The translations under genes and the position numbers were made by a program. DNA of 64,000 nucleotides. Source: an uncultured Planctomycetia bacterium (GTDB taxonomy: Bacteria > Omnitrophota > Gorgyraeia > Duberdicusellales > Duberdicusellaceae). Within the stretch, counting starts at the first letter, position 1. Each line of letters begins with the position of its first letter. The notes beneath the pieces are model-generated. The model worked only from the letters and a program-made list of their open reading frames with translations, had not been told where the DNA came from and did no database searches. The stretch lies in NCBI GenBank assembly GCA_964634935.1, contig CAZWJT010000007.1, positions 77,808-141,807 of the forward strand, written 5' to 3'. Positions 1-64,000 of this stretch are shown here, in pieces.

Positions 1-36
1 ATTCTTGTTCTTCCGAAACGGAAGTAGCGATTTGCT

Positions 37-696
37 GTGAGTAGTCGAACTTCATTAGGAAAGAAATTACGTACGGCCATAGGTATTCAGGCGTTCCGGA
101 ATTTCGCATCTTTCTATCGAGGGATATTCACTGATCTTCAGAAAGCGTGTGATTCTTTTCCTGAGTTTCTTCCGGGATCGGAAATTCTCGATTTAGGTTG
201 CGGCGGGGGAGAGTTTGCCAACTTACTCCTGCATCGTTACCCCAGCGTCCATATTACACTTTTAGATATTGATTCAGATATTGGATGGGCGGTTTCCGAA
301 CGGTTCAAGCATAGGGTTTCTTTTGTTCCGTCAGCTTCACTTTCGCAGTACCGGTTGTCCTGCGTGCAAATTCCTCAATATATCATTATTAGCGACGTAT
401 TGCATCATCTCCATCGGAACGAACTTTCAGAATTTTTCCATACTTTAGCTGCATTTATTGGCGGCAATCCCATAACGGTATTGATTAAGGATATAGAACC
501 GGGGTTTTTTCGTTCACATCTTTCCTACTGGGCCGATCGCTTTATTACCCAGGAGCAGGAAGTGAATCTACTACATGAAGAACAAGTACTCAGCGAAATA
601 AGAAAACTGTGGCCATCCGCACAGATTGAGAGAACTGATCTTTTTAAGCGCGACAGGCCAAATTATGGTCTTGTGATTCGTTGTAATCAGACATGA
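37..696 (+). CDS. class I SAM-dependent methyltransferase
   Basis: The glycine-rich SAM-binding motif 'LDLGCGGGEFANLL' is present. It is followed by an acidic loop. The ORF sits at the head of a glycan gene cluster. Confidence 0.6.
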   Translation: MSSRTSLGKKLRTAIGIQAFRNFASFYRGIFTDLQKACDSFPEFLPGSEILDLGCGGGEFANLLLHRYPSVHITLLDIDSDIGWAVSERFKHRVSFVPSASLSQYRLSCVQIPQYIIISDVLHHLHRNELSEFFHTLAAFIGGNPITVLIKDIEPGFFRSHLSYWADRFITQEQEVNLLHEEQVLSEIRKLWPSAQIERTDLFKRDRPNYGLVIRCNQT

Positions 697-1505
697 CGAA
701 GTTTGTTTCTATGGAGCATACGTTTGCGGTTTTGGCGTATGGGGATTCCCCGTACATTGAAGCATGCATAAAATCACTACTGGATCAGACGGTTCAAAGT
801 CATATTGTTCTTTTTCATTCCAAAAAAACAGATTTTCTCGATGCGCTTGCAAAGAAGTACGGGATTCTTATGGTAGCTACCGGAAAAACTGCAGGCATTG
901 GAATGGATTGGACTTATGCCTACAATTTCTGTAAAACAAAATATCTTACGCTTGCCCATCAAGACGACATTTATCTTCCCCAGTATACAGAACTGTGTCT
1001 TGCTATGGCTCAGAAATTGAACCAAAGAAATTTTTTAATTATTTTCACTAAGTACTACGAGCTGGTAAATGGGAAAATCCGTCGATGGAGCGGAAACCTT
1101 TTTATGAAAAACATTCTTACGTTGTTTTTTTGTTTTAAAGGCAGTATTAGTTCTTGTTTTATGAAAAAATTGTTTCTATCATTCGGGAATCCTATTTTAT
1201 GCCCGAGTGTTTTTTACAACCGAGAACGGATTGGCAATTTCCAGTTTTCACAGAACCTTTTATCGAATCTTGATTGGGAGGCTTGGTTGCGTCTCGGTGG
1301 GCAAGCGGGAAAATTTTGCTATATCAACACGGCGCTTGTGCTCCACCGGATTCACTCTCAGTCGCAAACGAGTATTCAAACCAAAGAGAAAGTACGAGTC
1401 AAGGAAGATGCATTCATGCTCAGGCAATTTTGGCCAAGGCCGATTGCCTACGTATTGAGCTTTTTCTATCGATTAGGGTTATTATCGAATAAAGTCGAAA
1501 GGTAA
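693..1505 (+). CDS. glycosyltransferase family 2-like protein
   Basis: The N-terminus 'FAVLAYGDSPYIEACIKSLLDQT' is GT2-like. There is a 4-nt overlap with the upstream methyltransferase, which suggests translational coupling. Confidence 0.5.
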   Translation: MTKFVSMEHTFAVLAYGDSPYIEACIKSLLDQTVQSHIVLFHSKKTDFLDALAKKYGILMVATGKTAGIGMDWTYAYNFCKTKYLTLAHQDDIYLPQYTELCLAMAQKLNQRNFLIIFTKYYELVNGKIRRWSGNLFMKNILTLFFCFKGSISSCFMKKLFLSFGNPILCPSVFYNRERIGNFQFSQNLLSNLDWEAWLRLGGQAGKFCYINTALVLHRIHSQSQTSIQTKEKVRVKEDAFMLRQFWPRPIAYVLSFFYRLGLLSNKVER

Positions 1506-1531
1506 AAATTATCTGATCTGCCGGATACGTT

Positions 1532-2866
1532 ATGGCAAAAATTTTACTTATTACGTATTTTTTCCCTCCCCACAATTCTATCCCGTGCCGGAGGGTCTAT
1601 GCTTTTGCAAAATTCTTAAAGCGTCTCGGGCACGATATTTTTGTTGTTACCGCCGAAAGTCCCGGCGATACGCTTGTGAAAAGTTTTGATGTCGATACTT
1701 CTTCATTTTTCGTCGTGCATGTTCCGTACTTCGATATTCTAAACATCATTTTTCAAATTTATAAACCGAAGGATATTTTAAAGAAGAAAATGCAGACAAA
1801 ATCAGGGCGATTATCCCTGGCGGATATTTTTTTCCGGCTACTTCTCAGAATAAATGGATGGGTTTCTCAACGGGGTATTTTATTCGGATGTACACGATTT
1901 CCTACCGCTTTTGAGTTATGGTTTTTTAAAGCGTATCGGGTAGCTTGTGGTATTATTCAGAAAGAAAACATCGATATCATTATTACAAGTGCACCACCAC
2001 ATACCGCAAGTGTGGTAGGGTATTTTCTGAAAAAACGTTTTCCAAAAATAGTATGGGTTTCGGACTTACGAGATTTATGGGTTGATAACCCAGTTCATCG
2101 AGGGTTGTTTCCCTTTACCATTCTCGAGAAGATATTTGAGAGAAAATCTATCGCATCCAGTGATATTGTTGTTACTGTTTCCGACATTCTGAAGGAAAAA
2201 CTAGTGAAGAAATATCCTGATAAGCAACGTTCGGTGTATTGTATCGAAAATGGGTATGATACAGAACTGTTGATGTGCGCGCAGGAAAGGAAAAATAGAT
2301 TACCGGATACTCCAAGAACTTTGGTTTATGGTGGAACTTTGTATGAAGGACGAAGAGATCCCGAGATCATTTTTTCTGTGCTGAAAGAGAACCATAATAT
2401 GTTTTCCGGGAAGGTAGAAGTCATTTTTTATGGAAATATTCAAACCAAGAACATCATTGGAAAATTGTTGATGCAATATCCAGATATTTGTTCTTTGGTG
2501 CGCTATGGCGGTTTTCTTTCGGCGTCATGCATGGCTCATGAGTATTCCGCTGCTGATAGCCTGCTCTTTTTAGAGGATGATTCCGATAATGGAGGAGTGC
2601 TTACTGGAAAAATTTTCGAATACATCTATTTTCGTAAGCCGATTTGCTGCGTCGGAATCATGGCTGATTCATATGTGGGGGGATTTCTTAAAAAAACAGG
2701 CCTCTGCTTTTTTTGTGAAAAGAGCAAAGAAAAAATAAAGGCTTTTTTAGAGTGTTTCATTTATGACAAGCTTCATCTTCTTCCAGATGAGCAGTATATT
2801 TCCCAATTTACCCGAGAGAAACAAATCGCAAAATTTGATAAGATTATCAAAGGCCATTTAACCTGA
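1532..2866 (+). CDS. glycosyltransferase (GT4/GT-B fold-like)
   Basis: The N-terminus 'KILLITYFFPP...' is typical of the GT4 N-terminal domain. The protein is about 444 aa. Confidence 0.5.
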   Translation: MAKILLITYFFPPHNSIPCRRVYAFAKFLKRLGHDIFVVTAESPGDTLVKSFDVDTSSFFVVHVPYFDILNIIFQIYKPKDILKKKMQTKSGRLSLADIFFRLLLRINGWVSQRGILFGCTRFPTAFELWFFKAYRVACGIIQKENIDIIITSAPPHTASVVGYFLKKRFPKIVWVSDLRDLWVDNPVHRGLFPFTILEKIFERKSIASSDIVVTVSDILKEKLVKKYPDKQRSVYCIENGYDTELLMCAQERKNRLPDTPRTLVYGGTLYEGRRDPEIIFSVLKENHNMFSGKVEVIFYGNIQTKNIIGKLLMQYPDICSLVRYGGFLSASCMAHEYSAADSLLFLEDDSDNGGVLTGKIFEYIYFRKPICCVGIMADSYVGGFLKKTGLCFFCEKSKEKIKAFLECFIYDKLHLLPDEQYISQFTREKQIAKFDKIIKGHLT

Positions 2867-3030
2867 ACTTTTTGTCCTATAAATGGAGTAAGCCACGCTC
2901 TCAACCCCCTAATGCTTTGGTTTGTTTAATCTTTTAGAATAATTTTCTATAACTAACCGCTATTTTTTGTTACAATAACCTTAAGGAAGGGTTTTTCAGG
3001 TGTCTAGTGTATCATTTAACAAAAGGGAAG

Positions 3031-4005
3031 ATGGATCAGCGAATTGCTCTTTTTGGTTGCGGTTATTGGGGTAGAAATCTAGCGCGTAATTTACACGAAT
3101 TCGCTTGCCTGGAAGCAATTTGCGATACTGATCCAGCTGCGGCCTCTGAACTGAGGAAGGTTTTTTCTGGCGTAGCGATTATGTCTGATTCAGATTCAAT
3201 ATTCCGATTGCCTCAAATTACCGCAGTAGCGATTGCAACCCCGGCTGTATCGCATTATCAGATGATAAAAAAGTGCCTCTTGGCGGATAAGGATGTGTTT
3301 GTCGAAAAGCCGTTGGCATTGGATTTACAAGAGGCAGAAGAGCTGGTTCAGCTTGCGGAAAGTCGGAAGCTGATTCTTATGGTCGGGCACATTTTACAGT
3401 ATCATCCTGCGCTCATCAAACTGAAAGAGCTCGTTACGCAAGGAGAGCTTGGTAAAATTCAATATATTTATTCCAATCGTCTTAATATTGGACGTCTAAG
3501 AACCGAAGAAAACATTTTGTGGAGTTTTGCGCCGCATGATATTTCAGCTATCTTGATGCTTTTAGGCGAAGAGCCCGTACGCATATCAGCGTTTGGCGGC
3601 GATTATCTGAACCGAGGGATTTTTGATACCACTCTCACAACCCTTGAGTTTCGCAATGGAACAAAAGGACATATATTTGTAAGCTGGCTTCATCCCTACA
3701 AAGAACAAAGGTTGATTGTTGTTGGGTCCCGGGCAATGGCGGTATTTGATGACATGGTTTCTGAGAAACTATGTATCTATCCGCATGATATCGAGTGGAA
3801 AGACGGGAAGATTCCCGTTGCTCATAAGGCGGAATCAAAAGTTATAGTGGTTGAGCATAAAGAGCCGCTCAAGGAGGAGCTGAGGCATTTTCTCGAGTGT
3901 CTCCAGACTCGCCAGAAGCCAAAAACTGACGGAGAAGAAGGGTTAAGGGTTTTGAGGGTTTTATCAAAAGCAGAACAACTCCTACAGACGAAAAGCCATG
4001 AATAA
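3031..4005 (+). CDS. Gfo/Idh/MocA-family NAD-dependent sugar dehydrogenase (WbpB-like)
   Basis: 'MDQRIALFGCGYWGRNLARNL' is a Rossmann GxGxxG motif. I prefer the ATG at 3031 over the alternative start at 3007 because it is preceded by the RBS AAGGGAAG. Confidence 0.7.
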   Translation: MDQRIALFGCGYWGRNLARNLHEFACLEAICDTDPAAASELRKVFSGVAIMSDSDSIFRLPQITAVAIATPAVSHYQMIKKCLLADKDVFVEKPLALDLQEAEELVQLAESRKLILMVGHILQYHPALIKLKELVTQGELGKIQYIYSNRLNIGRLRTEENILWSFAPHDISAILMLLGEEPVRISAFGGDYLNRGIFDTTLTTLEFRNGTKGHIFVSWLHPYKEQRLIVVGSRAMAVFDDMVSEKLCIYPHDIEWKDGKIPVAHKAESKVIVVEHKEPLKEELRHFLECLQTRQKPKTDGEEGLRVLRVLSKAEQLLQTKSHE

Positions 4006-4558
4006 AGAAAACAAGGAAAGATGTTTTTTTGTGCATTCCAGTTCCTTTGTTGATGAGCATGTTCAAATCGGGAAGGGTACAAAAATCTGGCATTTCTGTC
4101 ATATTCTGGAAGGTTCGCGCATAGGAAAAAATTGCGTTATCGGGCAAAATGTGATGATCGGACCAGATGTGGTGATTGGTGATCACTGCAAAATTCAGAA
4201 CAATGTTTCAATTTATAAAGGAGTTGTTCTTTTTGATGATGTGTTTGTGGGGCCTTCGGCAGTTTTTACCAACGTAATCAATCCCCGAGCTTTCATAGAA
4301 CGGAAGAGTGAATTTAAAAAAACCATGGTTAAAAAGGGCGCTACTATCGGCGCTAACGCAACAATTGTTTGCGGGGTTACAATTGGCAGTTATGCTTTCA
4401 TCGGGGCGGGAAGCGTTGTGACAAAAGATATTCCTGATCATGGTCTTGCGTATGGGAATCCAGCGCGGTTGAAGAATTATGTTTGCAGATGCGGCAATAA
4501 GCTGGAGAAAGAAAAATCGCATTTTTTCTGCGCCAGTTGTCGTGCGAAACAGCGATAA
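3998..4558 (+). CDS. hexapeptide-repeat sugar N-acetyltransferase (WbpD-like) with a C-terminal Cys4 tail
   Basis: There are repeated [LIV]-G-x-x-x-x hexapeptides (left-handed beta-helix). The C-terminus reads 'CRCGNKLEKEKSHFFCASC'. The start overlaps the stop of the dehydrogenase by 8 nt. Confidence 0.7.
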   Translation: MNKENKERCFFVHSSSFVDEHVQIGKGTKIWHFCHILEGSRIGKNCVIGQNVMIGPDVVIGDHCKIQNNVSIYKGVVLFDDVFVGPSAVFTNVINPRAFIERKSEFKKTMVKKGATIGANATIVCGVTIGSYAFIGAGSVVTKDIPDHGLAYGNPARLKNYVCRCGNKLEKEKSHFFCASCRAKQR

Positions 4559-4584
4559 ACCAAATATTTTTATAGAAACTATAC

Positions 4585-5874
4585 ATGTCTACCATAGCTA
4601 TCTTTTGGCGTGATTTTTGTCGTACGTTTGTCAGACATATTTTTACCGCCTTCCTTAATATTTTGGTCGCTGTTTTAATCGCACGATATTGGGGTGTTAA
4701 CGCGAAAGGGTCTTTTTATATTTTAACAACTCTGTGCGGTTTTTTGGTGACTTTTGGTAATTTTGGCATTTCGGCAGCCAATGTCTATTTTATAGGGCGA
4801 GAGCAGAATCTGACATCAGATATCGCCACAAATTCGTTATGGCTTGCTTTTATTAACGGCGTTATATGTGTGATATTGGTTTTTTATCTGGCATTGGCTT
4901 ATCCTCATTTTATTATCAAGGGAATGGATCTTTTTCTGCTCGTCATTGTTTTATGCAGTATACCCTCACAATTTTTTATAGAATTTTCGAATCAGATTCT
5001 TTTAGGTTTGTCAAAAATTTCTTCTTTTAATTGGCTGAATCTATTTTTTTCTCTATCGTTCGCCCTAACTGTAGGAATATTAGTTTTCATGGAGCGAACC
5101 GTTACGAATTTACTTCTTGGATATGTAAGCGTGTTTGCCATCTTTTTTCTCATTTATGTTATTTATTTAAGAAAAATTGTTCATTTTGCCTGTATTTTTC
5201 ATTGGTCTTTATTTCTCCGCATGCTTCGTTACGGGGTCAGGTCCTATGCGGCATGTGTTTTAGGTTTTTTAGTTATTCACTTGAATATTTTTTTTGTTAA
5301 CTACTTTCTCGGCCTTGAAACAGCTGGAGTTTATTCGGTGGTTCTTGATTTCGCTGATAGATTATATGTTTTTCCCGGATTGTTTGGGCTTTTGATTTTT
5401 TCTTATTTCTCAAAACTAAATGTCAATATTTCAATCCAAGAGTTGTTGCGACACGCTGTTTTGGTGATGTCTTTCCTCATCATAGTTACAGGAATAGTGT
5501 TTCCTTTTATGGTGAAATTTCTCTATGGTAGTTCCTTCATTGGAGCAGTTTTGCCATTTGCTTTACTGCTTCCGGGAATATTTTGTTCAAGTATTTCGAC
5601 GATTTTGATGCAATATTTTGCTTCTCAGGGTTTGCCTCCCGTGGTATACACAGCACAGTTTTTCGCTTTGCTGGTGAACGTAACTTGCAATCTTCTTCTT
5701 GCGCCCAGGTTGGGAATGGTGGGAGTTTCTCTTGCGAGTTCTATCGCTTATGGCGTTTTGTTATGGTGTGCTCTACACTATTTTCTAAATTCTACGAAGA
5801 CAAAATTTTCAGAAGTTATGTGTATTCGGCCCAAAGAAATTGTAAGATTATTTCGGTTGCTTCGAGTATCATGA
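4585..5874 (+). CDS. wzx: Wzx-type oligosaccharide flippase (MOP superfamily)
   Basis: The protein is about 429 aa and polytopic (about 12 hydrophobic segments). It lies in a glycan cluster. Confidence 0.65.
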   Translation: MSTIAIFWRDFCRTFVRHIFTAFLNILVAVLIARYWGVNAKGSFYILTTLCGFLVTFGNFGISAANVYFIGREQNLTSDIATNSLWLAFINGVICVILVFYLALAYPHFIIKGMDLFLLVIVLCSIPSQFFIEFSNQILLGLSKISSFNWLNLFFSLSFALTVGILVFMERTVTNLLLGYVSVFAIFFLIYVIYLRKIVHFACIFHWSLFLRMLRYGVRSYAACVLGFLVIHLNIFFVNYFLGLETAGVYSVVLDFADRLYVFPGLFGLLIFSYFSKLNVNISIQELLRHAVLVMSFLIIVTGIVFPFMVKFLYGSSFIGAVLPFALLLPGIFCSSISTILMQYFASQGLPPVVYTAQFFALLVNVTCNLLLAPRLGMVGVSLASSIAYGVLLWCALHYFLNSTKTKFSEVMCIRPKEIVRLFRLLRVS

Positions 5875-6722
5875 AGAAAGTATCAAACGATTTTCACTGG
5901 GAAGAAATTCTGTGTTGTCCTGTTTGCCGCGGTAATGTTGCATTTCATTCTCAATCGGGAACATTTATGTGCTATGTCTGCAGTATCCAATATCCCATGA
6001 ACGATGGGATTCCTATGATGTTTCCTCCCAAGATGGTTTATCAGGAAAAAGAGCCTCTCTATGGGAAATACTATGAATGCTATAAAAAGATTGCCGAAGA
6101 TGATGTGCGGAATCCTATTGAAAAACACAAGGAACAAAGATATGTTCCTTTGAAGCGCTTCATGGGTAACCTTAAAAATGCCCGCGTTTTGGATATAGGC
6201 ACCAGCCAGGGTTTTTTCCTGAATTTATTGCAGGCTCGCCATAAGATAGGAATTGATATTGTTTTTCAGTATCTTCGTATCGCCAAGGAAAGAAATAAAG
6301 TTATTTCGGTAGCCGGGGATGCTGAATTTTTGCCTTTTAAAGATTCATCTTTCGATGTTGTTGTATGCTCGGATGTCCTTGAGCATGTTCTTAATCCACA
6401 GGCGGTCATTAAAAATATTTACCAGATTTTGAGAGAAGGGGGTAAGCTATTCTTGGTTGTTCCATGGAAAGAGGATTTATCCTTTTATGCAGTTTATAAA
6501 AATATTTACGAATTTACCCATTTACGAAGATTTGATGAAAATAACCTCAGTGGTTTCCTAGAGGGTTTTACGGTGCTCCGGAGAAAAGGCGTTATTCCTC
6601 GGAGGCTCTATCGTGTGCCGTATCGCATTATAAAGTTCTTTTTGCACAATATACTTCCTAGCAATTTAGGAATTTCTCTTTTTACCCCAGCGCATCTTAT
6701 GATAGAAGCCATAAAACGATAA
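5871..6722 (+). CDS. SAM-dependent methyltransferase with N-terminal Trm112-like zinc-ribbon
   Basis: 'CCPVCRGNV...CYVCSIQYPMNDGIPMM' is Trm112-like. 'VLDIGTSQGFF' and 'FDVVVCSDVLEHV' are MT motifs I and II. The ATG overlaps the wzx stop (ATGA). Confidence 0.6.
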   Translation: MKKVSNDFHWEEILCCPVCRGNVAFHSQSGTFMCYVCSIQYPMNDGIPMMFPPKMVYQEKEPLYGKYYECYKKIAEDDVRNPIEKHKEQRYVPLKRFMGNLKNARVLDIGTSQGFFLNLLQARHKIGIDIVFQYLRIAKERNKVISVAGDAEFLPFKDSSFDVVVCSDVLEHVLNPQAVIKNIYQILREGGKLFLVVPWKEDLSFYAVYKNIYEFTHLRRFDENNLSGFLEGFTVLRRKGVIPRRLYRVPYRIIKFFLHNILPSNLGISLFTPAHLMIEAIKR

Positions 6723-6723
6723 A

Positions 6724-8814
6724 ATGCTATTCCAGTCTTTCCAAAAATTATTCTTCCAGAAAGGTATTCAACTAGGAAAATTATTACTTAATCCAACAGC
6801 GCTTCTGCATCTGTTTTTAAACTACAATCGAAGATTGCCGAGTTTCTCGAATGATTATTTCTTGCGCATCTATTTTACCACTGCTCGTGTACAAACGAGC
6901 GATGATTTGCTCGTTTATTTTCGAAGCCGAAACGCCCCGAAGCTATTTCCGTGCAATGATATTCAATGCAGTCATGAAGAGCGCATGCATATTTTGTCTT
7001 CAGCAGAAGAGATTTTGCAGCATACCTTTACTGTTTTAGGAGTAGAAAAGAATTTTACCGCATCAATAGACTGGTCAAGTGACTTTTCAGATAAAACTTG
7101 GATGCACGGTAATTACCGAAAGCTAAATTCGCTCTTATATCGGAACGATTTCTTGAATATAGATTATATTGGTGATGTTAAAATACCCTGGGAGTTTAAT
7201 AAACATTCCCATTTTGTGCGGCTAGGTCAGGCTTATGCATTGACTCAGGATGAAAAGTATGCAAAAGAATTTATAAGCCAAATTTCCGATTGGATAGATC
7301 AAAATCCTGTGGGCATGAATCTTCCCTGGACGCAAACTCTGATTGTGGCGCAGAGAGCGATTTCTTGGTGTTTTGCCTTGAGTTTTTTTCTCTTATCACC
7401 CAGTATGACAGGGGGTGATTTTCTAAAGATTTTAAAAGCAATAGCAGCGCACGCGTTTTATATAGAAGCAAATCTTGAGGTATTGTCGGATTCTAACCAT
7501 GCTATTGGCAATATCGCTGGCCTTTTTCTTATTGCGGCATTCTTTCCTGAGTTTAAAGATTCAAAAAGATGGGAGAAATTTTCATTGAAATTTCTCAGGC
7601 ATGAACTCGAGAGACAACTCTATCCGGATGGCGTTGACTATGAACAATCAATTCACTATCATAAGTATATAGCAGACTTTTCAATGCTGTTCGCCATCTT
7701 TTTCCGGCGTAATCAGCTTGCTGTTCCGCAATGGCTATCCAACCAGATTGAAAATATGTTGAGTTTTCTCATGCATATGACGCAGCCTAACGGGCATGTC
7801 CAACCGATCGGTGATGCGGATGGGGCGCGGGTATGGAATTTTTATGATCAGGACATTACTGATTACCGGCAGTGTTTGGCCTTAGGTGCGTTTCTTTTCA
7901 GTAGGGGAGATTTTAAATATGTAGCAGGGGAAAATTTTGGGGAAATAGGCTGGTTTTTTGGCAAAATTGGCATGTTAGAGTACCAGAAGATAAAACCTTG
8001 TATTCCGAGCCCCAATTCTTTTTCGTTTCCTCATGGGGGGTATTATATTATGCGTACGGGATGGCATCAAGATGACACGTGGATATTTTTTGATTGTGGG
8101 CAAATAGGAAGTGGCAAGCATTGTCGTTGGGAAAGTGTTAGCTCTCATGGGCATGACGATATTTTGAATTTTGGATTTTATGCACAGAAACAAATTATTC
8201 TTACCGATAGCGGATCTTACACATACACCGGCGATAAGCAATGGCATGATTATTTTAGATCCTCCAAGAAGCATAACTTGGTTATCGTCGATCAGCAAGA
8301 CGAAAGTATTCATACAAAAACTTGGACGTTGGAGAATCTAGCAAAACCATTTATTTTGAAATGGCATACTTCTTCAGATTTTGATTATGTTAGTGGGGGG
8401 CATACCGGTTATCTTCGTCTAAAGGAAAAAGTTTTAATAAAACGCCATATTTTATTTCTGAAAATTAGCAATAAAATAATCATTAAAGATGAGATTGAAT
8501 CAAAGGGTTCCCATCAAGTAGATATTTATTTCCATCTTTTTCCTGGTTTAGAGCCAGTTCGGATAGCGCCATTGCGTTATATGCTTTATGACAAAATATT
8601 ACTTTCTGTGTTTCTTCCTTATGGTGAAGCCTCGGTATCGAAGAGTTGGCATGCTGTTGACTATGGTAGTAAGACCGAATCAAAATCTATCTGTTACGCC
8701 TTTAAAACTACATCACTCAAGAACAGTATTTATACGCTTATCGATCTCAATACCCAAGGATTTTTGACCGAAAAAGACGTAGACGAATTGTTCAATGGAA
8801 TTAAATTTTTATAA
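6724..8814 (+). CDS. heparinase II/III-family protein
   Basis: The C-terminal 'SHGHDDILNFGF' HxHxD motif and a large alpha/alpha-toroid-like N-terminal region are present. This family is common in O-antigen and capsule loci. Confidence 0.6.
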   Translation: MLFQSFQKLFFQKGIQLGKLLLNPTALLHLFLNYNRRLPSFSNDYFLRIYFTTARVQTSDDLLVYFRSRNAPKLFPCNDIQCSHEERMHILSSAEEILQHTFTVLGVEKNFTASIDWSSDFSDKTWMHGNYRKLNSLLYRNDFLNIDYIGDVKIPWEFNKHSHFVRLGQAYALTQDEKYAKEFISQISDWIDQNPVGMNLPWTQTLIVAQRAISWCFALSFFLLSPSMTGGDFLKILKAIAAHAFYIEANLEVLSDSNHAIGNIAGLFLIAAFFPEFKDSKRWEKFSLKFLRHELERQLYPDGVDYEQSIHYHKYIADFSMLFAIFFRRNQLAVPQWLSNQIENMLSFLMHMTQPNGHVQPIGDADGARVWNFYDQDITDYRQCLALGAFLFSRGDFKYVAGENFGEIGWFFGKIGMLEYQKIKPCIPSPNSFSFPHGGYYIMRTGWHQDDTWIFFDCGQIGSGKHCRWESVSSHGHDDILNFGFYAQKQIILTDSGSYTYTGDKQWHDYFRSSKKHNLVIVDQQDESIHTKTWTLENLAKPFILKWHTSSDFDYVSGGHTGYLRLKEKVLIKRHILFLKISNKIIIKDEIESKGSHQVDIYFHLFPGLEPVRIAPLRYMLYDKILLSVFLPYGEASVSKSWHAVDYGSKTESKSICYAFKTTSLKNSIYTLIDLNTQGFLTEKDVDELFNGIKFL

Positions 8815-9961
8815 GAATTTTTTGCGCCTAAAGAATTTTCTTGCACCGTCACCGATTTGGGGCGCCAAAGAGCTTCTTTGCTATGTTCAATCTCGGTTCA
8901 AAAATACGTGGATTCGTAGGAAGAGTATTGTTCCTTATCCAAAAATAATTTATATCAGTATCAACAGCCGCTGCAATTTAAGGTGCAAAATGTGTGATGT
9001 TGGTCAAAATAACCATGAAGGCCAGTTTTATCAAATGACCAAACGCCCAATGCGGGAAGAACTTGATTTAGAGCGTATTAAAGTGCTTTTCGATGAAATT
9101 TATTCTTTTCGCCCGCTTATCGCAATTACTTCCACGGAACCTTTGTTGCACAAAGATCTTTTACCTATTGTCCAATATGGAAAATCAAAAGGTTTGAGCC
9201 TTCAGGTTACAACAAATGGATTTTTATTGCCTGAATTTGCTGAAGAATTTGTATCTACAGGTTTAGATCTTCTTTGGATTTCTTTGGATGGTCCTGAATC
9301 GGTGCATAATGTCATCAGAGGGAATGACCAATCATTCCAAAAAGCAATTCTTGGGTTGGAACTGATTAATAAATACAAAAAGAAATATCATAAGAATAAG
9401 CCTTTGGTACGTATTAACTATACGATCAATAATTATAATTGCGGTGTTTTAAGTAAATTTATGGCTAGCGTTATTCCATATGATATCCAACAAGTTAATT
9501 ATTCTCATCTTAACTATATTTCAAATGATATCGCCACATACCATAACGCTCGCTTTGGTGGCATTTGTGCTGTTTTACCCAGCAGTATAAGCACAGTGCT
9601 TCCTTGCGAGGTTGATTGCGAGAAGCTTTTAGGGGAAATTGCTTATCTCAAAAAGGCTTATTATTCAAAAACCAGTTTTTCTCCAGAATTAAATACGTTG
9701 GAAGAGATCAAAGAATATTACTGTAATCCTTGGAAATTTATCAAAGGGAAAAAAGATTGTTTTATACCATGGAAGTATGCGCAGATTCTTCCAAACGGTG
9801 ATTGCGTAACAATGACGAGGTGTTTTAATCTGGTTTTTGGTAATCTTTACAAAGATGATTTCCGATCAATATGGAATGGCGTTGAATATCAACAATGGCG
9901 CAAAGTTTTGCGCTTGCACAGAAGTTTTCCGGCTTGTTCAAGGTGCTGTGGCATTTTTTAG
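8795..9961 (+). CDS. radical SAM/SPASM-domain protein
   Basis: 'SRCNLRCKMCDV' is a CxxxCxxC motif. A 'GGE'-like motif region is also present. The C-terminal Cys cluster is '...CVTMTRC...CSRCCG'. Confidence 0.6.
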   Translation: MELNFYKNFLRLKNFLAPSPIWGAKELLCYVQSRFKNTWIRRKSIVPYPKIIYISINSRCNLRCKMCDVGQNNHEGQFYQMTKRPMREELDLERIKVLFDEIYSFRPLIAITSTEPLLHKDLLPIVQYGKSKGLSLQVTTNGFLLPEFAEEFVSTGLDLLWISLDGPESVHNVIRGNDQSFQKAILGLELINKYKKKYHKNKPLVRINYTINNYNCGVLSKFMASVIPYDIQQVNYSHLNYISNDIATYHNARFGGICAVLPSSISTVLPCEVDCEKLLGEIAYLKKAYYSKTSFSPELNTLEEIKEYYCNPWKFIKGKKDCFIPWKYAQILPNGDCVTMTRCFNLVFGNLYKDDFRSIWNGVEYQQWRKVLRLHRSFPACSRCCGIF

Positions 9962-9971
9962 GTATTATCAT

Positions 9972-11198
9972 ATGAGGAAAGAAACTATTGCTTGTATTCT
10001 GGCGGTAAGTAATATTCGTAATGATCCTCGTGTTACCAAAGAAGCACAAACTCTTTCTCGATTCGGATATCAAACAATAGTCGTTGGAGTCTTTGAGTCG
10101 GGACTTCCTGCTCGCGAGACAGCCGATGATTATTCCATTATTCGAGTCAAATATTTTTTGTATGGAGCAGTTGTTGTTTTCAAAAAAATAAGTAAATTTT
10201 TCCAACGGCACGAAGGACCTGTAAGTACAAAAGATCGAAAAATATCATTTTTTGCTTGGATTGCCATTGCCCTACATCTTTTTTTAGTTAACCTTTCCTT
10301 TGTTCTAATAATTTCTAGACTCAATCCCTCGATTTGTCATTGTAGCGATTTAAATACTCTTCCTGCCGGATACATGCTGCACAAGCGCACTAAATGTCAG
10401 CTGATTTATGATGCGCATGAGCTTTGGGAAGATCAATTGCCCAATACTCCTCTATGGTGGAAAAAGATTTGCCTTTGGATAGAAAACCATGTGATGAGGC
10501 ATGTCTCTGCGTTAATAGCTGTAAATGATTTCATTGGAGAAACGATACAAAAGAGGAATAATTTTTCTTCATATTCAACGATACTGAATTGCCCGCCATA
10601 TCGAGAAACTAAAGATAATCGTTCAGAATTTATTGCATTATCTATGGAGAAAGTTTTTGTTTTATATCAAGGACGGTATGATAGCGCACGCGGATTGGAA
10701 GAACTTATACAAAGTGCAAAATTTTTTGCTGATAACGTAGTGCTTATAATGCGTGGTTATGGGGATACCGAACCTCAGTTAAAAGTTCTTGTACGAGAAA
10801 TGAAATTAAACGAGAAGGTTTTTTTTGTTCCTCCTGTTCCGATGGATAAATTAGTAGAAAGCGCACAAGGAGCCGATATTGGTGTCATTCCTTATTTACC
10901 CCAGTGTTTGAATAATATCCATTGCACTCCAAACAAACTGTTTGAATATATGCATGCCGGGCTTGCGTTGCTGGGTAGTGATCTCCCGGAACTTTCAGAT
11001 ATTATCGTAAAAAATAATATTGGAGAAGTATTTATCCCGGGAGATATGCATTCTATTGCAGAACACGTTAACCAGATGGTTGCGGATAGAGATAGACTCG
11101 ATAGAATGAAATATAAGTCTTTTTGCATTGCAAAAGACAAATATAATTGGCAGGTCGAGGAAGGCAAATTACTTTCTATTTATCAGAACTTAAAATAA
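9972..11198 (+). CDS. glycosyltransferase family 4
   Basis: I chose the ATG at 9972, which lies after the radical-SAM stop. The GT4-type N-terminus is 'ACILAVSNIRNDPRV'. The C-terminal GT-B domain carries a conserved 'E...E' region. Confidence 0.55.
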   Translation: MRKETIACILAVSNIRNDPRVTKEAQTLSRFGYQTIVVGVFESGLPARETADDYSIIRVKYFLYGAVVVFKKISKFFQRHEGPVSTKDRKISFFAWIAIALHLFLVNLSFVLIISRLNPSICHCSDLNTLPAGYMLHKRTKCQLIYDAHELWEDQLPNTPLWWKKICLWIENHVMRHVSALIAVNDFIGETIQKRNNFSSYSTILNCPPYRETKDNRSEFIALSMEKVFVLYQGRYDSARGLEELIQSAKFFADNVVLIMRGYGDTEPQLKVLVREMKLNEKVFFVPPVPMDKLVESAQGADIGVIPYLPQCLNNIHCTPNKLFEYMHAGLALLGSDLPELSDIIVKNNIGEVFIPGDMHSIAEHVNQMVADRDRLDRMKYKSFCIAKDKYNWQVEEGKLLSIYQNLK

Positions 11199-11224
11199 CT
11201 TTTCATGTCGGGGTGATTGACGCG

Positions 11225-11977
11225 ATGAAAATTATTTTCTTTACAAATAAGTGTTCACAGGGGGCAGAAATTCTGAGAAAAATCATTCAAAAAGGTATTG
11301 CTATTGAGGCGGTTATTATTGAAAAGCCCTTTGCGATTCTTAGCCCAAAAACCTGGGTTTTACTTAGCGACCCCAAATTTATTGTCTTATCAATATTTCG
11401 CAAATTGAAGCTTATTGTTTGGAAAAAGCATCAAAAAGCCTGGCTAAAAGATAAGTTTTACAAAAATTTTTCCGATACAATACATATCGTAGATAATTTT
11501 AACAGTTTTCATTGCGAGGAAATCTTAAAAAAATACTGTCCAGACTTAATTGTTCTGGGAGGGAGTAGAATATTACATGAGAAAATTCTAAGAATTCCAA
11601 AGATTGGAGTAATAAACGCACATCCTGGATTATTGCCGGGATATCGCGGCAATGACGTCATTCGTTGGGCTTTATATAACGGTGATCCTTTGGGTGTTAC
11701 CGTGCATTTTGTTGATGCTGGAGTCGATACGGGACCTATTGTATTGCAGAAAGAAATGACAATAGATAAGAATGATACCATCAGCACTTTGGAACATAAA
11801 GCAGAAGTGTTGGCCGCCGATTTACTATCGGGAGTGCTTTATAGAATGATTCAGGGAGAGGTTTTGACCTTAATTTCGCAAAGCACGAAGTCTGGAAAAC
11901 AGTATTATCGAATGCCAGCAAATTTTCACAAAAAAGTTATTGAAAGATTAGTAATGATACAGAGCGCAAAACAATGA
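11225..11977 (+). CDS. sugar N-formyltransferase (formyl_trans_N family)
   Basis: The motifs 'INAHPGLLPGYRG' and 'VHFVDAGVDTGPIV' supply the N/H/D catalytic residues of folate-dependent formyltransferases. I chose the ATG at 11225. Confidence 0.65.
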   Translation: MKIIFFTNKCSQGAEILRKIIQKGIAIEAVIIEKPFAILSPKTWVLLSDPKFIVLSIFRKLKLIVWKKHQKAWLKDKFYKNFSDTIHIVDNFNSFHCEEILKKYCPDLIVLGGSRILHEKILRIPKIGVINAHPGLLPGYRGNDVIRWALYNGDPLGVTVHFVDAGVDTGPIVLQKEMTIDKNDTISTLEHKAEVLAADLLSGVLYRMIQGEVLTLISQSTKSGKQYYRMPANFHKKVIERLVMIQSAKQ

Positions 11978-13347
11978 TTATACGGTATAGAATTGAAAAT
12001 TGTTCTCCTTTAAAGAAATACGTATTTGATTTTATATTTAACGTATTGGGACTCAACGGGAAAGAGGAACGGGATGGGCCTCTGGATTTATACTATGGCA
12101 ACAGCGATCCACGGGGTGCACGGTTAGTCATTCGAGAAAGATCAGAAGATATTGTCTGGAACGAACTTCTTTCTGGAGATTTTACGCTTGCCCAGGTTCA
12201 ACGTGTAATCCCATTTGATTTTATTAGCGCTTTGGGATTTTTTCTGCAAGATTTAGGTAATAAAAATTTATCTCAAGACTCATATGATGAACACAATCGA
12301 TTGTTATTTAAAAAGAGTTTTCAATATCGTACGCACATTGAACGTATTCCAATAGTGAATGTATATATTAATTTTCTTGGCAATATTTTTACACGGGTTT
12401 TTGATGCTCCCGTGGTATCACGATGGCCGCAAGGAAAAACATGTGCAATCGGCTTGTCGCACGATGTTGATATTACAGGGAAATACGATCTCCTTTCTGG
12501 CGCTCTTTTTTGCAGCCGGCGAACGCTCGCTCAGAATTTTTCTTTCAATATTGTTCGGATAAGAACTTTTCTCGGGCGTTTAAAAGATAAAGATTCAGAT
12601 GATCATTGGTTATTTAACGAGATTATGGCGTATGAGAAGAAACTAGGATTTACATCGACTTTTTTCTTCGCAGTTAAGAATTTTTTTGATAAATTAGCTT
12701 CCGATTACGATGTTTTTTATGATATTTACTCAAGAAGGTTTAGGGACTTATTTGCGAATATTTCTCGACATGGTTTTGAGATTGGTCTTCATGCGAGCTA
12801 TATGGCTTATCGAAATGTCAAAAATTTTATAGAAGAGAAGAAAATCTTGTCAGATCTTGCAGGGTGCACTATAAACGGCTTACGCCACCACTATTGGCAC
12901 ATTGGGGATAATCCTGATCAGTCTTTATTGTTCCATGAACGGGCAGGGTTTCAGTATGATTCTTCTATCGCTTTCGAAGATCATCTTGGGTTCCGTAGAA
13001 ATGTAGCTCTTCCATATTATCCGTGGACTAACGCTATGAACCGTTCTTTAGGCGTATTGCAGTTACCAGTTTTTTGTATGGACGGTAATTTATTTTATGA
13101 AACAGCAGATTTTAATTGTGCTTTTGAGCAAGTTAAAGAGTATATTCGCACAATTAAAGCTTGTGCTGGACTTGGAGTTTTAAACTGGCACTCGCACACT
13201 TCTTATCCGAGGAATAACTCTTATCAACAATGGGCGCAACTATACCTAAAAATATTAGATTATTTGGGAGCAGATTCATCAATTTGGGTGACGAATTTAG
13301 GCAATATATATTCCTGGAGTGCAAAAAGATTCGGACGGGGTTTGTAG
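11974..13347 (+). CDS. polysaccharide-deacetylase-like (CE4-fold) protein, tentative
   Basis: 'GLSHDVD' and several His-rich segments ('LRHHYWH') are present. Similarity to deacetylases is weak, so this is mostly a hypothetical protein. Confidence 0.3.
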   Translation: MIIRYRIENCSPLKKYVFDFIFNVLGLNGKEERDGPLDLYYGNSDPRGARLVIRERSEDIVWNELLSGDFTLAQVQRVIPFDFISALGFFLQDLGNKNLSQDSYDEHNRLLFKKSFQYRTHIERIPIVNVYINFLGNIFTRVFDAPVVSRWPQGKTCAIGLSHDVDITGKYDLLSGALFCSRRTLAQNFSFNIVRIRTFLGRLKDKDSDDHWLFNEIMAYEKKLGFTSTFFFAVKNFFDKLASDYDVFYDIYSRRFRDLFANISRHGFEIGLHASYMAYRNVKNFIEEKKILSDLAGCTINGLRHHYWHIGDNPDQSLLFHERAGFQYDSSIAFEDHLGFRRNVALPYYPWTNAMNRSLGVLQLPVFCMDGNLFYETADFNCAFEQVKEYIRTIKACAGLGVLNWHSHTSYPRNNSYQQWAQLYLKILDYLGADSSIWVTNLGNIYSWSAKRFGRGL

Positions 13348-13370
13348 CAGGCTGAATTTTTCAGATAATT

Positions 13371-15311
13371 ATGTGTGCGATAGGCGGTATTTATAGCAAA
13401 TCGGCAGTTCATAATACTGCTATATTGAAGCAGATGATGAATTTAGTGCGGCACAGAGGGCCAGACGATGAAGGGTATCTCATTGTCAATACATCGATAG
13501 GTATGGAGTATCGTCTAGGCGGCCTAGATAGTAAATCTAAGTATGAGACAATTCAAAATTTCCATTCAGCGGGAAATCTTTTCTTCGGGCATCGAAGGCT
13601 AGCTATTCTTGATACAACTGCAGCCGGTGCTCAACCAATGAGTGACAGAGAAAAGAAATACTGGATAGTTTATAATGGGGAAATTTATAACTATCTTGAG
13701 CTTAAAGAAGAATTGCATCGAGATGGTTATGTTTTTCAGACGGGAACCGATACCGAAGTTATTTTAGCAAGTTACCAGAAATGGGGCGAGGAGTGTGTTT
13801 TTCACTTTAATGGAATGTGGGCGTTTGCGATATATGATAAAGAAAAAGAATCGATATTTTGCAGCAGGGACCGTTTTGGTGTAAAACCATTGTACTATTT
13901 TCAGAATGAACAAATGTTTGTATTTTTTTCCGAGATAAAACAAGCAACTGCTTTTCCGGAGAGGGCGAGGAATCTAAATAAAAATAGAGCTGTCGATTTT
14001 CTAAAGTATGGCATTTTTGATCATACAGCAGAAACATTATTTTCGGATGTTTTCCAATTGCGCGGGGGGCATAATCTTGTTTATGAATTTTCCAAGGGCA
14101 CTTTTGATATTAAGAAATGGTATTGTTGCGAGAATGCCGAACTATCCAAGCAATCGTCAGTGTTTTCAGCCGCTAAGAATTTTCATGATATCTTTCATGA
14201 TTCAATCAATATAAGGCTTCGATCAGACGTTAAAGTCGGGTCTTGTCTTTCTGGCGGTCTCGATAGCTCAAGTATTGTTTGTGTTGTCAATAATTTGCTC
14301 GGAGAAAAGAGGGTTCATGATAATCAAGAAACAGTTTCTTCGTGTTTCGATGAAATTTTATATGATGAACGATTTTATATTGACCAAGTGGTTCGTCAAA
14401 CGAACGTAGCATCCTATCGAGTTTTTCCAAATTTTGATAATTTGTTTTTGGAGCTCGACCGTTTAATTTGGCATCAAGATGAACCGTTCGCTTCTACGAG
14501 TGTTTTTGCTCAGTGGAATGTTTTTCGTTGTGCACAGGAAAATAAGCTCACGGTAATGCTTGACGGGCAGGGGGCTGATGAGTTGTTCGCCGGATATCAC
14601 TCATTCTATGGGCCCTATTTTTTGAATTTATCCTTACGTGGAAGCGCATGGATTCTTTTTAAGGAGATTCGATATTTTTGTAAACTTCATCACTATGGTT
14701 TCCGAGATTTTATTTTTCAGCTCGGGAATTCTTTATGCTCTGGACCGATTAAAAAGATCCTAAGAAATATTTTGCAACTAAACAGCGAGTGGGTTATAGA
14801 TAATGAGCACAACGAGAGTGACTACTTATGTTTGAGAAATTTTCTGAATATTCGGGAAATGTCTTTACATCTATTGTTGTATGCGAGCATTCCCATGCTT
14901 TTGCATTATGAAGACAGAAACTCAATGGCATTTTCAGTGGAATCACGGCTGCCTTTCTTGGATTATCGTCTTGTTGAGTTTGCATTGAGCTTGCCGGATA
15001 ACTATAAGATTCATAATGGAAAGACAAAATATATTCTACGTGAAGCGATGAAAACAGTTTTACCGGAAAAAATTTATAATCGTACTGATAAAATGGGATT
15101 TGTTACTCCGGAGGAGTTGTGGCTCAAGGAAAATCAGGAAGTTTTCCGCAGGGAATTAAAAGAAGCAGTGCAACTTTCGGGAGGATTAATCAACGAGCGC
15201 ATCCTCAATCGTTTTGAGGATGTTTGTACCGGGAAGAGGAAATTTGATTTTTCTATTTGGCGTGTTATTTCGTTCGGAAGATGGCTGAAGGTTTTTAATG
15301 TAAAACCATGA
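13371..15311 (+). CDS. asnB: asparagine synthetase B-type glutamine amidotransferase (WbpG-like)
   Basis: The N-terminal 'MCAIGG' carries the catalytic Cys2. The PP-loop 'SGGLDSS' is present. The protein is about 646 aa. Confidence 0.8.
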   Translation: MCAIGGIYSKSAVHNTAILKQMMNLVRHRGPDDEGYLIVNTSIGMEYRLGGLDSKSKYETIQNFHSAGNLFFGHRRLAILDTTAAGAQPMSDREKKYWIVYNGEIYNYLELKEELHRDGYVFQTGTDTEVILASYQKWGEECVFHFNGMWAFAIYDKEKESIFCSRDRFGVKPLYYFQNEQMFVFFSEIKQATAFPERARNLNKNRAVDFLKYGIFDHTAETLFSDVFQLRGGHNLVYEFSKGTFDIKKWYCCENAELSKQSSVFSAAKNFHDIFHDSINIRLRSDVKVGSCLSGGLDSSSIVCVVNNLLGEKRVHDNQETVSSCFDEILYDERFYIDQVVRQTNVASYRVFPNFDNLFLELDRLIWHQDEPFASTSVFAQWNVFRCAQENKLTVMLDGQGADELFAGYHSFYGPYFLNLSLRGSAWILFKEIRYFCKLHHYGFRDFIFQLGNSLCSGPIKKILRNILQLNSEWVIDNEHNESDYLCLRNFLNIREMSLHLLLYASIPMLLHYEDRNSMAFSVESRLPFLDYRLVEFALSLPDNYKIHNGKTKYILREAMKTVLPEKIYNRTDKMGFVTPEELWLKENQEVFRRELKEAVQLSGGLINERILNRFEDVCTGKRKFDFSIWRVISFGRWLKVFNVKP

Positions 15312-16396
15312 AAATCGCAACGATTGTTGGGGCTCGCCCGCAGTTCATTAAAGCTGCGACGGTGAGCAGGCTATTCAGAAAGAGGAGAAGACTGAGGGAG
15401 ATTTTGATTCATACTGGTCAACATTATGACCGGAATATGTCTGATATTTTTTTCCGGCAATTGGATTTGTCGAAACCTGATTATCATCTGGGAGTTGGTT
15501 CTTTAAGTCATGCGCAGCAGACGGCGTGTATGTTGGAGCGCATCGAGCAGGTTCTTATCAAAGAAAAACCACAATGCGTTATTGTGTATGGAGATACTAA
15601 TTCTACAATTGCCGGCGCCTTGGCCGCTGCGAAGCTGAATATTCCGGTCACTCACATTGAGGCAGGATTGCGTTCATTTAACCGTGTCATGCCCGAAGAG
15701 ATGAACCGCGTCGTAACCGATCATCTCTCGGATCTTCTTTTTACTCCAACACAAACCGCCATAAAGAATCTTAAGAATGAAGGTATTTCTGCGAAGAAAA
15801 TATTTCCTGTCGGTGATGTGATGTACGACGCTGCGCTTTTTTATGCGCAGAAGGCGGAAAAGGCGAGTTGTATCTTGCGGGATTTAAATATCATGCCCAA
15901 GAACTATGTTTTGGCTACTATCCATCGAGCAGAAAACACGGATAGTCCCATGGCGCTAGAGACAATTTTTCAGAGTCTTTGTATGATTTCAAAAAAGATA
16001 CCCGTTATTTTTCCTGTGCACCCGAGAACGAAAAAAATACTTGGGAGAAAACTTGTGAAAACAAAAGCACAGAATGACTTCCATTGTATTTCGCCTGTCG
16101 GGTATCTCGATATGATTCACTTAGAAAAAAATGCCAGAGCTATTGTTACCGATTCCGGCGGTATTCAAAAAGAAGCATTTTTCTACCGGGTCCCAGCGGT
16201 GACTATACGCACAGAAACTGAATGGACAGAAACCGTGCGATTAGGCTGGAATCAGATTGTTCCTCCCCGTCGTTCCGATGATATTACCCAGAAAGTTCTT
16301 GCTTGTTTCGCAAGGCAGGGGAGGATAAGTTATCCGTATGGGAGGGGAGACGCTGCGCAAAAAATTCTTATCGCCTTACTTCAAAGGTTTCATTGA
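15308..16396 (+). CDS. wecB: UDP-N-acetylglucosamine 2-epimerase (non-hydrolysing)
   Basis: 'IVGARPQFIKAA...HTGQHYD' is the characteristic epimerase_2 N-terminus. There is an ATGA overlap with asnB. Confidence 0.8.
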   Translation: MKIATIVGARPQFIKAATVSRLFRKRRRLREILIHTGQHYDRNMSDIFFRQLDLSKPDYHLGVGSLSHAQQTACMLERIEQVLIKEKPQCVIVYGDTNSTIAGALAAAKLNIPVTHIEAGLRSFNRVMPEEMNRVVTDHLSDLLFTPTQTAIKNLKNEGISAKKIFPVGDVMYDAALFYAQKAEKASCILRDLNIMPKNYVLATIHRAENTDSPMALETIFQSLCMISKKIPVIFPVHPRTKKILGRKLVKTKAQNDFHCISPVGYLDMIHLEKNARAIVTDSGGIQKEAFFYRVPAVTIRTETEWTETVRLGWNQIVPPRRSDDITQKVLACFARQGRISYPYGRGDAAQKILIALLQRFH

Positions 16397-16465
16397 AACA
16401 TTACGCTGTGAATTTTCACGGTTAAAAGATTCTTTTATGACGAGAGCTTTTCCCGGAATCCATTT

Positions 16466-18304
16466 ATGAAACAACGCGGAATATTCTTTTTCTTGCCTAT
16501 TCTTATTTTTTTTGTTTATTCCAATACTCTCTGGAGTTCGTTTCATTTTGACGACATAAGTTCCATCGTCCAGAATTACGCCATTAAAGATATTTTTAAT
16601 CTAAAAGCTATCTGGAATTTCTGGCCTACGCGCTTTATAACTTACTTTTCTTTCGCTTGGAATTATCATTTTCATCAATTAGACGTTTTTGGGTATCATC
16701 TTCTGAATATCATAATCCATATTCTTTCTTCGTTCTTTGTTTGGCTCCTTGCGCTTCTTGCATGTCAGCTAGAGCGTGTTCAGGACAATGGAAGCAAACT
16801 ATTTAAGGATTATCGATACCCTATCGCTTTTTTTGCTTCTGCCGTTTTTGCTCTTCACCCAATCCAAACCCAAGCAGTAACGTATATCACTCAGCGGGCG
16901 GTTTCGTTGTGTGGGCTTTTCTGTCTTGCTTCAGTATTTTTCTATTTGAGATTTCGATTCTTACGGCTTACCGGGGCGAATTGGTTTCCTACGCGAATAT
17001 CCTACTTTTTGTCATTGCTTTGTGGCGTGTTCGCGATGTTTACTAAGGAAATAGCGATTATCTTGCCAATCGGAATCGCTCTATGTGATAAGCTTTTTGT
17101 GCGGCAAAAAACAGAAAAAAATACCTATCTTTTCTTGCCTTTTGTGTTATTGTTTTTTATCATTCCCGTTACTTTTTCTCTTACCCGGAGCCTAGACTAT
17201 TCGGCTTTAAAGCGGATATCCGAAGGAGTAGAACTTCTGAGTCCTTGGGAATATTTTTTCACAGAGCTGAGAGTTATCATAACCTATCTCAGACTTTCTT
17301 TTCTGCCAGTTGTTCAAAACCTTCTGTATGATTATCCAGTACAAAAAGATTTATTTTCAGTTTCTGTCTTGAGTGGTATTGTCCTTGTTATCGCGAGCAT
17401 TCTTTTTGCGCTGAAATTCATTCGTAACTATCGGCTGATGAGTTTTGGGATTTTCTGGTTTTTCTTGATGCTTCTGCCGGAATCCAGTTTTATTCCAATC
17501 CAGGATCTCATTTTTGAACATCGGCTGTATCTCGCTCTTTTCGGGTACGCATTGTTTTTTGTAAGTGGCATATTCTATCTAACTTCTTCTCGGCGAATAT
17601 TTCTTGGAAAGCTGTTCTTATTCGCGGTTGTTCTTTCCTATGCGCTTCTTGCCTATAACCGTAATGCAATATGGCAGAATGAAATTACCCTCTGGAGTGA
17701 CGTTATCGCTCGGTCGCCTCGGAACACAGCGGGCTACACAAACAGGGGGATTGCGTTCTTTAGACTTGGTTCTTTTCAAGAAGCCTTGGCGGATTTTGGG
17801 CGGACACTGGAAATAGATCCAAAAAACGTCCAGGCCTTTGTAAACCGGGGGGTTATTTATTTTTATATTGGTCGTCAGGATTTGGCTTTGAAAGATTTCA
17901 ATCGAGCGATTCGCTATTTACCATTTATTTCCGGCGATGAAACAAAGAGCGACGCCTATACAAAACGCGGGGTAGTTTATTTTTCTCAAGGTAATTACGG
18001 GAAGGCTTTGAAAGATTTCAATCGAGCGTTGGATATTTATTTTGCTAATGCCGAAGCATTATTTAATAGGGGATCTCTGTTTGCCAGAAGCGCAGAATAC
18101 AAAAAAGCAATTGGAGATTTTACGATTGCTTTGCGACTGAATCCGGATTATGCCCAGGCTTATTATAACCGCGGTTATGCCTATTATTTATCCCGAGAAT
18201 ATGCTGCAGCCTACTCTGATTTCCGGAAAGCAGCGGATTTTGGCATTCTTGTGGATAAGTCTATGATGGATGAAATAGGAAAATATGGACAGATTGGGAA
18301 ATAG
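16466..18304 (+). CDS. TMTC-like GT-C membrane protein with C-terminal TPR repeats
   Basis: The polytopic N-terminus has a 'HFDD' DD-loop after TM1. At least six C-terminal TPR units carry a repeated 'ALKDFNRA' consensus. Confidence 0.55.
   Translation: MKQRGIFFFLPILIFFVYSNTLWSSFHFDDISSIVQNYAIKDIFNLKAIWNFWPTRFITYFSFAWNYHFHQLDVFGYHLLNIIIHILSSFFVWLLALLACQLERVQDNGSKLFKDYRYPIAFFASAVFALHPIQTQAVTYITQRAVSLCGLFCLASVFFYLRFRFLRLTGANWFPTRISYFLSLLCGVFAMFTKEIAIILPIGIALCDKLFVRQKTEKNTYLFLPFVLLFFIIPVTFSLTRSLDYSALKRISEGVELLSPWEYFFTELRVIITYLRLSFLPVVQNLLYDYPVQKDLFSVSVLSGIVLVIASILFALKFIRNYRLMSFGIFWFFLMLLPESSFIPIQDLIFEHRLYLALFGYALFFVSGIFYLTSSRRIFLGKLFLFAVVLSYALLAYNRNAIWQNEITLWSDVIARSPRNTAGYTNRGIAFFRLGSFQEALADFGRTLEIDPKNVQAFVNRGVIYFYIGRQDLALKDFNRAIRYLPFISGDETKSDAYTKRGVVYFSQGNYGKALKDFNRALDIYFANAEALFNRGSLFARSAEYKKAIGDFTIALRLNPDYAQAYYNRGYAYYLSREYAAAYSDFRKAADFGILVDKSMMDEIGKYGQIGK
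17884..18028 (+). repeat. 25-nt perfect direct repeat (GGCTTTGAAAGATTTCAATCGAGCG) at 17884-17908 and 18004-18028 inside TPR units
   Basis: I read it directly from the sequence. It reflects a recent duplication of a TPR unit. Confidence 0.7.
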
Positions 18305-18360
18305 ACATATAATAAAACAGCGCTGCCTTAACGGAACATAAAGAGAAGAAGGAGGAGAGG

Positions 18361-19326
18361 ATGGGTACGCTTCATATACGGATGTCTTTTCTTGTCATTG
18401 TTCTTTTTGGGATTCTTTACATGCTTGTATCGCTGTTTATGCAAGCGATGGGAGTACAAAGTTTTGCTGCCTATGCGGGGGTAGCGGTTTTGATGATGCT
18501 GTTTCAATTTTCAGTAGGGCCAAAAATAGTTGAATTCACCATGGGGGTGAAATATATAGGGAGGGATAAGGCGCCTTGGTTGTTTGAAATGGTAGAAGGG
18601 CTTGCCCGAAAAGCGAAAATACCCACCCCAAAGATAGGCGTATCTTCTTTACGTGTTCCGAACGCATTCGCATTTGGCCGAGGCGTGCGTGATGGAAGGG
18701 TATGCGTTACCGAGGGTATCCTGCATTTGTTGGACCGTGAAGAATTGAAGGCAGTACTTGGTCATGAGATCAGCCATATTAAAAACCGAGATGTTCTTTT
18801 TATTACGTTTCTTTCGGTCATTCCTCTTATTTTGTACCGGATCTTTTTTCACCTTAGTTTTTTCGGTTCTTCTTCCCGACGCGAGAACAACAATTCAGCC
18901 GCATTGCTTGGGCTGGTAGCCTTTATTTTTTATCTTATTACGAATCTTTTGGTTCTTTACGCTTCCCGAATCCGTGAATATTTTGCTGATCGGGGAGCAA
19001 TTGCGCTCGGCAATGACCCATCAACTCTGGCCTCTGCTTTGTATAAGCTCGTATATGGCGCTGCGCGTTCGCCGGAGGAAGAAATACGCCAAGTCGAGGG
19101 AGTGAAGGCATTCTTTCTGAATGATATTTCACGTTCCCGTCGTGAGATTCACAGTCTTTCGCAGCTTGATTTAGATAGAAGCGGCACAATTGACCAGTCG
19201 GAACTTCGTCTGCTTCGGAATAAAAAGATTAACGTTGATTTTACCGGAAGGCTCATGGAAGTTTTTAGTACACACCCGAATATGCTCAAGAGAATCAAGC
19301 ATTTGTCAGAGTATACAAAAAATTGA
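18361..19326 (+). CDS. htpX: M48-family zinc metalloprotease HtpX
   Basis: 'LGHEISHIKNRD' is an HExxH motif. Flanking TM helices are present. The GGAGG RBS is upstream. Confidence 0.75.
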   Translation: MGTLHIRMSFLVIVLFGILYMLVSLFMQAMGVQSFAAYAGVAVLMMLFQFSVGPKIVEFTMGVKYIGRDKAPWLFEMVEGLARKAKIPTPKIGVSSLRVPNAFAFGRGVRDGRVCVTEGILHLLDREELKAVLGHEISHIKNRDVLFITFLSVIPLILYRIFFHLSFFGSSSRRENNNSAALLGLVAFIFYLITNLLVLYASRIREYFADRGAIALGNDPSTLASALYKLVYGAARSPEEEIRQVEGVKAFFLNDISRSRREIHSLSQLDLDRSGTIDQSELRLLRNKKINVDFTGRLMEVFSTHPNMLKRIKHLSEYTKN

Positions 19327-19356
19327 TTTCTAAAATTCCCGCCCATCTGAAACTTA

Positions 19357-19384
19357 TTGACATCGTAGTGCTCCATGTTATAGT
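19357..19384 (+). promoter_or_regulatory. candidate sigma70 promoter (TTGACA-16-TATAGT)
   Basis: Read from the sequence. It lies about 50 nt upstream of the 19431 CDS. Confidence 0.35.
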
Positions 19385-19430
19385 ATTTTTGTAAAGCGGG
19401 TTAATACGGTAACACAAGGGAGGTGTTTCT

Positions 19431-19913
19431 ATGAAAAAAGGGCAGAAGATTTTATCAGTTGTTTTTTTGATGCTACTTCTTTTAAGCTATGGGGCAATTT
19501 TTTATCTCTATACGTCTTATAAGGAAAAGATGGATACTTTGGAACAGCAATCTCAGACTACCGTTTCAAAGATTGACGAGGTCGTGGGGAGCGTTAATTC
19601 AGTAAGAGCAAGAATCGATGGGGTTGACTCTAAGATTTCCGGTTATTCAGAAAGTTTGCAGGCGATTGAAGGCAAGATGAAGCTGACAGAATCTGACAAA
19701 AAAGATATTTTTGACCAAGTAACGAGCCTTCGCCAGGAATTTCAGAATTTTCAATCAGAATATACATCGGCGATGGCCGACATTCGGGACAAGGTGGCAT
19801 CAATGCAGAGCGCGGCAGATACAAAGAATGCCGGCGTTAACGTTGAATTGGGAGGGATTTCAGTAGAGAAGCCCTCGGGTGATAAGACCATGCCTGAAAA
19901 GATAACTCCGTAA
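19431..19913 (+). CDS. hypothetical membrane-anchored coiled-coil protein
   Basis: There is an N-terminal TM helix followed by a Q/E/S-rich helical region. The RBS is GGGAGG. Confidence 0.4.
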   Translation: MKKGQKILSVVFLMLLLLSYGAIFYLYTSYKEKMDTLEQQSQTTVSKIDEVVGSVNSVRARIDGVDSKISGYSESLQAIEGKMKLTESDKKDIFDQVTSLRQEFQNFQSEYTSAMADIRDKVASMQSAADTKNAGVNVELGGISVEKPSGDKTMPEKITP

Positions 19914-19956
19914 AACCCGGCGGGGAGAATACTGCTCTTTTTATTCACTCGAAAGA

Positions 19957-20112
19957 ATGAAGATTTTTGTTTCGGTTTTAAGCGGTGCAATCATTGGTTT
20001 TCTTATCGGTTATTTCGGAAGATGTTCGGCGGGTACCTGTCCGCTTACCAGCAATCCTCTTCTGAGTGCTTCTATTGGGGCAATGATTGGTTTCATGGTG
20101 GCGGCAAAATAG
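19957..20112 (+). CDS. small membrane protein (51 aa; two hydrophobic segments and a CxxxxC motif)
   Basis: It translates to 'MKIFVSVLSGAIIGFLIGYFGRCSAGTCPLTSNPLLSASIGAMIGFMVAAK'. It falls below the ORF-track length cutoff. Confidence 0.35.
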   Translation: MKIFVSVLSGAIIGFLIGYFGRCSAGTCPLTSNPLLSASIGAMIGFMVAAK

Positions 20113-20425
20113 CATGTAAATCAGTGCAGGAAAGGCATCTTCAATACTTACGGTGTTCTTTCTTCGGTATAGGATTCAGTGATTTTCTTCAAACGCATAT
20201 TCTTTCAATCCAGATATTGGTTGCGAGCCTAACTTTTTTTCTAGGCATACTCATTGCTTTTTTCCCACAAAAAGTCATTCAGTTGCAAATTGTTGCCTAT
20301 CGTTGCGTGAATTGGACAGCAGAGCCAGTTTCCCTGGAGAAAGAAGTACGCAATACGCGACTTATAGGTTTTCTTCTCATCCTGACCGGGCTGACTTCGC
20401 TTTACCTCCAGTTTTTCCATTAATC

Positions 20426-21205
20426 ATGCCAGAAGCAGATCCAAGAGTTTCCGAGAAAGAAGCGCATATTGCTCTCTGTAATCATAAGTTTAAAGAAGCG
20501 TTTTTATTTTATGAGCAAGCAGGGGAGGGATATGCCGCAGTGCATGATTTTCGTCAATCTGCACTTTGTTTTGCTGCCGCAGCAGGGGCATGGATTAAGG
20601 AGTGCGGAGAACAACGATTTCTGAATGCCGCATTATTTTATCGTAAGGCGGCAGAGCAAGCAGAGCGTTCTTCGGATTTCGAATACGCTGCCTTATTGTA
20701 TCAGAATGCCGCGATTAATTATGAGCGTGATGGTGATTTTCACAGCGTTTCAGAATGCTTTTATCGTTCCAAGGAAGCAAGAAGGAAGTTTCTTTTTTCC
20801 TGGTTGTTTTTCAGGATTTCCCTCGATGCTACTGTAACAAAGCAAAAAGCAAAAGGAGCGATTTTCTGGATCCAATCATTTCTTCTCTGGTGTTTGTATG
20901 GTTGTTCTTCGCTCATATGGGGGCACGGTGAAAGGCCATTTCGAGCATTTGTTACTGCGATAGGGCTTATTGTTTCCTCCACATTTTTTTATATGCAAAC
21001 AACACTGGAAAGCTCCGGAAAGATTTTTAGCCCCTCATTTGGTCAGGCATTTTATTTCAGCATTGTTACGTTTACAACTGTTGGGTATGGAGATATGTAT
21101 GCGGTTGGCGTCGGTAAAGCAATGGCGATGATCGAGGCTCTTTGTGGTGTTTTTCTTAGTTCTATCTGTATCGTTGCTCTTTCGCGCAAATATTTACGTG
21201 CCTGA
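20426..21205 (+). CDS. two-TM potassium-channel pore protein with N-terminal TPR-like cytoplasmic domain
   Basis: The 'TVGYGD' selectivity filter sits between two TM helices. The N-terminal ~150 aa are helical and rich in A/Y/E. Confidence 0.6.
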   Translation: MPEADPRVSEKEAHIALCNHKFKEAFLFYEQAGEGYAAVHDFRQSALCFAAAAGAWIKECGEQRFLNAALFYRKAAEQAERSSDFEYAALLYQNAAINYERDGDFHSVSECFYRSKEARRKFLFSWLFFRISLDATVTKQKAKGAIFWIQSFLLWCLYGCSSLIWGHGERPFRAFVTAIGLIVSSTFFYMQTTLESSGKIFSPSFGQAFYFSIVTFTTVGYGDMYAVGVGKAMAMIEALCGVFLSSICIVALSRKYLRA

Positions 21206-21255
21206 ACTTCACTTTGGTTTCAGCAGATGGGTGTGCTTACAGAGAAAGGAGATAT

Positions 21256-21384
21256 ATGGATTTTTTAAAAAAAATTATCGTAATTGCCGCGCTTTTGTTT
21301 GGTGTTTATCTGTTGGCGAAAAAATTTATCTTTCCGACAGTTGATCCTTTTATGAAGCAAAAGGTTCATTTTACAAATTATTGA
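21256..21384 (+). CDS. small hypothetical membrane protein (42 aa)
   Basis: A strong RBS, AAAGGAGATAT, precedes the ATG. The product is 'MDFLKKIIVIAALLFGVYLLAKKF...'. Confidence 0.3.
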   Translation: MDFLKKIIVIAALLFGVYLLAKKFIFPTVDPFMKQKVHFTNY

Positions 21385-21455
21385 AATTTCTTGCCTTCAA
21401 AATGTTCTGTGTTATAATTCTTTCGTATTTTTTGAAACTTATTGAGCTTTCTAAT

Positions 21456-21528
21456 GCCGAGGTAGCTCAGTCGGTAGAGCGAGGGACTGAAAATCCCTGC
21501 GTGGGGGGTTCGATTCCCTCCCTCGGCA
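21456..21528 (+). tRNA. tRNA-Phe (GAA)
   Basis: The acceptor stem is GCCGAGG/CCTCGGC. The D-loop is AGTCGGTAG. The anticodon loop is CTGAAAA. The T-loop is GGTTCGATTCC. The discriminator is A. No CCA is encoded. Confidence 0.85.
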
Positions 21529-21538
21529 TTTCTAGCAT

Positions 21539-22018
21539 ATGCCAAAAAAAAATTCGCTTCCTCTTGTTCTAGATCTTCTGCTTCATTTCTTTTCCACCTT
21601 ATTTTTTGCCGGATTTATATATTATTCAGGGGGAAGTTTTTCTTTGATTATCGCTGTTCTCTGCGGCGGTATTTTCATTGATTTAGATCATTTTCTTGAT
21701 TATATGCTTTATTATCGTTTTCGATGGAATTTCCAAGATTTTATTGAGACGCGGTTTCTTCTTTCCGGAAAAGTTTATGTGATTCTGCATGGCTGGGAAA
21801 TTGTTTCGGTATTTCTCATTCTCGGAATTTTTCTCAATTCTGCATTCTTAATAGTTTTTTCGAGCGCCATGGGAATGCATATTTTTATTGATCACATCCA
21901 ACGGTATAATCCGCTTTTCTATTTCTTGTCCTATCGAATCTTTCACCGCTTCTCAGTCGAACGGATTGCTCCTGAACTATTGAAAAAATTTTCTGCTATA
22001 CAAAATTCCGCCGAGTGA
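21539..22018 (+). CDS. membrane-bound metal-dependent hydrolase-like protein (DUF457/YdjM-like)
   Basis: It has four TM segments. The 'IDLDHF' and 'HIFIDH' motifs are present. Confidence 0.4.
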   Translation: MPKKNSLPLVLDLLLHFFSTLFFAGFIYYSGGSFSLIIAVLCGGIFIDLDHFLDYMLYYRFRWNFQDFIETRFLLSGKVYVILHGWEIVSVFLILGIFLNSAFLIVFSSAMGMHIFIDHIQRYNPLFYFLSYRIFHRFSVERIAPELLKKFSAIQNSAE

Positions 22019-22033
22019 TTTTTGGTTTATGTT

Positions 22034-23425
22034 TTATCCGTTTTCTTGGGTAAGTAAGCGGGGGATAGAACTGGGATTAAATTTTTGCGAGGGGAAACAT
22101 TCTCTCCAGACTGATTCTGTCTCCATGCAAAGATAGAGCGGTGTTTTTGCGTCATAAGCTCGTATAATTTTTATCATATGCCGGTACATTTCAACGCGTA
22201 AAAAATCCGGGTACCGCATTTTTTTGTCTTTGCCTAACAGTAACTCTCCATACTCGATCCGACTTCCAGGAAATCGTTTTTCGATGATTCCCTTTAAATC
22301 CCGGTGGAATCGAAGCGTGCCAAGGCTGATCCAGGCAAAGGGTGGCCTGAGGTTCAAATAAATTTTCTCAATCACCCGTTGATATGCTTCTTGCCAGCCG
22401 GAAAAGTAAATAATCGGGTCAAAGTGAAACCCGATAGAAAAGCCATGGTTTTGTACGATTTGAGCAGCATTGATCCGTTCCGCGAGCGGTGCAGTGGATA
22501 ATTCTTCACGGATTACGAAAAATTCGGGATTTACTGACCAGGAGATTACTATATTTTTCGAAGGCTTTTCAGTAATAATATTTTCAATACAAGCACTTTT
22601 TGTTTTGAGTTCAAAGAATACGTTTTGTTTTGCGAAAAACCTGATTAATTCTCGAGAATAGAGAGTAAAACTGTCAAGCGCGAGGGAATCGCAGAATTCG
22701 CCTGTGCCAATTCTTATCGCGGTTTTTTGGTTTTTTAATACACCGGCTGTCCGACGAATAAAATCGTTCATATTAGCTGGCAGAATTATGCCTGGAAAAT
22801 TTTGATAGTGCTGCAGGTAGCAATATGAGCAATCAAACGGGCAACCGAAGCCGAGATTGAGGATGAAATATCCGCAGCGTATGTGCTGCTTAGTGCACGG
22901 GCAGGGTTTAAAGAAGTCCCAGATTTCTTTCACGATAAACAGGAGTGGTTTCTTAAGGTTTTCCGAATTGAAAGTCAGTTCCTTGCGCAGCGGAGCTATC
23001 TGATTAACGTAGATAATCGGGATTTTTGGGAAATAATCTTTTGCCCGATGAGCCAAAAATGAATCTTTTGCGTTTTGTTCGATAAATATTTGCTCTGGAA
23101 TAAATGGTTTCTTTGGGTGGTAACTGTTTTGGTGCGATTCAGAGATTGCATTCAAGAATAACGAGTCGGATTTGATTTCTTGGCGGGCGCTGGTTAGAGG
23201 ATAACGTATATGGATTAACGATTTTTTTATGCGAGAAAATAAATCGTTGTTTTGTATTTTTTTATCGCCAAAACTTTTTTTTATTTGGTTTATTATGTTC
23301 TGTGATGAGCAGGGCGTAATTTTTTCAATTTCATAAAGCAATCTGGATATTTCTCGGGTTTGGTTTTTGTTAAAACGTACCGAAAATGATTTTTCTATTT
23401 CTCGGGTAAAGATATTTTGATTCAT
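22034..23425 (-). CDS. radical SAM protein, SPL/SplB-like (COG1533-like) with an N-terminal extension
   Basis: 'GFGCPFDCSYCYLQ' is a CxxxCxxC motif in SPL-like context. The ~150-aa N-terminal extra region has no recognizable motifs. Confidence 0.5.
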   Translation of the reverse strand: MNQNIFTREIEKSFSVRFNKNQTREISRLLYEIEKITPCSSQNIINQIKKSFGDKKIQNNDLFSRIKKSLIHIRYPLTSARQEIKSDSLFLNAISESHQNSYHPKKPFIPEQIFIEQNAKDSFLAHRAKDYFPKIPIIYVNQIAPLRKELTFNSENLKKPLLFIVKEIWDFFKPCPCTKQHIRCGYFILNLGFGCPFDCSYCYLQHYQNFPGIILPANMNDFIRRTAGVLKNQKTAIRIGTGEFCDSLALDSFTLYSRELIRFFAKQNVFFELKTKSACIENIITEKPSKNIVISWSVNPEFFVIREELSTAPLAERINAAQIVQNHGFSIGFHFDPIIYFSGWQEAYQRVIEKIYLNLRPPFAWISLGTLRFHRDLKGIIEKRFPGSRIEYGELLLGKDKKMRYPDFLRVEMYRHMIKIIRAYDAKTPLYLCMETESVWRECFPSQKFNPSSIPRLLTQENG

Positions 23426-24318
23426 TGTTTTCGGTAGTATTCTATTATTCTTTTCGTTTCTTCTTCAATCTTCTGGGCCTTTGTTTTGTCCCTTTTCTGA
23501 AGGCCACGAATATAGATATTTGTTTTTTCTTGAAGGACTCGGAGCGCGGCATCGCGGTAGTTACGTTCCAGAAGCGGGTCAGCAATGATTTTTTTGATAG
23601 CCTGGATTCGGTATTGGTCCAGGGCGGGTATTCGCTTTGACTGCTGGTCAAAGCGGCCTCCTTCCTTAATGGTAAGATAGAGAGGAATATGTTTGACTGG
23701 GAATACCGCGGTTACTCGTAACCAAAATTCATAGTCTTCACAGGCAGGCAGCTGTTCATCGAATATTCCAATCTGCGCGAAAACATCTTTTTTGATACAC
23801 GCCGTCGATATGCTGATGGAGCAAATTTTAAGCGCTTCCTGAAAAATATTGCCGTCGGGTTTTTTATGTTTTTTGTGTTGCGCGAGGAAGCAGCCGTTTC
23901 TGTACCAAATTTCTTCCGTATGAAATACCCGATAAGTTGGGTAGCGGTGGATAAATTCATGGGTTTTTGCGAGTTTCTCAATGCGGAATCGATCGTCTGA
24001 GTCCAAGAAACAAATGAATTTCCCATGCGTATTTTTAATGCCAAGATTTCGCGCCGCGGCCGGCCCTCTGTTGTTTTGATGAAAGAAGCGTACGCGTTGG
24101 TCATGGATCGAACTGAGATATTTTCCGGTTGCGTCGGTTGAGCCATCATCTATTATTAAAAGTTCAAAATCCGTGAAGTTTTGTTCCAGCACAGATTCGA
24201 CCGCCACCTTCAGCAATGGCTGACGATTGTAGGTAGGAATAATCACCGAAAAGAACGGCTGTAAATCAATCATAGCGGATTGCTGATGAATAAAAATTGT
24301 TAAATTCGGGGATGACAA
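23422..24318 (-). CDS. glycosyltransferase family 2
   Basis: 'FSVIIPTYNRQPLLKVAVESVLEQ...LLIIDDGSTD' is the canonical GT2 N-terminus with a DxD-type motif. Confidence 0.7.
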   Translation of the reverse strand: MSSPNLTIFIHQQSAMIDLQPFFSVIIPTYNRQPLLKVAVESVLEQNFTDFELLIIDDGSTDATGKYLSSIHDQRVRFFHQNNRGPAAARNLGIKNTHGKFICFLDSDDRFRIEKLAKTHEFIHRYPTYRVFHTEEIWYRNGCFLAQHKKHKKPDGNIFQEALKICSISISTACIKKDVFAQIGIFDEQLPACEDYEFWLRVTAVFPVKHIPLYLTIKEGGRFDQQSKRIPALDQYRIQAIKKIIADPLLERNYRDAALRVLQEKTNIYIRGLQKRDKTKAQKIEEETKRIIEYYRKQ

Positions 24319-25117
24319 AACGAACGATCGGTTGAGCGTTTGTCAGTTTTGATAGGATCATTTCTTTTTTTCTTGCGACAAACGAAAGAAATGAATCGTT
24401 CGAAACGTAGTTTTTTTCAACGTCATTTGCGTATTCATCCTGGTTTTGTTCTCGGAGACGCCGCAGTAACAAAGGTAAGTTGCCCATGCGAGCGTTAAAA
24501 AACTCGACCTCAAAACTACTATTTGAAAGCGGGCTGTTTTCGAGGACGTAATTGCATGAGTCAAATACGGAGAGCAATGGACTGATATGTATTACCATTT
24601 TGATCTGCGCATTAGAGATTTCCTTTAACGTTTTTACCCTCTGCTCGAGAGAAGGGCTTTTGGGTTCGAGAATCGGTAAAAGCGGTTTAGGTGCGCAAGG
24701 GAGCGTAAAAAATATTTTATTTTCTGGGTGATAGGTAAGCAGTGCTATGTATTCTGAAATAAGAGGAGAACGGGTGAGTATCGCACAGGGAATGTTGTGA
24801 TCTTTTAGGATTTTTAAAATGCTTTCAGTCACACGAAATTTCTGTTCTACAGGCTGGAAACATTCTGTGGTTGAGCCAAGTAATATTTTTTTTGGTTTAT
24901 AGAGGTTTATTTCGCGTTCGAGAATTGGCTCAATGTTTTCTTTTATTTCTACAAATTCACCCCACGGTTCATTTTGTTTCTTTGCGCTTTTATTGGACTG
25001 TGCATAGCAATATAGGCAGCCAAAAGAACAGCCTCGGTAAGGATTAATGACGAAATCTGCAATGCTAATTTGTGTGGGAGAAAGAATTTTTTGCGACTTG
25101 ATTTTGCGAATGGTCAT
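24266..25117 (-). CDS. SPL-family radical SAM protein
   Basis: 'NPYRGCSFGCLYCYA' is the spore-photoproduct-lyase-family CxxxCxxC signature. Confidence 0.55.
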   Translation of the reverse strand: MTIRKIKSQKILSPTQISIADFVINPYRGCSFGCLYCYAQSNKSAKKQNEPWGEFVEIKENIEPILEREINLYKPKKILLGSTTECFQPVEQKFRVTESILKILKDHNIPCAILTRSPLISEYIALLTYHPENKIFFTLPCAPKPLLPILEPKSPSLEQRVKTLKEISNAQIKMVIHISPLLSVFDSCNYVLENSPLSNSSFEVEFFNARMGNLPLLLRRLREQNQDEYANDVEKNYVSNDSFLSFVARKKEMILSKLTNAQPIVRFVIPEFNNFYSSAIRYD

Positions 25118-26387
25118 AGAGATTGTCGATAAACGATTTTTTATGTCGTATTTTTTCCTTTAAGATAAAATCCACAGCCTTCCGAAGTCTTTTGCGTAAG
25201 TGTTTTTGTGGATGCCACGGAACAGGCGTTTTCATTATATCACTTGCCGGATAGGGGACAAAACAATTCAGTTGCGCTATTTTCGGGATGATTTTCTTGT
25301 TTTCCTTAAGGAAGGCAAGCGTTTCTTGGAAATGAAAATCATCTTCGCCGGGATACCCAACCATCAGGCTTATCTCAAAGAATATTTTTTCTGCGATTAA
25401 GTTCTGAAACATGCATTTTGCATCTTCTTTCTGAAAGTATTTTCCCATTTTATTGAGTATATAATTTGAGCCTGATTCAAGTCCAAGAAAGATATTGATG
25501 CAGCCACTTTTTTTTATGAGTTTTAAGATATTTCTATCCATGTCTGGGCGGATAATCATCTGGGCTTGCCATTTTAAATCTAATTTCCTCCGGTTCAGTA
25601 ACTGACAAAATTTTTCCAGCCATGAGATGTTGAAGTTTAAGAGTGAATCATGAAATGTGAAATTCGAAACGTTGTATTTTTTCGAAAGATATTCCAGATG
25701 GTCTACGACATAGTGCGGAGAATGAAACCGAAATGCTGCTGTCAGGTTTTTTTCAGCACAAAACGTGCATTTTCCAATGCAACCACGGCTTGCCAGAAGC
25801 GCGATTGTTCTGTTGTATCGTTCCGGTTCAATTGAAGAAAGATTTAAGAAAGGAAGCGTGTCGAGATTTTCTATCTCTTGATGCAGATACATTGTTTGTG
25901 GTCGCGGTTTTTCTAAAATATCGAGGAGCGGTTTTTCTCCTTCTCCGATGACTTGAATGCCGCGTTCAAATAGCGCTCTATTGTTCTGGTGATATTGCCA
26001 GAGTATTTCTGGTCCGCCAAAAATTATCCTTGGTGATCCGCAGTGAGCGATTTTCTCCGCAAGCGCGAGAGAGAAGCTGAGATTTCTTCGAGAAAGAGAG
26101 AAGCCGACAAAGCGGTATTTTCTGGCTTTTCTGGAGAGTTCATGAATGTAATATGGAAGTTTATTTTTTGTTTCCGTGAATACATTGTTCTCAAAGGCAC
26201 TGTTTAGGGTATTCCAGTGGAACTTTAGGTGTGGCATGTGTTTTACGATCACGCAGTTTATATCCTGAACGTCGAAGGAAATTTTTTTGTGTTTTAAGAA
26301 ACTTTTAAGGTACGCTATGCTCAGCGGAGGGGTAGAAAGCGGGTGTGGCGGGCAGAGAAGGAGTAAGAAATCCTTCATTTCTTTCAT
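25065..26387 (-). CDS. B12-binding-domain radical SAM protein (class B)
   Basis: The N-terminus is a Rossmann-like, B12-binding-like domain. 'ASRGCIGKCTFCAE' is a CxxxCxxC motif. Confidence 0.6.
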   Translation of the reverse strand: MKEMKDFLLLLCPPHPLSTPPLSIAYLKSFLKHKKISFDVQDINCVIVKHMPHLKFHWNTLNSAFENNVFTETKNKLPYYIHELSRKARKYRFVGFSLSRRNLSFSLALAEKIAHCGSPRIIFGGPEILWQYHQNNRALFERGIQVIGEGEKPLLDILEKPRPQTMYLHQEIENLDTLPFLNLSSIEPERYNRTIALLASRGCIGKCTFCAEKNLTAAFRFHSPHYVVDHLEYLSKKYNVSNFTFHDSLLNFNISWLEKFCQLLNRRKLDLKWQAQMIIRPDMDRNILKLIKKSGCINIFLGLESGSNYILNKMGKYFQKEDAKCMFQNLIAEKIFFEISLMVGYPGEDDFHFQETLAFLKENKKIIPKIAQLNCFVPYPASDIMKTPVPWHPQKHLRKRLRKAVDFILKEKIRHKKSFIDNLYDHSQNQVAKNSFSHTN

Positions 26388-26441
26388 TCGGAACGTTCGG
26401 TTTGTTTTTGGCTAGATTATGTAAAAAGAAGTTAGAGTTTA

Positions 26442-26846
26442 TTAAAGTTCGTTGATTCCAACCGGCGTTAACAGAAAAGTTTTCCTACCCAAAGAGCCGG
26501 CAGGTGTGGCTAAGACATCGTACCATGTTTCATTGGCAATGCAGTCAAATGAGTGTCCTGACGTAATATTGCCTCCGCAGGCGGAGGATCTTAGGTAGCC
26601 TTCTGTCACCAAATAGTCGAAATCCGAGACTTCCCCCCCAGGAGTGAAGCGACCTCCAAAATCAGATGCGTAGTTTTCCAGGGCGGTTTGCATGGCTTTT
26701 AACCTGACCTTCGTTGAAGAATCATTCGCTGTTTTTTTGGCAGAGATCATTACTGGCACCGAGACTGACACAAGTAACGCGAGGATTGCGATAACAATCA
26801 TTATTTCAATAAGGGTAAAGCTTGATCTTCTTTGCATCTTTACCAT
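26442..26846 (-). CDS. prepilin-type N-terminal cleavage/methylation domain protein (pilin/pseudopilin-like)
   Basis: 'SSFTLIEIMIVIAILALL' has the class III signal-peptide architecture with E at +5. Residue -1 is Ser rather than the usual Gly. Confidence 0.65.
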   Translation of the reverse strand: MVKMQRRSSFTLIEIMIVIAILALLVSVSVPVMISAKKTANDSSTKVRLKAMQTALENYASDFGGRFTPGGEVSDFDYLVTEGYLRSSACGGNITSGHSFDCIANETWYDVLATPAGSLGRKTFLLTPVGINEL

Positions 26847-26947
26847 GATTCTTTTTAATTTTAAAATATTTTACCATAAATCGCCATAAGTACTATAAAA
26901 AAAAACTACTTGTGGTACGATAAGAGCAGAAAAGCGTATTTGTAATT

Positions 26948-28081
26948 ATGAAAATTTCCTTGTATCTCCATATTCCGTTTTGTAGCAAAAAATGTGCGTA
27001 CTGTACGTTTTATAGTATTCCGTATCACAGGGATACCGCTAAGCTTTTTATTCAGGTTCTTTGTCGGGAAATCAGAAGGCTCGAAAGCCAGAACTTTCAA
27101 TGTTCAACGATTTATATCGGCGGAGGAACTCCGTCGATTCTGGATTCTGATCTCATTGAAAAGCTACTGGAGCATCTTTCTAGATTCCTTGTAAGCAGCA
27201 AGGAGAATACCATTGAGGTTAATCCAGAGTCTTTCGACTTTCACAAGGCATCATTGTATCGTTCATACGGTTTAAACCGAGTCAGTATCGGAGTACAGAC
27301 TTTTTGCGGCGCGCAGTTAGCTCTTTTAGGGAGAAAGCATTCTTCACGGCAAGCCCAAGAGGCGGTAGCCGCTTGTGTGCAAGCAGGATTTAAGAATATC
27401 AGTGTTGATATGCTTTGTGGTTTACCAGGAAATTTTCAAAAAGACCTGGAAAGTCAATTTCAGGTAATAGTCAAAGCCCCCATTACTCATATTTCCTGGT
27501 ACATGTTATCGTGTGAAAAAGGTACTGAGTTATTTAGGAAGGTGAAAGCAGGCGGTATCCGTTTACCCAACGAAGAAGATGCTGTATGCCAATATTACTT
27601 TGGCCTTGATTTCCTAAAAAATAACGGTTTTCAGCATTATGAGATTTCTAATTTTGCCAAGAATGGTTTTTTGTGCCAGCATAATCTTTGTTACTGGAAT
27701 AAGCAGGCATATGTAGGGTTGGGGCCTTCTGCGGTGTCTTATCTGAATGGCCAAAGAGAACAGAGAGTTGCTTCGGTTGAGGCCTACATACGGAGAGCTC
27801 ATCGGAACGAATCAGTTATTTCCTGTTCTGAAAAACTGAGTTCTTTGCGCCAAGCCCGTGAATATGCCGCAATTTCCATACGAAGAATAGCCGGCATTGA
27901 TTATAAGGATTTTGAGGAAAAAACCTCCTTTGCTTTTGAATGTATCTATAAGAATGAAATATCTGTTTTACGAAAGCAAGGGCTGATTATTCCCAAAAAA
28001 CACAAACGTCTTACGTCTGGAGTTTGTTTAACGAGAAAGGGGATTATTTTCTGTGATTTTGTTTCACGAACACTTGTTTAA
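26948..28081 (+). CDS. hemW: radical SAM heme chaperone HemW (HemN-like)
   Basis: 'HIPFCSKKCAYCTF' is a CxxxCxxC motif. The HemN_C-like C-terminus is present. The protein is about 377 aa. Confidence 0.8.
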   Translation: MKISLYLHIPFCSKKCAYCTFYSIPYHRDTAKLFIQVLCREIRRLESQNFQCSTIYIGGGTPSILDSDLIEKLLEHLSRFLVSSKENTIEVNPESFDFHKASLYRSYGLNRVSIGVQTFCGAQLALLGRKHSSRQAQEAVAACVQAGFKNISVDMLCGLPGNFQKDLESQFQVIVKAPITHISWYMLSCEKGTELFRKVKAGGIRLPNEEDAVCQYYFGLDFLKNNGFQHYEISNFAKNGFLCQHNLCYWNKQAYVGLGPSAVSYLNGQREQRVASVEAYIRRAHRNESVISCSEKLSSLRQAREYAAISIRRIAGIDYKDFEEKTSFAFECIYKNEISVLRKQGLIIPKKHKRLTSGVCLTRKGIIFCDFVSRTLV

Positions 28082-28153
28082 AAACGATATTTATTCGGTT
28101 TTGGTTCATTGACTTTTTTAGTATTGTCTTTATACTACTTTTAGGAGCAAAAA

Positions 28154-29299
28154 ATGCGCATTTTTTGGATCACTGTCTTTATTTTTCTACTTTTCGGATT
28201 TTCTACTTTTCTTCCTGCAGAACAGAAACATGAACTACATGTTTTTTATTCTGAGCACTGCCATGCGTGCATCAAGGTAAAGAAAGAAATAATCCCTCGA
28301 ATAGAAGAACTCTATGGGGAGAAGGTTTCTGTTGTTTTTCTCGAGATCAGCAATCCACAAAATTTAAGCCGTCTCTTGGAAATAGACAATTTAGTCGGCG
28401 CGGCAAAGCCATTCGTTCCTACCATAGTTATAGCCGATAAGGTTTTTATTGGAAAAGATAGTATTGAGCAAGAGCTCCTTCCGTTTCTCGACTCCTTCCT
28501 TACAATGCCACGGCGGACCTCTTTCACGGCAACTTCGCCTATTGACTTGCAGGAATATTTCAAAAAATTTTCTGTACTCACTATTCTTGGAGCTGGCCTC
28601 ATCGATGGAGTTAATCCTTGCGCCTTTACGGTCATAGTTTTTTTTATCTCTTTTCTTACTTTTTACGGCTACAGCAAAAAAGAGCTTGTTTTTATCGGAA
28701 GCGGGTATATCCTTTCAGTCTTTTTAAGTTATCTTCTGATTGGTCTGGGGCTTTTTAAATTTCTCTATGCGTTGTCGGCTTTTTATTTCATCATCAAGAT
28801 TTTTTACTGGTGTATTGCGGGGTTGTGTTTTACCTTGAGCATTTTTTCTTTCTACGATTTTATAAAATTTAAGAAGACCAAAAACCCCGAAGAGTCTTCC
28901 TTAAGACTTCCGGTATTCTTCAAGCAGGCAATTCAGCGTTTTATCGGGAAAAGCTATCGGGGAAGGAGTCGCAAGGCAAATACTATCATCCTTTTCTTGG
29001 GGACTTTTGCGATAGGCGCAGTTATTTCTCTACTGGAAGCAGTATGTACAGGTCAAGTGTATCTACCAGTCATTACGTTTATCATGCGGGTTCCGGAGCT
29101 GCGGGTAAAGGCATTCTTTTACTTTTTCTTATACAATTTTATGTTTATCGTTCCGCTGATTCTTGTTTTTCTCTGTGCATTGTGGGGAGCTACATCGGAA
29201 GATTTTTCGCGCCTTATGAAGCGGTATTTTGGGACGATCAAGGTTTTAATGGGGATTCTGTTTCTAATTTTGGGAGGAGTTATGGTATGGGGCGTATAG
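28154..29299 (+). CDS. thioredoxin-fold (CxxC) domain fused to a CcdA/DsbD-like transmembrane thiol-disulfide transporter
   Basis: The signal/TM segment is followed by 'EHCHAC' in a Trx-like ~110-aa segment. The polytopic domain carries 'GVNPCAF' and 'AVCTGQ', which are membrane-embedded Cys residues typical of CcdA/DsbD. Confidence 0.5.
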   Translation: MRIFWITVFIFLLFGFSTFLPAEQKHELHVFYSEHCHACIKVKKEIIPRIEELYGEKVSVVFLEISNPQNLSRLLEIDNLVGAAKPFVPTIVIADKVFIGKDSIEQELLPFLDSFLTMPRRTSFTATSPIDLQEYFKKFSVLTILGAGLIDGVNPCAFTVIVFFISFLTFYGYSKKELVFIGSGYILSVFLSYLLIGLGLFKFLYALSAFYFIIKIFYWCIAGLCFTLSIFSFYDFIKFKKTKNPEESSLRLPVFFKQAIQRFIGKSYRGRSRKANTIILFLGTFAIGAVISLLEAVCTGQVYLPVITFIMRVPELRVKAFFYFFLYNFMFIVPLILVFLCALWGATSEDFSRLMKRYFGTIKVLMGILFLILGGVMVWGV

Positions 29300-29634
29300 T
29301 TTTTCTTTGGTTTTTATTCCTGGGTGTTTGTTTTGCAGAAAACGCGGACGTGAATGTTCTTGAGTTTAAATTCGGCGAAGTAATAGCGGGCGAACAACTT
29401 GAACACGTTTTTGTACTTCCGCGAGTGCGGGTTATTTCTTCTGTAACTTCATGCGAATGCATTTCATTACATTTTCTTGAGCGCGAAAATGCAACCCTGG
29501 TTAAACTCAAGTTCAATACGGCAGATTACTCAGGAGCAGTCGAACACTATGGTTTCGTAGCTACCGATAAGGGCAACTTCAAGCTTACCATTACTGCCTG
29601 GGTATTTTCAGGGGCTCTTGACGAATCCTCATGA
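29287..29634 (+). CDS. secreted DUF1573-like (Ig-fold) protein
   Basis: There is a signal peptide. 'FKFGEV..G......F...RVISSVTSCEC' resembles the DUF1573 'SCGCT' region. Confidence 0.4.
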   Translation: MGRIVFLWFLFLGVCFAENADVNVLEFKFGEVIAGEQLEHVFVLPRVRVISSVTSCECISLHFLERENATLVKLKFNTADYSGAVEHYGFVATDKGNFKLTITAWVFSGALDESS

Positions 29635-30896
29635 ATCTTCCTTTTCTTGTTTGTGCGGATAGCCGCGGAACTATTTATATTCATCCTTCCTTGCGTGTTG
29701 CGGCAAAAGCGTGGGATGTGTTTTGCGTTCCTTCCACTGCTGATTTTATCCCTGCCCCTGAAGGAACAATTTTTTACTATCTGCCAGGGCGTAATCCTGT
29801 GGGGTTTCATCGGGCAAGACAATCGTTTGAGCATGTTACGTCTTTCCATGGACGGAAGGTATTCGCGGTTTCTGCCTTTCTTCCCCCGGCGTATCTACGC
29901 CTTTATCATCCGGCCTGCTCTGTAGAAAAGTTTCAAATTCTTCCTCTTTGGAATTACATCGCTGCTGGCTGGTATGCGGGAAAATTTTATGTGGCAGCGC
30001 TGCGTATTGACAAAAAACTTCGGCAGAGCCCCCGGTTTTACAGAAATAGGCACTTACTTATTCAGAATATTGCTTCTATGCGCCGATTGTTTTCAAAGAA
30101 TCGTTTACTTCAGCATTTGTCTTTTTGTGCCTTGCGCTATAACTGTCTTGCTGCACAGAATTTCTTCTTACAGCGGTGGGAAGCTCCACTTCCGTGCTCT
30201 CCAGCATGCAACAGCAGGTGCATCGGTTGTTTATCGCTCCAGAAGGATTTTTGCGCTTCTCATGAGAGGATTTGTTTTGTGCCGACCGTTGAAGAAGTAT
30301 CGCAGCTTGGCATTTTTCACTTAAAAAGGGCATCAGAGGCAATCGTAAGTTTTGGGCAGGGTTGCGAGGGGGAACCTCTTTTAGAGGAGGATTTACTCGT
30401 TCATTCGATCCGGGCGATGCGGCAAGCGACATCGAAAGGAACGATCCATATGAATACAAACGCAAGCCGTCCTAAGAGCGTTGAACGGGTGTGCACCGCC
30501 GGGATTAATTCGATACGGGTTAGCTTAAATAGCGCCCGAGAAGATTCATACTGCCGGTATTTTAGGCCAGTTGGATATACTTTTTCCGATGTACTGGAAT
30601 CAATACGGATAGCCCGCAAGAAGAAAGTTTTTGTTTCGGTTAACCTCCTGACGTTTCCCGGATTTACCGATAGCTATCAGGAGGCAGAGGCTCTTTTTAC
30701 GTTTATCGCCAGAGCTGATATCCAGATGGTCCAGATGCGCAATCTCAATATCGATCCGGAGTATTATATGAGAACATTGCAGTGCAAACCAGGAAGTTCA
30801 ATGGGGATGCGTACGTTGGTGGCGCAGTTGCGCAAAAAATTCCGCCGGTTGAAAATCGGTTACTTTAATGTAAGCCGGAGTGAATTTGCTGGTTAA
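29631..30896 (+). CDS. radical SAM domain protein (function unknown)
   Basis: 'CNSRCIGC' is a CxxxCxxC motif. 'GQGCEGEPLL' is a GGE-type SAM motif. An N-terminal ~180-aa domain is of unknown function. Confidence 0.5.
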   Translation: MNLPFLVCADSRGTIYIHPSLRVAAKAWDVFCVPSTADFIPAPEGTIFYYLPGRNPVGFHRARQSFEHVTSFHGRKVFAVSAFLPPAYLRLYHPACSVEKFQILPLWNYIAAGWYAGKFYVAALRIDKKLRQSPRFYRNRHLLIQNIASMRRLFSKNRLLQHLSFCALRYNCLAAQNFFLQRWEAPLPCSPACNSRCIGCLSLQKDFCASHERICFVPTVEEVSQLGIFHLKRASEAIVSFGQGCEGEPLLEEDLLVHSIRAMRQATSKGTIHMNTNASRPKSVERVCTAGINSIRVSLNSAREDSYCRYFRPVGYTFSDVLESIRIARKKKVFVSVNLLTFPGFTDSYQEAEALFTFIARADIQMVQMRNLNIDPEYYMRTLQCKPGSSMGMRTLVAQLRKKFRRLKIGYFNVSRSEFAG

Positions 30897-30992
30897 GCGG
30901 ATCAGAGAGCAAAAAAACCAAGGGGAGATAAATTTTTGTTGCGGGCGGAAGATTTATCTTTTATAATACCTGTATTATTATAATCAGAAAGC

Positions 30993-33900
30993 ATGAATAA
31001 AAATCTACAGGACGAAAAATTTTCTGCTTTTCTGGATCCTTTTACCGGCGCCTACAACCGCAGTTTCCTTTTTCATATCTTGCCTGAAAAAATAGAAGAG
31101 ACGAAAACCAAAAAACAAAAATTTGCCCTTTTCATGATTGATTTGGATAATTTTAAGCACGTCAACGATACCTATGGGCATCTTGTAGGCGATAAAGTTC
31201 TTCGTGATATCGCGATGGTAATGCGTAAAGCATTGCGTGAACATGATTTTTTAATCCGTTACGCCGGAGACGAATTTTCGATTATCTTGAGTGATATTGA
31301 TTTACCAATTGTCTATAAGGTCGCCGACCGCATCTTAGAAGAGGTGCGCAGTATGAAGATTCAGACTGACCGGGGAGTGATTCAGCAGACGCTGAGTATG
31401 GGTTTTTCCCTTTTCCCGGCGGATGCAGAAACCCAGGATGCTTTAATCGATTGCGCGGACCAGGCGCTTTATCTTGCGAAAAAACGCGGTAAAAATAGTT
31501 ATGCTTCTTTTAAAGAAGTTGACATCAGCAACATCAGTCTCGAGGCCGGAATGCGTTTTTTCCCCTGCGCAAAATTTGTCGATAGAAAAAATGAGGCAAA
31601 GCTCGCTCACGACAAAGTTGCTCGGTGTGCGAAAGGTGGAAAGCTAGGAGGTATTATTGTTGTTGGAGAAACCGGCATCGGGAAAAGCCGTTTCCTGAAA
31701 GAGACTTCGCTCAGCGCAAGCGCGAGCGGCATGGAGGTTGTTTCTTTCGGGGCTTATTTGAAAAACAGTCTTGCTCCGTATTTTTTCTTGGTGCGTATTT
31801 TTGAAGATTATTTAAAGCAACGTGACGATTCGAATGGAACTTTTTCTCAAGAGATTATCGGGTCGCTCGAGAAGAACCAAAGAGAGATACTGAAGTTTTT
31901 TCTTCCTAAGATAGGGAAATCATCATTGAATGACCGGGATATTATTCGTGATGTTTCCGCGGTTTATGAAACATTTTCCTGTTTTCTTGCCGCTGTGATT
32001 CAGAAAACAGGAAAGCCGATATTTCTCTCCATTGATAATACGCAATATATCGATAATCATTCCTTGAAGTTTTTCTCCTATATCTTAAACAATAAGAAAA
32101 ATCTCAATATCCTGCTCTGGCTTTCGTTCGTTTATCCACTTCCACAGGGAGTATATGATATTAAGCTGACCGAGAAGTTTCTGGAAGATTTGAAGACCAT
32201 TCCTGAAATTTCAATCGTTCATCTGACAAATATTTCCGCTGGCGATACCCGTGATATGATTGCGGCTATTTTCTCCGGACTTGAGCATAACGAAGAATTT
32301 TGCCATTTGGTTTTTGAGATTACCAAAGGAGTTCCCTTTTTTATTGAGGAACTTTTAAAGTTTCTTTTGGAAAACTCCTGTATTTATTTTGAAAACAATG
32401 AGTGGCAGTTTAAGAATCAGATGAAAGATTCAATTCCCCGATCGCTTGAAGAGATCATTCGAACCCGGTTAAAAAGCCTCGATCCAGAACTTCGTGAAGC
32501 GATCCTGATTTCTTCGGTTATTGGAGAGGATATTAAGCCTGAAATTCTAAGCCAAATCCGCAACGCCAAGGAAGGTGATATCCTAGAGCTTCTTGATAAA
32601 GCGAAAAAGCTGAAGTTGGTTGGCGAGGAAAGCGGCAGTTTTAATTTTTTGAATGATACGGTTCGTAATGTGGGTTTGAGTGAAATACCTGAGGCCCGGC
32701 GGAAAACTATCTATCATAAGGTTTCAGATGTCTTATTTAATTACTACCGGGATAATCTAGAAAGCATGACGTCACAATTTATCGCGATGTTCAAGAAGAC
32801 CGAGAATATGGAGCAGCTGAGGAGTTTCACTGATATCGTTACTCAGAAGTCATCAGAGGTATTCCAGCCAGACCTTATTCTAAAATATTTGGAAGAAGTG
32901 CGTAAAGAAGATTCTGGTACGACTGCGGAACTTGAACAAATGGCTTCCCTCGACGAAACGCGGCTTCCTGAAGTCGTAGAAATTCTGGCAATTTTTCAGG
33001 GGGCAATGAAGAACTTTCGGTTATATCCCAAGGGCAGTAATTTACGAGAAACAATCTTAGAGAAATTTTTAAATACCTTAAAGAAAAATCTTGAGCGTTA
33101 TGGTCTCATCGTTATTTCAGAGGCTGAGAAATCGCTCGTTATTAATGATAAGCGCATTCCGCCTCGGGTTGCGAAAGGCATTGATTTGGACGCTATCGCA
33201 AAAATACTCATTAATAGGAATATCAAGTATATTTCTTTTGGGCGCGAGGTAACAAAAGAAGAGCTTGAGAAGTTTTTCGAAATTGTTTCGCTTGATCCTG
33301 AGATGCTTTTGGCTAACGGAGGATTTAACAAGTTACTTTCTGACCAGGGCATCGTGAATGTTACCGCAAAAAAAGGCGTCTATTCTCCAATCTCACGAGA
33401 TACGCCCGCAGGGGGAAAAGTGCGAGATAAGGTAGAGAATATGATGGTGCTTGATTTTATTCTCGGTAAAGTATCGGGGAAGGATCTGCAAAGTTCACAA
33501 CTTGCGGATGCGCTTATGAAGAACCCCAACCTCCTTTCGCAGCAGTTTCTCGACGCGGTGGAGTCGGCCCAAAAGATCGATCAATACTCGGATAAAATTG
33601 ATATTCTCTCGCAAAGCCTCTCGAAATTATATAATTTAGCAGATTTGGTTGAATCTGGAAAGATTACCCCGGAGCAATTAGGTGCGAACAAGGAAAAAGA
33701 AGCCTCCCCAGATGTAAAAGAAATTACTGATGAGCAGAAGGAGAAAAAAGTACCCGATGCAAGTTTCGTAGAGTCAGAAAAAACAAACAAGGAACCAGAG
33801 AAAAAACAACCGAAAAAGATTGTTTCCGAAGAGAAGAAAGAGATGAAGGTTGCGGAATCTTCTGAGGCGTCCGCTGAAGCAAAGATGCGAAATCTTGCCG

Positions 33901-35249
33901 ATAGCATTAAGCAGGTTTTTATGGGTTTTGATGCTGTTTCGCGGTTGAATCTGATCCGGAACATCGTGGACTTAAAAGACCCGGCAGTGAAAATATTAGG
34001 AACTATGACAGCAGAAGAAATCGTTGAAATGTTTTCTCAGGCACATAAGCAAGGAGCTTCTCTTTTCTTAATCAGTGAAGCGATGAAAAAAATAGAGTAT
34101 GTTTTTGAAGGGTTGGGCCGGGGGGACGAGCTTGTTCAGATTAAACAGAAGAGCAGCGGTATCTTTGGAGATGATCAAGAATATCTTTTCGATATGATGG
34201 GCGACGATAATCTTTGGAAAAGCCTGAATTTAAAAAAGAAGATAGACGCTTTTACCAAAGTTACATCGGAAGAATTTACTCAACTCAATAACGAAATACT
34301 TGCCGGACTCATTGTTGAGATGATCGAAAAGAATGAGAGTGATGAGTTTAAGAGGTTTTACGGAGCCTGTAAGAAGATAGCCCTTACTTCCGATAAGCTG
34401 AAAGAAAAGATCACGGCAGTTTATACTCAAGCGTTTACTTCGATCTATGCTCCGGGAAACGAGAAAATAAGAATCTCAGCCGTTATCTGCCTTTTGAGTA
34501 TTCTTTCCGACGCGCATGATGAAACAGACAGGGAAGCGTTGACTTTTGAGTTTATGCTTCTAAAAGATATTACCGAAAAACTGGGTTTCTATCAGTTTAA
34601 AAGAAAGGAAGAACGAATTGATTTCTCGGAGAAGATAAACTTTTTCTATCTGTTGTTTGAGCTTTTTAAGGAAAAAAGAGCAAGTTACGAATCTTTGGGC
34701 GATGTTGATAATGTTGCCATGATCAATAACTGGGTTAGTCTTTTCCATATTGAAGATATCGCATTCTCGCTCTTTGATTTCCATTTAAAAGGTATTATTA
34801 ATCTTGAAATTGTTGAAGAAAACATACGTATCGAAGCATATCTGCTCATGGAGAATTTTTTAGAGAAGATTTTTTCCGTGTTTACCAAGCAGCTGACGGA
34901 GGCAAACGATCCTTTTAATAAATTTGTTTTGGTGAGAAAGGTAAAAGATCTTTTCTCACATCTTACCGTTTCAGGCATTGAGAAGCTTCTTCAGCTGATT
35001 TACGATGTGTGCGTGCAGATTCCCGATGTTGTTGATCTTTTGGCATATGTGAACATCTCTCATCTGCAAAAGTTTTTACACGAGCGTTTCTTTACTTGGG
35101 ATGAACGGAGAAAAACCAAGATTATTGAAATGATCGGTATCTTGAAGATGAAGGATCTAGAAGGTTTCCTTCAGACGGTTTCAGAGCGTGAGTACAGCCC
35201 GGCGCTCAAGAAGTATGTCGCGCGTATTCGGGAGAACTTAGCGGGGTGA
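30993..35249 (+). CDS. GGDEF (diguanylate-cyclase-type) domain fused to STAND/AAA_16 NTPase and ~900-aa helical C-terminal region
   Basis: In the GGDEF domain the I-site 'REHD' is intact and the A-site is 'AGDEF'. Further in are the P-loop 'VVGETGIGKSRFL' and the AAA_16-typical 'GVPFFIEELL'. A K/E-rich low-complexity linker lies at about 33686..33890. Confidence 0.7.
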   Translation: MNKNLQDEKFSAFLDPFTGAYNRSFLFHILPEKIEETKTKKQKFALFMIDLDNFKHVNDTYGHLVGDKVLRDIAMVMRKALREHDFLIRYAGDEFSIILSDIDLPIVYKVADRILEEVRSMKIQTDRGVIQQTLSMGFSLFPADAETQDALIDCADQALYLAKKRGKNSYASFKEVDISNISLEAGMRFFPCAKFVDRKNEAKLAHDKVARCAKGGKLGGIIVVGETGIGKSRFLKETSLSASASGMEVVSFGAYLKNSLAPYFFLVRIFEDYLKQRDDSNGTFSQEIIGSLEKNQREILKFFLPKIGKSSLNDRDIIRDVSAVYETFSCFLAAVIQKTGKPIFLSIDNTQYIDNHSLKFFSYILNNKKNLNILLWLSFVYPLPQGVYDIKLTEKFLEDLKTIPEISIVHLTNISAGDTRDMIAAIFSGLEHNEEFCHLVFEITKGVPFFIEELLKFLLENSCIYFENNEWQFKNQMKDSIPRSLEEIIRTRLKSLDPELREAILISSVIGEDIKPEILSQIRNAKEGDILELLDKAKKLKLVGEESGSFNFLNDTVRNVGLSEIPEARRKTIYHKVSDVLFNYYRDNLESMTSQFIAMFKKTENMEQLRSFTDIVTQKSSEVFQPDLILKYLEEVRKEDSGTTAELEQMASLDETRLPEVVEILAIFQGAMKNFRLYPKGSNLRETILEKFLNTLKKNLERYGLIVISEAEKSLVINDKRIPPRVAKGIDLDAIAKILINRNIKYISFGREVTKEELEKFFEIVSLDPEMLLANGGFNKLLSDQGIVNVTAKKGVYSPISRDTPAGGKVRDKVENMMVLDFILGKVSGKDLQSSQLADALMKNPNLLSQQFLDAVESAQKIDQYSDKIDILSQSLSKLYNLADLVESGKITPEQLGANKEKEASPDVKEITDEQKEKKVPDASFVESEKTNKEPEKKQPKKIVSEEKKEMKVAESSEASAEAKMRNLADSIKQVFMGFDAVSRLNLIRNIVDLKDPAVKILGTMTAEEIVEMFSQAHKQGASLFLISEAMKKIEYVFEGLGRGDELVQIKQKSSGIFGDDQEYLFDMMGDDNLWKSLNLKKKIDAFTKVTSEEFTQLNNEILAGLIVEMIEKNESDEFKRFYGACKKIALTSDKLKEKITAVYTQAFTSIYAPGNEKIRISAVICLLSILSDAHDETDREALTFEFMLLKDITEKLGFYQFKRKEERIDFSEKINFFYLLFELFKEKRASYESLGDVDNVAMINNWVSLFHIEDIAFSLFDFHLKGIINLEIVEENIRIEAYLLMENFLEKIFSVFTKQLTEANDPFNKFVLVRKVKDLFSHLTVSGIEKLLQLIYDVCVQIPDVVDLLAYVNISHLQKFLHERFFTWDERRKTKIIEMIGILKMKDLEGFLQTVSEREYSPALKKYVARIRENLAG

Positions 35250-35253
35250 TAGC

Positions 35254-35706
35254 ATGGTGTTAACCCGGAAAAAAACAGCGCTTGTCGGGAAAATTCTTGT
35301 CGAAGCTGGCAGAATTACCGAAGAACAATTACGCGAAGCATTGTTACTGCAGAAGAATAAGTACCCCGATAAGAGTCTGGGCGCGATTCTTGTGTCGCTT
35401 GGGATCATCACCGAAGAGCAGATTTATACTGCGTTGACTCTGCAGTATGCGTATCCCTATATTTCGGTGAGTAGATATAAATTTCAGGAATCGGTTCTGG
35501 AACTCATTCCCAAAGAAGTTGCTATGAAGTATAATTTGGTGCCACTCGATAAATTTAAGGATATTTTGACAATCGCCATGTTGAACCCATTAGACCGGGG
35601 GGCAATTGAGAAAATAGAAGAAATCACCGGATTAAAGGTGCGAATCTTTGTGACCCCTCCCAAAGAATTGCAGGATGCGCTTGAGCTTGTCTATAAAAAC
35701 AAATAA
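35254..35706 (+). CDS. stand-alone T2SSE_N / MshE-N-type c-di-GMP-binding domain protein
   Basis: There are two tandem copies of the MshEN consensus: 'LVGKILVEAGRITEEQLREALLLQ' and 'SLGAILVSLGIITEEQIYTALTLQ'. The rest matches a GspE N-terminal domain. Confidence 0.7.
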   Translation: MVLTRKKTALVGKILVEAGRITEEQLREALLLQKNKYPDKSLGAILVSLGIITEEQIYTALTLQYAYPYISVSRYKFQESVLELIPKEVAMKYNLVPLDKFKDILTIAMLNPLDRGAIEKIEEITGLKVRIFVTPPKELQDALELVYKNK

Positions 35707-35708
35707 TC

Positions 35709-37001
35709 ATGCCAGAACAGCCAGACAATATTCCGAATCCCAATATCGAAAATGCAATGCCAGCGCCGGATGTTGAGATCCAAAAGGATGAGAAGGAATT
35801 TGTTGAAGTTACTTCGAGCGATGATATCGGAGCTATCGACAGTTTTGTCGTAAAGACCGTAAAAAAAATATTAACTGACGGTATCGATAAGCGTTCCAGC
35901 GATATATTTATTGAACCGCTCGAAGAAGCCATCCGCGTTCGTTATCGAATCGATGGTCTTTTAATAGAAGCAGGGCAGTACCCGCTTGAATATCTTTCTG
36001 GATTTGTCAGTCGAGTGAAGGTGCTTTCTAATTTGGATATCGCTGAGCATCGTTTTCCTCAAGATGGACGATTTCGGATAAAATATCGTGAGCGTTTCAT
36101 TGATTTTCGCGTTTCAACCCTGCCGAGTAATGTAGGAGAAAAAGTTGTATTGCGTGTTTTAGATAAAGGGAGTATTAATCTCGATATTGATGGTTTGAGT
36201 TTTGATGCGGAAACGGTTGACATACTGAAACGCAATCTTAAAAAACCGTATGGGATGATTCTTGTCTGCGGACCGACTGGATCCGGGAAGACTACAACTC
36301 TGTATTCTTGTCTTCGTTTTATTGATTCAGTGGAAACAAACATCATTACGGTTGAGGATCCTATTGAATACCAGTTTTTTGGCATCAATCAAGTCGCTGT
36401 CCAGGAGCATCTGGGTCTTACTTTTGCCGCTTCACTTCGTTCAATTTTACGGCAAGATCCGGACATAATTCTTGTTGGCGAAATTCGTGATTTTGAAACA
36501 GCGGACATTGCCGTGAAAGCTTCGCTTACCGGACATCTTGTTTTGAGTACTCTCCACACTACGACTTCAACGGGTGCGATTGTGCGGTTTATCAATATGG
36601 GGATTGAGCCATTTTTGGTTGCTTCTTCTTGTCTTGTTGCCGCTAGCCAAATGCTTCTCAGGAAGTTGTGCACGCACTGTAAGGAGCAGGTTGATTTGCC
36701 GGATGCTCTGAAGGCGGAATGTGAACGGAACAAGCTGCACTATACAGCGACAAAGATCTATAAACCGGCAGGGTGCCGTTTTTGTAACAACACAGGCTAC
36801 TTGGGGCGTCTCGGTATTATAGAAGCCGTGGAGATTACCCCGGCGATTCGGGAGCTTTTGATCCGTAAGGCAACTGAGAAACAACTCAGAGAAGCTTCTA
36901 TCCAGCAAGGAATGAAGAAACTGCGTGAAAAAGGGTTGGAAAAAATTCTTGATGGTTCAACGACTCTTGAAGAAGTCGTACGTACAACAAGCAGAGATTA
37001 A
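35709..37001 (+). CDS. GspE/PilB-family secretion ATPase core (N2 + C domains), MshE-like, lacking the N1 domain
   Basis: The motifs are Walker A 'GPTGSGKTTT', the Asp box, Walker B and the His box. The tetracysteine 'CTHCKEQ...CRFCNNTG' is present. The gene starts 3 nt after the stop of the MshEN gene. Confidence 0.7.
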   Translation: MPEQPDNIPNPNIENAMPAPDVEIQKDEKEFVEVTSSDDIGAIDSFVVKTVKKILTDGIDKRSSDIFIEPLEEAIRVRYRIDGLLIEAGQYPLEYLSGFVSRVKVLSNLDIAEHRFPQDGRFRIKYRERFIDFRVSTLPSNVGEKVVLRVLDKGSINLDIDGLSFDAETVDILKRNLKKPYGMILVCGPTGSGKTTTLYSCLRFIDSVETNIITVEDPIEYQFFGINQVAVQEHLGLTFAASLRSILRQDPDIILVGEIRDFETADIAVKASLTGHLVLSTLHTTTSTGAIVRFINMGIEPFLVASSCLVAASQMLLRKLCTHCKEQVDLPDALKAECERNKLHYTATKIYKPAGCRFCNNTGYLGRLGIIEAVEITPAIRELLIRKATEKQLREASIQQGMKKLREKGLEKILDGSTTLEEVVRTTSRD

Positions 37002-37006
37002 GAAGT

Positions 37007-38626
37007 TTGATGGAAAAGAACGCGTTTCCCCACACGGCATCCAGCGAGCGAGAAACTGATGAGTTTTTGTCTATTTGCCAGCAAGTTCAGTTTCCCCCTA
37101 TAGATCTGGCGCGATACGATATTCCCAAAGACGTTTTAAGCTTTATTCCAGAGCGGATTGCTCGAGCCTATCAGGTAATCCCTATTTCAAGGCTTGAGAG
37201 TATGTTGGTTGTCGCGGTTGCTGATCCGTTCAATGTTTTTGTTCTTGATAACTTGCGCCTTATTACTCAGAAAGAAATAAGCCCAGTGATCGGTTCTATT
37301 TCCCAAATTATTGACGCGATTGACCGGTGTTACGCTTTGCGTGAGGAAGGTTCAGGGGCTGATATTTCTGAAGATTCCGGCGAGAGCACTGACGGAAAAG
37401 GATTGGAGGTAGCTTCATTTAAAGAAGAGAAGTTTAATCTTGAAGAAGTTGCCAAGCTTTCCAAAGAAGCAAAGGTTGTCGGTTTGGTAAATGAGATTTT
37501 AAAAGAGGCAGTGAAGCGCCGTTCCAGCGATATTCATATCGAACCTTTTGAAACTATCGTTCGGACTCGCGTGAGAATTGACGGAATGCTTCATACGATT
37601 AAGGAAACAGAGAAGAAGTATCAGGAAGCGATCATTGCCCGACTAAAGCTCATGTCGCGTCTCGATATTACCCAGCGAAAAATTCCGCAGGATGGACGTT
37701 TTGGTTTTAAAGTTGAAGGGCGTGAGATCGATGTTCGTGTTTCCGTTCTTCCTATCGATTTTGGCGAAAAAATAGTAATGCGTCTTTTAGACCGGGCAAG
37801 CATTAATCTGTCGCTGGAAAAATTAGGATTTTCTCCGTATGCACTTGACGCATTTCAGAAGGCGATTGCTAAGCCGTATGGAATGATACTGTTAACGGGT
37901 CCTACGGGCTCCGGAAAGACAACGACGCTCTATACGATTCTCACGCATTTGAATACAATCGATAGGAATATAGTGACCATAGAAGATCCCGTTGAGTATA
38001 ATCTCAAAGGTATTACCCAGGTTCCCGTGCGCCACGATATCGGCCTTGATTTTGCTGGTATTTTACGTGCTACTTTGCGTCAATCTCCCGATATCATCAT
38101 GGTGGGGGAAATGCGTGATTTTGAAACAGTTGATATCGCGATGAAGGCTGCTTTGACTGGGCATATCGTTCTCAGCACTCTTCATACGAATGACGCTCCT
38201 TCCGCTATCACTAGGCTTTTGAATATGGATATCGAGCCATTTTTGATTTCTTCATCAATTAATATGATTGCTGCGCAGCGTTTAGTACGGAGAATTTGTC
38301 CAAAATGCAAGGAAAGTTACAAAGCAGATCTTACCACCCTTGAAGATGTTCCTGCCCAATATAGGAAGAAAGACGCAACACTTTATAGGGGCAAAGGATG
38401 TAATGAATGTGCGAATGGATATAAAGGTCGAGGAGCGGTTATCGAGGCTCTTATGTTTGACGATGAAATACGCGAGATGATCATGAAAGGTAAATCTCTC
38501 GATGAGATCAGAAATTACGCCAAGAAAGATGGCGGCATGAAAACCCTGCGCGAAGATGCAACTGAGAAAGTTTTACGGGGCGAGACGACTCTTGAAGAAA
38601 TGATCCGGGTAACCGTGGAGTTTTAG
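37007..38626 (+). CDS. pilB: type IV pilus assembly / type II secretion ATPase (GspE/PilB family), full length
   Basis: A T2SSE_N domain precedes Walker A 'GPTGSGKTTT' and the tetracysteine 'CPKCKES...CNECANG'. Confidence 0.8.
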   Translation: MMEKNAFPHTASSERETDEFLSICQQVQFPPIDLARYDIPKDVLSFIPERIARAYQVIPISRLESMLVVAVADPFNVFVLDNLRLITQKEISPVIGSISQIIDAIDRCYALREEGSGADISEDSGESTDGKGLEVASFKEEKFNLEEVAKLSKEAKVVGLVNEILKEAVKRRSSDIHIEPFETIVRTRVRIDGMLHTIKETEKKYQEAIIARLKLMSRLDITQRKIPQDGRFGFKVEGREIDVRVSVLPIDFGEKIVMRLLDRASINLSLEKLGFSPYALDAFQKAIAKPYGMILLTGPTGSGKTTTLYTILTHLNTIDRNIVTIEDPVEYNLKGITQVPVRHDIGLDFAGILRATLRQSPDIIMVGEMRDFETVDIAMKAALTGHIVLSTLHTNDAPSAITRLLNMDIEPFLISSSINMIAAQRLVRRICPKCKESYKADLTTLEDVPAQYRKKDATLYRGKGCNECANGYKGRGAVIEALMFDDEIREMIMKGKSLDEIRNYAKKDGGMKTLREDATEKVLRGETTLEEMIRVTVEF

Positions 38627-38669
38627 GTATGATAGAGGTGCTGACACAGGCGCGATAGAGGAGGCGAAT

Positions 38670-39866
38670 ATGGCATTTTATATTTATGAAGGAACGAACG
38701 CTCAGGGTAAGAAAGTAACCGGACGCATTGAAGCTTCCTCTGAACAGGAGGTCATTAATAAACTGCGTACGGAAAATGTTGCGATTCTTGATGTAAAAGA
38801 AGCGCGCACAACGAAATCTTCTGGTAAAGTTGGGATTAATGATCTTGTTGTTTTCTCGCGCCAATTTTCTTCGCTTATTTCCGCTGGTATTCCGCTTGTC
38901 CGGGGGCTTACTATTCTTGTTGAACAGGTGGAAAACAAGGCCCTCAAAGATATAATCCTTGCCATCAGCAAGAATGTCGAAGCCGGCGGTTCTTTAGCGG
39001 AAGCTTTGGCGAAATATCCGAATGTGTTTTCCCCGTTATTCATTAATATGGTTAATGTTGGTGAATTTAGCGGGAGTTTAGATGTTATGTTGGAGCGGCT
39101 CGCGATGTATCTTGAGTCTTACAGTAAGCTGGTTAAGAAGGTCCAAGGTGCTATGATGTACCCAATCGGCATCGTCATTATCGCAACCTTGGTCGTTTCG
39201 GTGATTATGATCTTTGTTGTACCGGGATTTACGAAAATTTTTGAGACTTTAGGAGGAGATCTTCCTCTGCCGACCCAGCTTCTGGTGAATTTCAGCGATT
39301 TTTTGCGTTCTTATTTTTTGTTTATTTTGTTGGGTCTTGGTGGCGCTGGTTTTGGTTTAGGCAAGTTCATTAAAACTCCAAAAGGGGTAGAGATCGGCGA
39401 AAAAATTAGAAGCAAGGCGCCGATTATCGGACCTCTCTATACAAAGATGGTTCTCGCCCGTTTTACTAAGACTCTCTCAACGCTTGTGAAAAGCGGAGTT
39501 CCCATCTTAAATGCTCTTGGTATTTCGGGGAAAACCTCAGGAAGCACAAAATTTGCTGTTGTTGTTGATAAGATTAAGGAAGAAGTTTCTCGTGGTAAGC
39601 GTATTGGGGATAGCATGAAAGAGGCAAAAATATTTCCGAATATGGTAGTCAGTATGATTGGGGTAGGCGAAGAAGGTGGTGATTTATCGGGCATGCTTGA
39701 GAAAGTTTCGGAAATATACGAGACAGACGTTGATAATGCCATTTCCAGCTTAATGTCGCTCCTTGAGCCCTTGATTATCGTTTTTCTTGGAGTAATTATC
39801 GGGGGTATTGTTGTGGCATTGTTTCTGCCTATACTTAAGATGCCCACTCTTTTACAACAGTCATAA
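38670..39866 (+). CDS. pilC: type II secretion system F-family platform protein (PilC/GspF)
   Basis: There are two T2SSF repeats and three TM segments. The N-terminus 'MAFYIYEGTNAQGKKVTG' is typical. Confidence 0.8.
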   Translation: MAFYIYEGTNAQGKKVTGRIEASSEQEVINKLRTENVAILDVKEARTTKSSGKVGINDLVVFSRQFSSLISAGIPLVRGLTILVEQVENKALKDIILAISKNVEAGGSLAEALAKYPNVFSPLFINMVNVGEFSGSLDVMLERLAMYLESYSKLVKKVQGAMMYPIGIVIIATLVVSVIMIFVVPGFTKIFETLGGDLPLPTQLLVNFSDFLRSYFLFILLGLGGAGFGLGKFIKTPKGVEIGEKIRSKAPIIGPLYTKMVLARFTKTLSTLVKSGVPILNALGISGKTSGSTKFAVVVDKIKEEVSRGKRIGDSMKEAKIFPNMVVSMIGVGEEGGDLSGMLEKVSEIYETDVDNAISSLMSLLEPLIIVFLGVIIGGIVVALFLPILKMPTLLQQS

Positions 39867-39907
39867 GGATACCATAGTGCGGAATATTAAAATTTTCCTA
39901 AAAAAGC

Positions 39908-39936
39908 TTGACAGGATTGGTATTTTTTGATAAATA
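39908..39936 (+). promoter_or_regulatory. candidate promoter TTGACA-17-TAAATA
   Basis: The -35 is a perfect consensus. It lies about 220 nt upstream of the OMP gene. The leader contains a 15-codon mini-ORF (40022..40069) behind a strong SD. Confidence 0.3.
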
Positions 39937-40153
39937 CTATATGTAACTGTTTTCAGGTTCTTTGAAACTATTTTTCTAGTTATACTGTTGCAGATAATTC
40001 TAAACAGGCGAAGGGGGAGGTGATGGACGATTTGGCCGAAGAATTATCAACGAATGCAGCAGAATAACTTCGATTTGGTATAACACCAAGGAATAATAAC
40101 CTTGAACTATATATTTTTTTATTCTTTTTTAGTGGCATGAAAGGAGGAAAGAG

Positions 40154-41467
40154 ATGAAAAAGCTAATATTAGCTTTAATTCTTACACTTGCTATCTCTGG
40201 ACTCGCAGTTGCCGCCGTGAATAATATTAAAGTAAGCGGTGACATCACTGCGCAGGCAATTACTCGCGATTTATCTTTAGGCGAAAATAGCATTGCTGCA
40301 AAAGATTCAGAAGATTTCTTGCTTTCTCAGGTTCGTCTGCGTTTTGACGCTGATTTATCTGAGAATGTTGCGGCAGTAGTTCAGCTCATCAATGAAAGAG
40401 TTTGGGGTGATGAAGGTTCTACTGACACCGACATTGATCTTGATCTTGCCTATGTTACCATGAAGGAATTTATCTATGCTCCGTTGACGCTTACTGTTGG
40501 ACGTCAGAATCTTCGCTTTGGAAAAGGCTTAATCGTTGGCGATCCTGACACAGACAATAACGTTGCTGCTACGGGGTCTAACTTATCGAACATCGCAGAT
40601 GATTTATCTCTGCGCAAGGCATTTGACGCAATTCGCAGCACATTAGAGTACACGCTTGCTGACAAACCGCTCATATTGGACATCATCTATGCAAAGGTAG
40701 AAGAGAATAATACTGATCAGGAAGACGATGTTACTCTTTGGGGTGGCAACGCGAATTACAAGTTAAGCGACAAGGTTACTGGCGAGATGTATTTCTTTGC
40801 CAAAGACCAGGACAGAGTGCTTGTAACTGAAGACGAAAACGACGTTGTGTACGCTATTGGTTTACGTGGCGATATTCAGGCAACAGAAAAGTTAGGCATC
40901 TATGGTGAATATGCTCGTCAGTTTGGTGATCGGGCAGAAGCCGCAACAAATCACAGCCATGTTGAAGCATTCGCAGTACAAGTTGGTGGCGACTATAAAT
41001 TTATGGACGAAAAGAACTCACTTATGGGTTTAAGCTACACCTATCTTTCTGGCGATAAGGACACGGGAGACAATTCCTACAAGGCTTGGAATCCTATGTT
41101 TGAAGACCAGAGAGTTGGCGAAATCGCCAATATTCTTTTCGACAACACCAATATGTGGTATATCAAGTTGAATGCATCAACGATGCCACGCGAAGACATT
41201 ACCGCAGGTTTAGACATTTATTATCTGAAACTTGCTCAGCTTGATTCTGACGCATTGTCAGGTAATGGAATTATCACTGTTGGCAATGAGCAGGAATTTG
41301 GCAACAAAGAGCTTGGTTGGGAATTTGATGCATCATTGAAGTATGACTATACTGAGGATGTGCAGCTTGGCTTAATCGGCGGCTGGTTCGTTCCAGGAAG
41401 TCATTTTGCTGACAGCAACGACAATACCGCTTATTCTATCCGCGGTACTTGCAGCGTAAACTTCTAA
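40154..41467 (+). CDS. putative outer-membrane beta-barrel protein (porin/alginate-export-like)
   Basis: A signal peptide is followed by D/G/T-rich alternating amphipathic strands. The C-terminal Phe ('...CSVNF') is typical of OMPs. Confidence 0.45.
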   Translation: MKKLILALILTLAISGLAVAAVNNIKVSGDITAQAITRDLSLGENSIAAKDSEDFLLSQVRLRFDADLSENVAAVVQLINERVWGDEGSTDTDIDLDLAYVTMKEFIYAPLTLTVGRQNLRFGKGLIVGDPDTDNNVAATGSNLSNIADDLSLRKAFDAIRSTLEYTLADKPLILDIIYAKVEENNTDQEDDVTLWGGNANYKLSDKVTGEMYFFAKDQDRVLVTEDENDVVYAIGLRGDIQATEKLGIYGEYARQFGDRAEAATNHSHVEAFAVQVGGDYKFMDEKNSLMGLSYTYLSGDKDTGDNSYKAWNPMFEDQRVGEIANILFDNTNMWYIKLNASTMPREDITAGLDIYYLKLAQLDSDALSGNGIITVGNEQEFGNKELGWEFDASLKYDYTEDVQLGLIGGWFVPGSHFADSNDNTAYSIRGTCSVNF

Positions 41468-41483
41468 TCTAGTTTGTCCATTC

Positions 41484-41517
41484 GCCCCGCACTGTCATGG
41501 TGCGGGGCTTTTTTTTT
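41484..41517 (+). terminator. Rho-independent terminator
   Basis: The hairpin GCCCCGCAC-tgtcatg-GTGCGGGGC is followed by T10. Confidence 0.65.
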
Positions 41518-41564
41518 GGGAAATCTTCTGGAAGCGCACTGTATTGAAGCGTGAAAAAAATTAC

Positions 41565-41592
41565 TTGCTTTTTATCCTTTTTATGCTAATAT
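41565..41592 (+). promoter_or_regulatory. candidate promoter TTGCTT-16-TAATAT upstream of rplU
   Basis: The -10 ends about 10 nt before the rplU ATG and there is no SD. This would give a leaderless or near-leaderless transcript. Confidence 0.3.
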
Positions 41593-41602
41593 CGTTTCCA
41601 TT

Positions 41603-41908
41603 ATGTGGGCACTTATTCAAATAGGTTCAAAACAGTACAAAGTTTCGGAAGGCGATGTTATTGAAACCGAACGGCTCATTCCTGGGGCGTATGAGACGAA
41701 AAATATCCTTGCCTTGGTCGATAGCGATTCGGTTTCCATAGGAACTCCCTATGTTAAAGGTGCATCAGTACGCGGCGAGGTGGTTGAAGAAATCAAAGCG
41801 CCTAAGGTGATAATCTTTAAATATAAGCGGCGCAAGTCCTATAAGCGTATGCGCGGGCATCGTCAAATAAAATCACACCTCAAGATTCTTGCTGTTTCAA
41901 AATCCTAA
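41603..41908 (+). CDS. rplU: 50S ribosomal protein L21
   Basis: 'ALIQIGSKQYKVSEGDVI' is the L21 signature. The protein is about 101 aa. Confidence 0.85.
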   Translation: MWALIQIGSKQYKVSEGDVIETERLIPGAYETKNILALVDSDSVSIGTPYVKGASVRGEVVEEIKAPKVIIFKYKRRKSYKRMRGHRQIKSHLKILAVSKS

Positions 41909-41923
41909 CCTAACCCGACGAAC

Positions 41924-42853
41924 TTGTTTGTTGATGGAGCTTGTATACGGGTAACAGCAGGGCGGGGCGGTGACGGATCGAACAGCATTAAACGATTCTC
42001 ACCAATAAAATTCATGTTCTATGGTGGTTCCGGTGGCCGGGGTGGTGATGTTGTGCTCTGTGCGAGCGATGACGTTATTGATCTTGCCGAATTTTCTGCA
42101 AAGAAAGAATTCCGAGCTCAATCCGGGGCAAATGGCTTGGATAACAACAAGACAGGACGGGATGCCTCAGCATTAATCCTCAAGCTTCCCACGGGAACGA
42201 TTGTACATAGTTCTGACGGTATCTTTTTGGCCGATCTTTTTCCTAAAGAAACGGAGTTTATTCTTTGTCGGGGAGGAGCTGGTGGCCGTGGTGGCTTGAA
42301 GCGAAGAAAAGCCCAAAATGGATTTTCAGGCGAAGAAAGAGAAATTCTTCTTGATTTACGGCTTGCGTGTGATGTCGCTGTTGTTGGTTTTACAAATTGC
42401 GGAAAATCTTCGCTGCTTGAAAGAGTTTCGCATAAGACACCAACGAAGATTTCTCCATATCCTTTTACCACGCTTGTTCCAGTTCTCGGTCGAGTCATCC
42501 AGGACTACAAAGCCTTTACAATTCTTGAGCTTCCTGCTATCATAAGAAAAAATCAGAATAAGCCTTTGCTCGGCGAGAATTTTCTTAAACATCTTTTCCG
42601 TGCCCGGCTGATTCTTCTATTGCTTGATGCAGAAAGTGAGTCGCTCAACGATGATTTTGACTGGATTATGAAGGTTCTTGACGAAAAAAAAGATAGCTAC
42701 TTCAATAATCAGAAGATGGGAGTTCTTATCAACAAAGTTGACGGAAGGAAGAAGCCGGTTTTTTCAAGAGCGCCTTTTCTAAGTCTTTCCTGTCAGAGCG
42801 GATTTGGTGTTCAGGAGGTAGTTAGCTACTGTTTCCAGGAGCTTGAAGTATAG
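41924..42853 (+). CDS. obg: GTPase Obg
   Basis: The Obg-fold Gly-rich N-terminus contains 'GGSGGRGG'. The G1 motif is 'GFTNCGKSSLL'. Confidence 0.8.
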   Translation: MFVDGACIRVTAGRGGDGSNSIKRFSPIKFMFYGGSGGRGGDVVLCASDDVIDLAEFSAKKEFRAQSGANGLDNNKTGRDASALILKLPTGTIVHSSDGIFLADLFPKETEFILCRGGAGGRGGLKRRKAQNGFSGEEREILLDLRLACDVAVVGFTNCGKSSLLERVSHKTPTKISPYPFTTLVPVLGRVIQDYKAFTILELPAIIRKNQNKPLLGENFLKHLFRARLILLLLDAESESLNDDFDWIMKVLDEKKDSYFNNQKMGVLINKVDGRKKPVFSRAPFLSLSCQSGFGVQEVVSYCFQELEV

Positions 42854-42856
42854 CGG

Positions 42857-43909
42857 ATGAATACGAAGAAAAAACTCGTCATAAAGGTTGGTTCAAGCGT
42901 ACTAGCTCCCGGCGGGTATCTTGATTGCGAAATTTTGCGGCGGATATGCCAGCAGATTGCCTATGCGCGTAAACACGGTTGGAATGTTTGTCTTGTTACT
43001 TCTGGCGCAATTGCCTCAGGGGTGAAGCATCTTAAGTTTTCCGTCTACCCGAAAAAATTATTTGAACTTCAGGCTTCCGCTGCAGTTGGCCAAGGGATAC
43101 TTATGGCTCAATATTCCAAAGTTTTCTCAGATTTAAAACTTACCTGTGCCCAAATTCTTCTTACCTGGGATGATTTTCAGGAGCGGAAACGGTATGTGAG
43201 TGCCCGGCGAACACTTATCACTCTGCTTGAGCGAAGAGTTGTTCCCATTATTAACGAAAATGATACTATCGCTACCGATGAGATAAAATTTGGGGATAAC
43301 GACAGACTTTCCGCGCTTGTCGCAGGTTTGGTTGATGCTGAAATATTGATTATTCTTTCAGATGTTGAAGGGGTTTATGCTGAAAAAGGTCTTATCAAGG
43401 AAGTTCAGGATGGCGCATGTGAAGTTGCTGATTTCTCAAGGAAACAGTCTTTGTTTACCCGAGGAGGGATGGGATTGAAGGTTGAAGCTTGCAGGCTTGC
43501 TGTTTCTTCCGGGGTGAAGGTATATATCGCTTCCGGCGCTCAGAAGAATCCTATAATCGATATCCTCAATGGAGAGAATCCAGGAACAGTCTTTTATCCA
43601 TTGAAAAAGATTCCTGCGCGCAAGCGATGGATTGCTTTTGGGAGTCGTCCCCGCGGTAAGATCATTATCGATGAAGGAGCAAAGAGCGCTTTGTTATTTC
43701 GGAGTGGAAGCTTGCTGTCTGTTGGAATACGAGAAATCAAGGGTGACTTTCATGAGAAAGAGCCGGTTCTTCTTCAGGATATGCAGTCGTGCGATATCGG
43801 CGTTGGTCTTGTTTCATATTCTTCAGAAGTACTTCGCAGACATCTTGGTAAGAGTCTTCCCCGGGAAGTGGTGCATAGGGATAATATAGTATTTTTATCG
43901 AAAAAATAA
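42857..43909 (+). CDS. proB: glutamate 5-kinase
   Basis: 'LVIKVGSSVL' is the amino-acid-kinase N-terminus. A C-terminal PUA domain is present. Confidence 0.85.
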   Translation: MNTKKKLVIKVGSSVLAPGGYLDCEILRRICQQIAYARKHGWNVCLVTSGAIASGVKHLKFSVYPKKLFELQASAAVGQGILMAQYSKVFSDLKLTCAQILLTWDDFQERKRYVSARRTLITLLERRVVPIINENDTIATDEIKFGDNDRLSALVAGLVDAEILIILSDVEGVYAEKGLIKEVQDGACEVADFSRKQSLFTRGGMGLKVEACRLAVSSGVKVYIASGAQKNPIIDILNGENPGTVFYPLKKIPARKRWIAFGSRPRGKIIIDEGAKSALLFRSGSLLSVGIREIKGDFHEKEPVLLQDMQSCDIGVGLVSYSSEVLRRHLGKSLPREVVHRDNIVFLSKK

Positions 43910-43916
43910 GAACGCC

Positions 43917-45179
43917 GTGAACGAAAAGAACCCGAACGATCTTCTCCAGATTCTTCAATCTGCCAAGGAGGGGGCTTTTGAGTTTTCTGCAGTAACTCAA
44001 TTCCAGAAACAGGCAGTATTGAGAGAGATGGCGGATATGGTTGTAGCGGATAAAAAATTTATACTCAGCGAGAACCAGAAGGATATTGCTCAAGCGGAAG
44101 CTCAAGGCAAGCAAAAAAACTTTATTGAGCGTCTTACCCTTTCTTCAGGACGCATCGATGAAATGGCCAATTCTTTACGCGCAATTAGCGAACAGAAAGA
44201 TCCGATTGGTGAAGTTATTGGAGCATGGCAGCGTCCGAATGGCCTTGCGATACGGAAAGTACGGGTTGCGATTGGTGTAATTTTGATTATTTATGAGGCA
44301 CGCCCAAACGTTACCTCTGATTGTGTTGGGCTGTGCCTTTGGTCTTCAAATGTTTGCATTTTACGAGGTGGTAGTGACGCGATTCATTCAAATGGAGCGA
44401 TTTTTTCGCTTTTGAAAAAAGCGGCTCAGCGCCACGGTTTTGGAAAATATCTTTTTTTTATCGAAGACACTTCTCATCAGGCGGTGGAATACATTCTGCG
44501 AGAAGCAAAAAACTATATTGATTTAGTAATTCCTCGAGGAGGTGAATCATTGATTAAAGCCGTTGTAGAACTTTCTACGGCGCCCGTGATAAAGCATTAT
44601 AAGGGAGTTTGTCATATTTATGTCGATCGTTCCGCAGATCTTCAAAAAGCATTGGCAATATCGGTGAATGCCAAGGTTCAGCGTCCATCTGTATGTAATG
44701 CGGTTGAGAAAATCCTCGTGCACAAAGAATGCGCGCCGCTTTTCTTACCGCTCCTTTACAAAGAATATTCGCGCTACCATGTTCAAATGCGCGGCTGTCA
44801 GCGTAGTCGAGAAATTCTTCCGGACATCCAACCAGCCCATGAGGAAGATTGGTCTGCTGAGTACCTTGATCTCATTATTGCCTTTCGGGTAGTCGAGAAT
44901 ACCGATGAGGCAATTGCCCACATTAACCATTATGGCTCTGCGCATACAGATAGCATTATCACCGAAGATCCCGCTGAGGCCGATACATTTACCCAAAAAG
45001 TCGCCTCTGCGTGTGTTTTTGTGAATACTTCAACACGATTTAGTGACGGGGGTGAATTCGGGCTTGGAGCCGAAATTGGTATTTCTACCGATAAAATTCA
45101 CGCGCGTGGCCCGATGGGTAGTTATGAGCTTACTACGTATAAGTATATTGTTTCCAGTGATGGTAAGATACGCGTATAA
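43917..45179 (+). CDS. proA: glutamate-5-semialdehyde dehydrogenase
   Basis: It belongs to the ALDH superfamily. The ProA-typical N-terminus carries the catalytic Cys region 'HYKGVCH'. Confidence 0.85.
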   Translation: MNEKNPNDLLQILQSAKEGAFEFSAVTQFQKQAVLREMADMVVADKKFILSENQKDIAQAEAQGKQKNFIERLTLSSGRIDEMANSLRAISEQKDPIGEVIGAWQRPNGLAIRKVRVAIGVILIIYEARPNVTSDCVGLCLWSSNVCILRGGSDAIHSNGAIFSLLKKAAQRHGFGKYLFFIEDTSHQAVEYILREAKNYIDLVIPRGGESLIKAVVELSTAPVIKHYKGVCHIYVDRSADLQKALAISVNAKVQRPSVCNAVEKILVHKECAPLFLPLLYKEYSRYHVQMRGCQRSREILPDIQPAHEEDWSAEYLDLIIAFRVVENTDEAIAHINHYGSAHTDSIITEDPAEADTFTQKVASACVFVNTSTRFSDGGEFGLGAEIGISTDKIHARGPMGSYELTTYKYIVSSDGKIRV

Positions 45180-45184
45180 GATGT

Positions 45185-45799
45185 ATGGCGCAACATTTGC
45201 ATAGATGCAAAGGAAAGAGTGTTCGGGAAAAAATAGGCATCCTTGGTGGAACATTTAACCCTCCTCATCTCGGCCATCTTGCTCTTGCCGAATATGCTCA
45301 GAGTGCGTTGAAACTTGACCGGGTTGTCTTTGTGCCCTGTAATTTGCCGGCGCACAAGCAGAATGGGAATCTCGTCAGCGGTGCCCTTCGTTTTCTGATG
45401 TTGAAGGCAGCAATTCGGGGCAATGTCCGTTTTGAAGTTTCAGATGTTGAATTGAAGCGAAGAGGCATCTCATATACGATTGATACCGTCCGTTTTTTTA
45501 AGAGAAAAGTTCCTTATGGGAGCTTGTATCTTATTATTGGCTCCGACCTGGTTTCTGGGCTTGCAACCTGGAAAGAAATAGATCAATTACGGCAGCTGGT
45601 TACATTTGTGGTTGCGCAGAGAAATGGAGAGCGTATCCAGAAGGGGAACGGTTTCATTTTCTTGGATTTTCCGCATCTTGAGATTTCATCTTCCTTAATT
45701 CGTTTGTTAATCCGCAAAAGACAAGCCGTAAGATATCTTGTTGGCAGTGGGGTTTATTCGCTCATCAAAAGGCATAATTTGTATCTTCGTAAATCATAA
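45185..45799 (+). CDS. nadD: nicotinate-nucleotide adenylyltransferase
   Basis: 'GILGGTFNPPHLGHL' is the (H/T)xGH nucleotidyltransferase motif. Confidence 0.8.
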   Translation: MAQHLHRCKGKSVREKIGILGGTFNPPHLGHLALAEYAQSALKLDRVVFVPCNLPAHKQNGNLVSGALRFLMLKAAIRGNVRFEVSDVELKRRGISYTIDTVRFFKRKVPYGSLYLIIGSDLVSGLATWKEIDQLRQLVTFVVAQRNGERIQKGNGFIFLDFPHLEISSSLIRLLIRKRQAVRYLVGSGVYSLIKRHNLYLRKS

Positions 45800-45816
45800 G
45801 AAAGGAGAATTTTTCT

Positions 45817-47214
45817 ATGAAAGAGATCCATTTTGGGACTGACGGCTGGAGAGGAATCATCGCCAGGGATTTTACGTTTCAGAATGTGCGGATTCTTTCT
45901 CAGGCGGTATCCGATTATTGTCGTAAGCGTACTCCCGGGAAAAAGATTTCGATTTGTGTTGGATATGATGCTCGTTTTCTTTCGCGTGAGTTTGCTCAGG
46001 AAGTTTGTTGCGTCCTTGCGGCAAATGGTATTTCTGTCGTGCTTTCAAGCCGGGACGTTCCAACGCCTGCGGTAAGTTTTTTTGTTCAAAGGGAGAGATA
46101 TGATTTAGGGATTATGATTACCGCGTCGCATAACCCATATTATTTCAACGGGTTTAAGATCAAAAAGCCAAACGGTGGAGCAGCGGATAAGCAGATTACC
46201 GATGCCGTAGAGAGCTTGCTTGGCAAGACTCCGGTTGCGTTTATTGATTTCCCCAAAGCACTAGACGAGAAACGAGTTGTTCTGAAGGATATTACGCGTT
46301 GCTATGTTCAGTTTATCCGCCAGTATCTCCATCGGAGCATTGTCAAAAACCTGAAAGTTCATGTTTTAGTTGATGTTATGTATGGGTCGGGGAACGGCTA
46401 CCTAGAAGAAGTATTTGAAGGAACCGGAGTAAAATTTTCCTATCTCCGCAATGAATTTAACCCTTCATTCGGCGGGTGCAATCCGGAGCCAATCGAAAAA
46501 AATATAACTCAATTGATGCGCGCGATGAAAACAAAACGCTATGACATTGGTTTTGTTCTCGACGGTGATGCTGACCGGCTTGCTTCGGTTCTTCCGGGCG
46601 GACGATATGTCGGGGTGCAAACGATTTTGCCTCTTCTCGCATTTCACTTACGGAAAAACCGTGCCCTTGAAGGAGGGATTGTAAAAACGATCGTTGGAAG
46701 CAATCTCGTTGATGCGGTTGCCCAAGATCTTGGTTGTATTCTCTATGAAACACCAGTTGGTTTTAAGTATATCTCGTCACTTTTTGAAACAGAGAACGTT
46801 TTAATTGGCGGAGAAGAGGCAGGAGGGCTTGGCGTGCAAGGTTACATTCCTGAGCGCGATGGCACAATGTCATGCAGCCTTATTTTAGAAATGATGGGAT
46901 ATACCAAGAAATCTTATTTTCAGCTCATTGCGGAGCTTGATAAGAAATTTGGGCGCTGGTATTATCAGAGGATTTCTTTTCCTGTGACACCCGGAAGGAA
47001 TCCTCTTGCTAATCTGAAGATTCCTTCGCATCTTTTGGGTCGTGCAGTTTCTCGGGTGAATGATTTGGACGGGTTAAAGATTATGAGTGAAAAGAGCTGG
47101 CTTATGTTCCGTGCTTCAGGAACCGAGCCGATCGTTCGTATTTATTCAGAAGCATTGAGCCAGAAAGAAGCAAACCAATTGATTGAGCTTGGGAAAAAGA
47201 TGATTCATATCTAG
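45817..47214 (+). CDS. alpha-D-phosphohexomutase (phosphomannomutase/phosphoglucomutase)
   Basis: 'GTDGWRG' and the active-site 'TASHNP' are present. Confidence 0.75.
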   Translation: MKEIHFGTDGWRGIIARDFTFQNVRILSQAVSDYCRKRTPGKKISICVGYDARFLSREFAQEVCCVLAANGISVVLSSRDVPTPAVSFFVQRERYDLGIMITASHNPYYFNGFKIKKPNGGAADKQITDAVESLLGKTPVAFIDFPKALDEKRVVLKDITRCYVQFIRQYLHRSIVKNLKVHVLVDVMYGSGNGYLEEVFEGTGVKFSYLRNEFNPSFGGCNPEPIEKNITQLMRAMKTKRYDIGFVLDGDADRLASVLPGGRYVGVQTILPLLAFHLRKNRALEGGIVKTIVGSNLVDAVAQDLGCILYETPVGFKYISSLFETENVLIGGEEAGGLGVQGYIPERDGTMSCSLILEMMGYTKKSYFQLIAELDKKFGRWYYQRISFPVTPGRNPLANLKIPSHLLGRAVSRVNDLDGLKIMSEKSWLMFRASGTEPIVRIYSEALSQKEANQLIELGKKMIHI

Positions 47215-47223
47215 TAAGACTTT

Positions 47224-47838
47224 TTGGGTTTTATGTTTATTTTTGTTATTCGAAAATCAGCAAAAACCGCTCTTTCATTATTGCTCAGGTTTCATCTTGA
47301 AGGGCAAGAGAATGTTCCCAACCGAGGAGGCATAATGCTCGCATCGAATCACATGAGCTATCTTGACCCGGTTATTCTTGGTTCGATGGCTCCTCGGCAG
47401 CTTTGTTTTTTGGCAAAACAGGAATTATTTCGGAATATCTTTTTTGGTACGTTCCTCAAAAAACTAGATGTTTTTCCACTCAAGCGGAACTCGGCAGATT
47501 TTTCTGCTTTGCGTCTTGCCCAACGGTTGTTGCAAGCGGGAAAAGCTTTACTTTTGTTTCCCCAGGGCACGAGGATCCCGGTGCTTCAGAGGAGCGATTT
47601 TCAAAAAGGTGTTGGATTTCTTGCTCAGCGTATGCGTGTTCCAGTCGTTCCGGTGAGGATTTTTGGCACGGACATTGCCTTAAGTCCCGGATCAAAAAAG
47701 ATTACCCGGACTGATATCTCCGTTATTTTCGGTACGCCACTCTGGATAGGCGATGCAGAGACCCCAGAAAGCTTCACAAATCGTCTATTTGATGAAATTC
47801 AGAAATTATCATTGACAAAGAAAAGTTTTAAGAGATAA
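47224..47838 (+). CDS. plsC: 1-acyl-sn-glycerol-3-phosphate acyltransferase
   Basis: 'ASNHMSYLDP' is the HxxxxD motif. 'FPQGTR' is also present. Confidence 0.7.
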   Translation: MGFMFIFVIRKSAKTALSLLLRFHLEGQENVPNRGGIMLASNHMSYLDPVILGSMAPRQLCFLAKQELFRNIFFGTFLKKLDVFPLKRNSADFSALRLAQRLLQAGKALLLFPQGTRIPVLQRSDFQKGVGFLAQRMRVPVVPVRIFGTDIALSPGSKKITRTDISVIFGTPLWIGDAETPESFTNRLFDEIQKLSLTKKSFKR

Positions 47839-47876
47839 TAAAACACAAAAATTTATAAGAAGGAGTGTGTACGAAC

Positions 47877-49466
47877 GTGACTGAACAGGTAAATAGCAAA
47901 TATGCGGATATCTATTTTTCTTCCATTCGCTCTATCAACAAAGGAGAGATTGTAAAGGGAAAGATCGTCGAAGTGAACCCGAAAGACGTTGTGGTTGATA
48001 TTGGGTTTAAGTCCGAAGGAATCATTCCCCGGAATGAATTTCTTTATCCCGAAGAGCTGGAGCTTGGCCGCGAGATTGAGCTCTTGGTTGAAAATGTTGA
48101 GGATGACGAGGGAACGCTTGTTGTTTCGTATCAGAAGGCGAAGCGCACCAGTGGATGGAATAAACTGATTGGCGAATGTAAGGAGAATGATTTAGTTGAA
48201 GGAGTGGTTGCCAAGAAGGTAAAGGGCGGTTTTATGGTCGATGTTTTTGGGGTGGAAGGATTTCTTCCCGGAAGTCTTTCTATGTTTAAGAATATGCCGG
48301 ATGACCAGGTTCTCGCCAAAAAATTTAAATTCAAAATTATCAAATTAAGCAGGACCAAGCAAAATTTTATTGTTTCTCGGCGGGATGCGTTGCGGGCTGA
48401 AAAAGACGAGGTGCGTAAGAAACTTTGGGATGAACTGAAAATCGGTGAAATTCGCAAAGGTTTGGTAAAGAGTATTACTGACTTTGGCGCATTTATTGAT
48501 CTTGGGGGAATTGATGGTCTTTTGCATATTGGTGATATGAGCTGGAAAAAGATCAACCATCCTTCTGAGATCGTTGCTGTTGGTAGTGAGATTGAAGTGA
48601 TGGTGCTCAATTTTGACCGATCTACCGGAAAAATTTCTCTTGGTCTTAAGCAGCTTACTCCTGATCCTTGGCAGGAGATTGAAGAAAAGTATTCAGTCGG
48701 ATCGGTTGTTCAGGGTAAGATTGTCAATATTCTAAACTACGGAATTTTTGTTGAGCTCGAGAAAGGGATCGAAGGATTGGTGCATATTTCCGAGGTAGCC
48801 TGGGTAAAGGGATCTGCTTCTTTGGAAAGCAGTTTTGCTATTGGCGATGTTCTTGAGGCAAAAATAGTGAACGTGGATGCAAAAAACAAGAAGATTTCTT
48901 TGAGTATTCGTCAGTTAGAGAAAGATCCTTGGGAGCATATTGATGAACGCTTTGAAATAAATTCTAAAATTCAAGGAAAAATTATCGGTTTTTCTCGGGA
49001 TGCGGCTTTTGTCGATCTGGGTTCCGGGATTGAGGGTGTTGTCCAGAATAAGGATCTTTCTTGGACTCGTCGAGTGAATAAGCCTCAGGACGTATTGAAG
49101 AAGAACCATCAGTATGAGTTTGTGATTCTTGACGTGAATCCCGAAGAACGCAAGGTAGTGCTTAGTCTGAAGCAATGCCTTGAAAATCCTTGGCCGCGCA
49201 TCGTTGATGAGTATCCTATGGGACGGGTTATTGAAGGGGAAGTTGTGAAAATAACCACGTTTGGCATCTTCGTGAAAATTGAAGAAGATCTTGAGGGTCT
49301 TATTTTTTCTGAAGAAATAAGCCAGCAGGATAAAGATCGGATTAAACTCGGGGATCAGATTAAAGTGAAGATCATCCGGGTTGACCCGAAATTTTCGAAA
49401 ATCGGTCTTTCCGCACAGTTCGATGCAGATACGTCAAACGATAAGCCAGCAGATAGCTCGGATTAA
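47877..49466 (+). CDS. rpsA: 30S ribosomal protein S1
   Basis: There are multiple S1 OB-fold repeats. I prefer the GTG at 47877 because its spacing from the AAGGAG RBS is better than for the GTG at 47865. Confidence 0.8.
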   Translation: MTEQVNSKYADIYFSSIRSINKGEIVKGKIVEVNPKDVVVDIGFKSEGIIPRNEFLYPEELELGREIELLVENVEDDEGTLVVSYQKAKRTSGWNKLIGECKENDLVEGVVAKKVKGGFMVDVFGVEGFLPGSLSMFKNMPDDQVLAKKFKFKIIKLSRTKQNFIVSRRDALRAEKDEVRKKLWDELKIGEIRKGLVKSITDFGAFIDLGGIDGLLHIGDMSWKKINHPSEIVAVGSEIEVMVLNFDRSTGKISLGLKQLTPDPWQEIEEKYSVGSVVQGKIVNILNYGIFVELEKGIEGLVHISEVAWVKGSASLESSFAIGDVLEAKIVNVDAKNKKISLSIRQLEKDPWEHIDERFEINSKIQGKIIGFSRDAAFVDLGSGIEGVVQNKDLSWTRRVNKPQDVLKKNHQYEFVILDVNPEERKVVLSLKQCLENPWPRIVDEYPMGRVIEGEVVKITTFGIFVKIEEDLEGLIFSEEISQQDKDRIKLGDQIKVKIIRVDPKFSKIGLSAQFDADTSNDKPADSSD

Positions 49467-50613
49467 AAAAGCTTCCCTTGAGGTCATTTCAGAAAAAGAA
49501 CTCGCTGCGCGCCTTGAAACTTCAATCTCAGAAGGGAAACCTCTACGGGTAAAAGCAGGTTTTGACCCTACTTCAAGCGATATCCACCTCGGGCATACCG
49601 TTCTCCTTAATAAACTGCGCCTTTTCCAAGAAATGGGCCATGTGGTATATTTTATCGTTGGAGACTTTACGGCGAAGATAGGAGATCCTTCTGGCCGGAA
49701 CGAGTTACGTCCTCTGCTGAGCGACGATCAGATAAAAGAAAACGCAAAAACCTACACGGATCAAGCTTTTCAGATTCTCGATCGAAATAAAACGGAGGTT
49801 ATTTTTAACAGTGTTTGGTATAAGGATTTAACCCTTGGTGATTTCTTGCCGCTTTTACGGAGTTATACGATTGCCCAGATTCTTGAGCGCGACGATTTTT
49901 CTGAAAGACTCCAAAATAATCTACCGCTGACGCTCCTTGAGCTGATCTATCCTTTAATCCAAGGATTTGACTCTGTTAAGGTGAAGGCCGATATAGAAAT
50001 TGGAGGAAGTGACCAAAAATTTAATCTTATCGTTGGCCGGCGTATCCAGGAATATTTTGGCATGAAACCCCAGGTGGTTATGACACTCCCATTACTCGTA
50101 GGGCTTGATGGGGTTCAGAAAATGTCAAAATCGCTCAATAACTATATCGGGGTGAGTGAACCACCGAAAGAAATATTCGGTAAGGTTATGTCGATATCTG
50201 ATGAGCTTATGTACGATTATTTTTCAAAGCTCACCGAGCTGGAAGTGGAACATGTGAAAGCGATGCACCCGAAAGACGCGAAATTGCTCCTGGCGGAAAC
50301 GCTTGTCGGACGTCTCTATTCTCCAGAAAAAGGGCATACCGAGAGGGAGCGCTTTACCCAGTTATTCTCAAAGCGTGAGCTTACCGATGATGTCTTAGAG
50401 CCTATGCATGTTATCCAGGGTAGCAGTCTTTCAACGGCGCTTTTAGAGCGCGGCGTAGTATCGAGCAAGAACGAGTTGCGCAGACTTCTTCAACAGAAAG
50501 CAGTCAGCTTTAATGACGAGAAAATAGAGAGTGAGAATTTTATTTTCATTAATCCAGGGATTCTGAAAGTAGGTAAGAAGAAATTCTTCCGAATTGTTCT
50601 TCAAGAGAAATGA
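49423..50613 (+). CDS. tyrS: tyrosine--tRNA ligase
   Basis: 'DIHLGH' is the HIGH motif and 'KMSKS' is also present. The ATG at 49423 is the first in-frame start, and it overlaps the rpsA 3' end by 44 nt. Confidence 0.75.
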   Translation: MQIRQTISQQIARIKKASLEVISEKELAARLETSISEGKPLRVKAGFDPTSSDIHLGHTVLLNKLRLFQEMGHVVYFIVGDFTAKIGDPSGRNELRPLLSDDQIKENAKTYTDQAFQILDRNKTEVIFNSVWYKDLTLGDFLPLLRSYTIAQILERDDFSERLQNNLPLTLLELIYPLIQGFDSVKVKADIEIGGSDQKFNLIVGRRIQEYFGMKPQVVMTLPLLVGLDGVQKMSKSLNNYIGVSEPPKEIFGKVMSISDELMYDYFSKLTELEVEHVKAMHPKDAKLLLAETLVGRLYSPEKGHTERERFTQLFSKRELTDDVLEPMHVIQGSSLSTALLERGVVSSKNELRRLLQQKAVSFNDEKIESENFIFINPGILKVGKKKFFRIVLQEK

Positions 50614-51017
50614 GCGTGGCTTTTTCTCGTAATAGACTTATCGCAGCTTTTATTCTTCTTGCATTGATTCCTGTAGGAATTTTCAGTAAATTCTATCAGG
50701 GTCCTTTCTATAACTGGGTTCATTTTTACAGCGGTGATATTATTTCAGTGTCCTTTGTCTTTTTTCTTCTAAAATTCTTCTCGCCGCGGATTCCCAATAT
50801 TTTTTGCGGTTCGCTTACTTTTCTTATCGCCGTATGCATCGAGTTTTCCCAGCTTCTTAAATTTCCAGTACTGCTTGAATTACGGAAGCAATTTCTTGTC
50901 AGTATCATCATCGGCCAGCAATTCGATATGCAAGATTTTGCCTATTACTTGCTGGGGGTTTTTTTGTCAATGGCATTGAGTGCGTTTGTTTTTTCCAAAA
51001 ATCCAGCATCTGTATAA
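50610..51017 (+). CDS. hypothetical membrane protein (DUF2809-like)
   Basis: It has four hydrophobic segments. Confidence 0.35.
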   Translation: MSVAFSRNRLIAAFILLALIPVGIFSKFYQGPFYNWVHFYSGDIISVSFVFFLLKFFSPRIPNIFCGSLTFLIAVCIEFSQLLKFPVLLELRKQFLVSIIIGQQFDMQDFAYYLLGVFLSMALSAFVFSKNPASV

Positions 51018-51036
51018 TACCTCATTTTCTCTCCCG

Positions 51037-51065
51037 TTGACGAAATCAACATCTTCTGCTATGAT
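51037..51065 (+). promoter_or_regulatory. candidate promoter TTGACG-17-TATGAT upstream of purB
   Basis: Read from the sequence. Confidence 0.35.
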
Positions 51066-51094
51066 AATAGCTCTTTGGTACACAAACGAAAGAT

Positions 51095-52405
51095 ATGATA
51101 GAGCGTTATAGCCCCCGCGAAATAAGCAATATTTGGTCTGAAGAGTCAAAATTTCAACGCTTTCTTGAGATAGAGATCCTTATCGTTGAGGCCTTGGCTT
51201 CTTTAGGAAAAATACCGCGCTCTTCAGCGCAGGCAATTCGTGCACGCGCAACAATCAATATACCGAAAATTCAAAAAATTGAAGAAAAAACCCACCACGA
51301 TATCGTCGCTTTTGTTTTAAATCTTTCCCAAAGCATTGGAAAAGATTCGCAATACATTCATAAAGGCATTACCTCTTCGGATATTCTCGATACCACTCTT
51401 GCCTGGCAGTTAAAAGACGCCACTTCGCTTTTACTCGCTGATCTTAAGAAGGTTTTAGCTGCAGTGAAGGAAAAATCTTTACTGTATAAGCACACTCAGT
51501 GTGTGGCACGTACGCATGGGGTGCATGCGGAACCATACTTGCTTGGTTTGAAATTTTTGTATCTTTATAATGATTTACTTGAGGAATGCCAGCTTTTAGA
51601 AAAATCACGTGAGTACGTTTGCCAAGGAAAGATTTCCGGCGCCGTAGGAACATACGCTCATATTGATCCAGCTATTGAGCGGTATGTCTGTCGGAAGCTT
51701 GGAATTTATTCCGCGCGAATTTCCACGCAAATTGTTTCTCGGGAACGGTTTGCCTATTACCTTTCGCTTCTATCGCTTCTTGGCGGCACTCTCGAGCGGT
51801 TTGCAACTGAAATTAGACATCTTCAGAGGACCGAGGTGGGTGAAGTAGAGGAGCCGTTCCGGAAAGGACAGAAAGGCTCATCAGCGATGCCTCATAAGAA
51901 AAATCCAGTTCTCTGCGAGCGAATTTGCGGTCTTGCTCGTGTTTTGCGCGGCAATATGCTCGCTGCTTACGAAAATATCAATCTTTGGCATGAACGCGAT
52001 ATTTCCCATTCTTCGGCGGAGAGAGTTATTCTTCCGGATTCAACGATAGCCTTAAATTATATGCTGCGGATATTTTATCGCGTCGTGAAAGATCTCACGG
52101 TCTCAAAGGATGCGTTAGTGACGAATCTGCAGAAGAATAAGGGGCTTATCTATTCCCAAAGATTTCTGGTCGCGCTCATGGAAAAGGGTTTTACGCGCGA
52201 GAAAGCCTACGACTGCATTCAGAAGGCCGCTTTAGCGGCATTCCACAAACAGCGCACCCTTGGTGAACTCCTTGCCGATGATCCAGTAATCAAAAAATAT
52301 TTTTCTCAGAGAGAAATTCAAAGTTATTTCGATGTGTCATACTATGTGAGAAATGTTGACGCGATCTACCGAAGGTTCCAGGGTAGGAAAAATCCCTCAC
52401 GGTAG
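51095..52405 (+). CDS. purB: adenylosuccinate lyase
   Basis: 'MIERYSPREISNIW' is the PurB N-terminus. The fumarate-lyase signature region is present. Confidence 0.85.
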   Translation: MIERYSPREISNIWSEESKFQRFLEIEILIVEALASLGKIPRSSAQAIRARATINIPKIQKIEEKTHHDIVAFVLNLSQSIGKDSQYIHKGITSSDILDTTLAWQLKDATSLLLADLKKVLAAVKEKSLLYKHTQCVARTHGVHAEPYLLGLKFLYLYNDLLEECQLLEKSREYVCQGKISGAVGTYAHIDPAIERYVCRKLGIYSARISTQIVSRERFAYYLSLLSLLGGTLERFATEIRHLQRTEVGEVEEPFRKGQKGSSAMPHKKNPVLCERICGLARVLRGNMLAAYENINLWHERDISHSSAERVILPDSTIALNYMLRIFYRVVKDLTVSKDALVTNLQKNKGLIYSQRFLVALMEKGFTREKAYDCIQKAALAAFHKQRTLGELLADDPVIKKYFSQREIQSYFDVSYYVRNVDAIYRRFQGRKNPSR

Positions 52406-52461
52406 TCTTTCAAGAGAGTTTTTTCCCGAGCTTCAAAATTTCATAACGATTACGATAACAA

Positions 52462-55356
52462 ATGATCCTGCGAGTTGAAGTTTTTCCAAAAGCCGGCCTT
52501 GTTAATCCGGCAGCTGAAGAGATTAAAAAAAACCTACAGCTTCTTGGTTTTCGAAAAGCAGAAGTTTCGGTAACCTCTATCTACTTTCTTGAATTTATAA
52601 ATCCGATCTGTCGTTCCGAGGATGTTGCTCAAAATATTCTTTGTGATCTTCTTTGCGAAGATTTCCGTGTTTTTCACTCGTTTCTAGGAACGCCGTTGAC
52701 TGACAGTGAATTTGAAATTACATTTAACCCGGGTGTTTTTGACCCAGTTTCCAACTCTGTGAAGCTTGCGGTAGAAAACCTTCTTGGGTCCGGCGTTATC
52801 CGCAATACACGAACTGCAAAACGCCTTTCGTTTCGCGGCATAGCGCTTCATGAGATACAAAAAAAATGTCTCCCGACGCTCTATAACCCTTTAATCGAGC
52901 ATATTCTTGATTATGAAAAACTTTCCGTGGTCACGACACTTGATGAATTTATGAAAGTGGATGCGCCGTTTCTTTTGCGGCACATCCAGATTTTAGATGT
53001 TTCCGATGAGATGCTTCAGCGCGTTGGCAAGCAAGGACTTTCTCTTACGCTTGAAGAAATGAGGGTCATTCGGGATTATTTTTCGCGTCAAAAGCGTAAT
53101 CCTACGGATTGCGAACTTGAGACGATCGCGCAAACATGGTCTGAGCATTGTAACCACAAAACGTTTCGAGGAATTATCCGGTATGCTGAACACGATGTGT
53201 CTGGTGTATTGAAGTCTACGCGGACCATCCATAATCTACTCAAGAGCACGATCATGAAAGCTACGGAAGAAAGTGAATCTTCGCTCTGTGTTTCTGTGTT
53301 TCACGACAACGCGGGTGTTATCCGTTTTGATGAAAAATATAATATTTGCTTCAAGGTAGAAACACATAATCATCCATCGGCCCTTGAGCCGTATGGGGGT
53401 GCTTCAACGGGAATTGGAGGGGTTATCCGGGATATTCTGGGCACAGGATGCGGGGCATACCCAATTGCTTCGACTGACGTTTTTTGTTTTGCTCCCTGGG
53501 ATATTGCCGATGAGACATTGCCTCAGGGAGTGCTTGCTCCCCGTCGGATTATTCGGGGTGTTGTTTCCGGCGTACGCGATTATGGGAATAAAATGGGGAT
53601 TCCGACGGTAAACGGAGCGGTGCTTTTTGACCAACGTTTTTTAGGTAATCCGTTGGTTTTTTGTGGTACGGTGGGGATTCTTCCGCAGGAAAAATCTTTT
53701 AAGGTTGTTCATCCAGGCCAGAAAATCGTAGTACTTGGCGGTCGTACCGGCAAGGATGGTATACATGGCGCAACTTTTTCTTCTTTAGAGTTAGATACTT
53801 CTTCGTCGGTGATTTCTTCGTCCGCTGTGCAGATCGGAAACCCCATTGAAGAAAAAAAGACCATGGTGGCATTGATCAGGGCGCGCGATGAGAATCTTTT
53901 TTCGGCAGTGACCGATTGCGGAGCAGGAGGCCTTTCGAGCGCCGTTGGGGAAATTACAAAAGATTTTGGTTGTAGAGTGCATCTTGAAAAAGTGCCACTG
54001 AAATACAAAGGTCTGTCCTATACTGAAATTTGGATTTCTGAATCGCAAGAACGCATGATTTTGGTTCTTGATGAAACGTCTTTGCAAAGATTTCAGCAGA
54101 TTTGTAAAGAGGAAGAAGTAGAGAGCGCAGTTATTGGTGAAGTAACACAAACGCATCGTTTGGAGCTTTTCTATAAAGATAATCCCGTGTGCAATTTGGA
54201 TATGGAGTTTTTACACGAGGGGACTCCGAAGCTGACGAAAAATGCTGTCTGGGTTCCGAAACCAGAGGAGGCATGTGATTTGAGTTCCCCCGAAGATTAT
54301 GCACAGCTTTTGAAGCAACTTTTGTCCTCCAATAATATTTGTTCAAAAGAATGGATTATCCGGCAATATGATCACGAAGTTCAGGCCGGAACGCTTATAA
54401 AACCATTGATGGGTAGTTTTTCTGGCCCTTCTGACGGGGCTGTTGTCCGGCCGATATTTTCATCGAAGAAAGCTTTAGCTATCGCGAACGGTATCAATCC
54501 TTTCTTTTCCGACAATGACCCTTACTGGATGGCAGGCTTAGTGATTGATGAGGCTTTGCGAAACACGCTCTGCGTGGGGGGAACTTTAGGCGCTACGGCT
54601 TTGCTTGATAATTTTGCCTGGGGTTCGGTTGACGATGAAAAAGTTTTGGGTTCTTTAGTCCGAGCTGCCGAAGGTTGCTATGATTTTGCAAAAGGTTTTG
54701 GTGTCCCGTTTATTTCCGGGAAAGATAGTCTGTATAATGAATATAAAATGAATGAACAACGTATTGTGATCCCGGGGACGTTACTTATTTCAAGTATTGC
54801 GGTTTTGGAGGATATAGAAAATACGCTGACAGTCGCGTTTAAAAAAGAGAATAATTTGCTGTATGTACTTGGGATTACGAAAGACGAACTTGGTTGTAGC
54901 GAATACGGAAGATTGCGCAGGACACAGCAGGGTATTTTGCCAAAAGTTGATGTTGTTTCTGCCCGGGAGTTATTTTCTATCTTTTCCGCTGGGCTTTCCA
55001 GGAAATTGTTTGTGTCAGCGCATGATTGTTCCGAAGGGGGATTGGGTGTTTGTTTGGCAGAGATGGCATTTTCTTCTGGTTTTGGAGCGGAAGTGTTCTT
55101 GTCGGAAGTGCCGTATCAAGGCGTAGTCCGTGATGATTTTATTCTTTTTTCAGAAACTCCATCTCGATTTGTTGTGGAGGTTGAACCAGCCAAGAAGGAA
55201 GCATTCGAGGCTCATTTTTGTGGTGTTTCTTTGGGGCTTATTGGCTGTGTCCAGGGGAAGAATTTAAAGGTATACGGGAAGTCAGGAGATAGTATTATTG
55301 ATATTCCGGCTCGAGAGCTTGAATTTTCGTGGAAAAAAACATTCAGCGGGTGGTAA
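52462..55356 (+). CDS. purL: phosphoribosylformylglycinamidine synthase, PurS-PurL fusion
   Basis: The N-terminal ~190 aa begin PurS-like ('MILRVEVFPKAGL...'). The PurL N-terminus follows ('IRDYFSRQKRNPTDCELETIAQTWSEHCNHKTF'). Confidence 0.8.
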   Translation: MILRVEVFPKAGLVNPAAEEIKKNLQLLGFRKAEVSVTSIYFLEFINPICRSEDVAQNILCDLLCEDFRVFHSFLGTPLTDSEFEITFNPGVFDPVSNSVKLAVENLLGSGVIRNTRTAKRLSFRGIALHEIQKKCLPTLYNPLIEHILDYEKLSVVTTLDEFMKVDAPFLLRHIQILDVSDEMLQRVGKQGLSLTLEEMRVIRDYFSRQKRNPTDCELETIAQTWSEHCNHKTFRGIIRYAEHDVSGVLKSTRTIHNLLKSTIMKATEESESSLCVSVFHDNAGVIRFDEKYNICFKVETHNHPSALEPYGGASTGIGGVIRDILGTGCGAYPIASTDVFCFAPWDIADETLPQGVLAPRRIIRGVVSGVRDYGNKMGIPTVNGAVLFDQRFLGNPLVFCGTVGILPQEKSFKVVHPGQKIVVLGGRTGKDGIHGATFSSLELDTSSSVISSSAVQIGNPIEEKKTMVALIRARDENLFSAVTDCGAGGLSSAVGEITKDFGCRVHLEKVPLKYKGLSYTEIWISESQERMILVLDETSLQRFQQICKEEEVESAVIGEVTQTHRLELFYKDNPVCNLDMEFLHEGTPKLTKNAVWVPKPEEACDLSSPEDYAQLLKQLLSSNNICSKEWIIRQYDHEVQAGTLIKPLMGSFSGPSDGAVVRPIFSSKKALAIANGINPFFSDNDPYWMAGLVIDEALRNTLCVGGTLGATALLDNFAWGSVDDEKVLGSLVRAAEGCYDFAKGFGVPFISGKDSLYNEYKMNEQRIVIPGTLLISSIAVLEDIENTLTVAFKKENNLLYVLGITKDELGCSEYGRLRRTQQGILPKVDVVSARELFSIFSAGLSRKLFVSAHDCSEGGLGVCLAEMAFSSGFGAEVFLSEVPYQGVVRDDFILFSETPSRFVVEVEPAKKEAFEAHFCGVSLGLIGCVQGKNLKVYGKSGDSIIDIPARELEFSWKKTFSGW

Positions 55357-55357
55357 C

Positions 55358-56143
55358 ATGACTCGAGTGCTGATTCTGCGTACCGCAGGGACCAATTGTG
55401 ATCTGGAGACAAAATATGCTTTTGAGCTTCAGGGCGCGCAAGTTTCTTTGACACATCTGAATATTTTAAAGTCTTCAGGAGGGAAACTGGATGATTTTCA
55501 AATTATTTGTATTCCCGGTGGATTCAGTTATGGTGACGATATCGCGGCAGGAAAAGTTTTCGCAAACCAGCTAAAATTCTGGTTTCGTGATAGTCTCTGC
55601 AAGTTTATTGATACCGGCGGATTGATTCTTGGAATTTGTAATGGATTTCAAGTTCTTGCTAAGACGGGCATACTTCCGGATGGCGACTTCGCCCAGAAGG
55701 TTACCTTAATCGCGAATACTTCTGGCAGGTTTGAAGATCGATGGACTTATCTTGCATCGAAGCTCGATACGAAGGATAATAGAGCGCGGCATATTTGGTT
55801 ACAGGGTTTACCGAAAACAATTTCGCTTCCGGTGGCTCATGGGGAAGGAAAATTCTTTGCGTCGAAGGACACGCTTGATCTCCTTGAGAGGAATGGGCAA
55901 ATTTCTTTCCAGTATTGTGATGCCGAAGGAAATTTAAAGGGGTATCCCTATAATCCAAACGGATCGTTTTGTAATATCGCTGGGATTTCTGATACAAGTG
56001 GAAGAATCTTTGCGTTAATGCCGCATCCAGAGCGGCATATGTTTTTTGAGCAGAACCCCTGCTGGAAAGAGGGAATTTCCCGGGAAAGTGAATATCCTTG
56101 GGGGAAAAAAATATTTGAAAACGCTGTGAAATATTTTGACTGA
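55358..56143 (+). CDS. purQ: phosphoribosylformylglycinamidine synthase glutaminase subunit
   Basis: 'ICNGFQVL' carries the catalytic Cys. The His and Glu residues near the C-terminus are present. Confidence 0.8.
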   Translation: MTRVLILRTAGTNCDLETKYAFELQGAQVSLTHLNILKSSGGKLDDFQIICIPGGFSYGDDIAAGKVFANQLKFWFRDSLCKFIDTGGLILGICNGFQVLAKTGILPDGDFAQKVTLIANTSGRFEDRWTYLASKLDTKDNRARHIWLQGLPKTISLPVAHGEGKFFASKDTLDLLERNGQISFQYCDAEGNLKGYPYNPNGSFCNIAGISDTSGRIFALMPHPERHMFFEQNPCWKEGISRESEYPWGKKIFENAVKYFD

Positions 56144-56149
56144 TTTATT

Positions 56150-57535
56150 ATGATTAAAGAATACTGTGGCTTGTTTGGTGTTTATGATGGGAGCGATGCC
56201 GCCTGGCTTACGTTTTTAGGTTTATATTCATTGCAGCATCGAGGCGAGGAATCCTGTGGAATCACGACATACGACGGCGAGAGTTTCTTCCAGCATAAGG
56301 GAATGGGTCTCGTAAATGAGGTTTTTGACAGTGAAATTCTTAAGACACTCCGGGGACATCAAGCGATCGGACATGTCCGCTATTCTACCACTGGTTCAAC
56401 CGCCCTACGAAACGTGCAACCACTTTTTGTTGATTCGCGCCATGGCTCTATTGCCCTTGCTCACAATGGCAATTTAACAAATTCTCAAACTTTGCGCGAA
56501 GCCTTAGAAAAGAGAGGAGCTATATTTCAAAGTACTTCGGATTCCGAAGTGATACTGCACCTGATGACCCATTCTCAGAAAGACCGATTTCTTGATAAAA
56601 TAATCTATGCGCTTCGAAAGATAGAAGGGGCATATTGTTTGCTTATGATGAATGAGGAGGGGATTTATGGAGCGCGTGATCCCTATGGTTTTCGGCCGCT
56701 TTGCATCGGCAAAAAAGGAGATCTTTATTTCATTTCTTCGGAAACATGCGCTCTTGATTTAGTCGGAGCGCAACTTGTTCGTGAGGTTCAGCCGGGAGAG
56801 ATTGTTTTTATCAACAAGAAAGGAATTCATACCACACGCTTTGACCGACCTCGCAAATCATATGCATTCTGCAGTTTTGAGCATGTTTATTTTTCCCGTC
56901 CGGACTCTATGGTTTTTGGTGAAACGGTGCACGTTGTACGTAAAAAACTCGGCAGAGCGCTCGCGAAGGAACATCCGGTTCAGGCGGACGTCGTCGTTGG
57001 AGTTCCAGATTCTGGGACATCTGCTGCATTAGGTTTTGCCGAGGAATCCGGGATACCGTTTGAGGTCGGGATTATCCGGAATCACTATATCGGAAGGACT
57101 TTTATCCAGCCCCACCAAGATAAGAGAGAATTTGGGGTTAAGCTTAAGTTTAATATTCTTAAGGAGATTGTGAAAAATAAACGGATTGTCATTGTTGACG
57201 ATTCTATCGTGAGGGGGACGACTTCTCGCATCCGGGTGAAGGCGTTTCGGGAGCTTGGAGCAAAAGAAGTTCACCTGCGTATCTCATGTCCTCCGCATCG
57301 ATTCGGGTGCTTCTATGGCATAGATTTTCCCGATAAGCGCAAATTGCTCGCAAACACGATGGATATTAAAGCGACAAAAAGTTTTCTCGGAGTTGATAGT
57401 TTAGGATATTTAAGTTGCAACGGGATGCTTTCTTGTTTTAAACATCCAAAAAGTTTTTATTGTACGGCATGCTGGAATGGGAAATATCCAATTAAATTCT
57501 TGTCAGCAGATAAATTTTCATTCGAGAGAAAATGA
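56150..57535 (+). CDS. purF: amidophosphoribosyltransferase
   Basis: The Ntn 'CGLFGV' and the PRTase motif 'IVIVDDSIVRGTT' are present. Confidence 0.85.
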   Translation: MIKEYCGLFGVYDGSDAAWLTFLGLYSLQHRGEESCGITTYDGESFFQHKGMGLVNEVFDSEILKTLRGHQAIGHVRYSTTGSTALRNVQPLFVDSRHGSIALAHNGNLTNSQTLREALEKRGAIFQSTSDSEVILHLMTHSQKDRFLDKIIYALRKIEGAYCLLMMNEEGIYGARDPYGFRPLCIGKKGDLYFISSETCALDLVGAQLVREVQPGEIVFINKKGIHTTRFDRPRKSYAFCSFEHVYFSRPDSMVFGETVHVVRKKLGRALAKEHPVQADVVVGVPDSGTSAALGFAEESGIPFEVGIIRNHYIGRTFIQPHQDKREFGVKLKFNILKEIVKNKRIVIVDDSIVRGTTSRIRVKAFRELGAKEVHLRISCPPHRFGCFYGIDFPDKRKLLANTMDIKATKSFLGVDSLGYLSCNGMLSCFKHPKSFYCTACWNGKYPIKFLSADKFSFERK

Positions 57536-58545
57536 AACGAGTAACCTATAAAAGCTCGGGAGTCGGGGTCAGGCAGGCATCGCTTTTCAAAAAAAAGATT
57601 ATTCCGATTGCCCGCGGTTCAATACGGCCTGAAGTTTTGAAAGATATCGGGGGGTTTGGCAGTCTTTTTGCAATGCCGCGCGGATTCAAGCATCCTGTTT
57701 TTGTATCGTCAGCGGATGGTGTTGGTACCAAAATAAAAATTGCCATCCTTGCCCAAAACCACAAAGGGGTAGGCATCGACGCGGTTGCCATGAACGTGAA
57801 CGACATACTCTGCGTAGGCGCTGAACCTCTTTTTTTCTTGGATTACATCGCGTTTAGCAAGATTCGCGAGCAAATTCTTCTGGAGATTATTCAGAGCCTT
57901 ACCGATGGTTGCGCGCAGGCAGGTTGTTCGTTGATTGGGGGAGAAACAGCCCAAATGCCGGACATGTATGAACGGGGAGACTATGATCTTGCTGGTTTTT
58001 GCGTGGGCGTTGTTGAGGAAGATGGAATTATCGATGGAAGCAAGATTTGTCCGAATATGCTTGTTTTGGGGCTTCCTTCAAGCGGGCTGCACTCGAATGG
58101 ATTTTCGTTAGTGCGTAAAGCTCTTTCAATCAGAGAACAAAAGTCCATGAGTAAGGCGTTGCTTGAACCGACCAGGATTTATGTGAAACCCGTTCTGGAA
58201 GTTTTAAAAAGAAAAGAGATCAAGAACTCTGGTTCAGTCTGTGGTATCGCACATATTACCGGAGGTTCATTTTATGATAAAATTGCTCGGATATTGCCAA
58301 AACACACCGCAGTTTGTATTGATAAGAAATCCTGGGTTGTTCCAGAGTTTTTCCGCTACATTCAGAGAAAAGGGAATATTTCCGAGCGTGAAATGTATCA
58401 TACTTTGAATATGGGGATTGGGATGGTCTTGATTATCAAGAAAGAGCGTGTTCGCGAGATTCAAGCCTGTCTTGAACAGTATAAAATTTCTTCCTCTGTC
58501 ATCGGCCAAGTGGTTTCTGGAAAAGGCGAGGTGGAGATTCGATGA
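57532..58545 (+). CDS. purM: phosphoribosylformylglycinamidine cyclo-ligase
   Basis: It is an AIRS-family protein. The gene overlaps purF and purD by ATGA. Confidence 0.85.
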   Translation: MKRVTYKSSGVGVRQASLFKKKIIPIARGSIRPEVLKDIGGFGSLFAMPRGFKHPVFVSSADGVGTKIKIAILAQNHKGVGIDAVAMNVNDILCVGAEPLFFLDYIAFSKIREQILLEIIQSLTDGCAQAGCSLIGGETAQMPDMYERGDYDLAGFCVGVVEEDGIIDGSKICPNMLVLGLPSSGLHSNGFSLVRKALSIREQKSMSKALLEPTRIYVKPVLEVLKRKEIKNSGSVCGIAHITGGSFYDKIARILPKHTAVCIDKKSWVVPEFFRYIQRKGNISEREMYHTLNMGIGMVLIIKKERVREIQACLEQYKISSSVIGQVVSGKGEVEIR

Positions 58546-59834
58546 AGATTCTAGTGATTGGTTCTGGTGGCCGTGAACACGCGCTTATTTGGAAAATATC
58601 GCAATCAAAGCTGTGTGACAAGATTTTTTGTGCTCCGGGTAACGGGGGGATTGCTGATGATGCTGAATGTGTTGATATTGTTCCGGAACAAATCCCTGAA
58701 CTTGTCGAATTTGCTCGCAAGGAGAAAATCGACTTTACTGTTGTTGGCCCAGAAGCTTCCTTATCGTTAGGCATCGTTGATGAATTCAAGAACCACAATT
58801 TAGAGATTTTTGGTCCCACGAAAACTGCTGCCCGCCTGGAATCAAGTAAGGTTTTTGCCAAAGAATTTATGAAGCGATATTCGATTCCTACCGCAGACTT
58901 TAAAGTATTTGTTTCTCCAGAAAAAGCTCGAGATTTTGTCACGCAACGAGGCGTTCCATGCGTACTGAAAGTTGATGGTCTTGCACAGGGTAAAGGGGTT
59001 GTGGTTGCAGAAACGCTGGAACAGGCGAACGATGCGATTTCTGCTATGATGGAGGAAAAGTCTTTTGGGAGTGCCGGGCAAACACTTTTGATTGAAGATA
59101 TGTTGCACGGAGAAGAAGCATCGATACTTATTCTTACGGATTCTCAAGAGTTTATTCCTCTTGCGACAAGTCAGGATCACAAGCGTGTTTTTGACTGTGA
59201 CCAAGGCCCGAATACCGGAGGCATGGGAGCATATTCGCCAGCCTTAGCGGTGAAGCCAGATATCTGGAAGGCTATCGAGGAAAAAATTATTAAACCGATT
59301 CTCAAGGGTTTCATTCAGGAGAAAATTGTCTATCGGGGAGTACTGTATATCGGTATTATGATTACCGAAAATGGGCCTTTTGTTCTTGAGTTTAATGCCC
59401 GCTTTGGAGATCCGGAAACTCAAGCGATTCTTCCGCGACTTTCTTCGGATCTTTTGGAAGTTTTGTTAGCAACCAGCCGGAGCCGGCTTGCTTCATTTTC
59501 TTCAAAAGGAGGTTTACTTTGGAAGAAGGAATCCTGCGTGTGCGTCGTTTGTGCGTCCGGGGGGTATCCTGGAGCATATGAAAGGAACAAAGAAATTTTT
59601 GGACTTGAAGCCGTGAAAAGAATCCCGAATCTTTTTGTGTTTCACGCAGGGACAAAAGCGATAAGAATCGCAGAAAAGAAAACCCAATATTTTACGAACG
59701 GCGGGCGCGTATTAGGGGTTACAGGTCTCGGAAATAGCATTTCAGACGCAGCCGGGTACGTCTATCAAGCTGTTTCAGGGATTCGTTTTCAGGGGATGCA
59801 CTATCGTCGTGACATTGCTGCAAAGGCTTTTTAG
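58542..59834 (+). CDS. purD: phosphoribosylamine--glycine ligase
   Basis: 'MKILVIGSGGREHAL' is the characteristic N-terminus. Confidence 0.85.
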   Translation: MKILVIGSGGREHALIWKISQSKLCDKIFCAPGNGGIADDAECVDIVPEQIPELVEFARKEKIDFTVVGPEASLSLGIVDEFKNHNLEIFGPTKTAARLESSKVFAKEFMKRYSIPTADFKVFVSPEKARDFVTQRGVPCVLKVDGLAQGKGVVVAETLEQANDAISAMMEEKSFGSAGQTLLIEDMLHGEEASILILTDSQEFIPLATSQDHKRVFDCDQGPNTGGMGAYSPALAVKPDIWKAIEEKIIKPILKGFIQEKIVYRGVLYIGIMITENGPFVLEFNARFGDPETQAILPRLSSDLLEVLLATSRSRLASFSSKGGLLWKKESCVCVVCASGGYPGAYERNKEIFGLEAVKRIPNLFVFHAGTKAIRIAEKKTQYFTNGGRVLGVTGLGNSISDAAGYVYQAVSGIRFQGMHYRRDIAAKAF

Positions 59835-59843
59835 GAGGAACAG

Positions 59844-60305
59844 ATGCGTATTGGGTTAGGTTTTGATTTACATCGTTTTCAGAAAAAAAGAGCGCTTTTT
59901 CTCGCGGGAGTGAAAATTCCACACACGCACGGATTGTTGGGTAATTCTGACGCTGATGTTGTGCTGCATGCGTTATCCGATGCGATATTGGGCGCCCTGG
60001 GGAAAGGCGATATTGGCGATTATTTTCGCGACCAAGACAGCGCTTGCCGGGGCATGAACAGTTCTGAAATCGTCAGTTTTGTTCTTAAGGTGCTGCGTAA
60101 ACAGAAAAAGAAAATCGGTAATATTGATCTTACGCTTATTACCGATGAGCCGCGGCTGTTTAGCTATAAGAAAGTACTTGTGGAAAGTTTAACCAAATTA
60201 CTAGGTATTTCTGCGCGTCAACTCAATGTAAAGCTTAAATCTCAAGAGGGCGTATGGAAACCAGCGCGCTTTGCAATGTGCACCGCATTGGTTTTAATCC
60301 AATAG
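59844..60305 (+). CDS. ispF: 2-C-methyl-D-erythritol 2,4-cyclodiphosphate synthase
   Basis: 'GLGFDLHRF' and 'GNSDADVVLHALSDAILGA' are present. Confidence 0.85.
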   Translation: MRIGLGFDLHRFQKKRALFLAGVKIPHTHGLLGNSDADVVLHALSDAILGALGKGDIGDYFRDQDSACRGMNSSEIVSFVLKVLRKQKKKIGNIDLTLITDEPRLFSYKKVLVESLTKLLGISARQLNVKLKSQEGVWKPARFAMCTALVLIQ

Positions 60306-60485
60306 CCTGTCTTCAACTAATTATTTTATTTATTTTCCTCGTTGTTCCCTTGAAACCGCTTTCAGCCATCCTGTAGATAGGTTTTTTTCAAAGAGTAATA
60401 ATAGTTAATAAAATCAACAACTTTTTTACTACTCTTTTCCGATGATCCCTTGTTTTTGCCTATTTTTCCATGGTATACTTTGCCT

Positions 60486-60968
60486 ATGAGAGTCTGCCCA
60501 TTTTGCGACAGTTTGGTTCCTGCCGGGGAAGAAAGGTGCATATTTTGCGCAAAACGCCTTCCCGAGGATTTAAGCGCAGCGCCACGCTATAGCAGTGATG
60601 CGCGGAGTTTCCCCCGAGTTTCTATCGAAGAAAAGATTTTTTTTGATCTCCTTCAATCTTCTCCGCAAGGGACAAATCTAAAGCGCACGGCAATATTGAA
60701 GGATTTAAGTATCGCTGGCCTTTATTTCGAGACTGATCAGGCAAAAGATCTGGCTCAGAGTGATATTATCTGGATTTCTTTTGAGCTTCCTGATTGGCCA
60801 AGGCCGTTGCGTTTTCATGGGGAAGTACGGAGGATTAAGCAAATTTCAGAAACAAAAACTGGGATCGGAGTAATGTTTTTGTGTATTGAAGAGAATGAGA
60901 AACGGGCACTGAAAAAGTTTATCCACACAAAACTATCCTTGAACCTTTCCCGCTCCCATAAGCCGTAA
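60486..60968 (+). CDS. PilZ-domain c-di-GMP receptor with N-terminal zinc ribbon
   Basis: 'CPFCDS...CIFCAK' is a Cys4 motif. The PilZ motifs are 'RSFPR' (RxxxR) and 'DLSIAG' (DxSxxG). The ATG at 60450 is an alternative start. Confidence 0.5.
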   Translation: MRVCPFCDSLVPAGEERCIFCAKRLPEDLSAAPRYSSDARSFPRVSIEEKIFFDLLQSSPQGTNLKRTAILKDLSIAGLYFETDQAKDLAQSDIIWISFELPDWPRPLRFHGEVRRIKQISETKTGIGVMFLCIEENEKRALKKFIHTKLSLNLSRSHKP

Positions 60969-61613
60969 GGCGTAATAGAGGGTTTTTATCCCTTCGTTCA
61001 TCACTGCCACGAATGAATCTTCGTCCTCAAGAATATCTGAGATTTTTTTCTGTAAAGCTTCTCGTGGTAGAGAACAGAAAATCAGCTGGATTTCTGGTAC
61101 TTGGAAAGTCCGCGAATAGATGAATTTTACTCTCCGCATATGAAAGATGCTCGCTGTGATCAGCGCTGTGCGTATTTTTAACTCCCGCAGCCGTTCGCTG
61201 ATGTAGCGGCATTCTTGAATCGTATTCTCGCCCCTTGTTTCAGTGAGAATGTGGTGCGGGTTTACACCAAGGTGCGTGAGGTAATGTTTACTCCAGATTG
61301 CTCCCGAAACAACTTCATTTTGCCAAACCCAGGATTTCCCTTCTTTTACGGAACCGCTGACCAGAATTTTTTTTGCGTATCCCCGGTGGTAGAGGCTTGC
61401 GACATTCTGGAGAGTTTCGGTCCATGATCCCCCCATCACCACGATGATATCCGATTTTTCAGGAGGCTCGGAATAGGCAAGAAAATATACGAGTGGACGT
61501 ATTGAAAGGAGTGTTAAGAACAGAACAAAGAAACTGACAATAAGAAGTTTTATGTTAAAACGCAAAAGCCTTTCAACCGCTCTATTGAAAAAAAAGATCG
61601 TTTTTCTGACCAT
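60933..61613 (-). CDS. YdcF/DUF218-family protein
   Basis: An N-terminal TM anchor is followed by 'IVVMGGSWTETLQNVASLYHRGYAKKILVSG'. Confidence 0.6.
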   Translation of the reverse strand: MVRKTIFFFNRAVERLLRFNIKLLIVSFFVLFLTLLSIRPLVYFLAYSEPPEKSDIIVVMGGSWTETLQNVASLYHRGYAKKILVSGSVKEGKSWVWQNEVVSGAIWSKHYLTHLGVNPHHILTETRGENTIQECRYISERLRELKIRTALITASIFHMRRVKFIYSRTFQVPEIQLIFCSLPREALQKKISDILEDEDSFVAVMNEGIKTLYYALRLMGAGKVQG

Positions 61614-61715
61614 CGATCTTACTATACAGAAAACGGCCGTGGCTGTAAATTAAAATTTTAATTTTTCCGAAACGATGTATAATATAAAAAAGATTTATTG
61701 GAAAGCAGAGAAACG

Positions 61716-62987
61716 ATGCTTGATCCGAAATTCATACGCGACAACGAAACACTTATTCGAGAGGCACTGTTTTTTAAGGCGCCGCAGTTTCCATTTGATG
61801 CTTTTTTAGAGCTTGATGTGATGCGGAGGAAGAAGAATGCCGAACGAGAAGGACTTTACGCACAGCGTAACCTCATCAGTCAAGAGATAGCCGCGCTTAA
61901 AAAACAGGGCCAGGATGCTTCTGCGAAGCTTGCTGCGGCAGAAGGAATTTCTCAGGCTATCGATGCACTCGAAGGGGAAACTTCTGAGTTAAATCAGCGT
62001 TTCGAACAGGATTTACTGAGAATTCCAAATATTATACACTCCAGCGTCCCCCGGGGAGATGCGTCCGCAAATGTTGTTGTCCGCGAGTGGGGAAAGAAAC
62101 AAGTTTTTTCTTTTACTCCACAAAGTCATGTCGAATTAGCCGAGAAGCTTGATATCATTGATTTTAAGCGGGCGACAAAAATCACCGGATCAAATTTCAT
62201 TCTTTTTAAGAAGCAGGGGGCTCTTTTGGAGAGAGCTTTATTTAATTTTATGCTTGATATCCACACTCAAAAACACGGCTACACTGAAGTTTTTCCGCCA
62301 TTTCTCGTGAATCGTGCCTCAATGATTTGCACCGGGCAGCTTCCGAAACTCGAAGATGACATGTATCGGGTCGTTGATGACTTATTTCTTATTCCAACAG
62401 CAGAAGTTCCGGTAACGAATATTCACCGTGACGAAGTTCTCGATGAAAGTGATTTACCGCTGCGTTATACCGCATATACCGGATGTTTTCGGCGGGAAGC
62501 GGGAAGTTACGGTAAAGATACCCGAGGGCTTGTTCGGGTTCACCAGTTTGATAAAGTTGAGATGGTAAAAATAGTGAAACCCGAAACTTCTTATGATGAA
62601 CTTGAAAAGCTCGTTTCTGACGCAGAAGAAATTCTGAAACTTCTTGGACTTGCGTATCGGGTTGTGGCTCTTGCTTCGGGAGATTTGAGCTTTGCCGCGA
62701 GCAAGTGCTATGATCTCGAAGTGTATTCTCCCGGCATCGACCGCTGGCTTGAAGTTTCCAGTTGCTCAAATTTTGAAGATTTTCAAGCGCGTCGGGGCAA
62801 TATTCGTTTTCGCGAACAGGGAACAAAAAAGATGCGTTTTGTTCACACTCTGAATGGTTCTGGCTTGGCTTTGCCGCGTATCGTCGTTGCGCTCCTTGAG
62901 GTTTATCAGGACGAAGATGGAAGTATTCATCTTCCGGAAATATTAAAACCGTATTTGCATGGCAGCACCATTATCTCAGGAAAATAG
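61716..62987 (+). CDS. serS: serine--tRNA ligase
   Basis: 'MLDPKFIRDN' is the SerS N-terminus, followed by a coiled-coil arm and class II aaRS motifs. Confidence 0.85.
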   Translation: MLDPKFIRDNETLIREALFFKAPQFPFDAFLELDVMRRKKNAEREGLYAQRNLISQEIAALKKQGQDASAKLAAAEGISQAIDALEGETSELNQRFEQDLLRIPNIIHSSVPRGDASANVVVREWGKKQVFSFTPQSHVELAEKLDIIDFKRATKITGSNFILFKKQGALLERALFNFMLDIHTQKHGYTEVFPPFLVNRASMICTGQLPKLEDDMYRVVDDLFLIPTAEVPVTNIHRDEVLDESDLPLRYTAYTGCFRREAGSYGKDTRGLVRVHQFDKVEMVKIVKPETSYDELEKLVSDAEEILKLLGLAYRVVALASGDLSFAASKCYDLEVYSPGIDRWLEVSSCSNFEDFQARRGNIRFREQGTKKMRFVHTLNGSGLALPRIVVALLEVYQDEDGSIHLPEILKPYLHGSTIISGK

Positions 62988-63579
62988 AGCGGTACGAATA
63001 ATCAAGCTTCTTTCATTCCTGATTTTTCTTCCTGTGTTTGTTGGCTTTATCGGTGGTTTTTGTCTGGTCTTAGATAAACTAGAGCCTTTATTCTCCCAGT
63101 GTTTCTATTGGGGTGTGATCGCGTATCTTGTGGTACATATTTTTATCTTTGAGCCGCTCCAATTTTACAAAAAAACACAGAAATTTATCCAAGTTATTTT
63201 TGGTTTTTTTGCCCCGCTTTTCAAAGTTGCCCATTATATTGTTCCTTTATGGGTTATTATTTTAATTCTCGTGTATCTGATTCTCAAATTCGCTTTTCAG
63301 ATAAATGTTATCCAGGAGATATTCTTTTTTCTGACGGGAGCTTTTTTTATGATGCATACGGCGCTCGTTGCTAAGATGCTCCGGACGGATGATCTGCATA
63401 AAATCATTGATTACTTTTTTTTAATCCTTCTTGTTTTGATGATCAACGTTTTTTTCTTAGCGCTCACCATAAAAGTTTACCAACCCCAGTTTTCTCTGAC
63501 TGCCATTGCTCAAGAAGGATTCCAATGGGGAATAGGAGTTTGCAGGACTGTTTTTAACCAGCTTTTTGTTCCTTCGTAA
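62959..63579 (+). CDS. hypothetical polytopic membrane protein
   Basis: It has six hydrophobic segments. The start overlaps serS by 29 nt and there is no other early Met. Confidence 0.35.
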   Translation: MAAPLSQENRAVRIIKLLSFLIFLPVFVGFIGGFCLVLDKLEPLFSQCFYWGVIAYLVVHIFIFEPLQFYKKTQKFIQVIFGFFAPLFKVAHYIVPLWVIILILVYLILKFAFQINVIQEIFFFLTGAFFMMHTALVAKMLRTDDLHKIIDYFFLILLVLMINVFFLALTIKVYQPQFSLTAIAQEGFQWGIGVCRTVFNQLFVPS

Positions 63580-63607
63580 TAAAAGCCTGCTTGATGATAT
63601 TTACGGC

Positions 63608-64000
63608 ATGAAGAAAAACTTTTTTAGCCAATTGTTTTTCCTGGGGTTTTTGATGATTTGTCTGTTTGGTTTTCGCTTTCAGCATATGCCTTCCCCGCGC
63701 ATACCCCAGAAAAAAGACTATTCATTGAGTCTACGTTTTCAGGAACGTACCCGGACGTATCAGGTTCACCTGCCTCCTCAGTATCGCAGAGGAGGCTCGT
63801 TTCCGCTTGTTATAGTGCTTCATGGAGGTGGAGGGAACGCTTCGATAATTGAATGGATGACCGGGTTTACCCAGAAGGCAGATCAAGAGGGGTTTATTGT
63901 TGTCTATCCGAATGGTACAGGAAAACTTCCACGGAATTTTCTTACCTGGAATGGCGGGAACTGTTGCGGGTATGCGCTTGAAAACGACATTGATGATGTC
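63608..64000 (+). CDS. secreted alpha/beta-hydrolase (PHB-depolymerase/LpqC-like esterase), 5' fragment running off the window
   Basis: Manual translation gives 'MKKNFF...YQVHLPPQYRRGGSFPLVIVLHGGGGNA...FIVVYPNG'. There is no stop before the window end. The ORF track does not list it. Confidence 0.5.
   Translation, partial: MKKNFFSQLFFLGFLMICLFGFRFQHMPSPRIPQKKDYSLSLRFQERTRTYQVHLPPQYRRGGSFPLVIVLHGGGGNASIIEWMTGFTQKADQEGFIVVYPNGTGKLPRNFLTWNGGNCCGYALENDIDDV

Follow-up and report, generated by a model that had tools for sequence, protein, structure and literature searches.

A conserved cassette of radical-SAM enzymes and a glycosyltransferase in Omnitrophota, tentatively linked to the tailoring of an envelope glycoconjugate

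What might a glycosyltransferase be doing among three radical-SAM (rSAM) enzymes in a member of the Omnitrophota? The question is raised by a minus-strand cassette in a 64,000-nucleotide stretch of contig CAZWJT010000007.1 (the window), which the original prediction described as three rSAMs around a GT2 glycosyltransferase, probably forming one operon that modifies a lipid or glycan rather than repairing DNA. We found no description of this cassette in the literature. All four open reading frames and their families were recovered, head to tail:

25065..26387, minus strand: class-B-type B12-binding rSAM (B12-rSAM), 440 aa
24266..25117, minus strand: small COG1533/SplB-type rSAM, 283 aa
23422..24273, minus strand: soluble GT2 glycosyltransferase (GT-A fold), 283 aa
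22034..23425, minus strand: rSAM enzyme with the spore photoproduct lyase (SPL) fold, 463 aa, the core gene of the system

Gene calls on a 147,470-bp NCBI contig give these same products, with lengths of 440, 283, 283, and 463 aa. The longest reading frame of the GT2 reaches a TTG at 24318 (23422..24318), and its start is most likely the ATG at 24273, which gives a 283-aa protein identical to the NCBI call (P0132). With this start, the overlap between the GT2 and small rSAM genes is the 8-nt ATGATTGA and not 53 nt; the remaining overlaps of 4 nt (ATGA) and 53 nt agree with the range of 4 to 53 nt proposed at the outset. The overlapping stop and start codons, together with a gene order repeated in many genomes, establish the four genes as one operon. 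The CxxxCxxC motif is present in all three rSAMs (CIGKCTFC in the B12-rSAM, CSFGCLYC in the small rSAM, and CPFDCSYC in the SPL-like enzyme), so the absence of the cluster from the two SplB-like proteins, which the original prediction had named as a possible objection, was not observed.

Profile searches upheld the family assignments. The B12-rSAM consists of an N-terminal B12-binding domain and an rSAM core (Radical_SAM, 49 bits); the B12-binding match is sub-threshold in this protein (19 bits), and PF02310 was matched in 20/20 of its orthologues (best E 1.4e-11). No NCBIfam equivalog cutoff was reached by this protein, the best being the PhpK family (109 bits vs 600). The small rSAM matched Radical_SAM at 40 bits and fell under every curated cutoff, including those of the PA0069 family (102 bits, cutoff 360) and of mobile-pair B (93 bits, cutoff 410). 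It shares its core with PA0069, Rv2578c, and "radical SAM mobile pair protein B" (COG1533, "DNA repair photolyase") at E 1e-20 to 1e-29, along with a GxxTExxQP-type strand after the cluster, and differs from them in being specifically paired with a B12-rSAM. To our knowledge, these families are themselves uncharacterised. Its similarity to SPL is remote (TIGR04070, E 6e-4, 19 bits; hhalign against the SPL-like family, 94.5% probability, E 8e-8). By sequence comparison, we therefore class it as a COG1533/PA0069/mobile-pair-B type protein remotely related to SPL, and the "SPL-family" label first given to it is valid only in a broad sense. The B12-rSAM and the small rSAM are paired in Omnitrophota, and the same pair occurs in Brocadia and Elusimicrobia with neither the GT2 nor the SPL-like gene. 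The cassette is composed of two separable modules, a GT2 and SPL-like core and a B12-rSAM and small rSAM accessory module.

The core is widespread: at least 579 species genomes, most of them from Omnitrophota, encode a member of the SPL-like family. In 51 of 78 loci, the next gene upstream of the SPL-like gene, in the same orientation, is an orthologous GT2 (43-59% identity, median gap -10 nt), and the two genes are fused in two loci (L002, protein P0074, and L023); a fusion of the small rSAM with the SPL-like enzyme was also found (P0063). Gene order is conserved across genomes, as the original prediction had suggested examining, with the string B12-rSAM, small rSAM, GT2, and SPL-like enzyme contiguous in 13 loci and interrupted by insertions in six more. 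The fusions and the adjacency in 51/78 loci are strong evidence for a functional link between the GT2 and the SPL-like enzyme.

The GT2 matched PF00535 (Glycos_transf_2) at 111 bits and has the invariant motifs DDGS, DSDD, and CEDY. Its predicted structure (pLDDT 92.7) was closest in the PDB to K4CP, WrtF, SpsA, TarS/TarP, and AvpGT (Foldseek E ~1e-15 to 1e-17), with which it shares the GT-A fold, the DxD motif (DSDD), and the ED motif. The GT2 differs from these enzymes in sequence (17-24% identity), carries conserved HTEEIWYRNG and TIKEGGxxDQQS motifs that set it apart, and has a C-terminal three-helix extension. The substrates of these structural relatives range from polymers and oligosaccharides to a nucleoside (AvpGT), so the comparison does not narrow the class of acceptor.

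The SPL-like enzyme is related to SPL in sequence and fold. It matched PF20903 (SPL) in Pfam at 95 bits (gathering score 27) and the sequences of SPL structures in the PDB at E 1e-13 to 1e-24, and its AF2 model (pLDDT 86) aligned to SPL with a Foldseek E of 2.5e-18 and a TM score of 0.79 (normalised to SPL). Features of the enzyme are as follows:

23111..23425, minus strand: family-specific five-helix N-terminal domain (residues 1-105)
22874..22903, minus strand: CPCTKQHIRC, with C175, C177, and C184 invariant in 80/80 sequences
22820..22843, minus strand: CPFDCSYC, the radical-SAM [4Fe-4S] motif (C195, C199, C202)
22127..22129, minus strand: C433 in a YLCME motif, the fourth extra cysteine, invariant in 80/80 sequences

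With SplB of Geobacillus and Bacillus (PDB 4FHC, TIGR04070), the enzyme shares a cluster followed by YC(Y/F)LQ and invariant equivalents of Tyr96 (Y201) and Arg273 (R372), the latter of which contacts the lesion phosphate in SPL. Identity between the two is only ~20%, and the scores against TIGR04070 (92 bits, cutoff 400) and TIGR03886 (36 bits, cutoff 438) are far below those of true SPLs. The Cys/Tyr radical relay, proposed as a check, was not intact in the 80-sequence alignment, where an invariant Glu takes the place of Cys140 and 43/80 sequences have Phe in place of Tyr98. An invariant R404-Y405 adjoins a short predicted beta-hairpin tipped by an invariant Asp; the SPL hairpin is long and carries Arg304-Tyr305 at its tip. 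Unlike SplB, the enzyme has a GT2 or a nucleosidase as its partner and occurs in non-sporulating candidate phyla. We thus rejected the enzyme as a true SPL, in agreement with the original view that neither SplB-like protein is a DNA-repair SPL and that such proteins occur outside sporulating Firmicutes.

The N-terminal extension that had been noted is real and is shorter than the ~150 aa first estimated; alignment to solved SPL structures starts at residues 103-106, so it spans ~105 aa. The model places helices at residues 3-13, 20-36, 41-52, 59-74, and 76-81, with N21, E32, R74, and P76 invariant. The domain had no Pfam match, and a search of 1.8 billion representative sequences returned only 11 matches, all N-terminal in proteins of 79-464 aa, which are probably fragments or members of the SPL-like family. 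The four additional invariant cysteines (C175, C177, C184, and C433), which SplB lacks together with this domain, likely form a second metal or Fe-S site. In an alignment to 4rh0, the C140A/S76C mutant of SPL, C175 lies within one residue of S76, the hydrogen-donor position of clostridial-type SPL.

Genes near related loci provide some indication of the substrate. In 11/76 loci, the next gene downstream in the same orientation is dgkA (PF01219; median gap -11). The GT2/SPL-like pair of locus L066 lies between an upstream GT4 gene and a downstream gene for a PgsA-like CDP-alcohol phosphatidyltransferase, and in L012 the SPL-like gene has a 4-nt overlap with a candidate hldD-like epimerase gene, recognised by sequence inspection. 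A convergent lpxC-fabZ/lpxA/lpxI/spoIID block is found downstream in 20-30 loci. Only occasional co-transcription with such genes and synteny with lipid A genes favour the lipid or glycan substrate named originally. Our leading reading, which we hold tentatively, is that the locus is a two-module biosynthetic operon for radical tailoring of a glycosylated lipid or glycan of the cell envelope.

The following scheme, including its acceptor, step order, and chemistry, is our inference. The GT2, which is coupled in translation to the SPL-fold enzyme and forms a single protein with it in some genomes, would transfer a sugar from a nucleotide sugar to a membrane-associated acceptor (a lipid or lipid-linked glycan). 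The SPL-fold enzyme would then cleave SAM reductively at its CPFDCSYC cluster to yield a 5'-deoxyadenosyl radical that might rearrange or cross-link the glycoconjugate, possibly assisted by the N-terminal helical domain and the second Cys4 site. Where the B12-rSAM and small rSAM are present, they may modify the product further, for example by C-methylation or another rearrangement. A similar logic, in which a glycosyltransferase acts first and an rSAM then contracts the ring of a lipid head group, is found in hopanoid cyclitol-ether synthesis by HpnI/HpnJ and in the route to calditol by Cds (PMC13459092). Cds, an archaeal enzyme (Sulfolobus, GDGT) that remodels a head group installed by a glycosyltransferase, is comparable in concept. 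The operon, the non-SPL character of its core enzyme, and the link to the GT2 were borne out from the original interpretation; its substrate and its proposed chemistry (methylation or C-C coupling) are retained here as suggestions. Several observations count against this glycoconjugate reading. The lipid genes are co-transcribed in a minority of loci only and convergent synteny is weak evidence, the fold of the SPL-like enzyme is otherwise known to us only from a DNA-acting enzyme, and R372 and Y201 are invariant. Transmembrane segments are absent from all four proteins.

A distant subgroup, in which a PNP-type nucleosidase replaces the GT2 as adjoining partner, is not explained by a simple glycolipid model and raises the possibility of an adenosylation pathway resembling HpnH/HpnG/HpnI/HpnJ or MqnE/MqnB, which we regard as unlikely. 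The SPL-fold enzyme would attach the 5'-deoxyadenosyl radical at an sp2 carbon in a lipid or metabolite, and the nucleosidase would strip adenine from the adduct. The ribosyl extension left behind would be glycosylated by the GT2, and the B12-rSAM would contract or methylate the sugar. A PNP_UDP_1 protein is indeed encoded directly upstream of the SPL-like gene on the same strand in 9/78 loci (median gap -34). It is also upstream in L065 of the Endomicrobiales, and in L067 of the Fibrobacterota it forms one fusion protein with the SPL-like enzyme. In L076 of the Auribacterota, the string of nucleosidase, SPL-like enzyme, B12-rSAM, and GT2 matches the enzyme classes of hpnG, hpnH, hpnJ, and hpnI, three of which are present in the window. 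This likeness is not orthology, since the hopanoid family cutoffs are unmet (HpnJ, 69 bits vs 578; HpnG, the top NCBIfam match of the L065 nucleosidase, 29.7 bits vs 187; HpnH, no match), the rSAM of the present system adopts the SPL fold, and a COG1533 rSAM is additional; the window showed no squalene or hopene genes. A nucleosidase is missing from the neighbourhood of most Omnitrophota loci, this one among them. A nucleosidase also accompanies the B12-rSAM and small rSAM module where the SPL-like gene is lacking, which fits a generic removal of inhibitory 5'-deoxyadenosine. We know of no SPL-fold enzyme that transfers an adenosyl group.

The SPL fold and the invariant R372, Y201, and R404-Y405 could instead point to modification or repair of nucleic acids, in which the enzyme would act on a flipped-out DNA or RNA base and the GT2 would glycosylate the modified base or nucleoside. 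A spread across the phylum might suit a housekeeping modification enzyme, the GT2 has a nucleoside-binding structural neighbour in AvpGT, and candidate TrmH/SpoU-type RNA methyltransferase-like genes were noted by inspection near L065 and L075. The proteins are also basic (pI ~9.3), though this is a property of all proteins in this low-GC genome. The absent Cys140/Tyr98 relay and the short, Asp-tipped hairpin argue against this role, domain searches detected no nucleic-acid-binding domain, and operons that also contain a B12-rSAM, dgkA, and pgsA are difficult to reconcile with it. We consider it quite unlikely.

Two genes upstream of the cassette bear on a further alternative:

26442..26846, minus strand: type IV pilin/pseudopilin-like gene (N_methyl motif; weak GspG and PilA matches)
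26948..28081, plus strand: HemW, an rSAM-family heme chaperone (TIGR00539, 255.6 bits, cutoff 205.4)

Some RiPP clusters combine rSAMs with a GT2, and the pilin-like gene, which shares the strand of the B12-rSAM gene and precedes it by 54 nt, is possibly co-transcribed with the cassette. The cassette might therefore glycosylate and radically cross-link a pilin or RiPP, with the N-terminal helical domain recognising the peptide. The pilin-like insertion was found in this genome only; in related loci HemW, a conserved syntenic neighbour lying divergently upstream in 21-28 of them, directly abuts the B12-rSAM gene. This pattern, the housekeeping-like conservation of the module across the phylum, and the failure to see a conserved small precursor reading frame make peptide tailoring very improbable. 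A genuine SPL with unrelated neighbours, suggested by the Pfam match and by source records annotated, for example, as "spore photoproduct lyase", is scarcely credible given the scores, the Glu at the Cys140 position, the added N-terminal domain and Cys4 site, the fusions with GT2, rSAM, and nucleosidase, and hosts in Omnitrophota.

Two convergent features lie downstream of the cassette:

21539..22018, plus strand: orf159, a 159-aa multi-pass membrane protein, a conserved downstream neighbour in 11 loci
21455..21529, plus strand: tRNA-Phe(GAA), a lineage-specific synteny marker outside the system

The first of these had no Pfam or NCBIfam match. The distance of about 500 nt to the tRNA was correctly predicted (505 nt); it separates the tRNA from the 3' end of the minus-strand cassette, with orf159 between them, and not from its beginning. 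No integrase was seen. A convergent tRNA-Phe was found downstream in 7 of the 26 related loci checked, and its proximity is a matter of lineage synteny only.

All four open reading frames lie on the minus strand at exactly the coordinates of the original prediction, and their products are all gene calls on the NCBI contig (147,470 bp). The four genes in 5' to 3' order, followed by a tRNA gene beyond them, are:

25065..26387, minus strand: B12-binding radical SAM enzyme (B12-rSAM), 440 aa
24266..25117, minus strand: small COG1533 radical SAM enzyme, 283 aa
23422..24318, minus strand: glycosyltransferase family 2 (GT2) enzyme, longest open reading frame, 298 aa from TTG
22034..23425, minus strand: spore photoproduct lyase (SPL)-like enzyme, 463 aa
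21455..21529, plus strand: tRNA-Phe(GAA), 505 nt past the 3' end of the cassette

Because the NCBI gene call for GT2 is 283 aa long, its start is most likely the ATG at 24273, which overlaps the stop of the small radical SAM gene by 8 nt (in ATGATTGA). The overlaps at the other two junctions are 4 nt (SPL-like gene with the GT2 stop) and 53 nt (small radical SAM gene with B12-rSAM gene), so the outer values of the proposed 4 to 53 nt range hold and only the GT2 overlap is revised. Similarly, the proposed distance of about 500 nt to tRNA-Phe is right, if measured from the 3' end of the cassette and not its beginning. Other long open reading frames in the window are almost all on the plus strand (nearly all of the 53 of at least 150 aa, with GC skew positive throughout), and the cassette is therefore a minus-strand island. 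Together with a pilin-like gene it forms a block (22034..26846) that is essentially the sole long minus-strand one in the window. Promoter and terminator consensus scans across 21200..27200 gave results no better than shuffled sequence.

The B12-rSAM has a Radical_SAM core in Pfam with the cluster motif CIGKCTFC. Its B12-binding domain is below the Pfam threshold in the window protein (19.1 bits vs 32.1), and among its orthologues both PF02310 (E<=0.01, best 1.4e-11) and Radical_SAM match 20 of 20. On its sequence, the 440-aa protein is a class B radical SAM enzyme with a predicted B12-binding N-terminal domain and a radical SAM core. Its top NCBIfam matches are all class B families, every one far under its cutoff; no curated equivalog (PhpK, HpnJ, the ladderane-type TIGR04072, BchE, BzaD) was reached, the best scores being 109 bits vs 600, 69 vs 578, and 80 vs 360. 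The small radical SAM enzyme (cluster motif CSFGCLYC) belongs to the COG1533 group and falls under the cutoffs for PA0069 (102 bits vs 360), mobile pair B (93 vs 410), Rv2578c (73 vs 430), and every other family of this type. These matches indicate a homology that is real at the superfamily level only. It is also a remote homologue of the SPL-like enzyme (hhalign 94.5%, E 8e-8), and some of its relatives have a Pfam SPL match and carry the JGI label 'DNA repair photolyase'. The assignment of GT2 is unambiguous, with 111 bits to PF00535 (threshold 23.3), invariant DDGS (D42-D43), DSDD (D91-S-D93-D94), and CEDY (E179-D180) motifs, and a predicted GT-A fold (pLDDT 92.7). The proposed identities of these two enzymes, B12-binding radical SAM and GT2, were thus borne out. 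The label of SPL/SplB family for the other two enzymes needs qualification: the SPL-like enzyme passes Pfam SPL and stays under the SPL equivalog cutoff, and the small enzyme is of the COG1533 group.

The SPL-like enzyme matches PF20903 with 95.3 bits over residues 108-394 (gathering threshold 27), scores 91.9 bits against TIGR04070 (cutoff 400), as expected if it is not a bona fide SPL, and 36.5 bits against the SPL-family model TIGR03886 (cutoff 437.6). A sequence comparison with the PDB matched it to Geobacillus SPL entries alone, with residues 103-395 aligned. An AlphaFold (AF2) model built from 35 homologues (pLDDT 86, pTM 0.89) matches SPL (4rh0, 4fhc) with E 2.5e-18 and TM 0.79, and generic radical SAM enzymes rank next. 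Five helices in residues 1-105 are absent from SPL, and the N-terminal extension is about 105 aa long instead of the about 150 aa put originally. This segment has no Pfam match, and a search with it alone against 1.8 billion representative proteins gave 11 matches, all N-terminal, which probably come from the SPL-like family itself.

We evaluated conservation in an alignment of 80 SPL-like family members from several phyla. The cluster cysteines of CPFDCSYC (residues 195-202) are invariant in 80/80, and, with CSFGCLYC in the small enzyme, both SPL-like reading frames of the original prediction have the CxxxCxxC cluster. Four more cysteines are invariant in all 80 members (C175-P-C177-x6-C184 and C433). 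The first of these, C175, falls at or one residue off Ser76 of Geobacillus SPL, depending on the alignment; at Ser76, the position of the alternative, clostridial-type hydrogen donor, mutant 4rh0 carries an engineered cysteine. C175 also belongs to the CxCx6C...C set, which resembles a metal site, and a second metal site in the SPL-like enzyme is probable from this pattern. By comparison, the published SPL structure has only four conserved cysteines (PMC3467042). The SPL-specific Cys/Tyr pair for radical transfer was not recovered: the position of the Cys140 hydrogen donor is E243, a Glu in 80/80 (the nearby C245 is Cys in 55/80), and that of the Tyr98 relay (residue 203) is Phe in 43/80 and Tyr in 37/80. 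The SPL-like enzyme therefore has the SPL scaffold and SAM site without the SPL radical relay.

Full-length homologues of the SPL-like enzyme that include the N-terminal domain number in the thousands, and the named ones are nearly all from Omnitrophota; by such homologue names the host of the window is itself Candidatus Omnitrophota. With one genome scanned per species, the family turned up in at least 579 genomes, again mostly Omnitrophota. Distant members (39-43% identity) occur in MAGs labelled Endomicrobiales, Fibrobacterota, Auribacterota, 'Spirochaetes', and Chlamydiota. The family is a large, sharply conserved sister of SPL within the SPL/COG1533 radical SAM superfamily.

Gene neighbourhoods were counted in 80 fetched loci. 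An orthologous GT2 gene (43-59% identity) lies immediately 5' of the SPL-like gene on the same strand in 51/78 (median gap -10 nt). The same four-gene order as in the window is contiguous in 13 loci, and six more have it with one to four genes inserted. Proteins that fuse GT2 to the SPL-like enzyme were found twice (P0074 from locus L002, and L023), and the SPL-like enzyme is also fused to the small radical SAM enzyme (P0063) and to a PNP_UDP_1-type nucleosidase (Fibrobacterota L067). From these fusions and the translational coupling we make a strong case that GT2 and the SPL-like enzyme work in one pathway. The B12-rSAM and small radical SAM pair occurs in turn without GT2 and the SPL-like gene, in Candidatus Brocadia (an anammox planctomycete of the Planctomycetota; L084, 6553..8846) and in an Elusimicrobia locus (L086, 6700..10395) where a PNP_UDP_1 gene follows. 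Since the modules occur separately in other genomes, the window cassette combines a core module (GT2 and SPL-like) with an accessory module (B12-rSAM and small radical SAM). The PNP_UDP_1 gene of L086 is flanked by two 96-aa GIY-YIG reading frames that may be mobile-element remnants.

The nucleosidase is a recurrent partner of the SPL-like enzyme. In a distant Omnitrophota subgroup (9/78 loci, median gap -34 nt), DUF362-ferredoxin and PNP_UDP_1 genes are found upstream in place of GT2. The order is nucleosidase and then SPL-like gene in Endomicrobiales (L065), and nucleosidase, SPL-like, B12-rSAM, and GT2 in Auribacterota (L076). Seven loci of the distant Omnitrophota subgroup (L070, L072, L073, L075, L079, L081, L083) have, ahead of the nucleosidase and SPL-like genes and upstream of the match at about 10001, a gene for a DUF362 protein with two 4Fe-4S ferredoxin motifs; this ferredoxin-type protein may be a dedicated electron donor to the radical SAM cluster.

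Several neighbours hint at the substrate. The lipid kinase gene dgkA overlaps the SPL-like stop codon in 11/76 loci, and a convergent lpxC-fabZ/lpxA/lpxI/spoIID block is downstream in 20-30 loci. In one locus (L066) the GT2/SPL-like pair has a GT4 gene on its upstream side, and the gene downstream of it encodes a PgsA-like CDP-alcohol phosphatidyltransferase (93.6 bits, slightly below the cutoff of 109.1); in another (L012) an hldD-like epimerase, identified by sequence inspection alone, overlaps by 4 nt. Because lipid and envelope genes are sometimes co-transcribed or syntenic with the cassette, we favour an envelope lipid or lipid-linked glycan as the substrate, which would be glycosylated first and then radically remodelled. 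HpnI/HpnJ and the glycosylation-then-Cds route to calditol offer parallels (PMC13459092). Our preference is weak because none of the four cassette proteins has transmembrane segments, the structural neighbours of GT2 include enzymes for polymers, for oligosaccharides, and for a nucleoside and so point to no single acceptor class, and lipid genes accompany the SPL-like gene in a minority of loci only.

In a rather unlikely alternative, the SPL-like enzyme would transfer an adenosyl group and the nucleosidase would trim the product. The nucleosidase partner, including the fusion, recalls HpnH/HpnG and MqnE/MqnB, two pathways with an adenosyl-transferring radical SAM enzyme whose product is trimmed by an enzyme of the PNP family, and each of the four enzyme classes of hpnG, hpnH, hpnJ, and hpnI is present in L076. 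Against this reading, the nucleosidase is also found with the accessory module alone, which fits mere removal of inhibitory 5'-deoxyadenosine, and no HMM cutoff for the hopanoid pathway (HpnG/H/I/J) was reached, nor was a squalene-hopene cyclase found among the annotated window ORFs. As a speculation to which we give little credence, an SPL-fold enzyme that is adenosyl-transferring or otherwise C-C bond-forming, and not hydrogen-abstracting, could act with GT2, B12-rSAM, and a dedicated PNP-type nucleosidase to build a membrane lipid, not seen before, that has a ribosyl or cyclitol extension. Such a route would be the counterpart, in Omnitrophota, Elusimicrobiota, Auribacterota, and Fibrobacterota, of the bacteriohopanepolyol side-chain pathway without being homologous to it. 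To our knowledge, SPL is the sole enzyme of its fold whose reaction is known; if the adenosylation or C-C-bond reading were true, it would add a second reaction type for the fold and could provide a new lipid biomarker for these uncultured anaerobes.

A nucleic-acid substrate for the SPL-like enzyme is similarly doubtful. It would suit the SPL fold, the invariant Y201 and R372 (equivalent to SPL Tyr96 and Arg273), and the invariant R404-Y405. SPL has a long base-flipping hairpin with Arg304/Tyr305 at its tip (PMC3467042), whereas the predicted hairpin of the SPL-like enzyme is short (strands 396-397 and 402-404) with an Asp in its G-K-D-K tip; R404-Y405 is off this tip, and the HMMER alignments end before the hairpin region. 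Genuine SPL activity is unlikely despite the scaffold, as the lost relay residues, new N-terminal domain, extra cysteines, and glycosyltransferase and class B partners all argue against photoproduct repair. Of the original proposal of lipid or glycan modification instead of DNA repair, the second half is supported as regards photoproduct repair and the first is favoured weakly. Tailoring of a pilin or RiPP and a role in phage defence are both unlikely: the pilin-like gene is missing from related loci, and in PADLOC the SPL-like protein and GT2 had no match and the other two radical SAM enzymes weak generic matches only.

Our literature search found no description of the cassette or the SPL-like family, and database labels for such radical SAM proteins are 'spore photoproduct lyase', 'DNA repair photolyase', or 'radical SAM protein'. 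The finding corrects a widespread mis-annotation under the first two names. With its new N-terminal domain, probable second metal site, and tie to GT2 or a nucleosidase by adjacency and gene fusion, the SPL-like enzyme is a testable target for new chemistry in radical SAM enzymology. The cell biology of Omnitrophota and neighbouring candidate phyla is almost unknown, and the cassette suggests an unrecognised glycoconjugate or lipid, which may be a core feature of their envelope.

Other genes near the cassette were also evaluated. HemW (26948..28081) is divergent and upstream in 21-28 loci, with the accessory pair present or absent; it passes the HemW equivalog cutoff (TIGR00539) and was treated as a syntenic neighbour only, not as a fifth pathway member. 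The tRNA-Phe gene is downstream in 7/26 loci checked, all close relatives, which is lineage synteny; no integrase or integrated element was seen that would make it an integration site. The pilin/pseudopilin-like gene (26442..26846, minus strand) lies between HemW and B12-rSAM, 54 nt upstream of the cassette, and encodes an N-terminal methylation motif with weak GspG and PilA matches. It was found in the window only, which suggests that it was inserted into the divergent promoter region in this lineage.

A stretch of 9 kb (22034..30896) contains five radical SAM genes, namely the three of the cassette, HemW, and a 421-aa enzyme (29631..30896) with an N-terminal extension of ~190 aa and weak MoaA and BlsE-like matches only, whose position beside the cassette is not conserved in other genomes. 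The convergent neighbour of the SPL-like gene (21539..22018, plus strand) encodes a protein of 159 aa that crosses the membrane several times and has motifs rich in His/Asp (DLDHFLDY, HGWE, HIFIDH); it occupies this place in about 11 genomes and has no Pfam or NCBIfam match. A 381-aa protein (28154..29299, plus strand) resembles DsbD/CcdA in having a thioredoxin-like CxxC segment at its N-terminus and several membrane helices towards the C-terminus, with no Pfam match at E<=1e-4. The 1418-aa protein at 30993..35249 (plus strand) has an N-terminal GGDEF diguanylate cyclase and an AAA_16 ATPase, followed by ~1000 residues without a domain match. The upstream part of the window holds what looks like a glycan biosynthesis region (11974..18304, plus strand):

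within 11974..18304, plus strand: DUF7033 protein
13371..15311, plus strand: AsnB-type asparagine synthase
15308..16396, plus strand: UDP-GlcNAc 2-epimerase
16466..18304, plus strand: 612-aa membrane protein with C-terminal TPR repeats

Follow-up and report, generated by a model that had tools for sequence, protein, structure and literature searches.

Filament ATPases of the MshE type, among them V. cholerae MshE and the PilB or PilB2 proteins of M. xanthus, Chloracidobacterium and Clostridium, carry an N-terminal MshEN domain that is a receptor for c-di-GMP. In the FimX-PilZ-PilB systems of Xanthomonas and Pseudomonas, the c-di-GMP input arrives through separate proteins acting in trans near the ATPase N-terminus; the sensors are a degenerate EAL protein (FimX) and a PilZ adaptor, and they bind an N-domain that PilB retains. 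Thermus thermophilus PilF has GSPII domains fused in triplicate to its ATPase, and one of these, GSPII-B, has K and L where the two motif arginines would stand and binds c-di-GMP at 6 nM (PMC11731258). E. coli DgcJ-NfrB is a known direct pairing of a cyclase with an MshEN effector (PMC8669469), and A. baylyi PilB and TfpB provide a case of two extension ATPases in one system (PMC11656802).

The locus described here lies in a 64-kb stretch of DNA (the window) and consists of five plus-strand genes at 30993-39866, with intergenic gaps of 2-43 nt (Table 1). The original prediction of a co-linear series, in which a GGDEF gene is followed by genes for a 150-aa MshEN protein, an ATPase, a PilB and a PilC, was borne out, and all five ORFs match their predicted coordinates. 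We read the series as an operon of five genes, which specifies both the cytoplasmic motor of a type IV pilus or filament machine and a second-messenger input of its own, and assign this reading a probability of roughly 0.6. Overall, the sequence points to a pilus machine that may sense its signal through a separate subunit. A search of the 64-kb window found no secretin, PilMNO or PilT genes, in agreement with the predicted lack of pilMNOPQ and secretin genes nearby, and the porin-like outer membrane protein expected downstream is represented by an Alginate_exp match.

Table 1. Positions of the operon genes, sequence motifs and other relevant genes in the window.
Feature	Position	Strand	Basis
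GGDEF-STAND protein, 1418 aa	30993..35249	+	Pfam GGDEF + AAA_16
Stand-alone MshEN protein, 150 aa	35254..35706	+	Pfam PF05157, NCBIfam NF053729, fold
c-di-GMP motif 1, LVGKILVEAGRITEEQLREALLLQ (aa 10-33)	35281..35352	+	sequence reading
c-di-GMP motif 2, SLGAILVSLGIITEEQIYTALTLQ (aa 41-64)	35374..35445	+	sequence reading
PilBa, PilB/GspE-type ATPase without N1/MshEN, 430 aa	35709..37001	+	Pfam T2SSE only
PilBb, PilB-type ATPase, 539 aa from TTG	37007..38626	+	Pfam MshEN + T2SSE
PilC/GspF platform protein, 398 aa	38670..39866	+	Pfam T2SSF, two copies
Alginate_exp porin-like protein	40154-41467		Pfam
Pilin-like ORF	26442-26846	-	sole pilus-related gene elsewhere in window

The 150-aa protein comprises an MshEN_N four-helix bundle and an MshEN_C/N1 subdomain, and its bundle is the only MshEN_N encoded by the operon. 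Its expected match to MshEN models was confirmed: PF05157 covers aa 65-148 (E 1.2e-16; 60.9 bits against a cut-off of 23.1), and the NCBIfam 'c-di-GMP_motif' model NF053729, a 53-residue c-di-GMP domain model, covers aa 12-64 with 56.7 bits against a cut-off of 38. When searched against the PDB with phmmer, the protein recovered Thermus PilF, the N-terminus of Geobacter PilB (residues 24-162) and the MshEN structure 5HTL. An AF2 model (pLDDT 84) places helices at residues 11-17, 23-35, 42-48 and 54-65 ahead of a beta-alpha unit, and its best Foldseek matches are chains A and B of 5HTL (TM 0.69-0.76, E 2e-10), so that the window's receptor-type protein shares its fold with the MshE-type ATPases.

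The reference consensus for c-di-GMP binding by this domain consists of two copies of RLGxx(L/V/I)(L/V/I)xxG(L/V/I)(L/V/I)xxxxLxxxLxxQ separated by a 5-residue spacer. The 150-aa protein had been credited with two tandem copies, and two 24-residue motifs are indeed present; they are the only places in the six-frame translation of the 64-kb window that match a near-strict motif regex. Both retain the Gly, core hydrophobic and Gln positions of MshE-type proteins, and the LxxxL pair is intact in motif 1, with Ile replacing its first Leu in motif 2 (I57). The copies are nevertheless inexact, since the lead Arg of RLG is missing from both (LVG in motif 1, SLG in motif 2) and the spacer has 7 residues instead of 5; the spacer of Geobacter PilB also has 7. 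Motif 1 carries V at position 2, R at position 11, and at position 1 an L, as in Thermus PilF GSPII-B, which the extended consensus permits (PMC11731258). The Ser at position 1 of motif 2 falls outside both the relaxed ([RKPN]) and the extended (R/K/L) consensus and is admitted by no published set; orthologues have M, L, R or P here. This Ser, and an Asn (N111) at the equivalent of D266, distinguish the protein from GSPII-B. Among stand-alone homologues, G12, L26, L30 and Q33 of motif 1 and G43 and Q64 of motif 2 are invariant in 19 of 19. This invariance lends indirect support to the 150-aa protein as a candidate c-di-GMP receptor.

Both ATPases of the operon have the Walker A, Asp box and tetracysteine Zn motif of the T2SSE superfamily, the last of which separates PilB/GspE from PilT. 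The motifs read GPTGSGKT, IILVGEIRD, CTHC and CRFC in PilBa and GPTGSGKT, IIMVGEMRD, CPKC and CNEC in PilBb, and the two ATPase cores are 47% identical and belong to separate orthologous groups. PilBa had been described as a core lacking the N-terminal MshEN domain; accordingly, its Pfam match is to T2SSE alone (aa 44-425, E 3.8e-128). An acidic, Pro-rich linker remnant precedes N2 and the C-terminal ATPase domain, and residues 19-429 align to M. xanthus PilB 154-563. The gap between the MshEN and PilBa genes is 2 nt (TAA tc ATG), not 3 nt as first reported, and the ORFs are in different frames. Receptor and ATPase thus do not form one polypeptide of the MshE type: a stop codon, the gap and a frame change intervene.

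PilBb, which could alternatively start at an ATG at 37010 to give 538 aa, matches MshEN at aa 30-113 as well as T2SSE (E 9e-135), and is laid out as N1/MshEN_C, linker, N2 and C-terminal ATPase. Residues 13-534 align to M. xanthus PilB 46-560. Because its start is equivalent to about residue 46 of M. xanthus PilB, PilBb lacks the c-di-GMP four-helix bundle; it keeps only N1/MshEN_C and, with MshEN_N missing, is not the second full-length PilB that had been proposed. Against the PilB equivalog TIGR02538 (cut-off 675.65 bits), PilBa scores 518.6 bits over profile positions 164-563 and PilBb 582.3 bits over 51-563; both fall short because their N-terminal parts are missing. The GspE model TIGR02533 (cut-off 630) gives 502 and 572 bits, respectively, again below threshold. 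PilC matches T2SSF twice (E 1.6e-64) and scores 369 bits with the NCBIfam GspF model and 353 bits with the PilC model, both under the equivalog cut-offs. PilB and GspE models, and likewise PilC and GspF models, therefore score alike and all below their equivalog cut-offs, and with model scores this similar the filament may be either a retractile pilus or a T2SS-like pseudopilus.

The locus thus shares with MshE-type systems a PilB/GspE core and a PilC partner, and differs from them in that its 150-aa receptor-type protein is encoded on its own, MshEN_N is missing from both ATPases, two PilB paralogues stand in tandem, and there is a dedicated cyclase gene. Thermus PilF differs from it in the same way, its GSPII domains being fused to the ATPase. 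Like FimX-PilZ-PilB, it would feed c-di-GMP to the motor in trans; unlike in that system, the protein acting in trans would be an MshEN/N1 domain, which the ATPase itself no longer carries.

A two-gene layout could arise trivially if a sequencing or assembly error had interrupted one gene at 35254-37001, or if this were a pseudogene, as the 2-nt gap and the change of frame might indicate. PilBa, however, begins with a start codon of its own and with linker-like sequence, its best ~68 homologues are all T2SSE-only proteins of 379-438 aa, and an independent Logan assembly agrees with the window at every position over 2453 nt. Further, comparison with related genomes identified N-less PilBa in 15 independent Omnitrophota-type loci (the window, L001-L005, L008-L013, L018, L059 and L060). 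In all 15, a gene for an MshEN protein of 142-157 aa lies directly upstream, with spacings mostly from -65 to +13 nt (+144 nt once) and with relative reading frames that vary between loci. Given this recurrence in 14 other independent assemblies, the artefact reading, which we consider to have a vanishingly small chance of being correct, is effectively refuted, and the separation of MshEN from ATPase is genuine.

The remainder of the layout is similarly conserved. A GGDEF-STAND gene precedes the MshEN-PilBa pair in 13 of the 14 loci that have upstream sequence, and the conserved order is an AGDEF-type GGDEF-STAND gene, stand-alone MshEN, PilBa, PilBb and PilC. L004 keeps the core from MshEN to PilC without the GGDEF-STAND gene, and the cyclase is therefore not obligatory; in L060, no PilC follows directly. 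The c-di-GMP module and motor cassette is kept in a clade of uncultivated Candidatus Omnitrophota, and the idea of a self-contained module made up of a GGDEF protein, a receptor-type MshEN protein and a pilus motor is upheld by the conservation of this layout across the 15 loci.

The separate genes had been viewed as a split MshE-like ATPase, that is, as the fission of one gene into receptor and ATPase-core genes whose products reassemble. The domains are complementary, with the 150-aa protein corresponding to the Geobacter segment given above and PilBa beginning at about residue 178 on PilB numbering; the junctions are 2 nt apart or overlapping, which suggests translational coupling; and monophyly of the stand-alone MshEN proteins is weak (42% bootstrap). 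These observations would all suit a fission, which we nonetheless consider very unlikely. Stand-alone MshEN genes precede a full-length PilBa in L006, L007 and L021 and a full-length PilB in L014, so that in these sister loci the receptor-type gene coexists with an intact ATPase. In domain trees, the window's protein groups with stand-alone proteins that share a G/G/Q/Q + NPL signature, and the clade of PilBa N-domains (84% bootstrap) excludes the stand-alone proteins; in the ATPase-core tree, the N-less clade is sister to full-length PilBa. Fission would also need the loss of an older stand-alone gene. Together, the ATPase tree, the domain trees and the sister loci point to loss of the N-terminal domains from both PilB paralogues in a lineage where MshEN already existed as a gene of its own, and a stand-alone MshEN clade older than that loss is the more parsimonious reading. 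The fused PilBa N-domains of sister genomes, which NF053729 also accepts, have changed Gly and Gln positions, and it is on these changes only that we would call them degenerate.

We then considered the upstream protein. In STAND-coupled cyclases such as the mycobacterial adenylate cyclase-ATPase-TPR proteins, and in MalT-type STAND regulators, related architectures are found; the feature shared with STAND-coupled cyclases is a dimerisation-dependent cyclase domain joined in one protein to a P-loop STAND NTPase and a sensor of helical repeats. In the window's protein, by contrast, the cyclase is an N-terminal GGDEF domain with AGDEF (aa 12-168, E 1.7e-41 in Pfam; TIGR00254 153.6 bits, cut-off 37.4). 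Behind it come a P-loop NTPase (AAA_16, aa 195-373, E 1.9e-10), whose Walker A reads GETGIGKS, and an extended helical region. An AF2 model superposes its GGDEF domain on solved GGDEF domains (TMt 0.92, rmsd 1.4 A) and puts an alpha/beta NTPase at roughly aa 199-410, leading into long helical arrays. A sequence search of the PDB gave no match to support the STAND assignment, and the first non-GGDEF Foldseek match is the STAND-TPR protein 6MFV (E 2.4e-9). HEAT_2 is detected in orthologues, and on these features the protein conforms to the STAND plan of a P-loop module, then helical and winged-helix domains, then a C-terminal repeat sensor. Databases label the family only 'diguanylate cyclase', and we found no characterisation of it.

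The assignment to GGDEF-domain proteins holds for domain match, fold and catalytic residues, and fails for the motif itself, which is AGDEF (RYAGDEF) and so departs from the strict GG(D/E)EF pattern. AGDEF occurs in 84 of 90 members and is a family signature. Among 22 family members compared, DxD, FK, ND, GH, GD and K163 are invariant and only the first Gly deviates among the GGDEF catalytic residues; Walker A G228/G230/K231 and D348 are likewise invariant, and the window's protein has an RxxD I-site (REHD). V. cholerae VCA0965, with AGDEF, is an active cyclase (PMC3974145), and other AGDEF domains, such as that of NbdA, can be inactive. The GGDEF-STAND protein is a likely c-di-GMP-making enzyme. 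The adjacency of a GGDEF gene and a stand-alone MshEN gene in Omnitrophota resembles DgcJ-NfrB, from which the window differs in that the NfrB MshEN is attached to a glycosyltransferase and acts on the synthesis of exopolysaccharide, not on a pilus motor, and DgcJ is not a STAND protein.

Not every GGDEF neighbour appears catalytic. Directly upstream of the stand-alone MshEN, the sister genomes L006 and L007 encode a GGDEF protein that is clearly degenerate (FSDREF, FGDNDF), and in Ratteibacteria L014 a degenerate gene without a recognisable GGDEF signature lies one PilT-like gene away; a non-catalytic GGDEF partner is therefore tolerated upstream of MshEN. These cases, the GGDEF-less L004, the capacity of AGDEF domains for inactivity, and the loss of both lead arginines, with a Ser in motif 2 that no published set admits, would fit a model in which the 150-aa protein is a non-binding structural N1 subunit or adaptor, and the GGDEF-STAND protein signals elsewhere or is itself an I-site receptor or scaffold. 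We regard this model as distinctly unlikely, since the Gly and Gln residues that contact the ligand, as well as the motif 1 Leu residues, are conserved in all 19 stand-alone proteins, PilF GSPII-B shows that arginine-free binding can be of high affinity, and the metal- and GTP-binding residues of the GGDEF domain are invariant.

Under the favoured reading of a motor with its own c-di-GMP input, a signal would act on the STAND NTPase and helical sensor to cause oligomerisation, which would pair GGDEF domains and allow local synthesis of c-di-GMP, with the RxxD I-site limiting cyclase output. The free MshEN protein would bind c-di-GMP and act in trans on the motor, most likely by giving PilBa its missing N1 module. 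The supplied N1 might let PilBa dock to the PilM/PilC platform or might activate the hexamer. Filament extension would then track c-di-GMP as in V. cholerae MshE, by way of a detachable sensor subunit.

The free MshEN protein could alternatively be a c-di-GMP-dependent switch or decoy and not an activator, its N1-like half competing with the N1 of PilBb for the platform, or the protein picking which PilB engages PilC, and so setting initiation versus processivity, or extension versus retraction, in a cassette without PilT. In its favour, the two PilB paralogues, which differ in their N-terminal truncations, are conserved next to each other, N1 domains are presumed to touch the stator or platform (PMC11656802), and the roles of A. 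baylyi PilB and TfpB are distinct. Further, a PilT-like ORF is absent from the window and from all 15 N-less loci, which departs from the canonical pilB-pilT-pilC arrangement; by contrast, the canonical PilB-type loci that were recovered from other phyla usually have a PilT-like ORF after PilB. This possibility, which we consider unlikely, is purely inferential; a PilT could lie elsewhere in the genome, and in characterised systems c-di-GMP binding by MshEN activates extension.

A further proposal, likewise unlikely, is that the free MshEN protein serves as an exchangeable N1 'clutch', gated by c-di-GMP, that chooses which truncated PilB engages the PilC/PilM platform, fed locally by its cognate STAND-controlled AGDEF cyclase. 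If true, this would be an Omnitrophota switch of filament dynamics that operates without a PilT gene beside the cassette, and the first MshEN domain to act as a trans-acting adaptor.

As in A. baylyi, two phylogenetically distinct PilB-family ATPases would serve one filament system, with the difference that A. baylyi TfpB and PilB are full-length and not in tandem. The NCBIfam TfpB model gives 409 and 437 bits for the window's two PilBs against a cut-off of 850, less than either scores with the PilB model.

The five genes of the operon lie on the + strand at exactly the coordinates originally predicted (see the table), separated by successive gaps of 4, 2, 5-8 and 43 nt. Pfam searches assigned the 150-aa product to MshEN and the 430-aa product to T2SSE only, as had been anticipated, and the junction between these two genes reads TAA tc ATG, with the ORFs in different frames. 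A promoter and terminator scan of the window was uninformative, since counts did not exceed those in shuffled sequence; it showed no strong internal terminator.

Coordinates and domain content of the operon genes and of neighbouring radical-SAM genes in the window
Feature	Coordinates	Strand	Pfam	Residue correspondence	Domains present
GGDEF-STAND protein, 1418 aa	30993-35249	+	GGDEF aa 12-168 (E 1.7e-41), AAA_16 aa 195-373		
Stand-alone MshEN protein, 150 aa	35254-35706	+	MshEN	residues 9-147 = Geobacter PilB 24-162	complete MshEN: four-helix bundle plus N1 subdomain
PilBa, 430 aa	35709-37001	+	T2SSE only	residues 19-429 = M. xanthus PilB 154-563	linker, N2, C-terminal ATPase domain only
PilBb, 539 aa	37007-38626	+	MshEN plus T2SSE	residues 13-534 = M. 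xanthus PilB 46-560	N1, linker, N2, C-terminal ATPase domain; no four-helix bundle
PilC, 398 aa	38670-39866	+	T2SSF, two repeats		
SPL-like radical-SAM gene (side observation)	22034-23425	-			
Further radical-SAM genes (side observation)	24266-25117, 25065-26387, 26948-28081, 29631-30896				

Alignment to characterised PilB proteins establishes that the stand-alone protein is the sole carrier of the MshEN_N bundle in the operon. PilBb, which had been taken for a second full-length PilB, is not one, as its alignment starts only at residue 46 of M. xanthus PilB and the four-helix bundle is missing. Walker A, the GEIRD box and a pair of CxxC motifs are retained in PilBa and PilBb alike, which marks them as PilB/GspE-type rather than PilT-type ATPases; both score under the NCBI PilB and GspE equivalog cut-offs because their N-terminal parts are missing.

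We collected related loci from assembly neighbourhoods and from one scan of GTDB species representatives, the latter analysed with custom HMMs. The ~68 best PilBa homologues are all 379-438 aa long and match T2SSE only; full-length relatives (565-584 aa) first appear at ~55% identity. The source-database names of the homologues assign the window to Candidatus Omnitrophota. An ATPase without the N1/MshEN domain (N-less) occurs in 15 loci: the window and the related loci L001-L005, L008-L013, L018, L059 and L060. The expected co-linear order is kept among them. A 142-157-aa MshEN gene lies directly 5' of the N-less ATPase in 15/15 loci, at a distance of -65 to +13 nt (+144 nt in one locus), and a second PilB-type gene comes next in all 15, followed in 14 by PilC (L060 lacks PilC directly downstream). 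Upstream sequence is available for 14 loci, and in 13 of them a GGDEF-AAA_16 gene (1332-1366 aa) precedes MshEN, the exception being L004. We considered whether a sequencing error or a pseudogene might have broken a single gene in two. This reading is rejected, because the layout is conserved across 15 loci, the frame relation between MshEN and ATPase varies among them, and an independent Logan assembly is identical to the window across 2453 nt. Directly 3' of the cassette, L059 (9273-12906) and L060 (9855-13882) encode large proteins of the beta-helix/NosD-like kind, some of which match Phage_depo_C weakly; in L060 they occupy the place of PilC.

The 150-aa protein matches NCBIfam NF053729, a 53-residue c-di-GMP-binding domain model, at 56.7 bits (cut-off 38), as well as Pfam MshEN. 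Its AF2 model (pLDDT 84) has as best structural match 5HTL, V. cholerae MshEN bound to c-di-GMP (TM 0.72-0.76). Residues G12, G43, Q33, Q64, L26 and L30, which correspond to ligand-contacting residues in 5HTL, are invariant across 19 stand-alone homologues; in VcMshE, mutating both of these Gly positions abolishes c-di-GMP binding (PMC5013675). The original prediction of two tandem MshE-N consensus copies holds insofar as a near-strict motif pattern has two matches in the six-frame translation of the window, both inside this ORF, but the lead Arg is absent from both motifs (LVG and SLG), whose spacer is 7 residues. Thermus PilF GSPII-B binds at 6 nM with K and L at the lead-Arg positions, work that extended the consensus to (R/K/L)LG (PMC11731258). 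The extended form accommodates motif 1, whereas motif 2, with its Ser, falls outside it; in orthologues the position of this Ser is held by M, L, R, P, V, F, T or C. Together, the domain models, predicted fold and conserved contacts, tempered by the missing lead Arg and the Ser of motif 2, make c-di-GMP binding by this candidate receptor likely.

In sister genomes, the N-domains still fused to PilBa and PilBb are changed at the first Gly in 7/7 cases, at the second Gly in 6/7 and at the last Gln in 7/7. NF053729 was tried as a means of discriminating intact stand-alone from degenerate fused domains and was rejected: in L006, L007 and L014 the N-domains fused to PilBa score 55-62 bits, above the cut-off, and it is the PilBb N-domains alone that fall below. 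Loss of binding in the fused domains is accordingly not asserted here.

Is the free receptor a piece split off from the ATPase? As a description of the present layout, the term 'split' used for the ATPase in the original prediction is fair; as an account of its origin it is not, since synteny in sister loci and both sets of trees disfavour gene fission. In L006, L007 and L021, from sister Omnitrophota, a stand-alone MshEN gene is followed by a PilBa that has its own MshEN domain and then by PilBb and PilC (PilC immediately after PilBb in L007 and L021), and in L014 (Ratteibacteria) a stand-alone MshEN precedes a full-length PilB. The ATPase-core tree resolves PilBa and PilBb as two orthologous groups branching in parallel, with the N-less clade sister to the full-length PilBa of L006 and L007. 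In domain trees, the stand-alone MshENs linked to N-less ATPases form a clade (80% bootstrap) that the separate clade of PilBa N-domains (84%) never joins; monophyly of all stand-alone MshENs is weak (42%). The parsimonious history is that the free MshEN gene came first, and that PilBa then lost its whole N1 domain and PilBb its bundle. In a separate observation, L016:207-3931, from an unclassified MAG, encodes a 366-aa double-MshEN protein without an ATPase, then a 411-aa N-less T2SSE ATPase, then PilC; here, too, an MshEN receptor seems to have become detached next to a shortened PilB, apparently independently.

The GGDEF domain of the first protein in the operon has all catalytic residues except the first Gly, with conserved elements DPFTGAYNR, DLDNFKHVNDTYGH..GD and RYAGDEF and an RxxD I-site reading REHD. 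Across 22 family members the catalytic residues do not vary, nor do Walker A and a Walker-B Asp, and AGDEF is a signature of the N-terminal-GGDEF/AAA_16 family (window 30993-35249 and proteins P0286-P0405), present in 84 of 90; the RxxD I-site is missing in ~40% of these AGDEF members (34/84). Precedents for AGDEF are VCA0965, an active cyclase, and NbdA, which is inactive. In the AF2 model (pLDDT 77) the GGDEF part fits experimentally solved GGDEF domains with an rmsd of 1.4 A, and the model's top non-GGDEF match by Foldseek is the STAND-TPR protein 6MFV (E 2.4e-9); phmmer searches of the STAND body against the PDB gave no match. Compared with its ~1345-aa orthologues, this protein is longer by roughly the span of a Lys/Glu-rich segment at aa ~897-959, for which disorder is predicted (pLDDT <50). 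More than 100 GGDEF-AAA_16 clusters were found, the labelled ones mostly from Omnitrophota and some from Planctomycetota, with TPR variants in TA06 and WOR-3; database annotation is 'diguanylate cyclase' throughout and nothing more specific.

We propose a signalling mechanism that is plausible; the structural and evolutionary statements on the cassette are well supported. A signal acting on the STAND module would cause oligomerisation, pairing the GGDEF domains for local, I-site-limited synthesis of c-di-GMP. The free MshEN protein would bind this c-di-GMP and act in trans on the motor, in the simplest form as the missing N1 module of PilBa, for platform docking or hexamer activation, and filament extension would ensue. 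The main rival, in which free MshEN would switch between the two PilB paralogues or serve as a decoy, is attractive because a PilT gene adjoins none of the 15 cassettes, unlike canonical PilB-type loci recovered from other phyla, where a PilT-like gene usually follows PilB; PilT could, however, be encoded elsewhere in the genome. That one system can use two extension ATPases is known from PilB and TfpB of A. baylyi (PMC11656802).

Secretin and PilM genes adjoin the cassette in L001, L002 and L005, with PilN/PilO-type genes also present in L001 and L005 and pseudopilin genes in L001. These neighbours identify the cassette as the motor part of a type IV filament machine, whose secretin and PilM-type genes would, for this window, lie elsewhere. 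The window itself contains no secretin, PilMNO or PilT gene, by Pfam on the other submitted ORFs of at least 100 aa and by custom HMMs on all ORFs of at least 50 aa. A single-domain PilZ protein is encoded at L002:636-1010, adjoining PilM and the secretin gene, and the machine may therefore be subject to a c-di-GMP receptor of another type as well.

The pairing of a GGDEF-domain gene with a free MshEN gene extends beyond the N-less loci. In L006 and L007, the gene 5' of a stand-alone MshEN of the other type encodes a degenerate GAF-GGDEF protein (FSDREF and FGDNDF, respectively), and L006 also has a GGDEF-STAND gene and a second MshEN gene ahead of PilC; these arrangements make the pair look like a recurring two-gene unit, which we liken to DgcJ-NfrB, where binding between a cyclase and an MshEN effector is documented (PMC8669469). 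The GGDEF proteins at L006:8114-9538, L007:8054-9499 and L014:5743-6744 have degenerate active sites without the ND..GH substrate residues, the last, also upstream of an other-type stand-alone MshEN, having no recognisable GGDEF signature; they are probably non-catalytic partners. The whole L006 pilus cluster (8114-20416; Omnitrophota) holds three GGDEF-domain genes (degenerate GAF-GGDEF, REC-GGEEF and AGDEF-STAND), two stand-alone MshEN genes, two full-length PilB paralogues and PilC.

MshEN is among only three widespread c-di-GMP receptor domains and, to our knowledge, has been characterised only as a fusion to an output domain (PilB/MshE ATPases, NfrB glycosyltransferase). A free MshEN protein is itself not new, since many of the 44,307 cluster representatives recovered by an MshEN profile search are single-domain proteins of ~150 aa; metagenomes commonly encode MshEN proteins of the stand-alone and multi-domain kinds. 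A literature search covering few subscription-journal papers found no description of a stand-alone MshEN adaptor, of GGDEF-STAND proteins or of pilus/c-di-GMP systems in Omnitrophota, and no characterisation of the GGDEF-STAND family. Within that incomplete coverage, the AGDEF-STAND cyclase family appears undescribed, as does the conserved cassette of cognate GGDEF-domain gene, free MshEN, two bundle-less PilB paralogues and PilC. Here the bundle-containing N-domain is gone from both motor ATPases and kept only as a strictly conserved free protein, whose gene separates the GGDEF-domain gene from those of the motor. The cassette is a natural in-trans experiment that would test the role of the N1/MshEN domain for the PilB motor, STAND gating of a GGDEF cyclase, and whether local cyclase-receptor pairing extends outside model proteobacteria. 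A further point of relevance is the control of surface filaments in Omnitrophota, bacteria that are small and may depend on hosts.

The 3' neighbours of the operon are an Alginate_exp-type porin and the housekeeping genes rplU, obg, proB and proA, by Pfam. The porin (40154-41467) matches Alginate_exp at E 3e-23 and, weakly, the DESULF_POR1 and LbtU porin models. It was rejected as a module member and is probably unrelated, because it stands beside the cassette in no related locus; a promoter-like region of its own precedes it, and a strong terminator lies at 41484-41508. On the 5' side, a dense radical-SAM gene cluster at 22034-30896 also contains a GT2 glycosyltransferase, two ORFs without a Pfam match (28154-29299 and 29044-29634) and the sole pilus-related gene in the window besides the operon, a lone pilin-like ORF with an N_methyl motif (26442-26846, - strand). 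Further upstream, 37-16396 is a large polysaccharide-biosynthesis cluster encoding methyltransferases, GT2 and GT4 glycosyltransferases, a Polysacc_synt flippase, and heparinase II/III-like, radical-SAM/SPASM, formyltransferase, asparagine synthase and UDP-GlcNAc 2-epimerase proteins.

Follow-up and report, generated by a model that had tools for sequence, protein, structure and literature searches.

A stand-alone MshEN domain gene next to an N1-less PilB-type ATPase gene in a conserved Omnitrophota operon

Described c-di-GMP-responsive pilus ATPases

The c-di-GMP-binding MshEN domain contains two copies of the motif RLGxx(L/V/I)(L/V/I)xxG(L/V/I)(L/V/I)xxxxLxxxLxxQ (Wang et al. 2016, PMC5013675), and in vitro the domain binds c-di-GMP when isolated (PMC5013675). 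V. cholerae MshE, the PilB proteins of M. xanthus and Chloracidobacterium and Thermus PilF are built from the same modules as the cassette described here, MshEN together with a PilB-type N2 domain and CTD, and proteins of this type share with it an operon context that includes a PilC/GspF platform gene. In the known proteins the receptor is part of the motor chain, whereas a large clade of Omnitrophota makes receptor and motor as two polypeptides from two genes. The cassette also differs from MshE, PilB and PilF in having Leu and Ser in place of the Arg at the start of the motifs, and in including a dedicated GGDEF-STAND gene and a further ATPase whose N1 domain is halved. To our knowledge, the evidence on how c-di-GMP binding is relayed to the catalytic core comes solely from proteins with the receptor in cis.

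The signal can also arrive through separate proteins. In Xanthomonas and Pseudomonas, c-di-GMP signalling reaches PilB via the separate adaptors of the PilZ-FimX-PilB system (PMC11656802). We propose something similar for the cassette, a small separate protein that would carry the c-di-GMP signal to the ATPase; however, the PilZ domain and the FimX EAL domain bind the N1D that PilB has retained, whereas in the cassette the adaptor is itself an N1D homologue and the ATPase is N1D-free. Acinetobacter baylyi has two extension ATPases, PilB and TfpB, acting on one machine (PMC11656802). The cassette likewise comprises two adjacent PilB-family ATPase genes and one platform gene, but its ATPases differ from each other in their N1 domain (none in one, half in the other) and are accompanied by a free-standing N1. 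PilT, PilU and other N1-less members of the family, of about 350-430 aa, are likewise without N1D; unlike PilT and PilU, the N1-less ATPase of the cassette has the PilB/GspE tetracysteine and a full N2 domain. The role of the N1 or MshEN domain in pilus-extension ATPases is poorly understood (PMC11656802).

MshEN-only proteins are common in databases. A profile search with 44,752 matches, ranked by summed repeats, brought up many proteins of one domain (148-158 aa) and many with 2-7 repeats; it reflects the commonness of such proteins rather than the size of the family described below. They have been assigned no function. The literature covered, which took in few subscription journals, describes no MshEN-only protein tied as an obligate operon partner to an N1-less PilB-type motor, and no split PilB.

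The cassette and its predicted c-di-GMP site

Omnitrophota have very few cultured members. The locus studied here lies in a 64,000-nucleotide stretch of DNA from this phylum, the whole of which we call the window (Table 1). The cassette consists, in order, of genes for a GGDEF-STAND protein, a stand-alone MshEN protein (ORF1), an N1-less ATPase (ATPase A, ORF2), a second ATPase that keeps half of N1 (ATPase B) and a PilC/GspF platform protein. The two-gene layout of ORF1 and ORF2 is present in 13 distinct Omnitrophota loci with 41-68% identity (the window, L001/L009, L002, L011 on a 1.82-Mb contig, CP070807.1, L012-L018, L065 and L066). The PilC/GspF gene is also present downstream in L001, L002, L011-L018 and L066. 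We consider it likely, with a probability of about 0.7, that ORF1 and ORF2 are real genes, each translated on its own, in a conserved Omnitrophota operon in which the ATPase has lost its N1 domain and MshEN acts in trans.

Table 1. Features of the cassette in the window (positions are those of the whole stretch).
Feature	Position	Strand	Details
GGDEF-STAND protein, first cassette gene	30993..35249	+	1418 aa; ends 4 nt before the MshEN gene
MshEN gene, ORF1	35254..35706	+	150 aa; TAA stop at 35704-35706
MshEN motif I	35281..35352	+	residues 10-33, LVGKILVEAGRITEEQLREALLLQ
MshEN motif II	35374..35445	+	residues 41-64, SLGAILVSLGIITEEQIYTALTLQ
ORF1-ORF2 junction	35694..35711	+	T AAA AAC AAA TAA tc ATG
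N1-less PilB-type ATPase A, ORF2	35709..37001	+	430 aa; ATG at 35709
ATPase B, GspE/PilB-type	37007..38626	+	539 aa; TTG start; MshEN 74.5 bits (residues 30-113); T2SSE 449.5 bits
PilC/GspF platform, last cassette gene	38670..39866	+	398 aa; Pfam T2SSF 215.9 bits, two repeats

ORF1 is an MshEN (GSPII/N1) domain, belonging to the Pfam family T2SSE_N (PF05157) with a score of 60.9 bits against a cut-off of 23.1. It has no T2SSE match. Residues 9-147 align with the N1 domain of Geobacter PilB (phmmer, E 8e-21) and with the N-terminal domain of V. cholerae MshE, 5HTL (E 9e-14). The AF2 model of ORF1 (pLDDT 85) has helices at residues 5-17, 23-35, 42-48 and 54-65 and then a beta-alpha subdomain, giving a predicted fold of two subdomains, an N-terminal four-helix bundle and a C-terminal alpha/beta subdomain. 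The best Foldseek match of this model is 5HTL, the structure of MshE with c-di-GMP (TM 0.76-0.80, rmsd 2.5 A over 137 columns). The 17 homologues that could be detected for ORF1 are all short, from 124 to 213 aa, and no full-length ATPase is among them.

Both MshEN motifs can be recognised in ORF1. Motif I keeps the equivalents of Gly11, Gly18, Leu25, Leu29 and Gln32 and has Leu (Leu10) at the position of Arg9. Motif II keeps the equivalents of Leu39, Gly40, Gly47, Leu58 and Gln61, with Ile for Leu54 and Ser (Ser41) for Arg38. The spacer between the motifs is 7 residues rather than 5, a length that the alignment also gives for Geobacter PilB. The motifs begin with Leu and Ser, which neither the strict R nor the relaxed [RKPN] of Wang et al. 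(PMC5013675) allows. Thermus PilF GSPII-B, in which Lys and Leu replace the motif-initial Arg residues, binds c-di-GMP at 6 nM (PMC11731258). When the 11 stand-alone proteins of the N1-less clade are aligned, there is no variation at the equivalents of Gly11, Gly40, Leu25, Leu29, Gln32 and Gln61, while the N1 domains that are fused to ATPases in sister genomes show changes, among them G11T/N/I/L/Q, G40S/R/F/V and Q61E/H. ORF1 is predicted to be a c-di-GMP receptor. For Ser at the start of motif II we know of no tested precedent.

ORF2 matches Pfam T2SSE (PF00437) with 427.7 bits and has no MshEN domain. It comprises a 46-residue acidic N-terminal tail, an N2 domain and a catalytic CTD; the tail holds 12 D/E against 2 K/R, in agreement with the linker-like character that was originally ascribed to it. 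The translation contains a Walker A motif (GPTGSGKTT), an Asp box (VEDPIEY), a Walker B motif (DPDIILVGEIRD), a His box (TGHLVLSTLHT) and the tetracysteine of a Zn site (CTHC...CRFC), so that all catalytic motifs are intact. Residues 19-429 align with residues 154-563 of M. xanthus PilB (E 2e-123, 415 bits), whereas matches to PilT are partial and reach at most 112 bits (E 4e-31). These scores and the tetracysteine speak against ORF2 being a retraction ATPase of the PilT/PilU type.

The two products add up to 580 aa, as originally noted, against 539 aa for ATPase B. The latter had been taken for an intact GspE, but as an MshE-type protein it is incomplete: it covers positions 61-148 of the MshEN profile only, which is the C-terminal (alpha/beta) half of N1, and it is without the four-helix bundle that binds c-di-GMP. 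The same truncation is found in all loci of the N1-less clade. Genes for pilins, PilM/N/O/Q and secretins were sought in the 64-kb window and none was found there, so T4P and T2SS are not separable from the window.

The first gene of the cassette encodes a protein with a GGDEF domain (142 bits, residues 12-168) and an AAA_16 STAND-type NTPase domain (41.9 bits, residues 195-373) in Pfam; the remaining about 1000 aa are helical and K/E-rich. The active site of the GGDEF domain is the variant RYAGDEF (AGDEF, not GGDEF), with an RxxD I-site five residues upstream, and both are invariant in 10 distinct aligned orthologous sequences. An orthologue of this gene lies directly 5' of the stand-alone MshEN gene wherever a contig of the N1-less clade extends far enough. 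An AGDEF cyclase has been found to be active in V. cholerae (PMC3974145). By analogy with that single precedent, the AGDEF domain of the cassette may act as a diguanylate cyclase.

Possible action of the MshEN protein in trans

We suggest the following course of events. The free-standing MshEN gene would have come first. A single later loss would have removed N1 from ATPase A, and ATPase B would have been stripped of the half of its N1 that binds c-di-GMP. The stand-alone protein would then have been left as the sole complete MshEN domain of the cassette. As to mechanism, we propose that the AGDEF-type GGDEF domain would either make c-di-GMP or report on it, and the stand-alone MshEN protein may bind this c-di-GMP via its two 24-residue motifs. 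Acting as a detachable N1 in trans, MshEN would dock onto or recruit ATPase A (possibly also ATPase B) at the PilC platform, and its docking would gate the assembly of a pilus or pseudopilus. In the clade of N1-less ATPases and in the clade of their full-length relatives alike a GGDEF gene, of two different architectures, lies immediately 5' of stand-alone MshEN, which favours such a link. The action of MshEN on the motor in trans is what we infer. More tentative, and in our judgement rather doubtful, is the further step that one MshEN protein, fed by the dedicated GGDEF-STAND protein, is a shared detachable N1 for both ATPases in trans.

The target of MshEN need not be ATPase A, because stand-alone MshEN also adjoins ATPases that keep their own N1. 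MshEN could be a general c-di-GMP adaptor, whose partner is the GGDEF-STAND protein, ATPase B, PilC or a target not linked to the cassette, with ATPase A working N1-free, perhaps as a second, constitutive or antagonistic motor. We regard this as unlikely, though it is the strongest of the alternatives. It is in keeping with the position of a GGDEF gene as the most constant neighbour on the other side of MshEN. A general adaptor would also fit the commonness of MshEN-only proteins with 1-7 repeats in metagenomes, and a 2024 review treats absence of N1D as a mark that sets retraction ATPases apart from extension ATPases (PMC11656802). However, in 13/13 N1-less loci the gene directly 5' of ATPase A is MshEN, often with an overlap, and ATPase A is PilB-like by the scores and the tetracysteine given above. 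Moreover, the N1 of ATPase A and the N-terminal half of the MshEN domain of ATPase B have been lost only where a free-standing copy exists.

If the shared N1 in trans is real, the cassette would be natural proof that N1D can function as a regulatory subunit of its own, and would offer a tractable way of learning what N1D does. Since receptor and motor are naturally separate, and have stayed so in many species, one can vary the amount of receptor, mutate it or leave it out while the motor is untouched. The data indicate a conserved c-di-GMP module in Omnitrophota made up of GGDEF-STAND, MshEN, two ATPases and a platform. Should the action in trans fail, what is left is an ordinary conserved operon and a domain-loss event.

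Order of events and the junction between the genes

In the ATPase tree, 95 N1-less ATPases form one clade in 30/30 bootstraps. Its sister clade consists of 37 full-length ATPases, including L003_A, L005_A, L007_A and L026_A. Seven loci with full-length relatives of ATPase A were examined (L003, L005, L007, L019, L026, L063 and L064), and in all seven a stand-alone MshEN gene is already present directly 5' of ATPase A; six of these ATPases fall inside the sister clade, and the seventh, L019_A, is cut by a contig end and was left out of the tree. Because full-length loci of the sister clade already carry the upstream stand-alone MshEN gene, the most likely history is that N1 was lost beside an older free-standing sensor and was not freshly cut off by fission. 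As an account of how the arrangement arose, the "split" of the original prediction is therefore probably wrong.

A true gene fission, with ORF1 as the detached and surviving N1 of ATPase A itself, seems to us quite unlikely. The order of N1 followed by N2-CTD is collinear with full-length PilB, the start of ORF2 resembles a linker, and L021, where an N1-less ATPase comes after a tandem (MshEN)2 protein, appears to be an independent case. Besides the upstream MshEN genes of the seven full-length loci, sequence similarity stands against fission. Stand-alone MshEN proteins score 97-116 bits against each other and 48-90 bits against most fused N1 domains; with respect to the full-length loci, the MshEN of the window scores 108-116 bits to the stand-alone proteins and at most 90 bits to the fused N1 domains. 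It also shares the Gly and Gln contact residues of the stand-alone proteins, in contrast to the fused A-type N1 domains, which have degenerated. The exceptions are the stand-alone proteins of L003 and L005, which score 110-113 bits against the N1 domains of L003_A and L005_A, equal to pairs of stand-alone proteins. A neighbour-joining tree of N1 domains has the expected topology, with the stand-alone MshEN proteins grouped together, but its deep branches are poorly supported, which leaves some room for fission: bootstrap support is 64% for the stand-alone MshEN proteins of N1-less-type cassettes and at most 7% for all stand-alone proteins. Given this low value and the L003/L005 scores, the order of events rests mainly on the ATPase tree and on synteny.

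The original prediction offered two explanations of the junction, an authentic two-polypeptide arrangement and a recent pseudogenisation. The first is strongly supported by the comparison of loci and by the short ORF1 homologues; the second is rejected. The ORF coordinates bear out the described junction, in which the TAA of ORF1 is followed by TC and then by the ATG of ORF2 in another frame (-1/+2 relative to ORF1). A recent frameshift or nonsense mutation, or a homopolymer sequencing or assembly error, in one full-length mshE/pilB gene is highly improbable. The ORFs are just 2 nt apart, and a one-base insertion anywhere in 35694-35705 joins them into an ORF of 582 aa; for example, changing A5 to A6 at 35695-35699 gives a fusion that reads ...LVYKKQIIMPEQ... 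The original prediction named such a single-base fusion as a result that would speak against it. The fusion formally exists, but it is not diagnostic, because the frame of ORF2 is open only from 35697 and the comparative data show the split to be old.

Across the 13 loci the separation is conserved while the junctions are very different. They include spacers of 2 nt, 13 nt and 147 nt (the last with its own AGGAGG), in-frame spacers of 3 and 15 nt, a 4-nt overlap and overlaps of 14-20 nt, so that the extremes are an overlap of 20 nt and a spacer of 147 nt, with all three relative frames and TAA, TGA and TAG stops. No single indel can fuse the genes in L002, where there is a stop in the ATPase frame inside the 13-nt spacer, or in L011, with its 147-nt spacer. 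Each of the top ~68 homologues of ORF2 (at least 55% identity) is 388-438 aa long and has T2SSE as its sole domain, and the first full-length protein is at rank 69, with at most 57% identity. Among the homologues of ORF1 and ORF2 there is no intact full-length orthologue above about 57% identity. An error would also sit badly with the 30/30 support of the N1-less clade and with the intact catalytic motifs of the ATPase. Since the two genes are kept apart across many Omnitrophota genomes, the arrangement is neither a frameshift nor a pseudogene; on this comparison, the two-gene state is ancient and under selection. In annotation, pairs of MshEN and N1-less ATPase genes should be neither merged nor called frameshifted pseudogenes.

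Programmed -1 frameshifting at U_AAA_AAC (35694-35700), giving some fusion beside the separate products, is similarly far-fetched: the heptamer is slippery-like and a -1 shift would enter the frame of ORF2, but its first position is U and not A, there is no stable structure in the 90 nt from 35701 onward (z = +0.47), and the geometry is not conserved, orthologues being in the same frame, in the +1 frame or separated by long spacers, so that we reject it as a conserved mechanism.

The coupling of the two genes through their short spacing, as originally suggested, is not conserved, since the 2-nt gap of the window corresponds to anything from -20 to +147 nt in other loci. Scans of the cassette for promoters and terminators gave counts equal to those of shuffled controls. 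The 150-aa and 430-aa products each occur exactly under two sources, NCBI and Logan.

A stand-alone MshEN gene beside an N1-less ATPase gene

The component parts, an MshEN domain, a PilB-type ATPase and a GGDEF domain, are each well known. In the window they are encoded by a closely packed cassette (see table), in which the TAA of ORF1, the stand-alone MshEN gene, is followed by TC and then by the ATG of ORF2 in another frame, as the original prediction had described. ORF2 is, judged by its sequence, a PilB-type motor. It aligns with residues 154-563 of Myxococcus xanthus PilB (E 2e-123), is distant from PilT (E 4e-31), and contains the Walker A, Asp box, Walker B, His box and PilB/GspE tetracysteine motifs. 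Its N-terminus is a poorly conserved acidic tail of 46 residues. The window contains no pilin, PilMNOQ or secretin genes, so a type IV pilus (T4P) and a type II secretion system (T2SS) are not separable there.

Features of the window cassette, its surroundings and related loci
Locus	Feature	Coordinates	Length	Remarks
Window	Polysaccharide biosynthesis cluster	1..16396		glycosyltransferases, heparinase II/III-like, asparagine synthase-like, UDP-GlcNAc 2-epimerase, flippase
Window	Radical-SAM gene cluster	within 22034..30896		just 5' of cassette; also SPL-like protein, glycosyltransferase
Window	Radical-SAM genes	24266..25117, 25065..26387, 26948..28081		
Window	Overlapping ORFs	28154..29299, 29044..29634		no Pfam match
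Window	Radical-SAM cluster gene	29631..30896		directly 5' of GGDEF gene
Window	GGDEF+AAA_16 gene	30993..35249	1418 aa	ends 4 nt upstream of ORF1
Window	ORF1	35254..35706	150 aa	MshEN only (Pfam); stop 35704-35706
Window	ORF2 (ATPase A)	35709..37001	430 aa	T2SSE only (Pfam)
Window	MshEN+T2SSE gene (ATPase B)	37007..38626	539 aa	starts 5 nt past ORF2
Window	T2SSF (PilC/GspF) gene			43 nt past ATPase B gene
Window	Alginate_exp-family outer-membrane porin	40154..41467	437 aa	directly 3' of PilC/GspF gene, before rplU, obg
Window	Purine biosynthesis genes	51095..59834		
L003	HAMP-GAF-GGDEF gene	4571-5992		
L005	HAMP-GAF-GGDEF gene	4561-5997		
L003	Sister-type ATPase	6604-8340		fused N1 without Gly11/Gly40/Gln61 equivalents
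L007	Sister-type ATPases	6452-8188, 8198-9919		same losses
L019	Sister-type ATPase	6489-8192		same losses
L026	Sister-type ATPases	1192-2922, 2939-4633		same losses
L063, L064	Sister-type ATPases			same losses
L064	REC-GGDEF and GGDEF-AAA_16-HEAT genes	8467-11734		downstream of two full-length ATPases
L021	Open frame, two tandem MshEN domains	192-1304	371 codons	
L021	N1-less T2SSE gene	1344-2624		separate; followed by T2SSF gene
L065	Two beta-helix/Phage_depo_C-like proteins	8855-12882	621, 655 aa	after ATPase B

ORF1 has 17 detectable homologues, every one a short protein (124-213 aa), and those bearing names are all from Omnitrophota. For ORF2, the top 68 or so homologues, at 55-75% identity, carry T2SSE alone and measure 388-438 aa. 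A full-length protein (578 aa) is first met at rank 69, and no full-length protein is more than 57% identical. The genomic context of many homologues was retrieved and the genes were classed with custom profiles. Genes for a GGDEF-STAND protein, a stand-alone MshEN, an N1-less ATPase A, ATPase B and T2SSF occur in the same order in 13 distinct loci, namely the window, L001/L009, L002, L011 (on a 1.82-Mb contig), L012-L018, L065 and L066. L065 has no T2SSF gene, and beta-helix proteins take its place.

The junctions between MshEN and ATPase A bear no relation to each other from locus to locus. The window and L014 share TAAtcATG, and L001 has a 4-nt overlap. In L002 the spacer is 13 nt long and contains AAGGA as well as a stop in frame with the ATPase; in L011 it is 147 nt long and provides a separate AGGAGG. 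The two genes are in the same frame, 3 or 15 nt apart, in L012, L013 and L015; those of L016-L018 overlap by 14-20 nt and stand in the +1 frame. No one indel or recoding event accounts for the whole set. Fusion of the products through a -1 frameshift at U_AAA_AAC is possible on paper, but no stimulatory structure was detected for this site and it is not conserved among the loci. The original prediction had also allowed for a recent frameshift or nonsense pseudogenisation, to be recognised by a single-base change that fuses the genes. Any 1-nt insertion within 35694-35705, for example in the A5 run, does give a 582-aa fusion, so such a change formally exists, but it proved non-diagnostic. A recent frameshift, pseudogene or assembly error is excluded as a general explanation; in the window genome itself it is very unlikely, as ORF2 has kept all its catalytic motifs and its product is found under two sources.

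The probable ligand site of the MshEN domain

ORF1 is a complete MshEN/GSPII domain. Its residues 9-147 align with the N1 domain of Geobacter PilB (E 8e-21) and also with the N domain of Vibrio cholerae MshE. The AF2 model (pLDDT 85) comprises a four-helix bundle and an alpha/beta subdomain, and its top structural match is c-di-GMP-bound MshE (5HTL, TM 0.76-0.80). Wang et al. described two 24-residue motifs in which Gly, Leu and Gln residues touch c-di-GMP (PMC5013675). The equivalents of Gly11, Gly40, Leu25, Leu29, Gln32 and Gln61 are invariant in 11/11 stand-alone proteins aligned from the N1-less clade, and the stand-alone MshEN of the sister genomes retains them too. The N1 domains fused to ATPases A and B of the sister genomes carry G11T/N/I/L/Q, G40S/R/F/V and Q61E/H, substitutions of a type that in XpsE eliminates binding (PMC5013675). 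The motif-initial Arg is not conserved, ORF1 having Leu10 and Ser41, so ORF1 departs from the published motif pattern. Thermus PilF GSPII-B, in which Lys and Leu occupy these positions, nevertheless binds c-di-GMP (6 nM), and putting Arg back reduces the affinity (PMC11731258). On these grounds the stand-alone MshEN is a candidate receptor likely to bind c-di-GMP.

ATPase B of the window matches the C-terminal half of N1 only (profile positions 61-148). Throughout the N1-less-clade loci, L001, L002 and L011-L018 included, ATPase B lacks the four-helix c-di-GMP bundle and keeps the alpha/beta half.

Origin of the arrangement

In a tree of 173 ATPase cores, built like all our trees by neighbour joining (NJ), the N1-less ATPases (n=95) form a single clade in 30/30 bootstraps. 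It is sister to a clade of 37 full-length ATPases from Omnitrophota, among them L003_A, L005_A, L007_A and L026_A. We examined seven loci with full-length ATPases (L003, L005, L007, L019, L026, L063 and L064). A stand-alone MshEN gene lies immediately 5' of ATPase A in all seven, usually preceded by a HAMP-GAF-GGDEF gene. The A ATPases of six fall within the sister clade; L019_A is absent from the tree, its gene being cut by the contig end. The window MshEN scores 108-116 bits against the sister-type stand-alone proteins and at most 90 bits against their fused N1 domains. All stand-alone MshEN proteins cluster in the N1-domain tree, though its deep nodes have weak bootstrap support. Read most economically, the free-standing MshEN is the older gene, N1 was lost once from ATPase A, and ATPase B shed the N-terminal half of its N1. 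The predicted split thus stands in so far as there are two separate genes, but its origin reads as N1 loss rather than fission, stand-alone MshEN being found beside full-length ATPases. Because the fused N1 of the sister type lost the Gly11, Gly40 and Gln61 equivalents while the adjacent stand-alone MshEN kept them, the sequences suggest that c-di-GMP sensing passed to the free MshEN prior to N1 loss.

L021, from uncultured bacterium binchicken_co261_19, has an (MshEN)2 frame followed by an N1-less ATPase gene; this is apparently a similar split that arose independently.

GGDEF proteins and possible action in trans

The 1418-aa protein begins, right at the N-terminus, with a GGDEF domain and continues with an AAA_16 STAND-type NTPase; diguanylate cyclases do not usually place the output domain first. 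The remainder is about 1000 aa, helical, K/E-rich and without Pfam match, with weak HEAT_2 matches in orthologues. RYAGDEF and the RxxD I-site are invariant in 10 distinct aligned orthologues, and V. cholerae has an active AGDEF cyclase (PMC3974145). Of the HAMP-GAF-GGDEF genes in L003, L005, L063 and L064, the two that were aligned (L003 and L005) have GDDEF rather than GGDEF, lack RxxD and may encode non-catalytic GGDEF domains. The GGDEF-AAA_16-HEAT gene of sister-type L064 resembles that of the 1418-aa protein; a STAND-type GGDEF protein would therefore have been linked to the cassette already before N1 loss.

We propose that the GGDEF-STAND protein supplies or senses c-di-GMP, and that the stand-alone MshEN would bind it and act in trans on ATPase A, perhaps also B, at the PilC platform, standing in for the absent cis N1 domain. 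The support is genomic: MshEN adjoins ATPase A in 13/13 N1-less loci, N1/MshEN_N losses occur only where a free copy is present, and ligand-site residues are retained only in the free copy. The main alternative, which we consider unlikely, has ATPase A operating without N1 and the free MshEN serving some other target.

A 2024 review of PilB cofactors covers PilZ, FimX and cis MshEN domains and treats N1D as the feature marking extension ATPases; the pairing of a free-standing N1 with a PilB that lacks one is absent from it (PMC11656802), and a literature search of incomplete coverage turned up no account of such an arrangement. In metagenomes, MshEN-only proteins are common. Many are of 150-470 aa, and some have up to 7-8 tandem repeats, for example P0140, P0141 and P0144 (about 1320 aa). 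As in the window, a radical-SAM gene lies 5' of the GGDEF gene in L003, L005 and L063.
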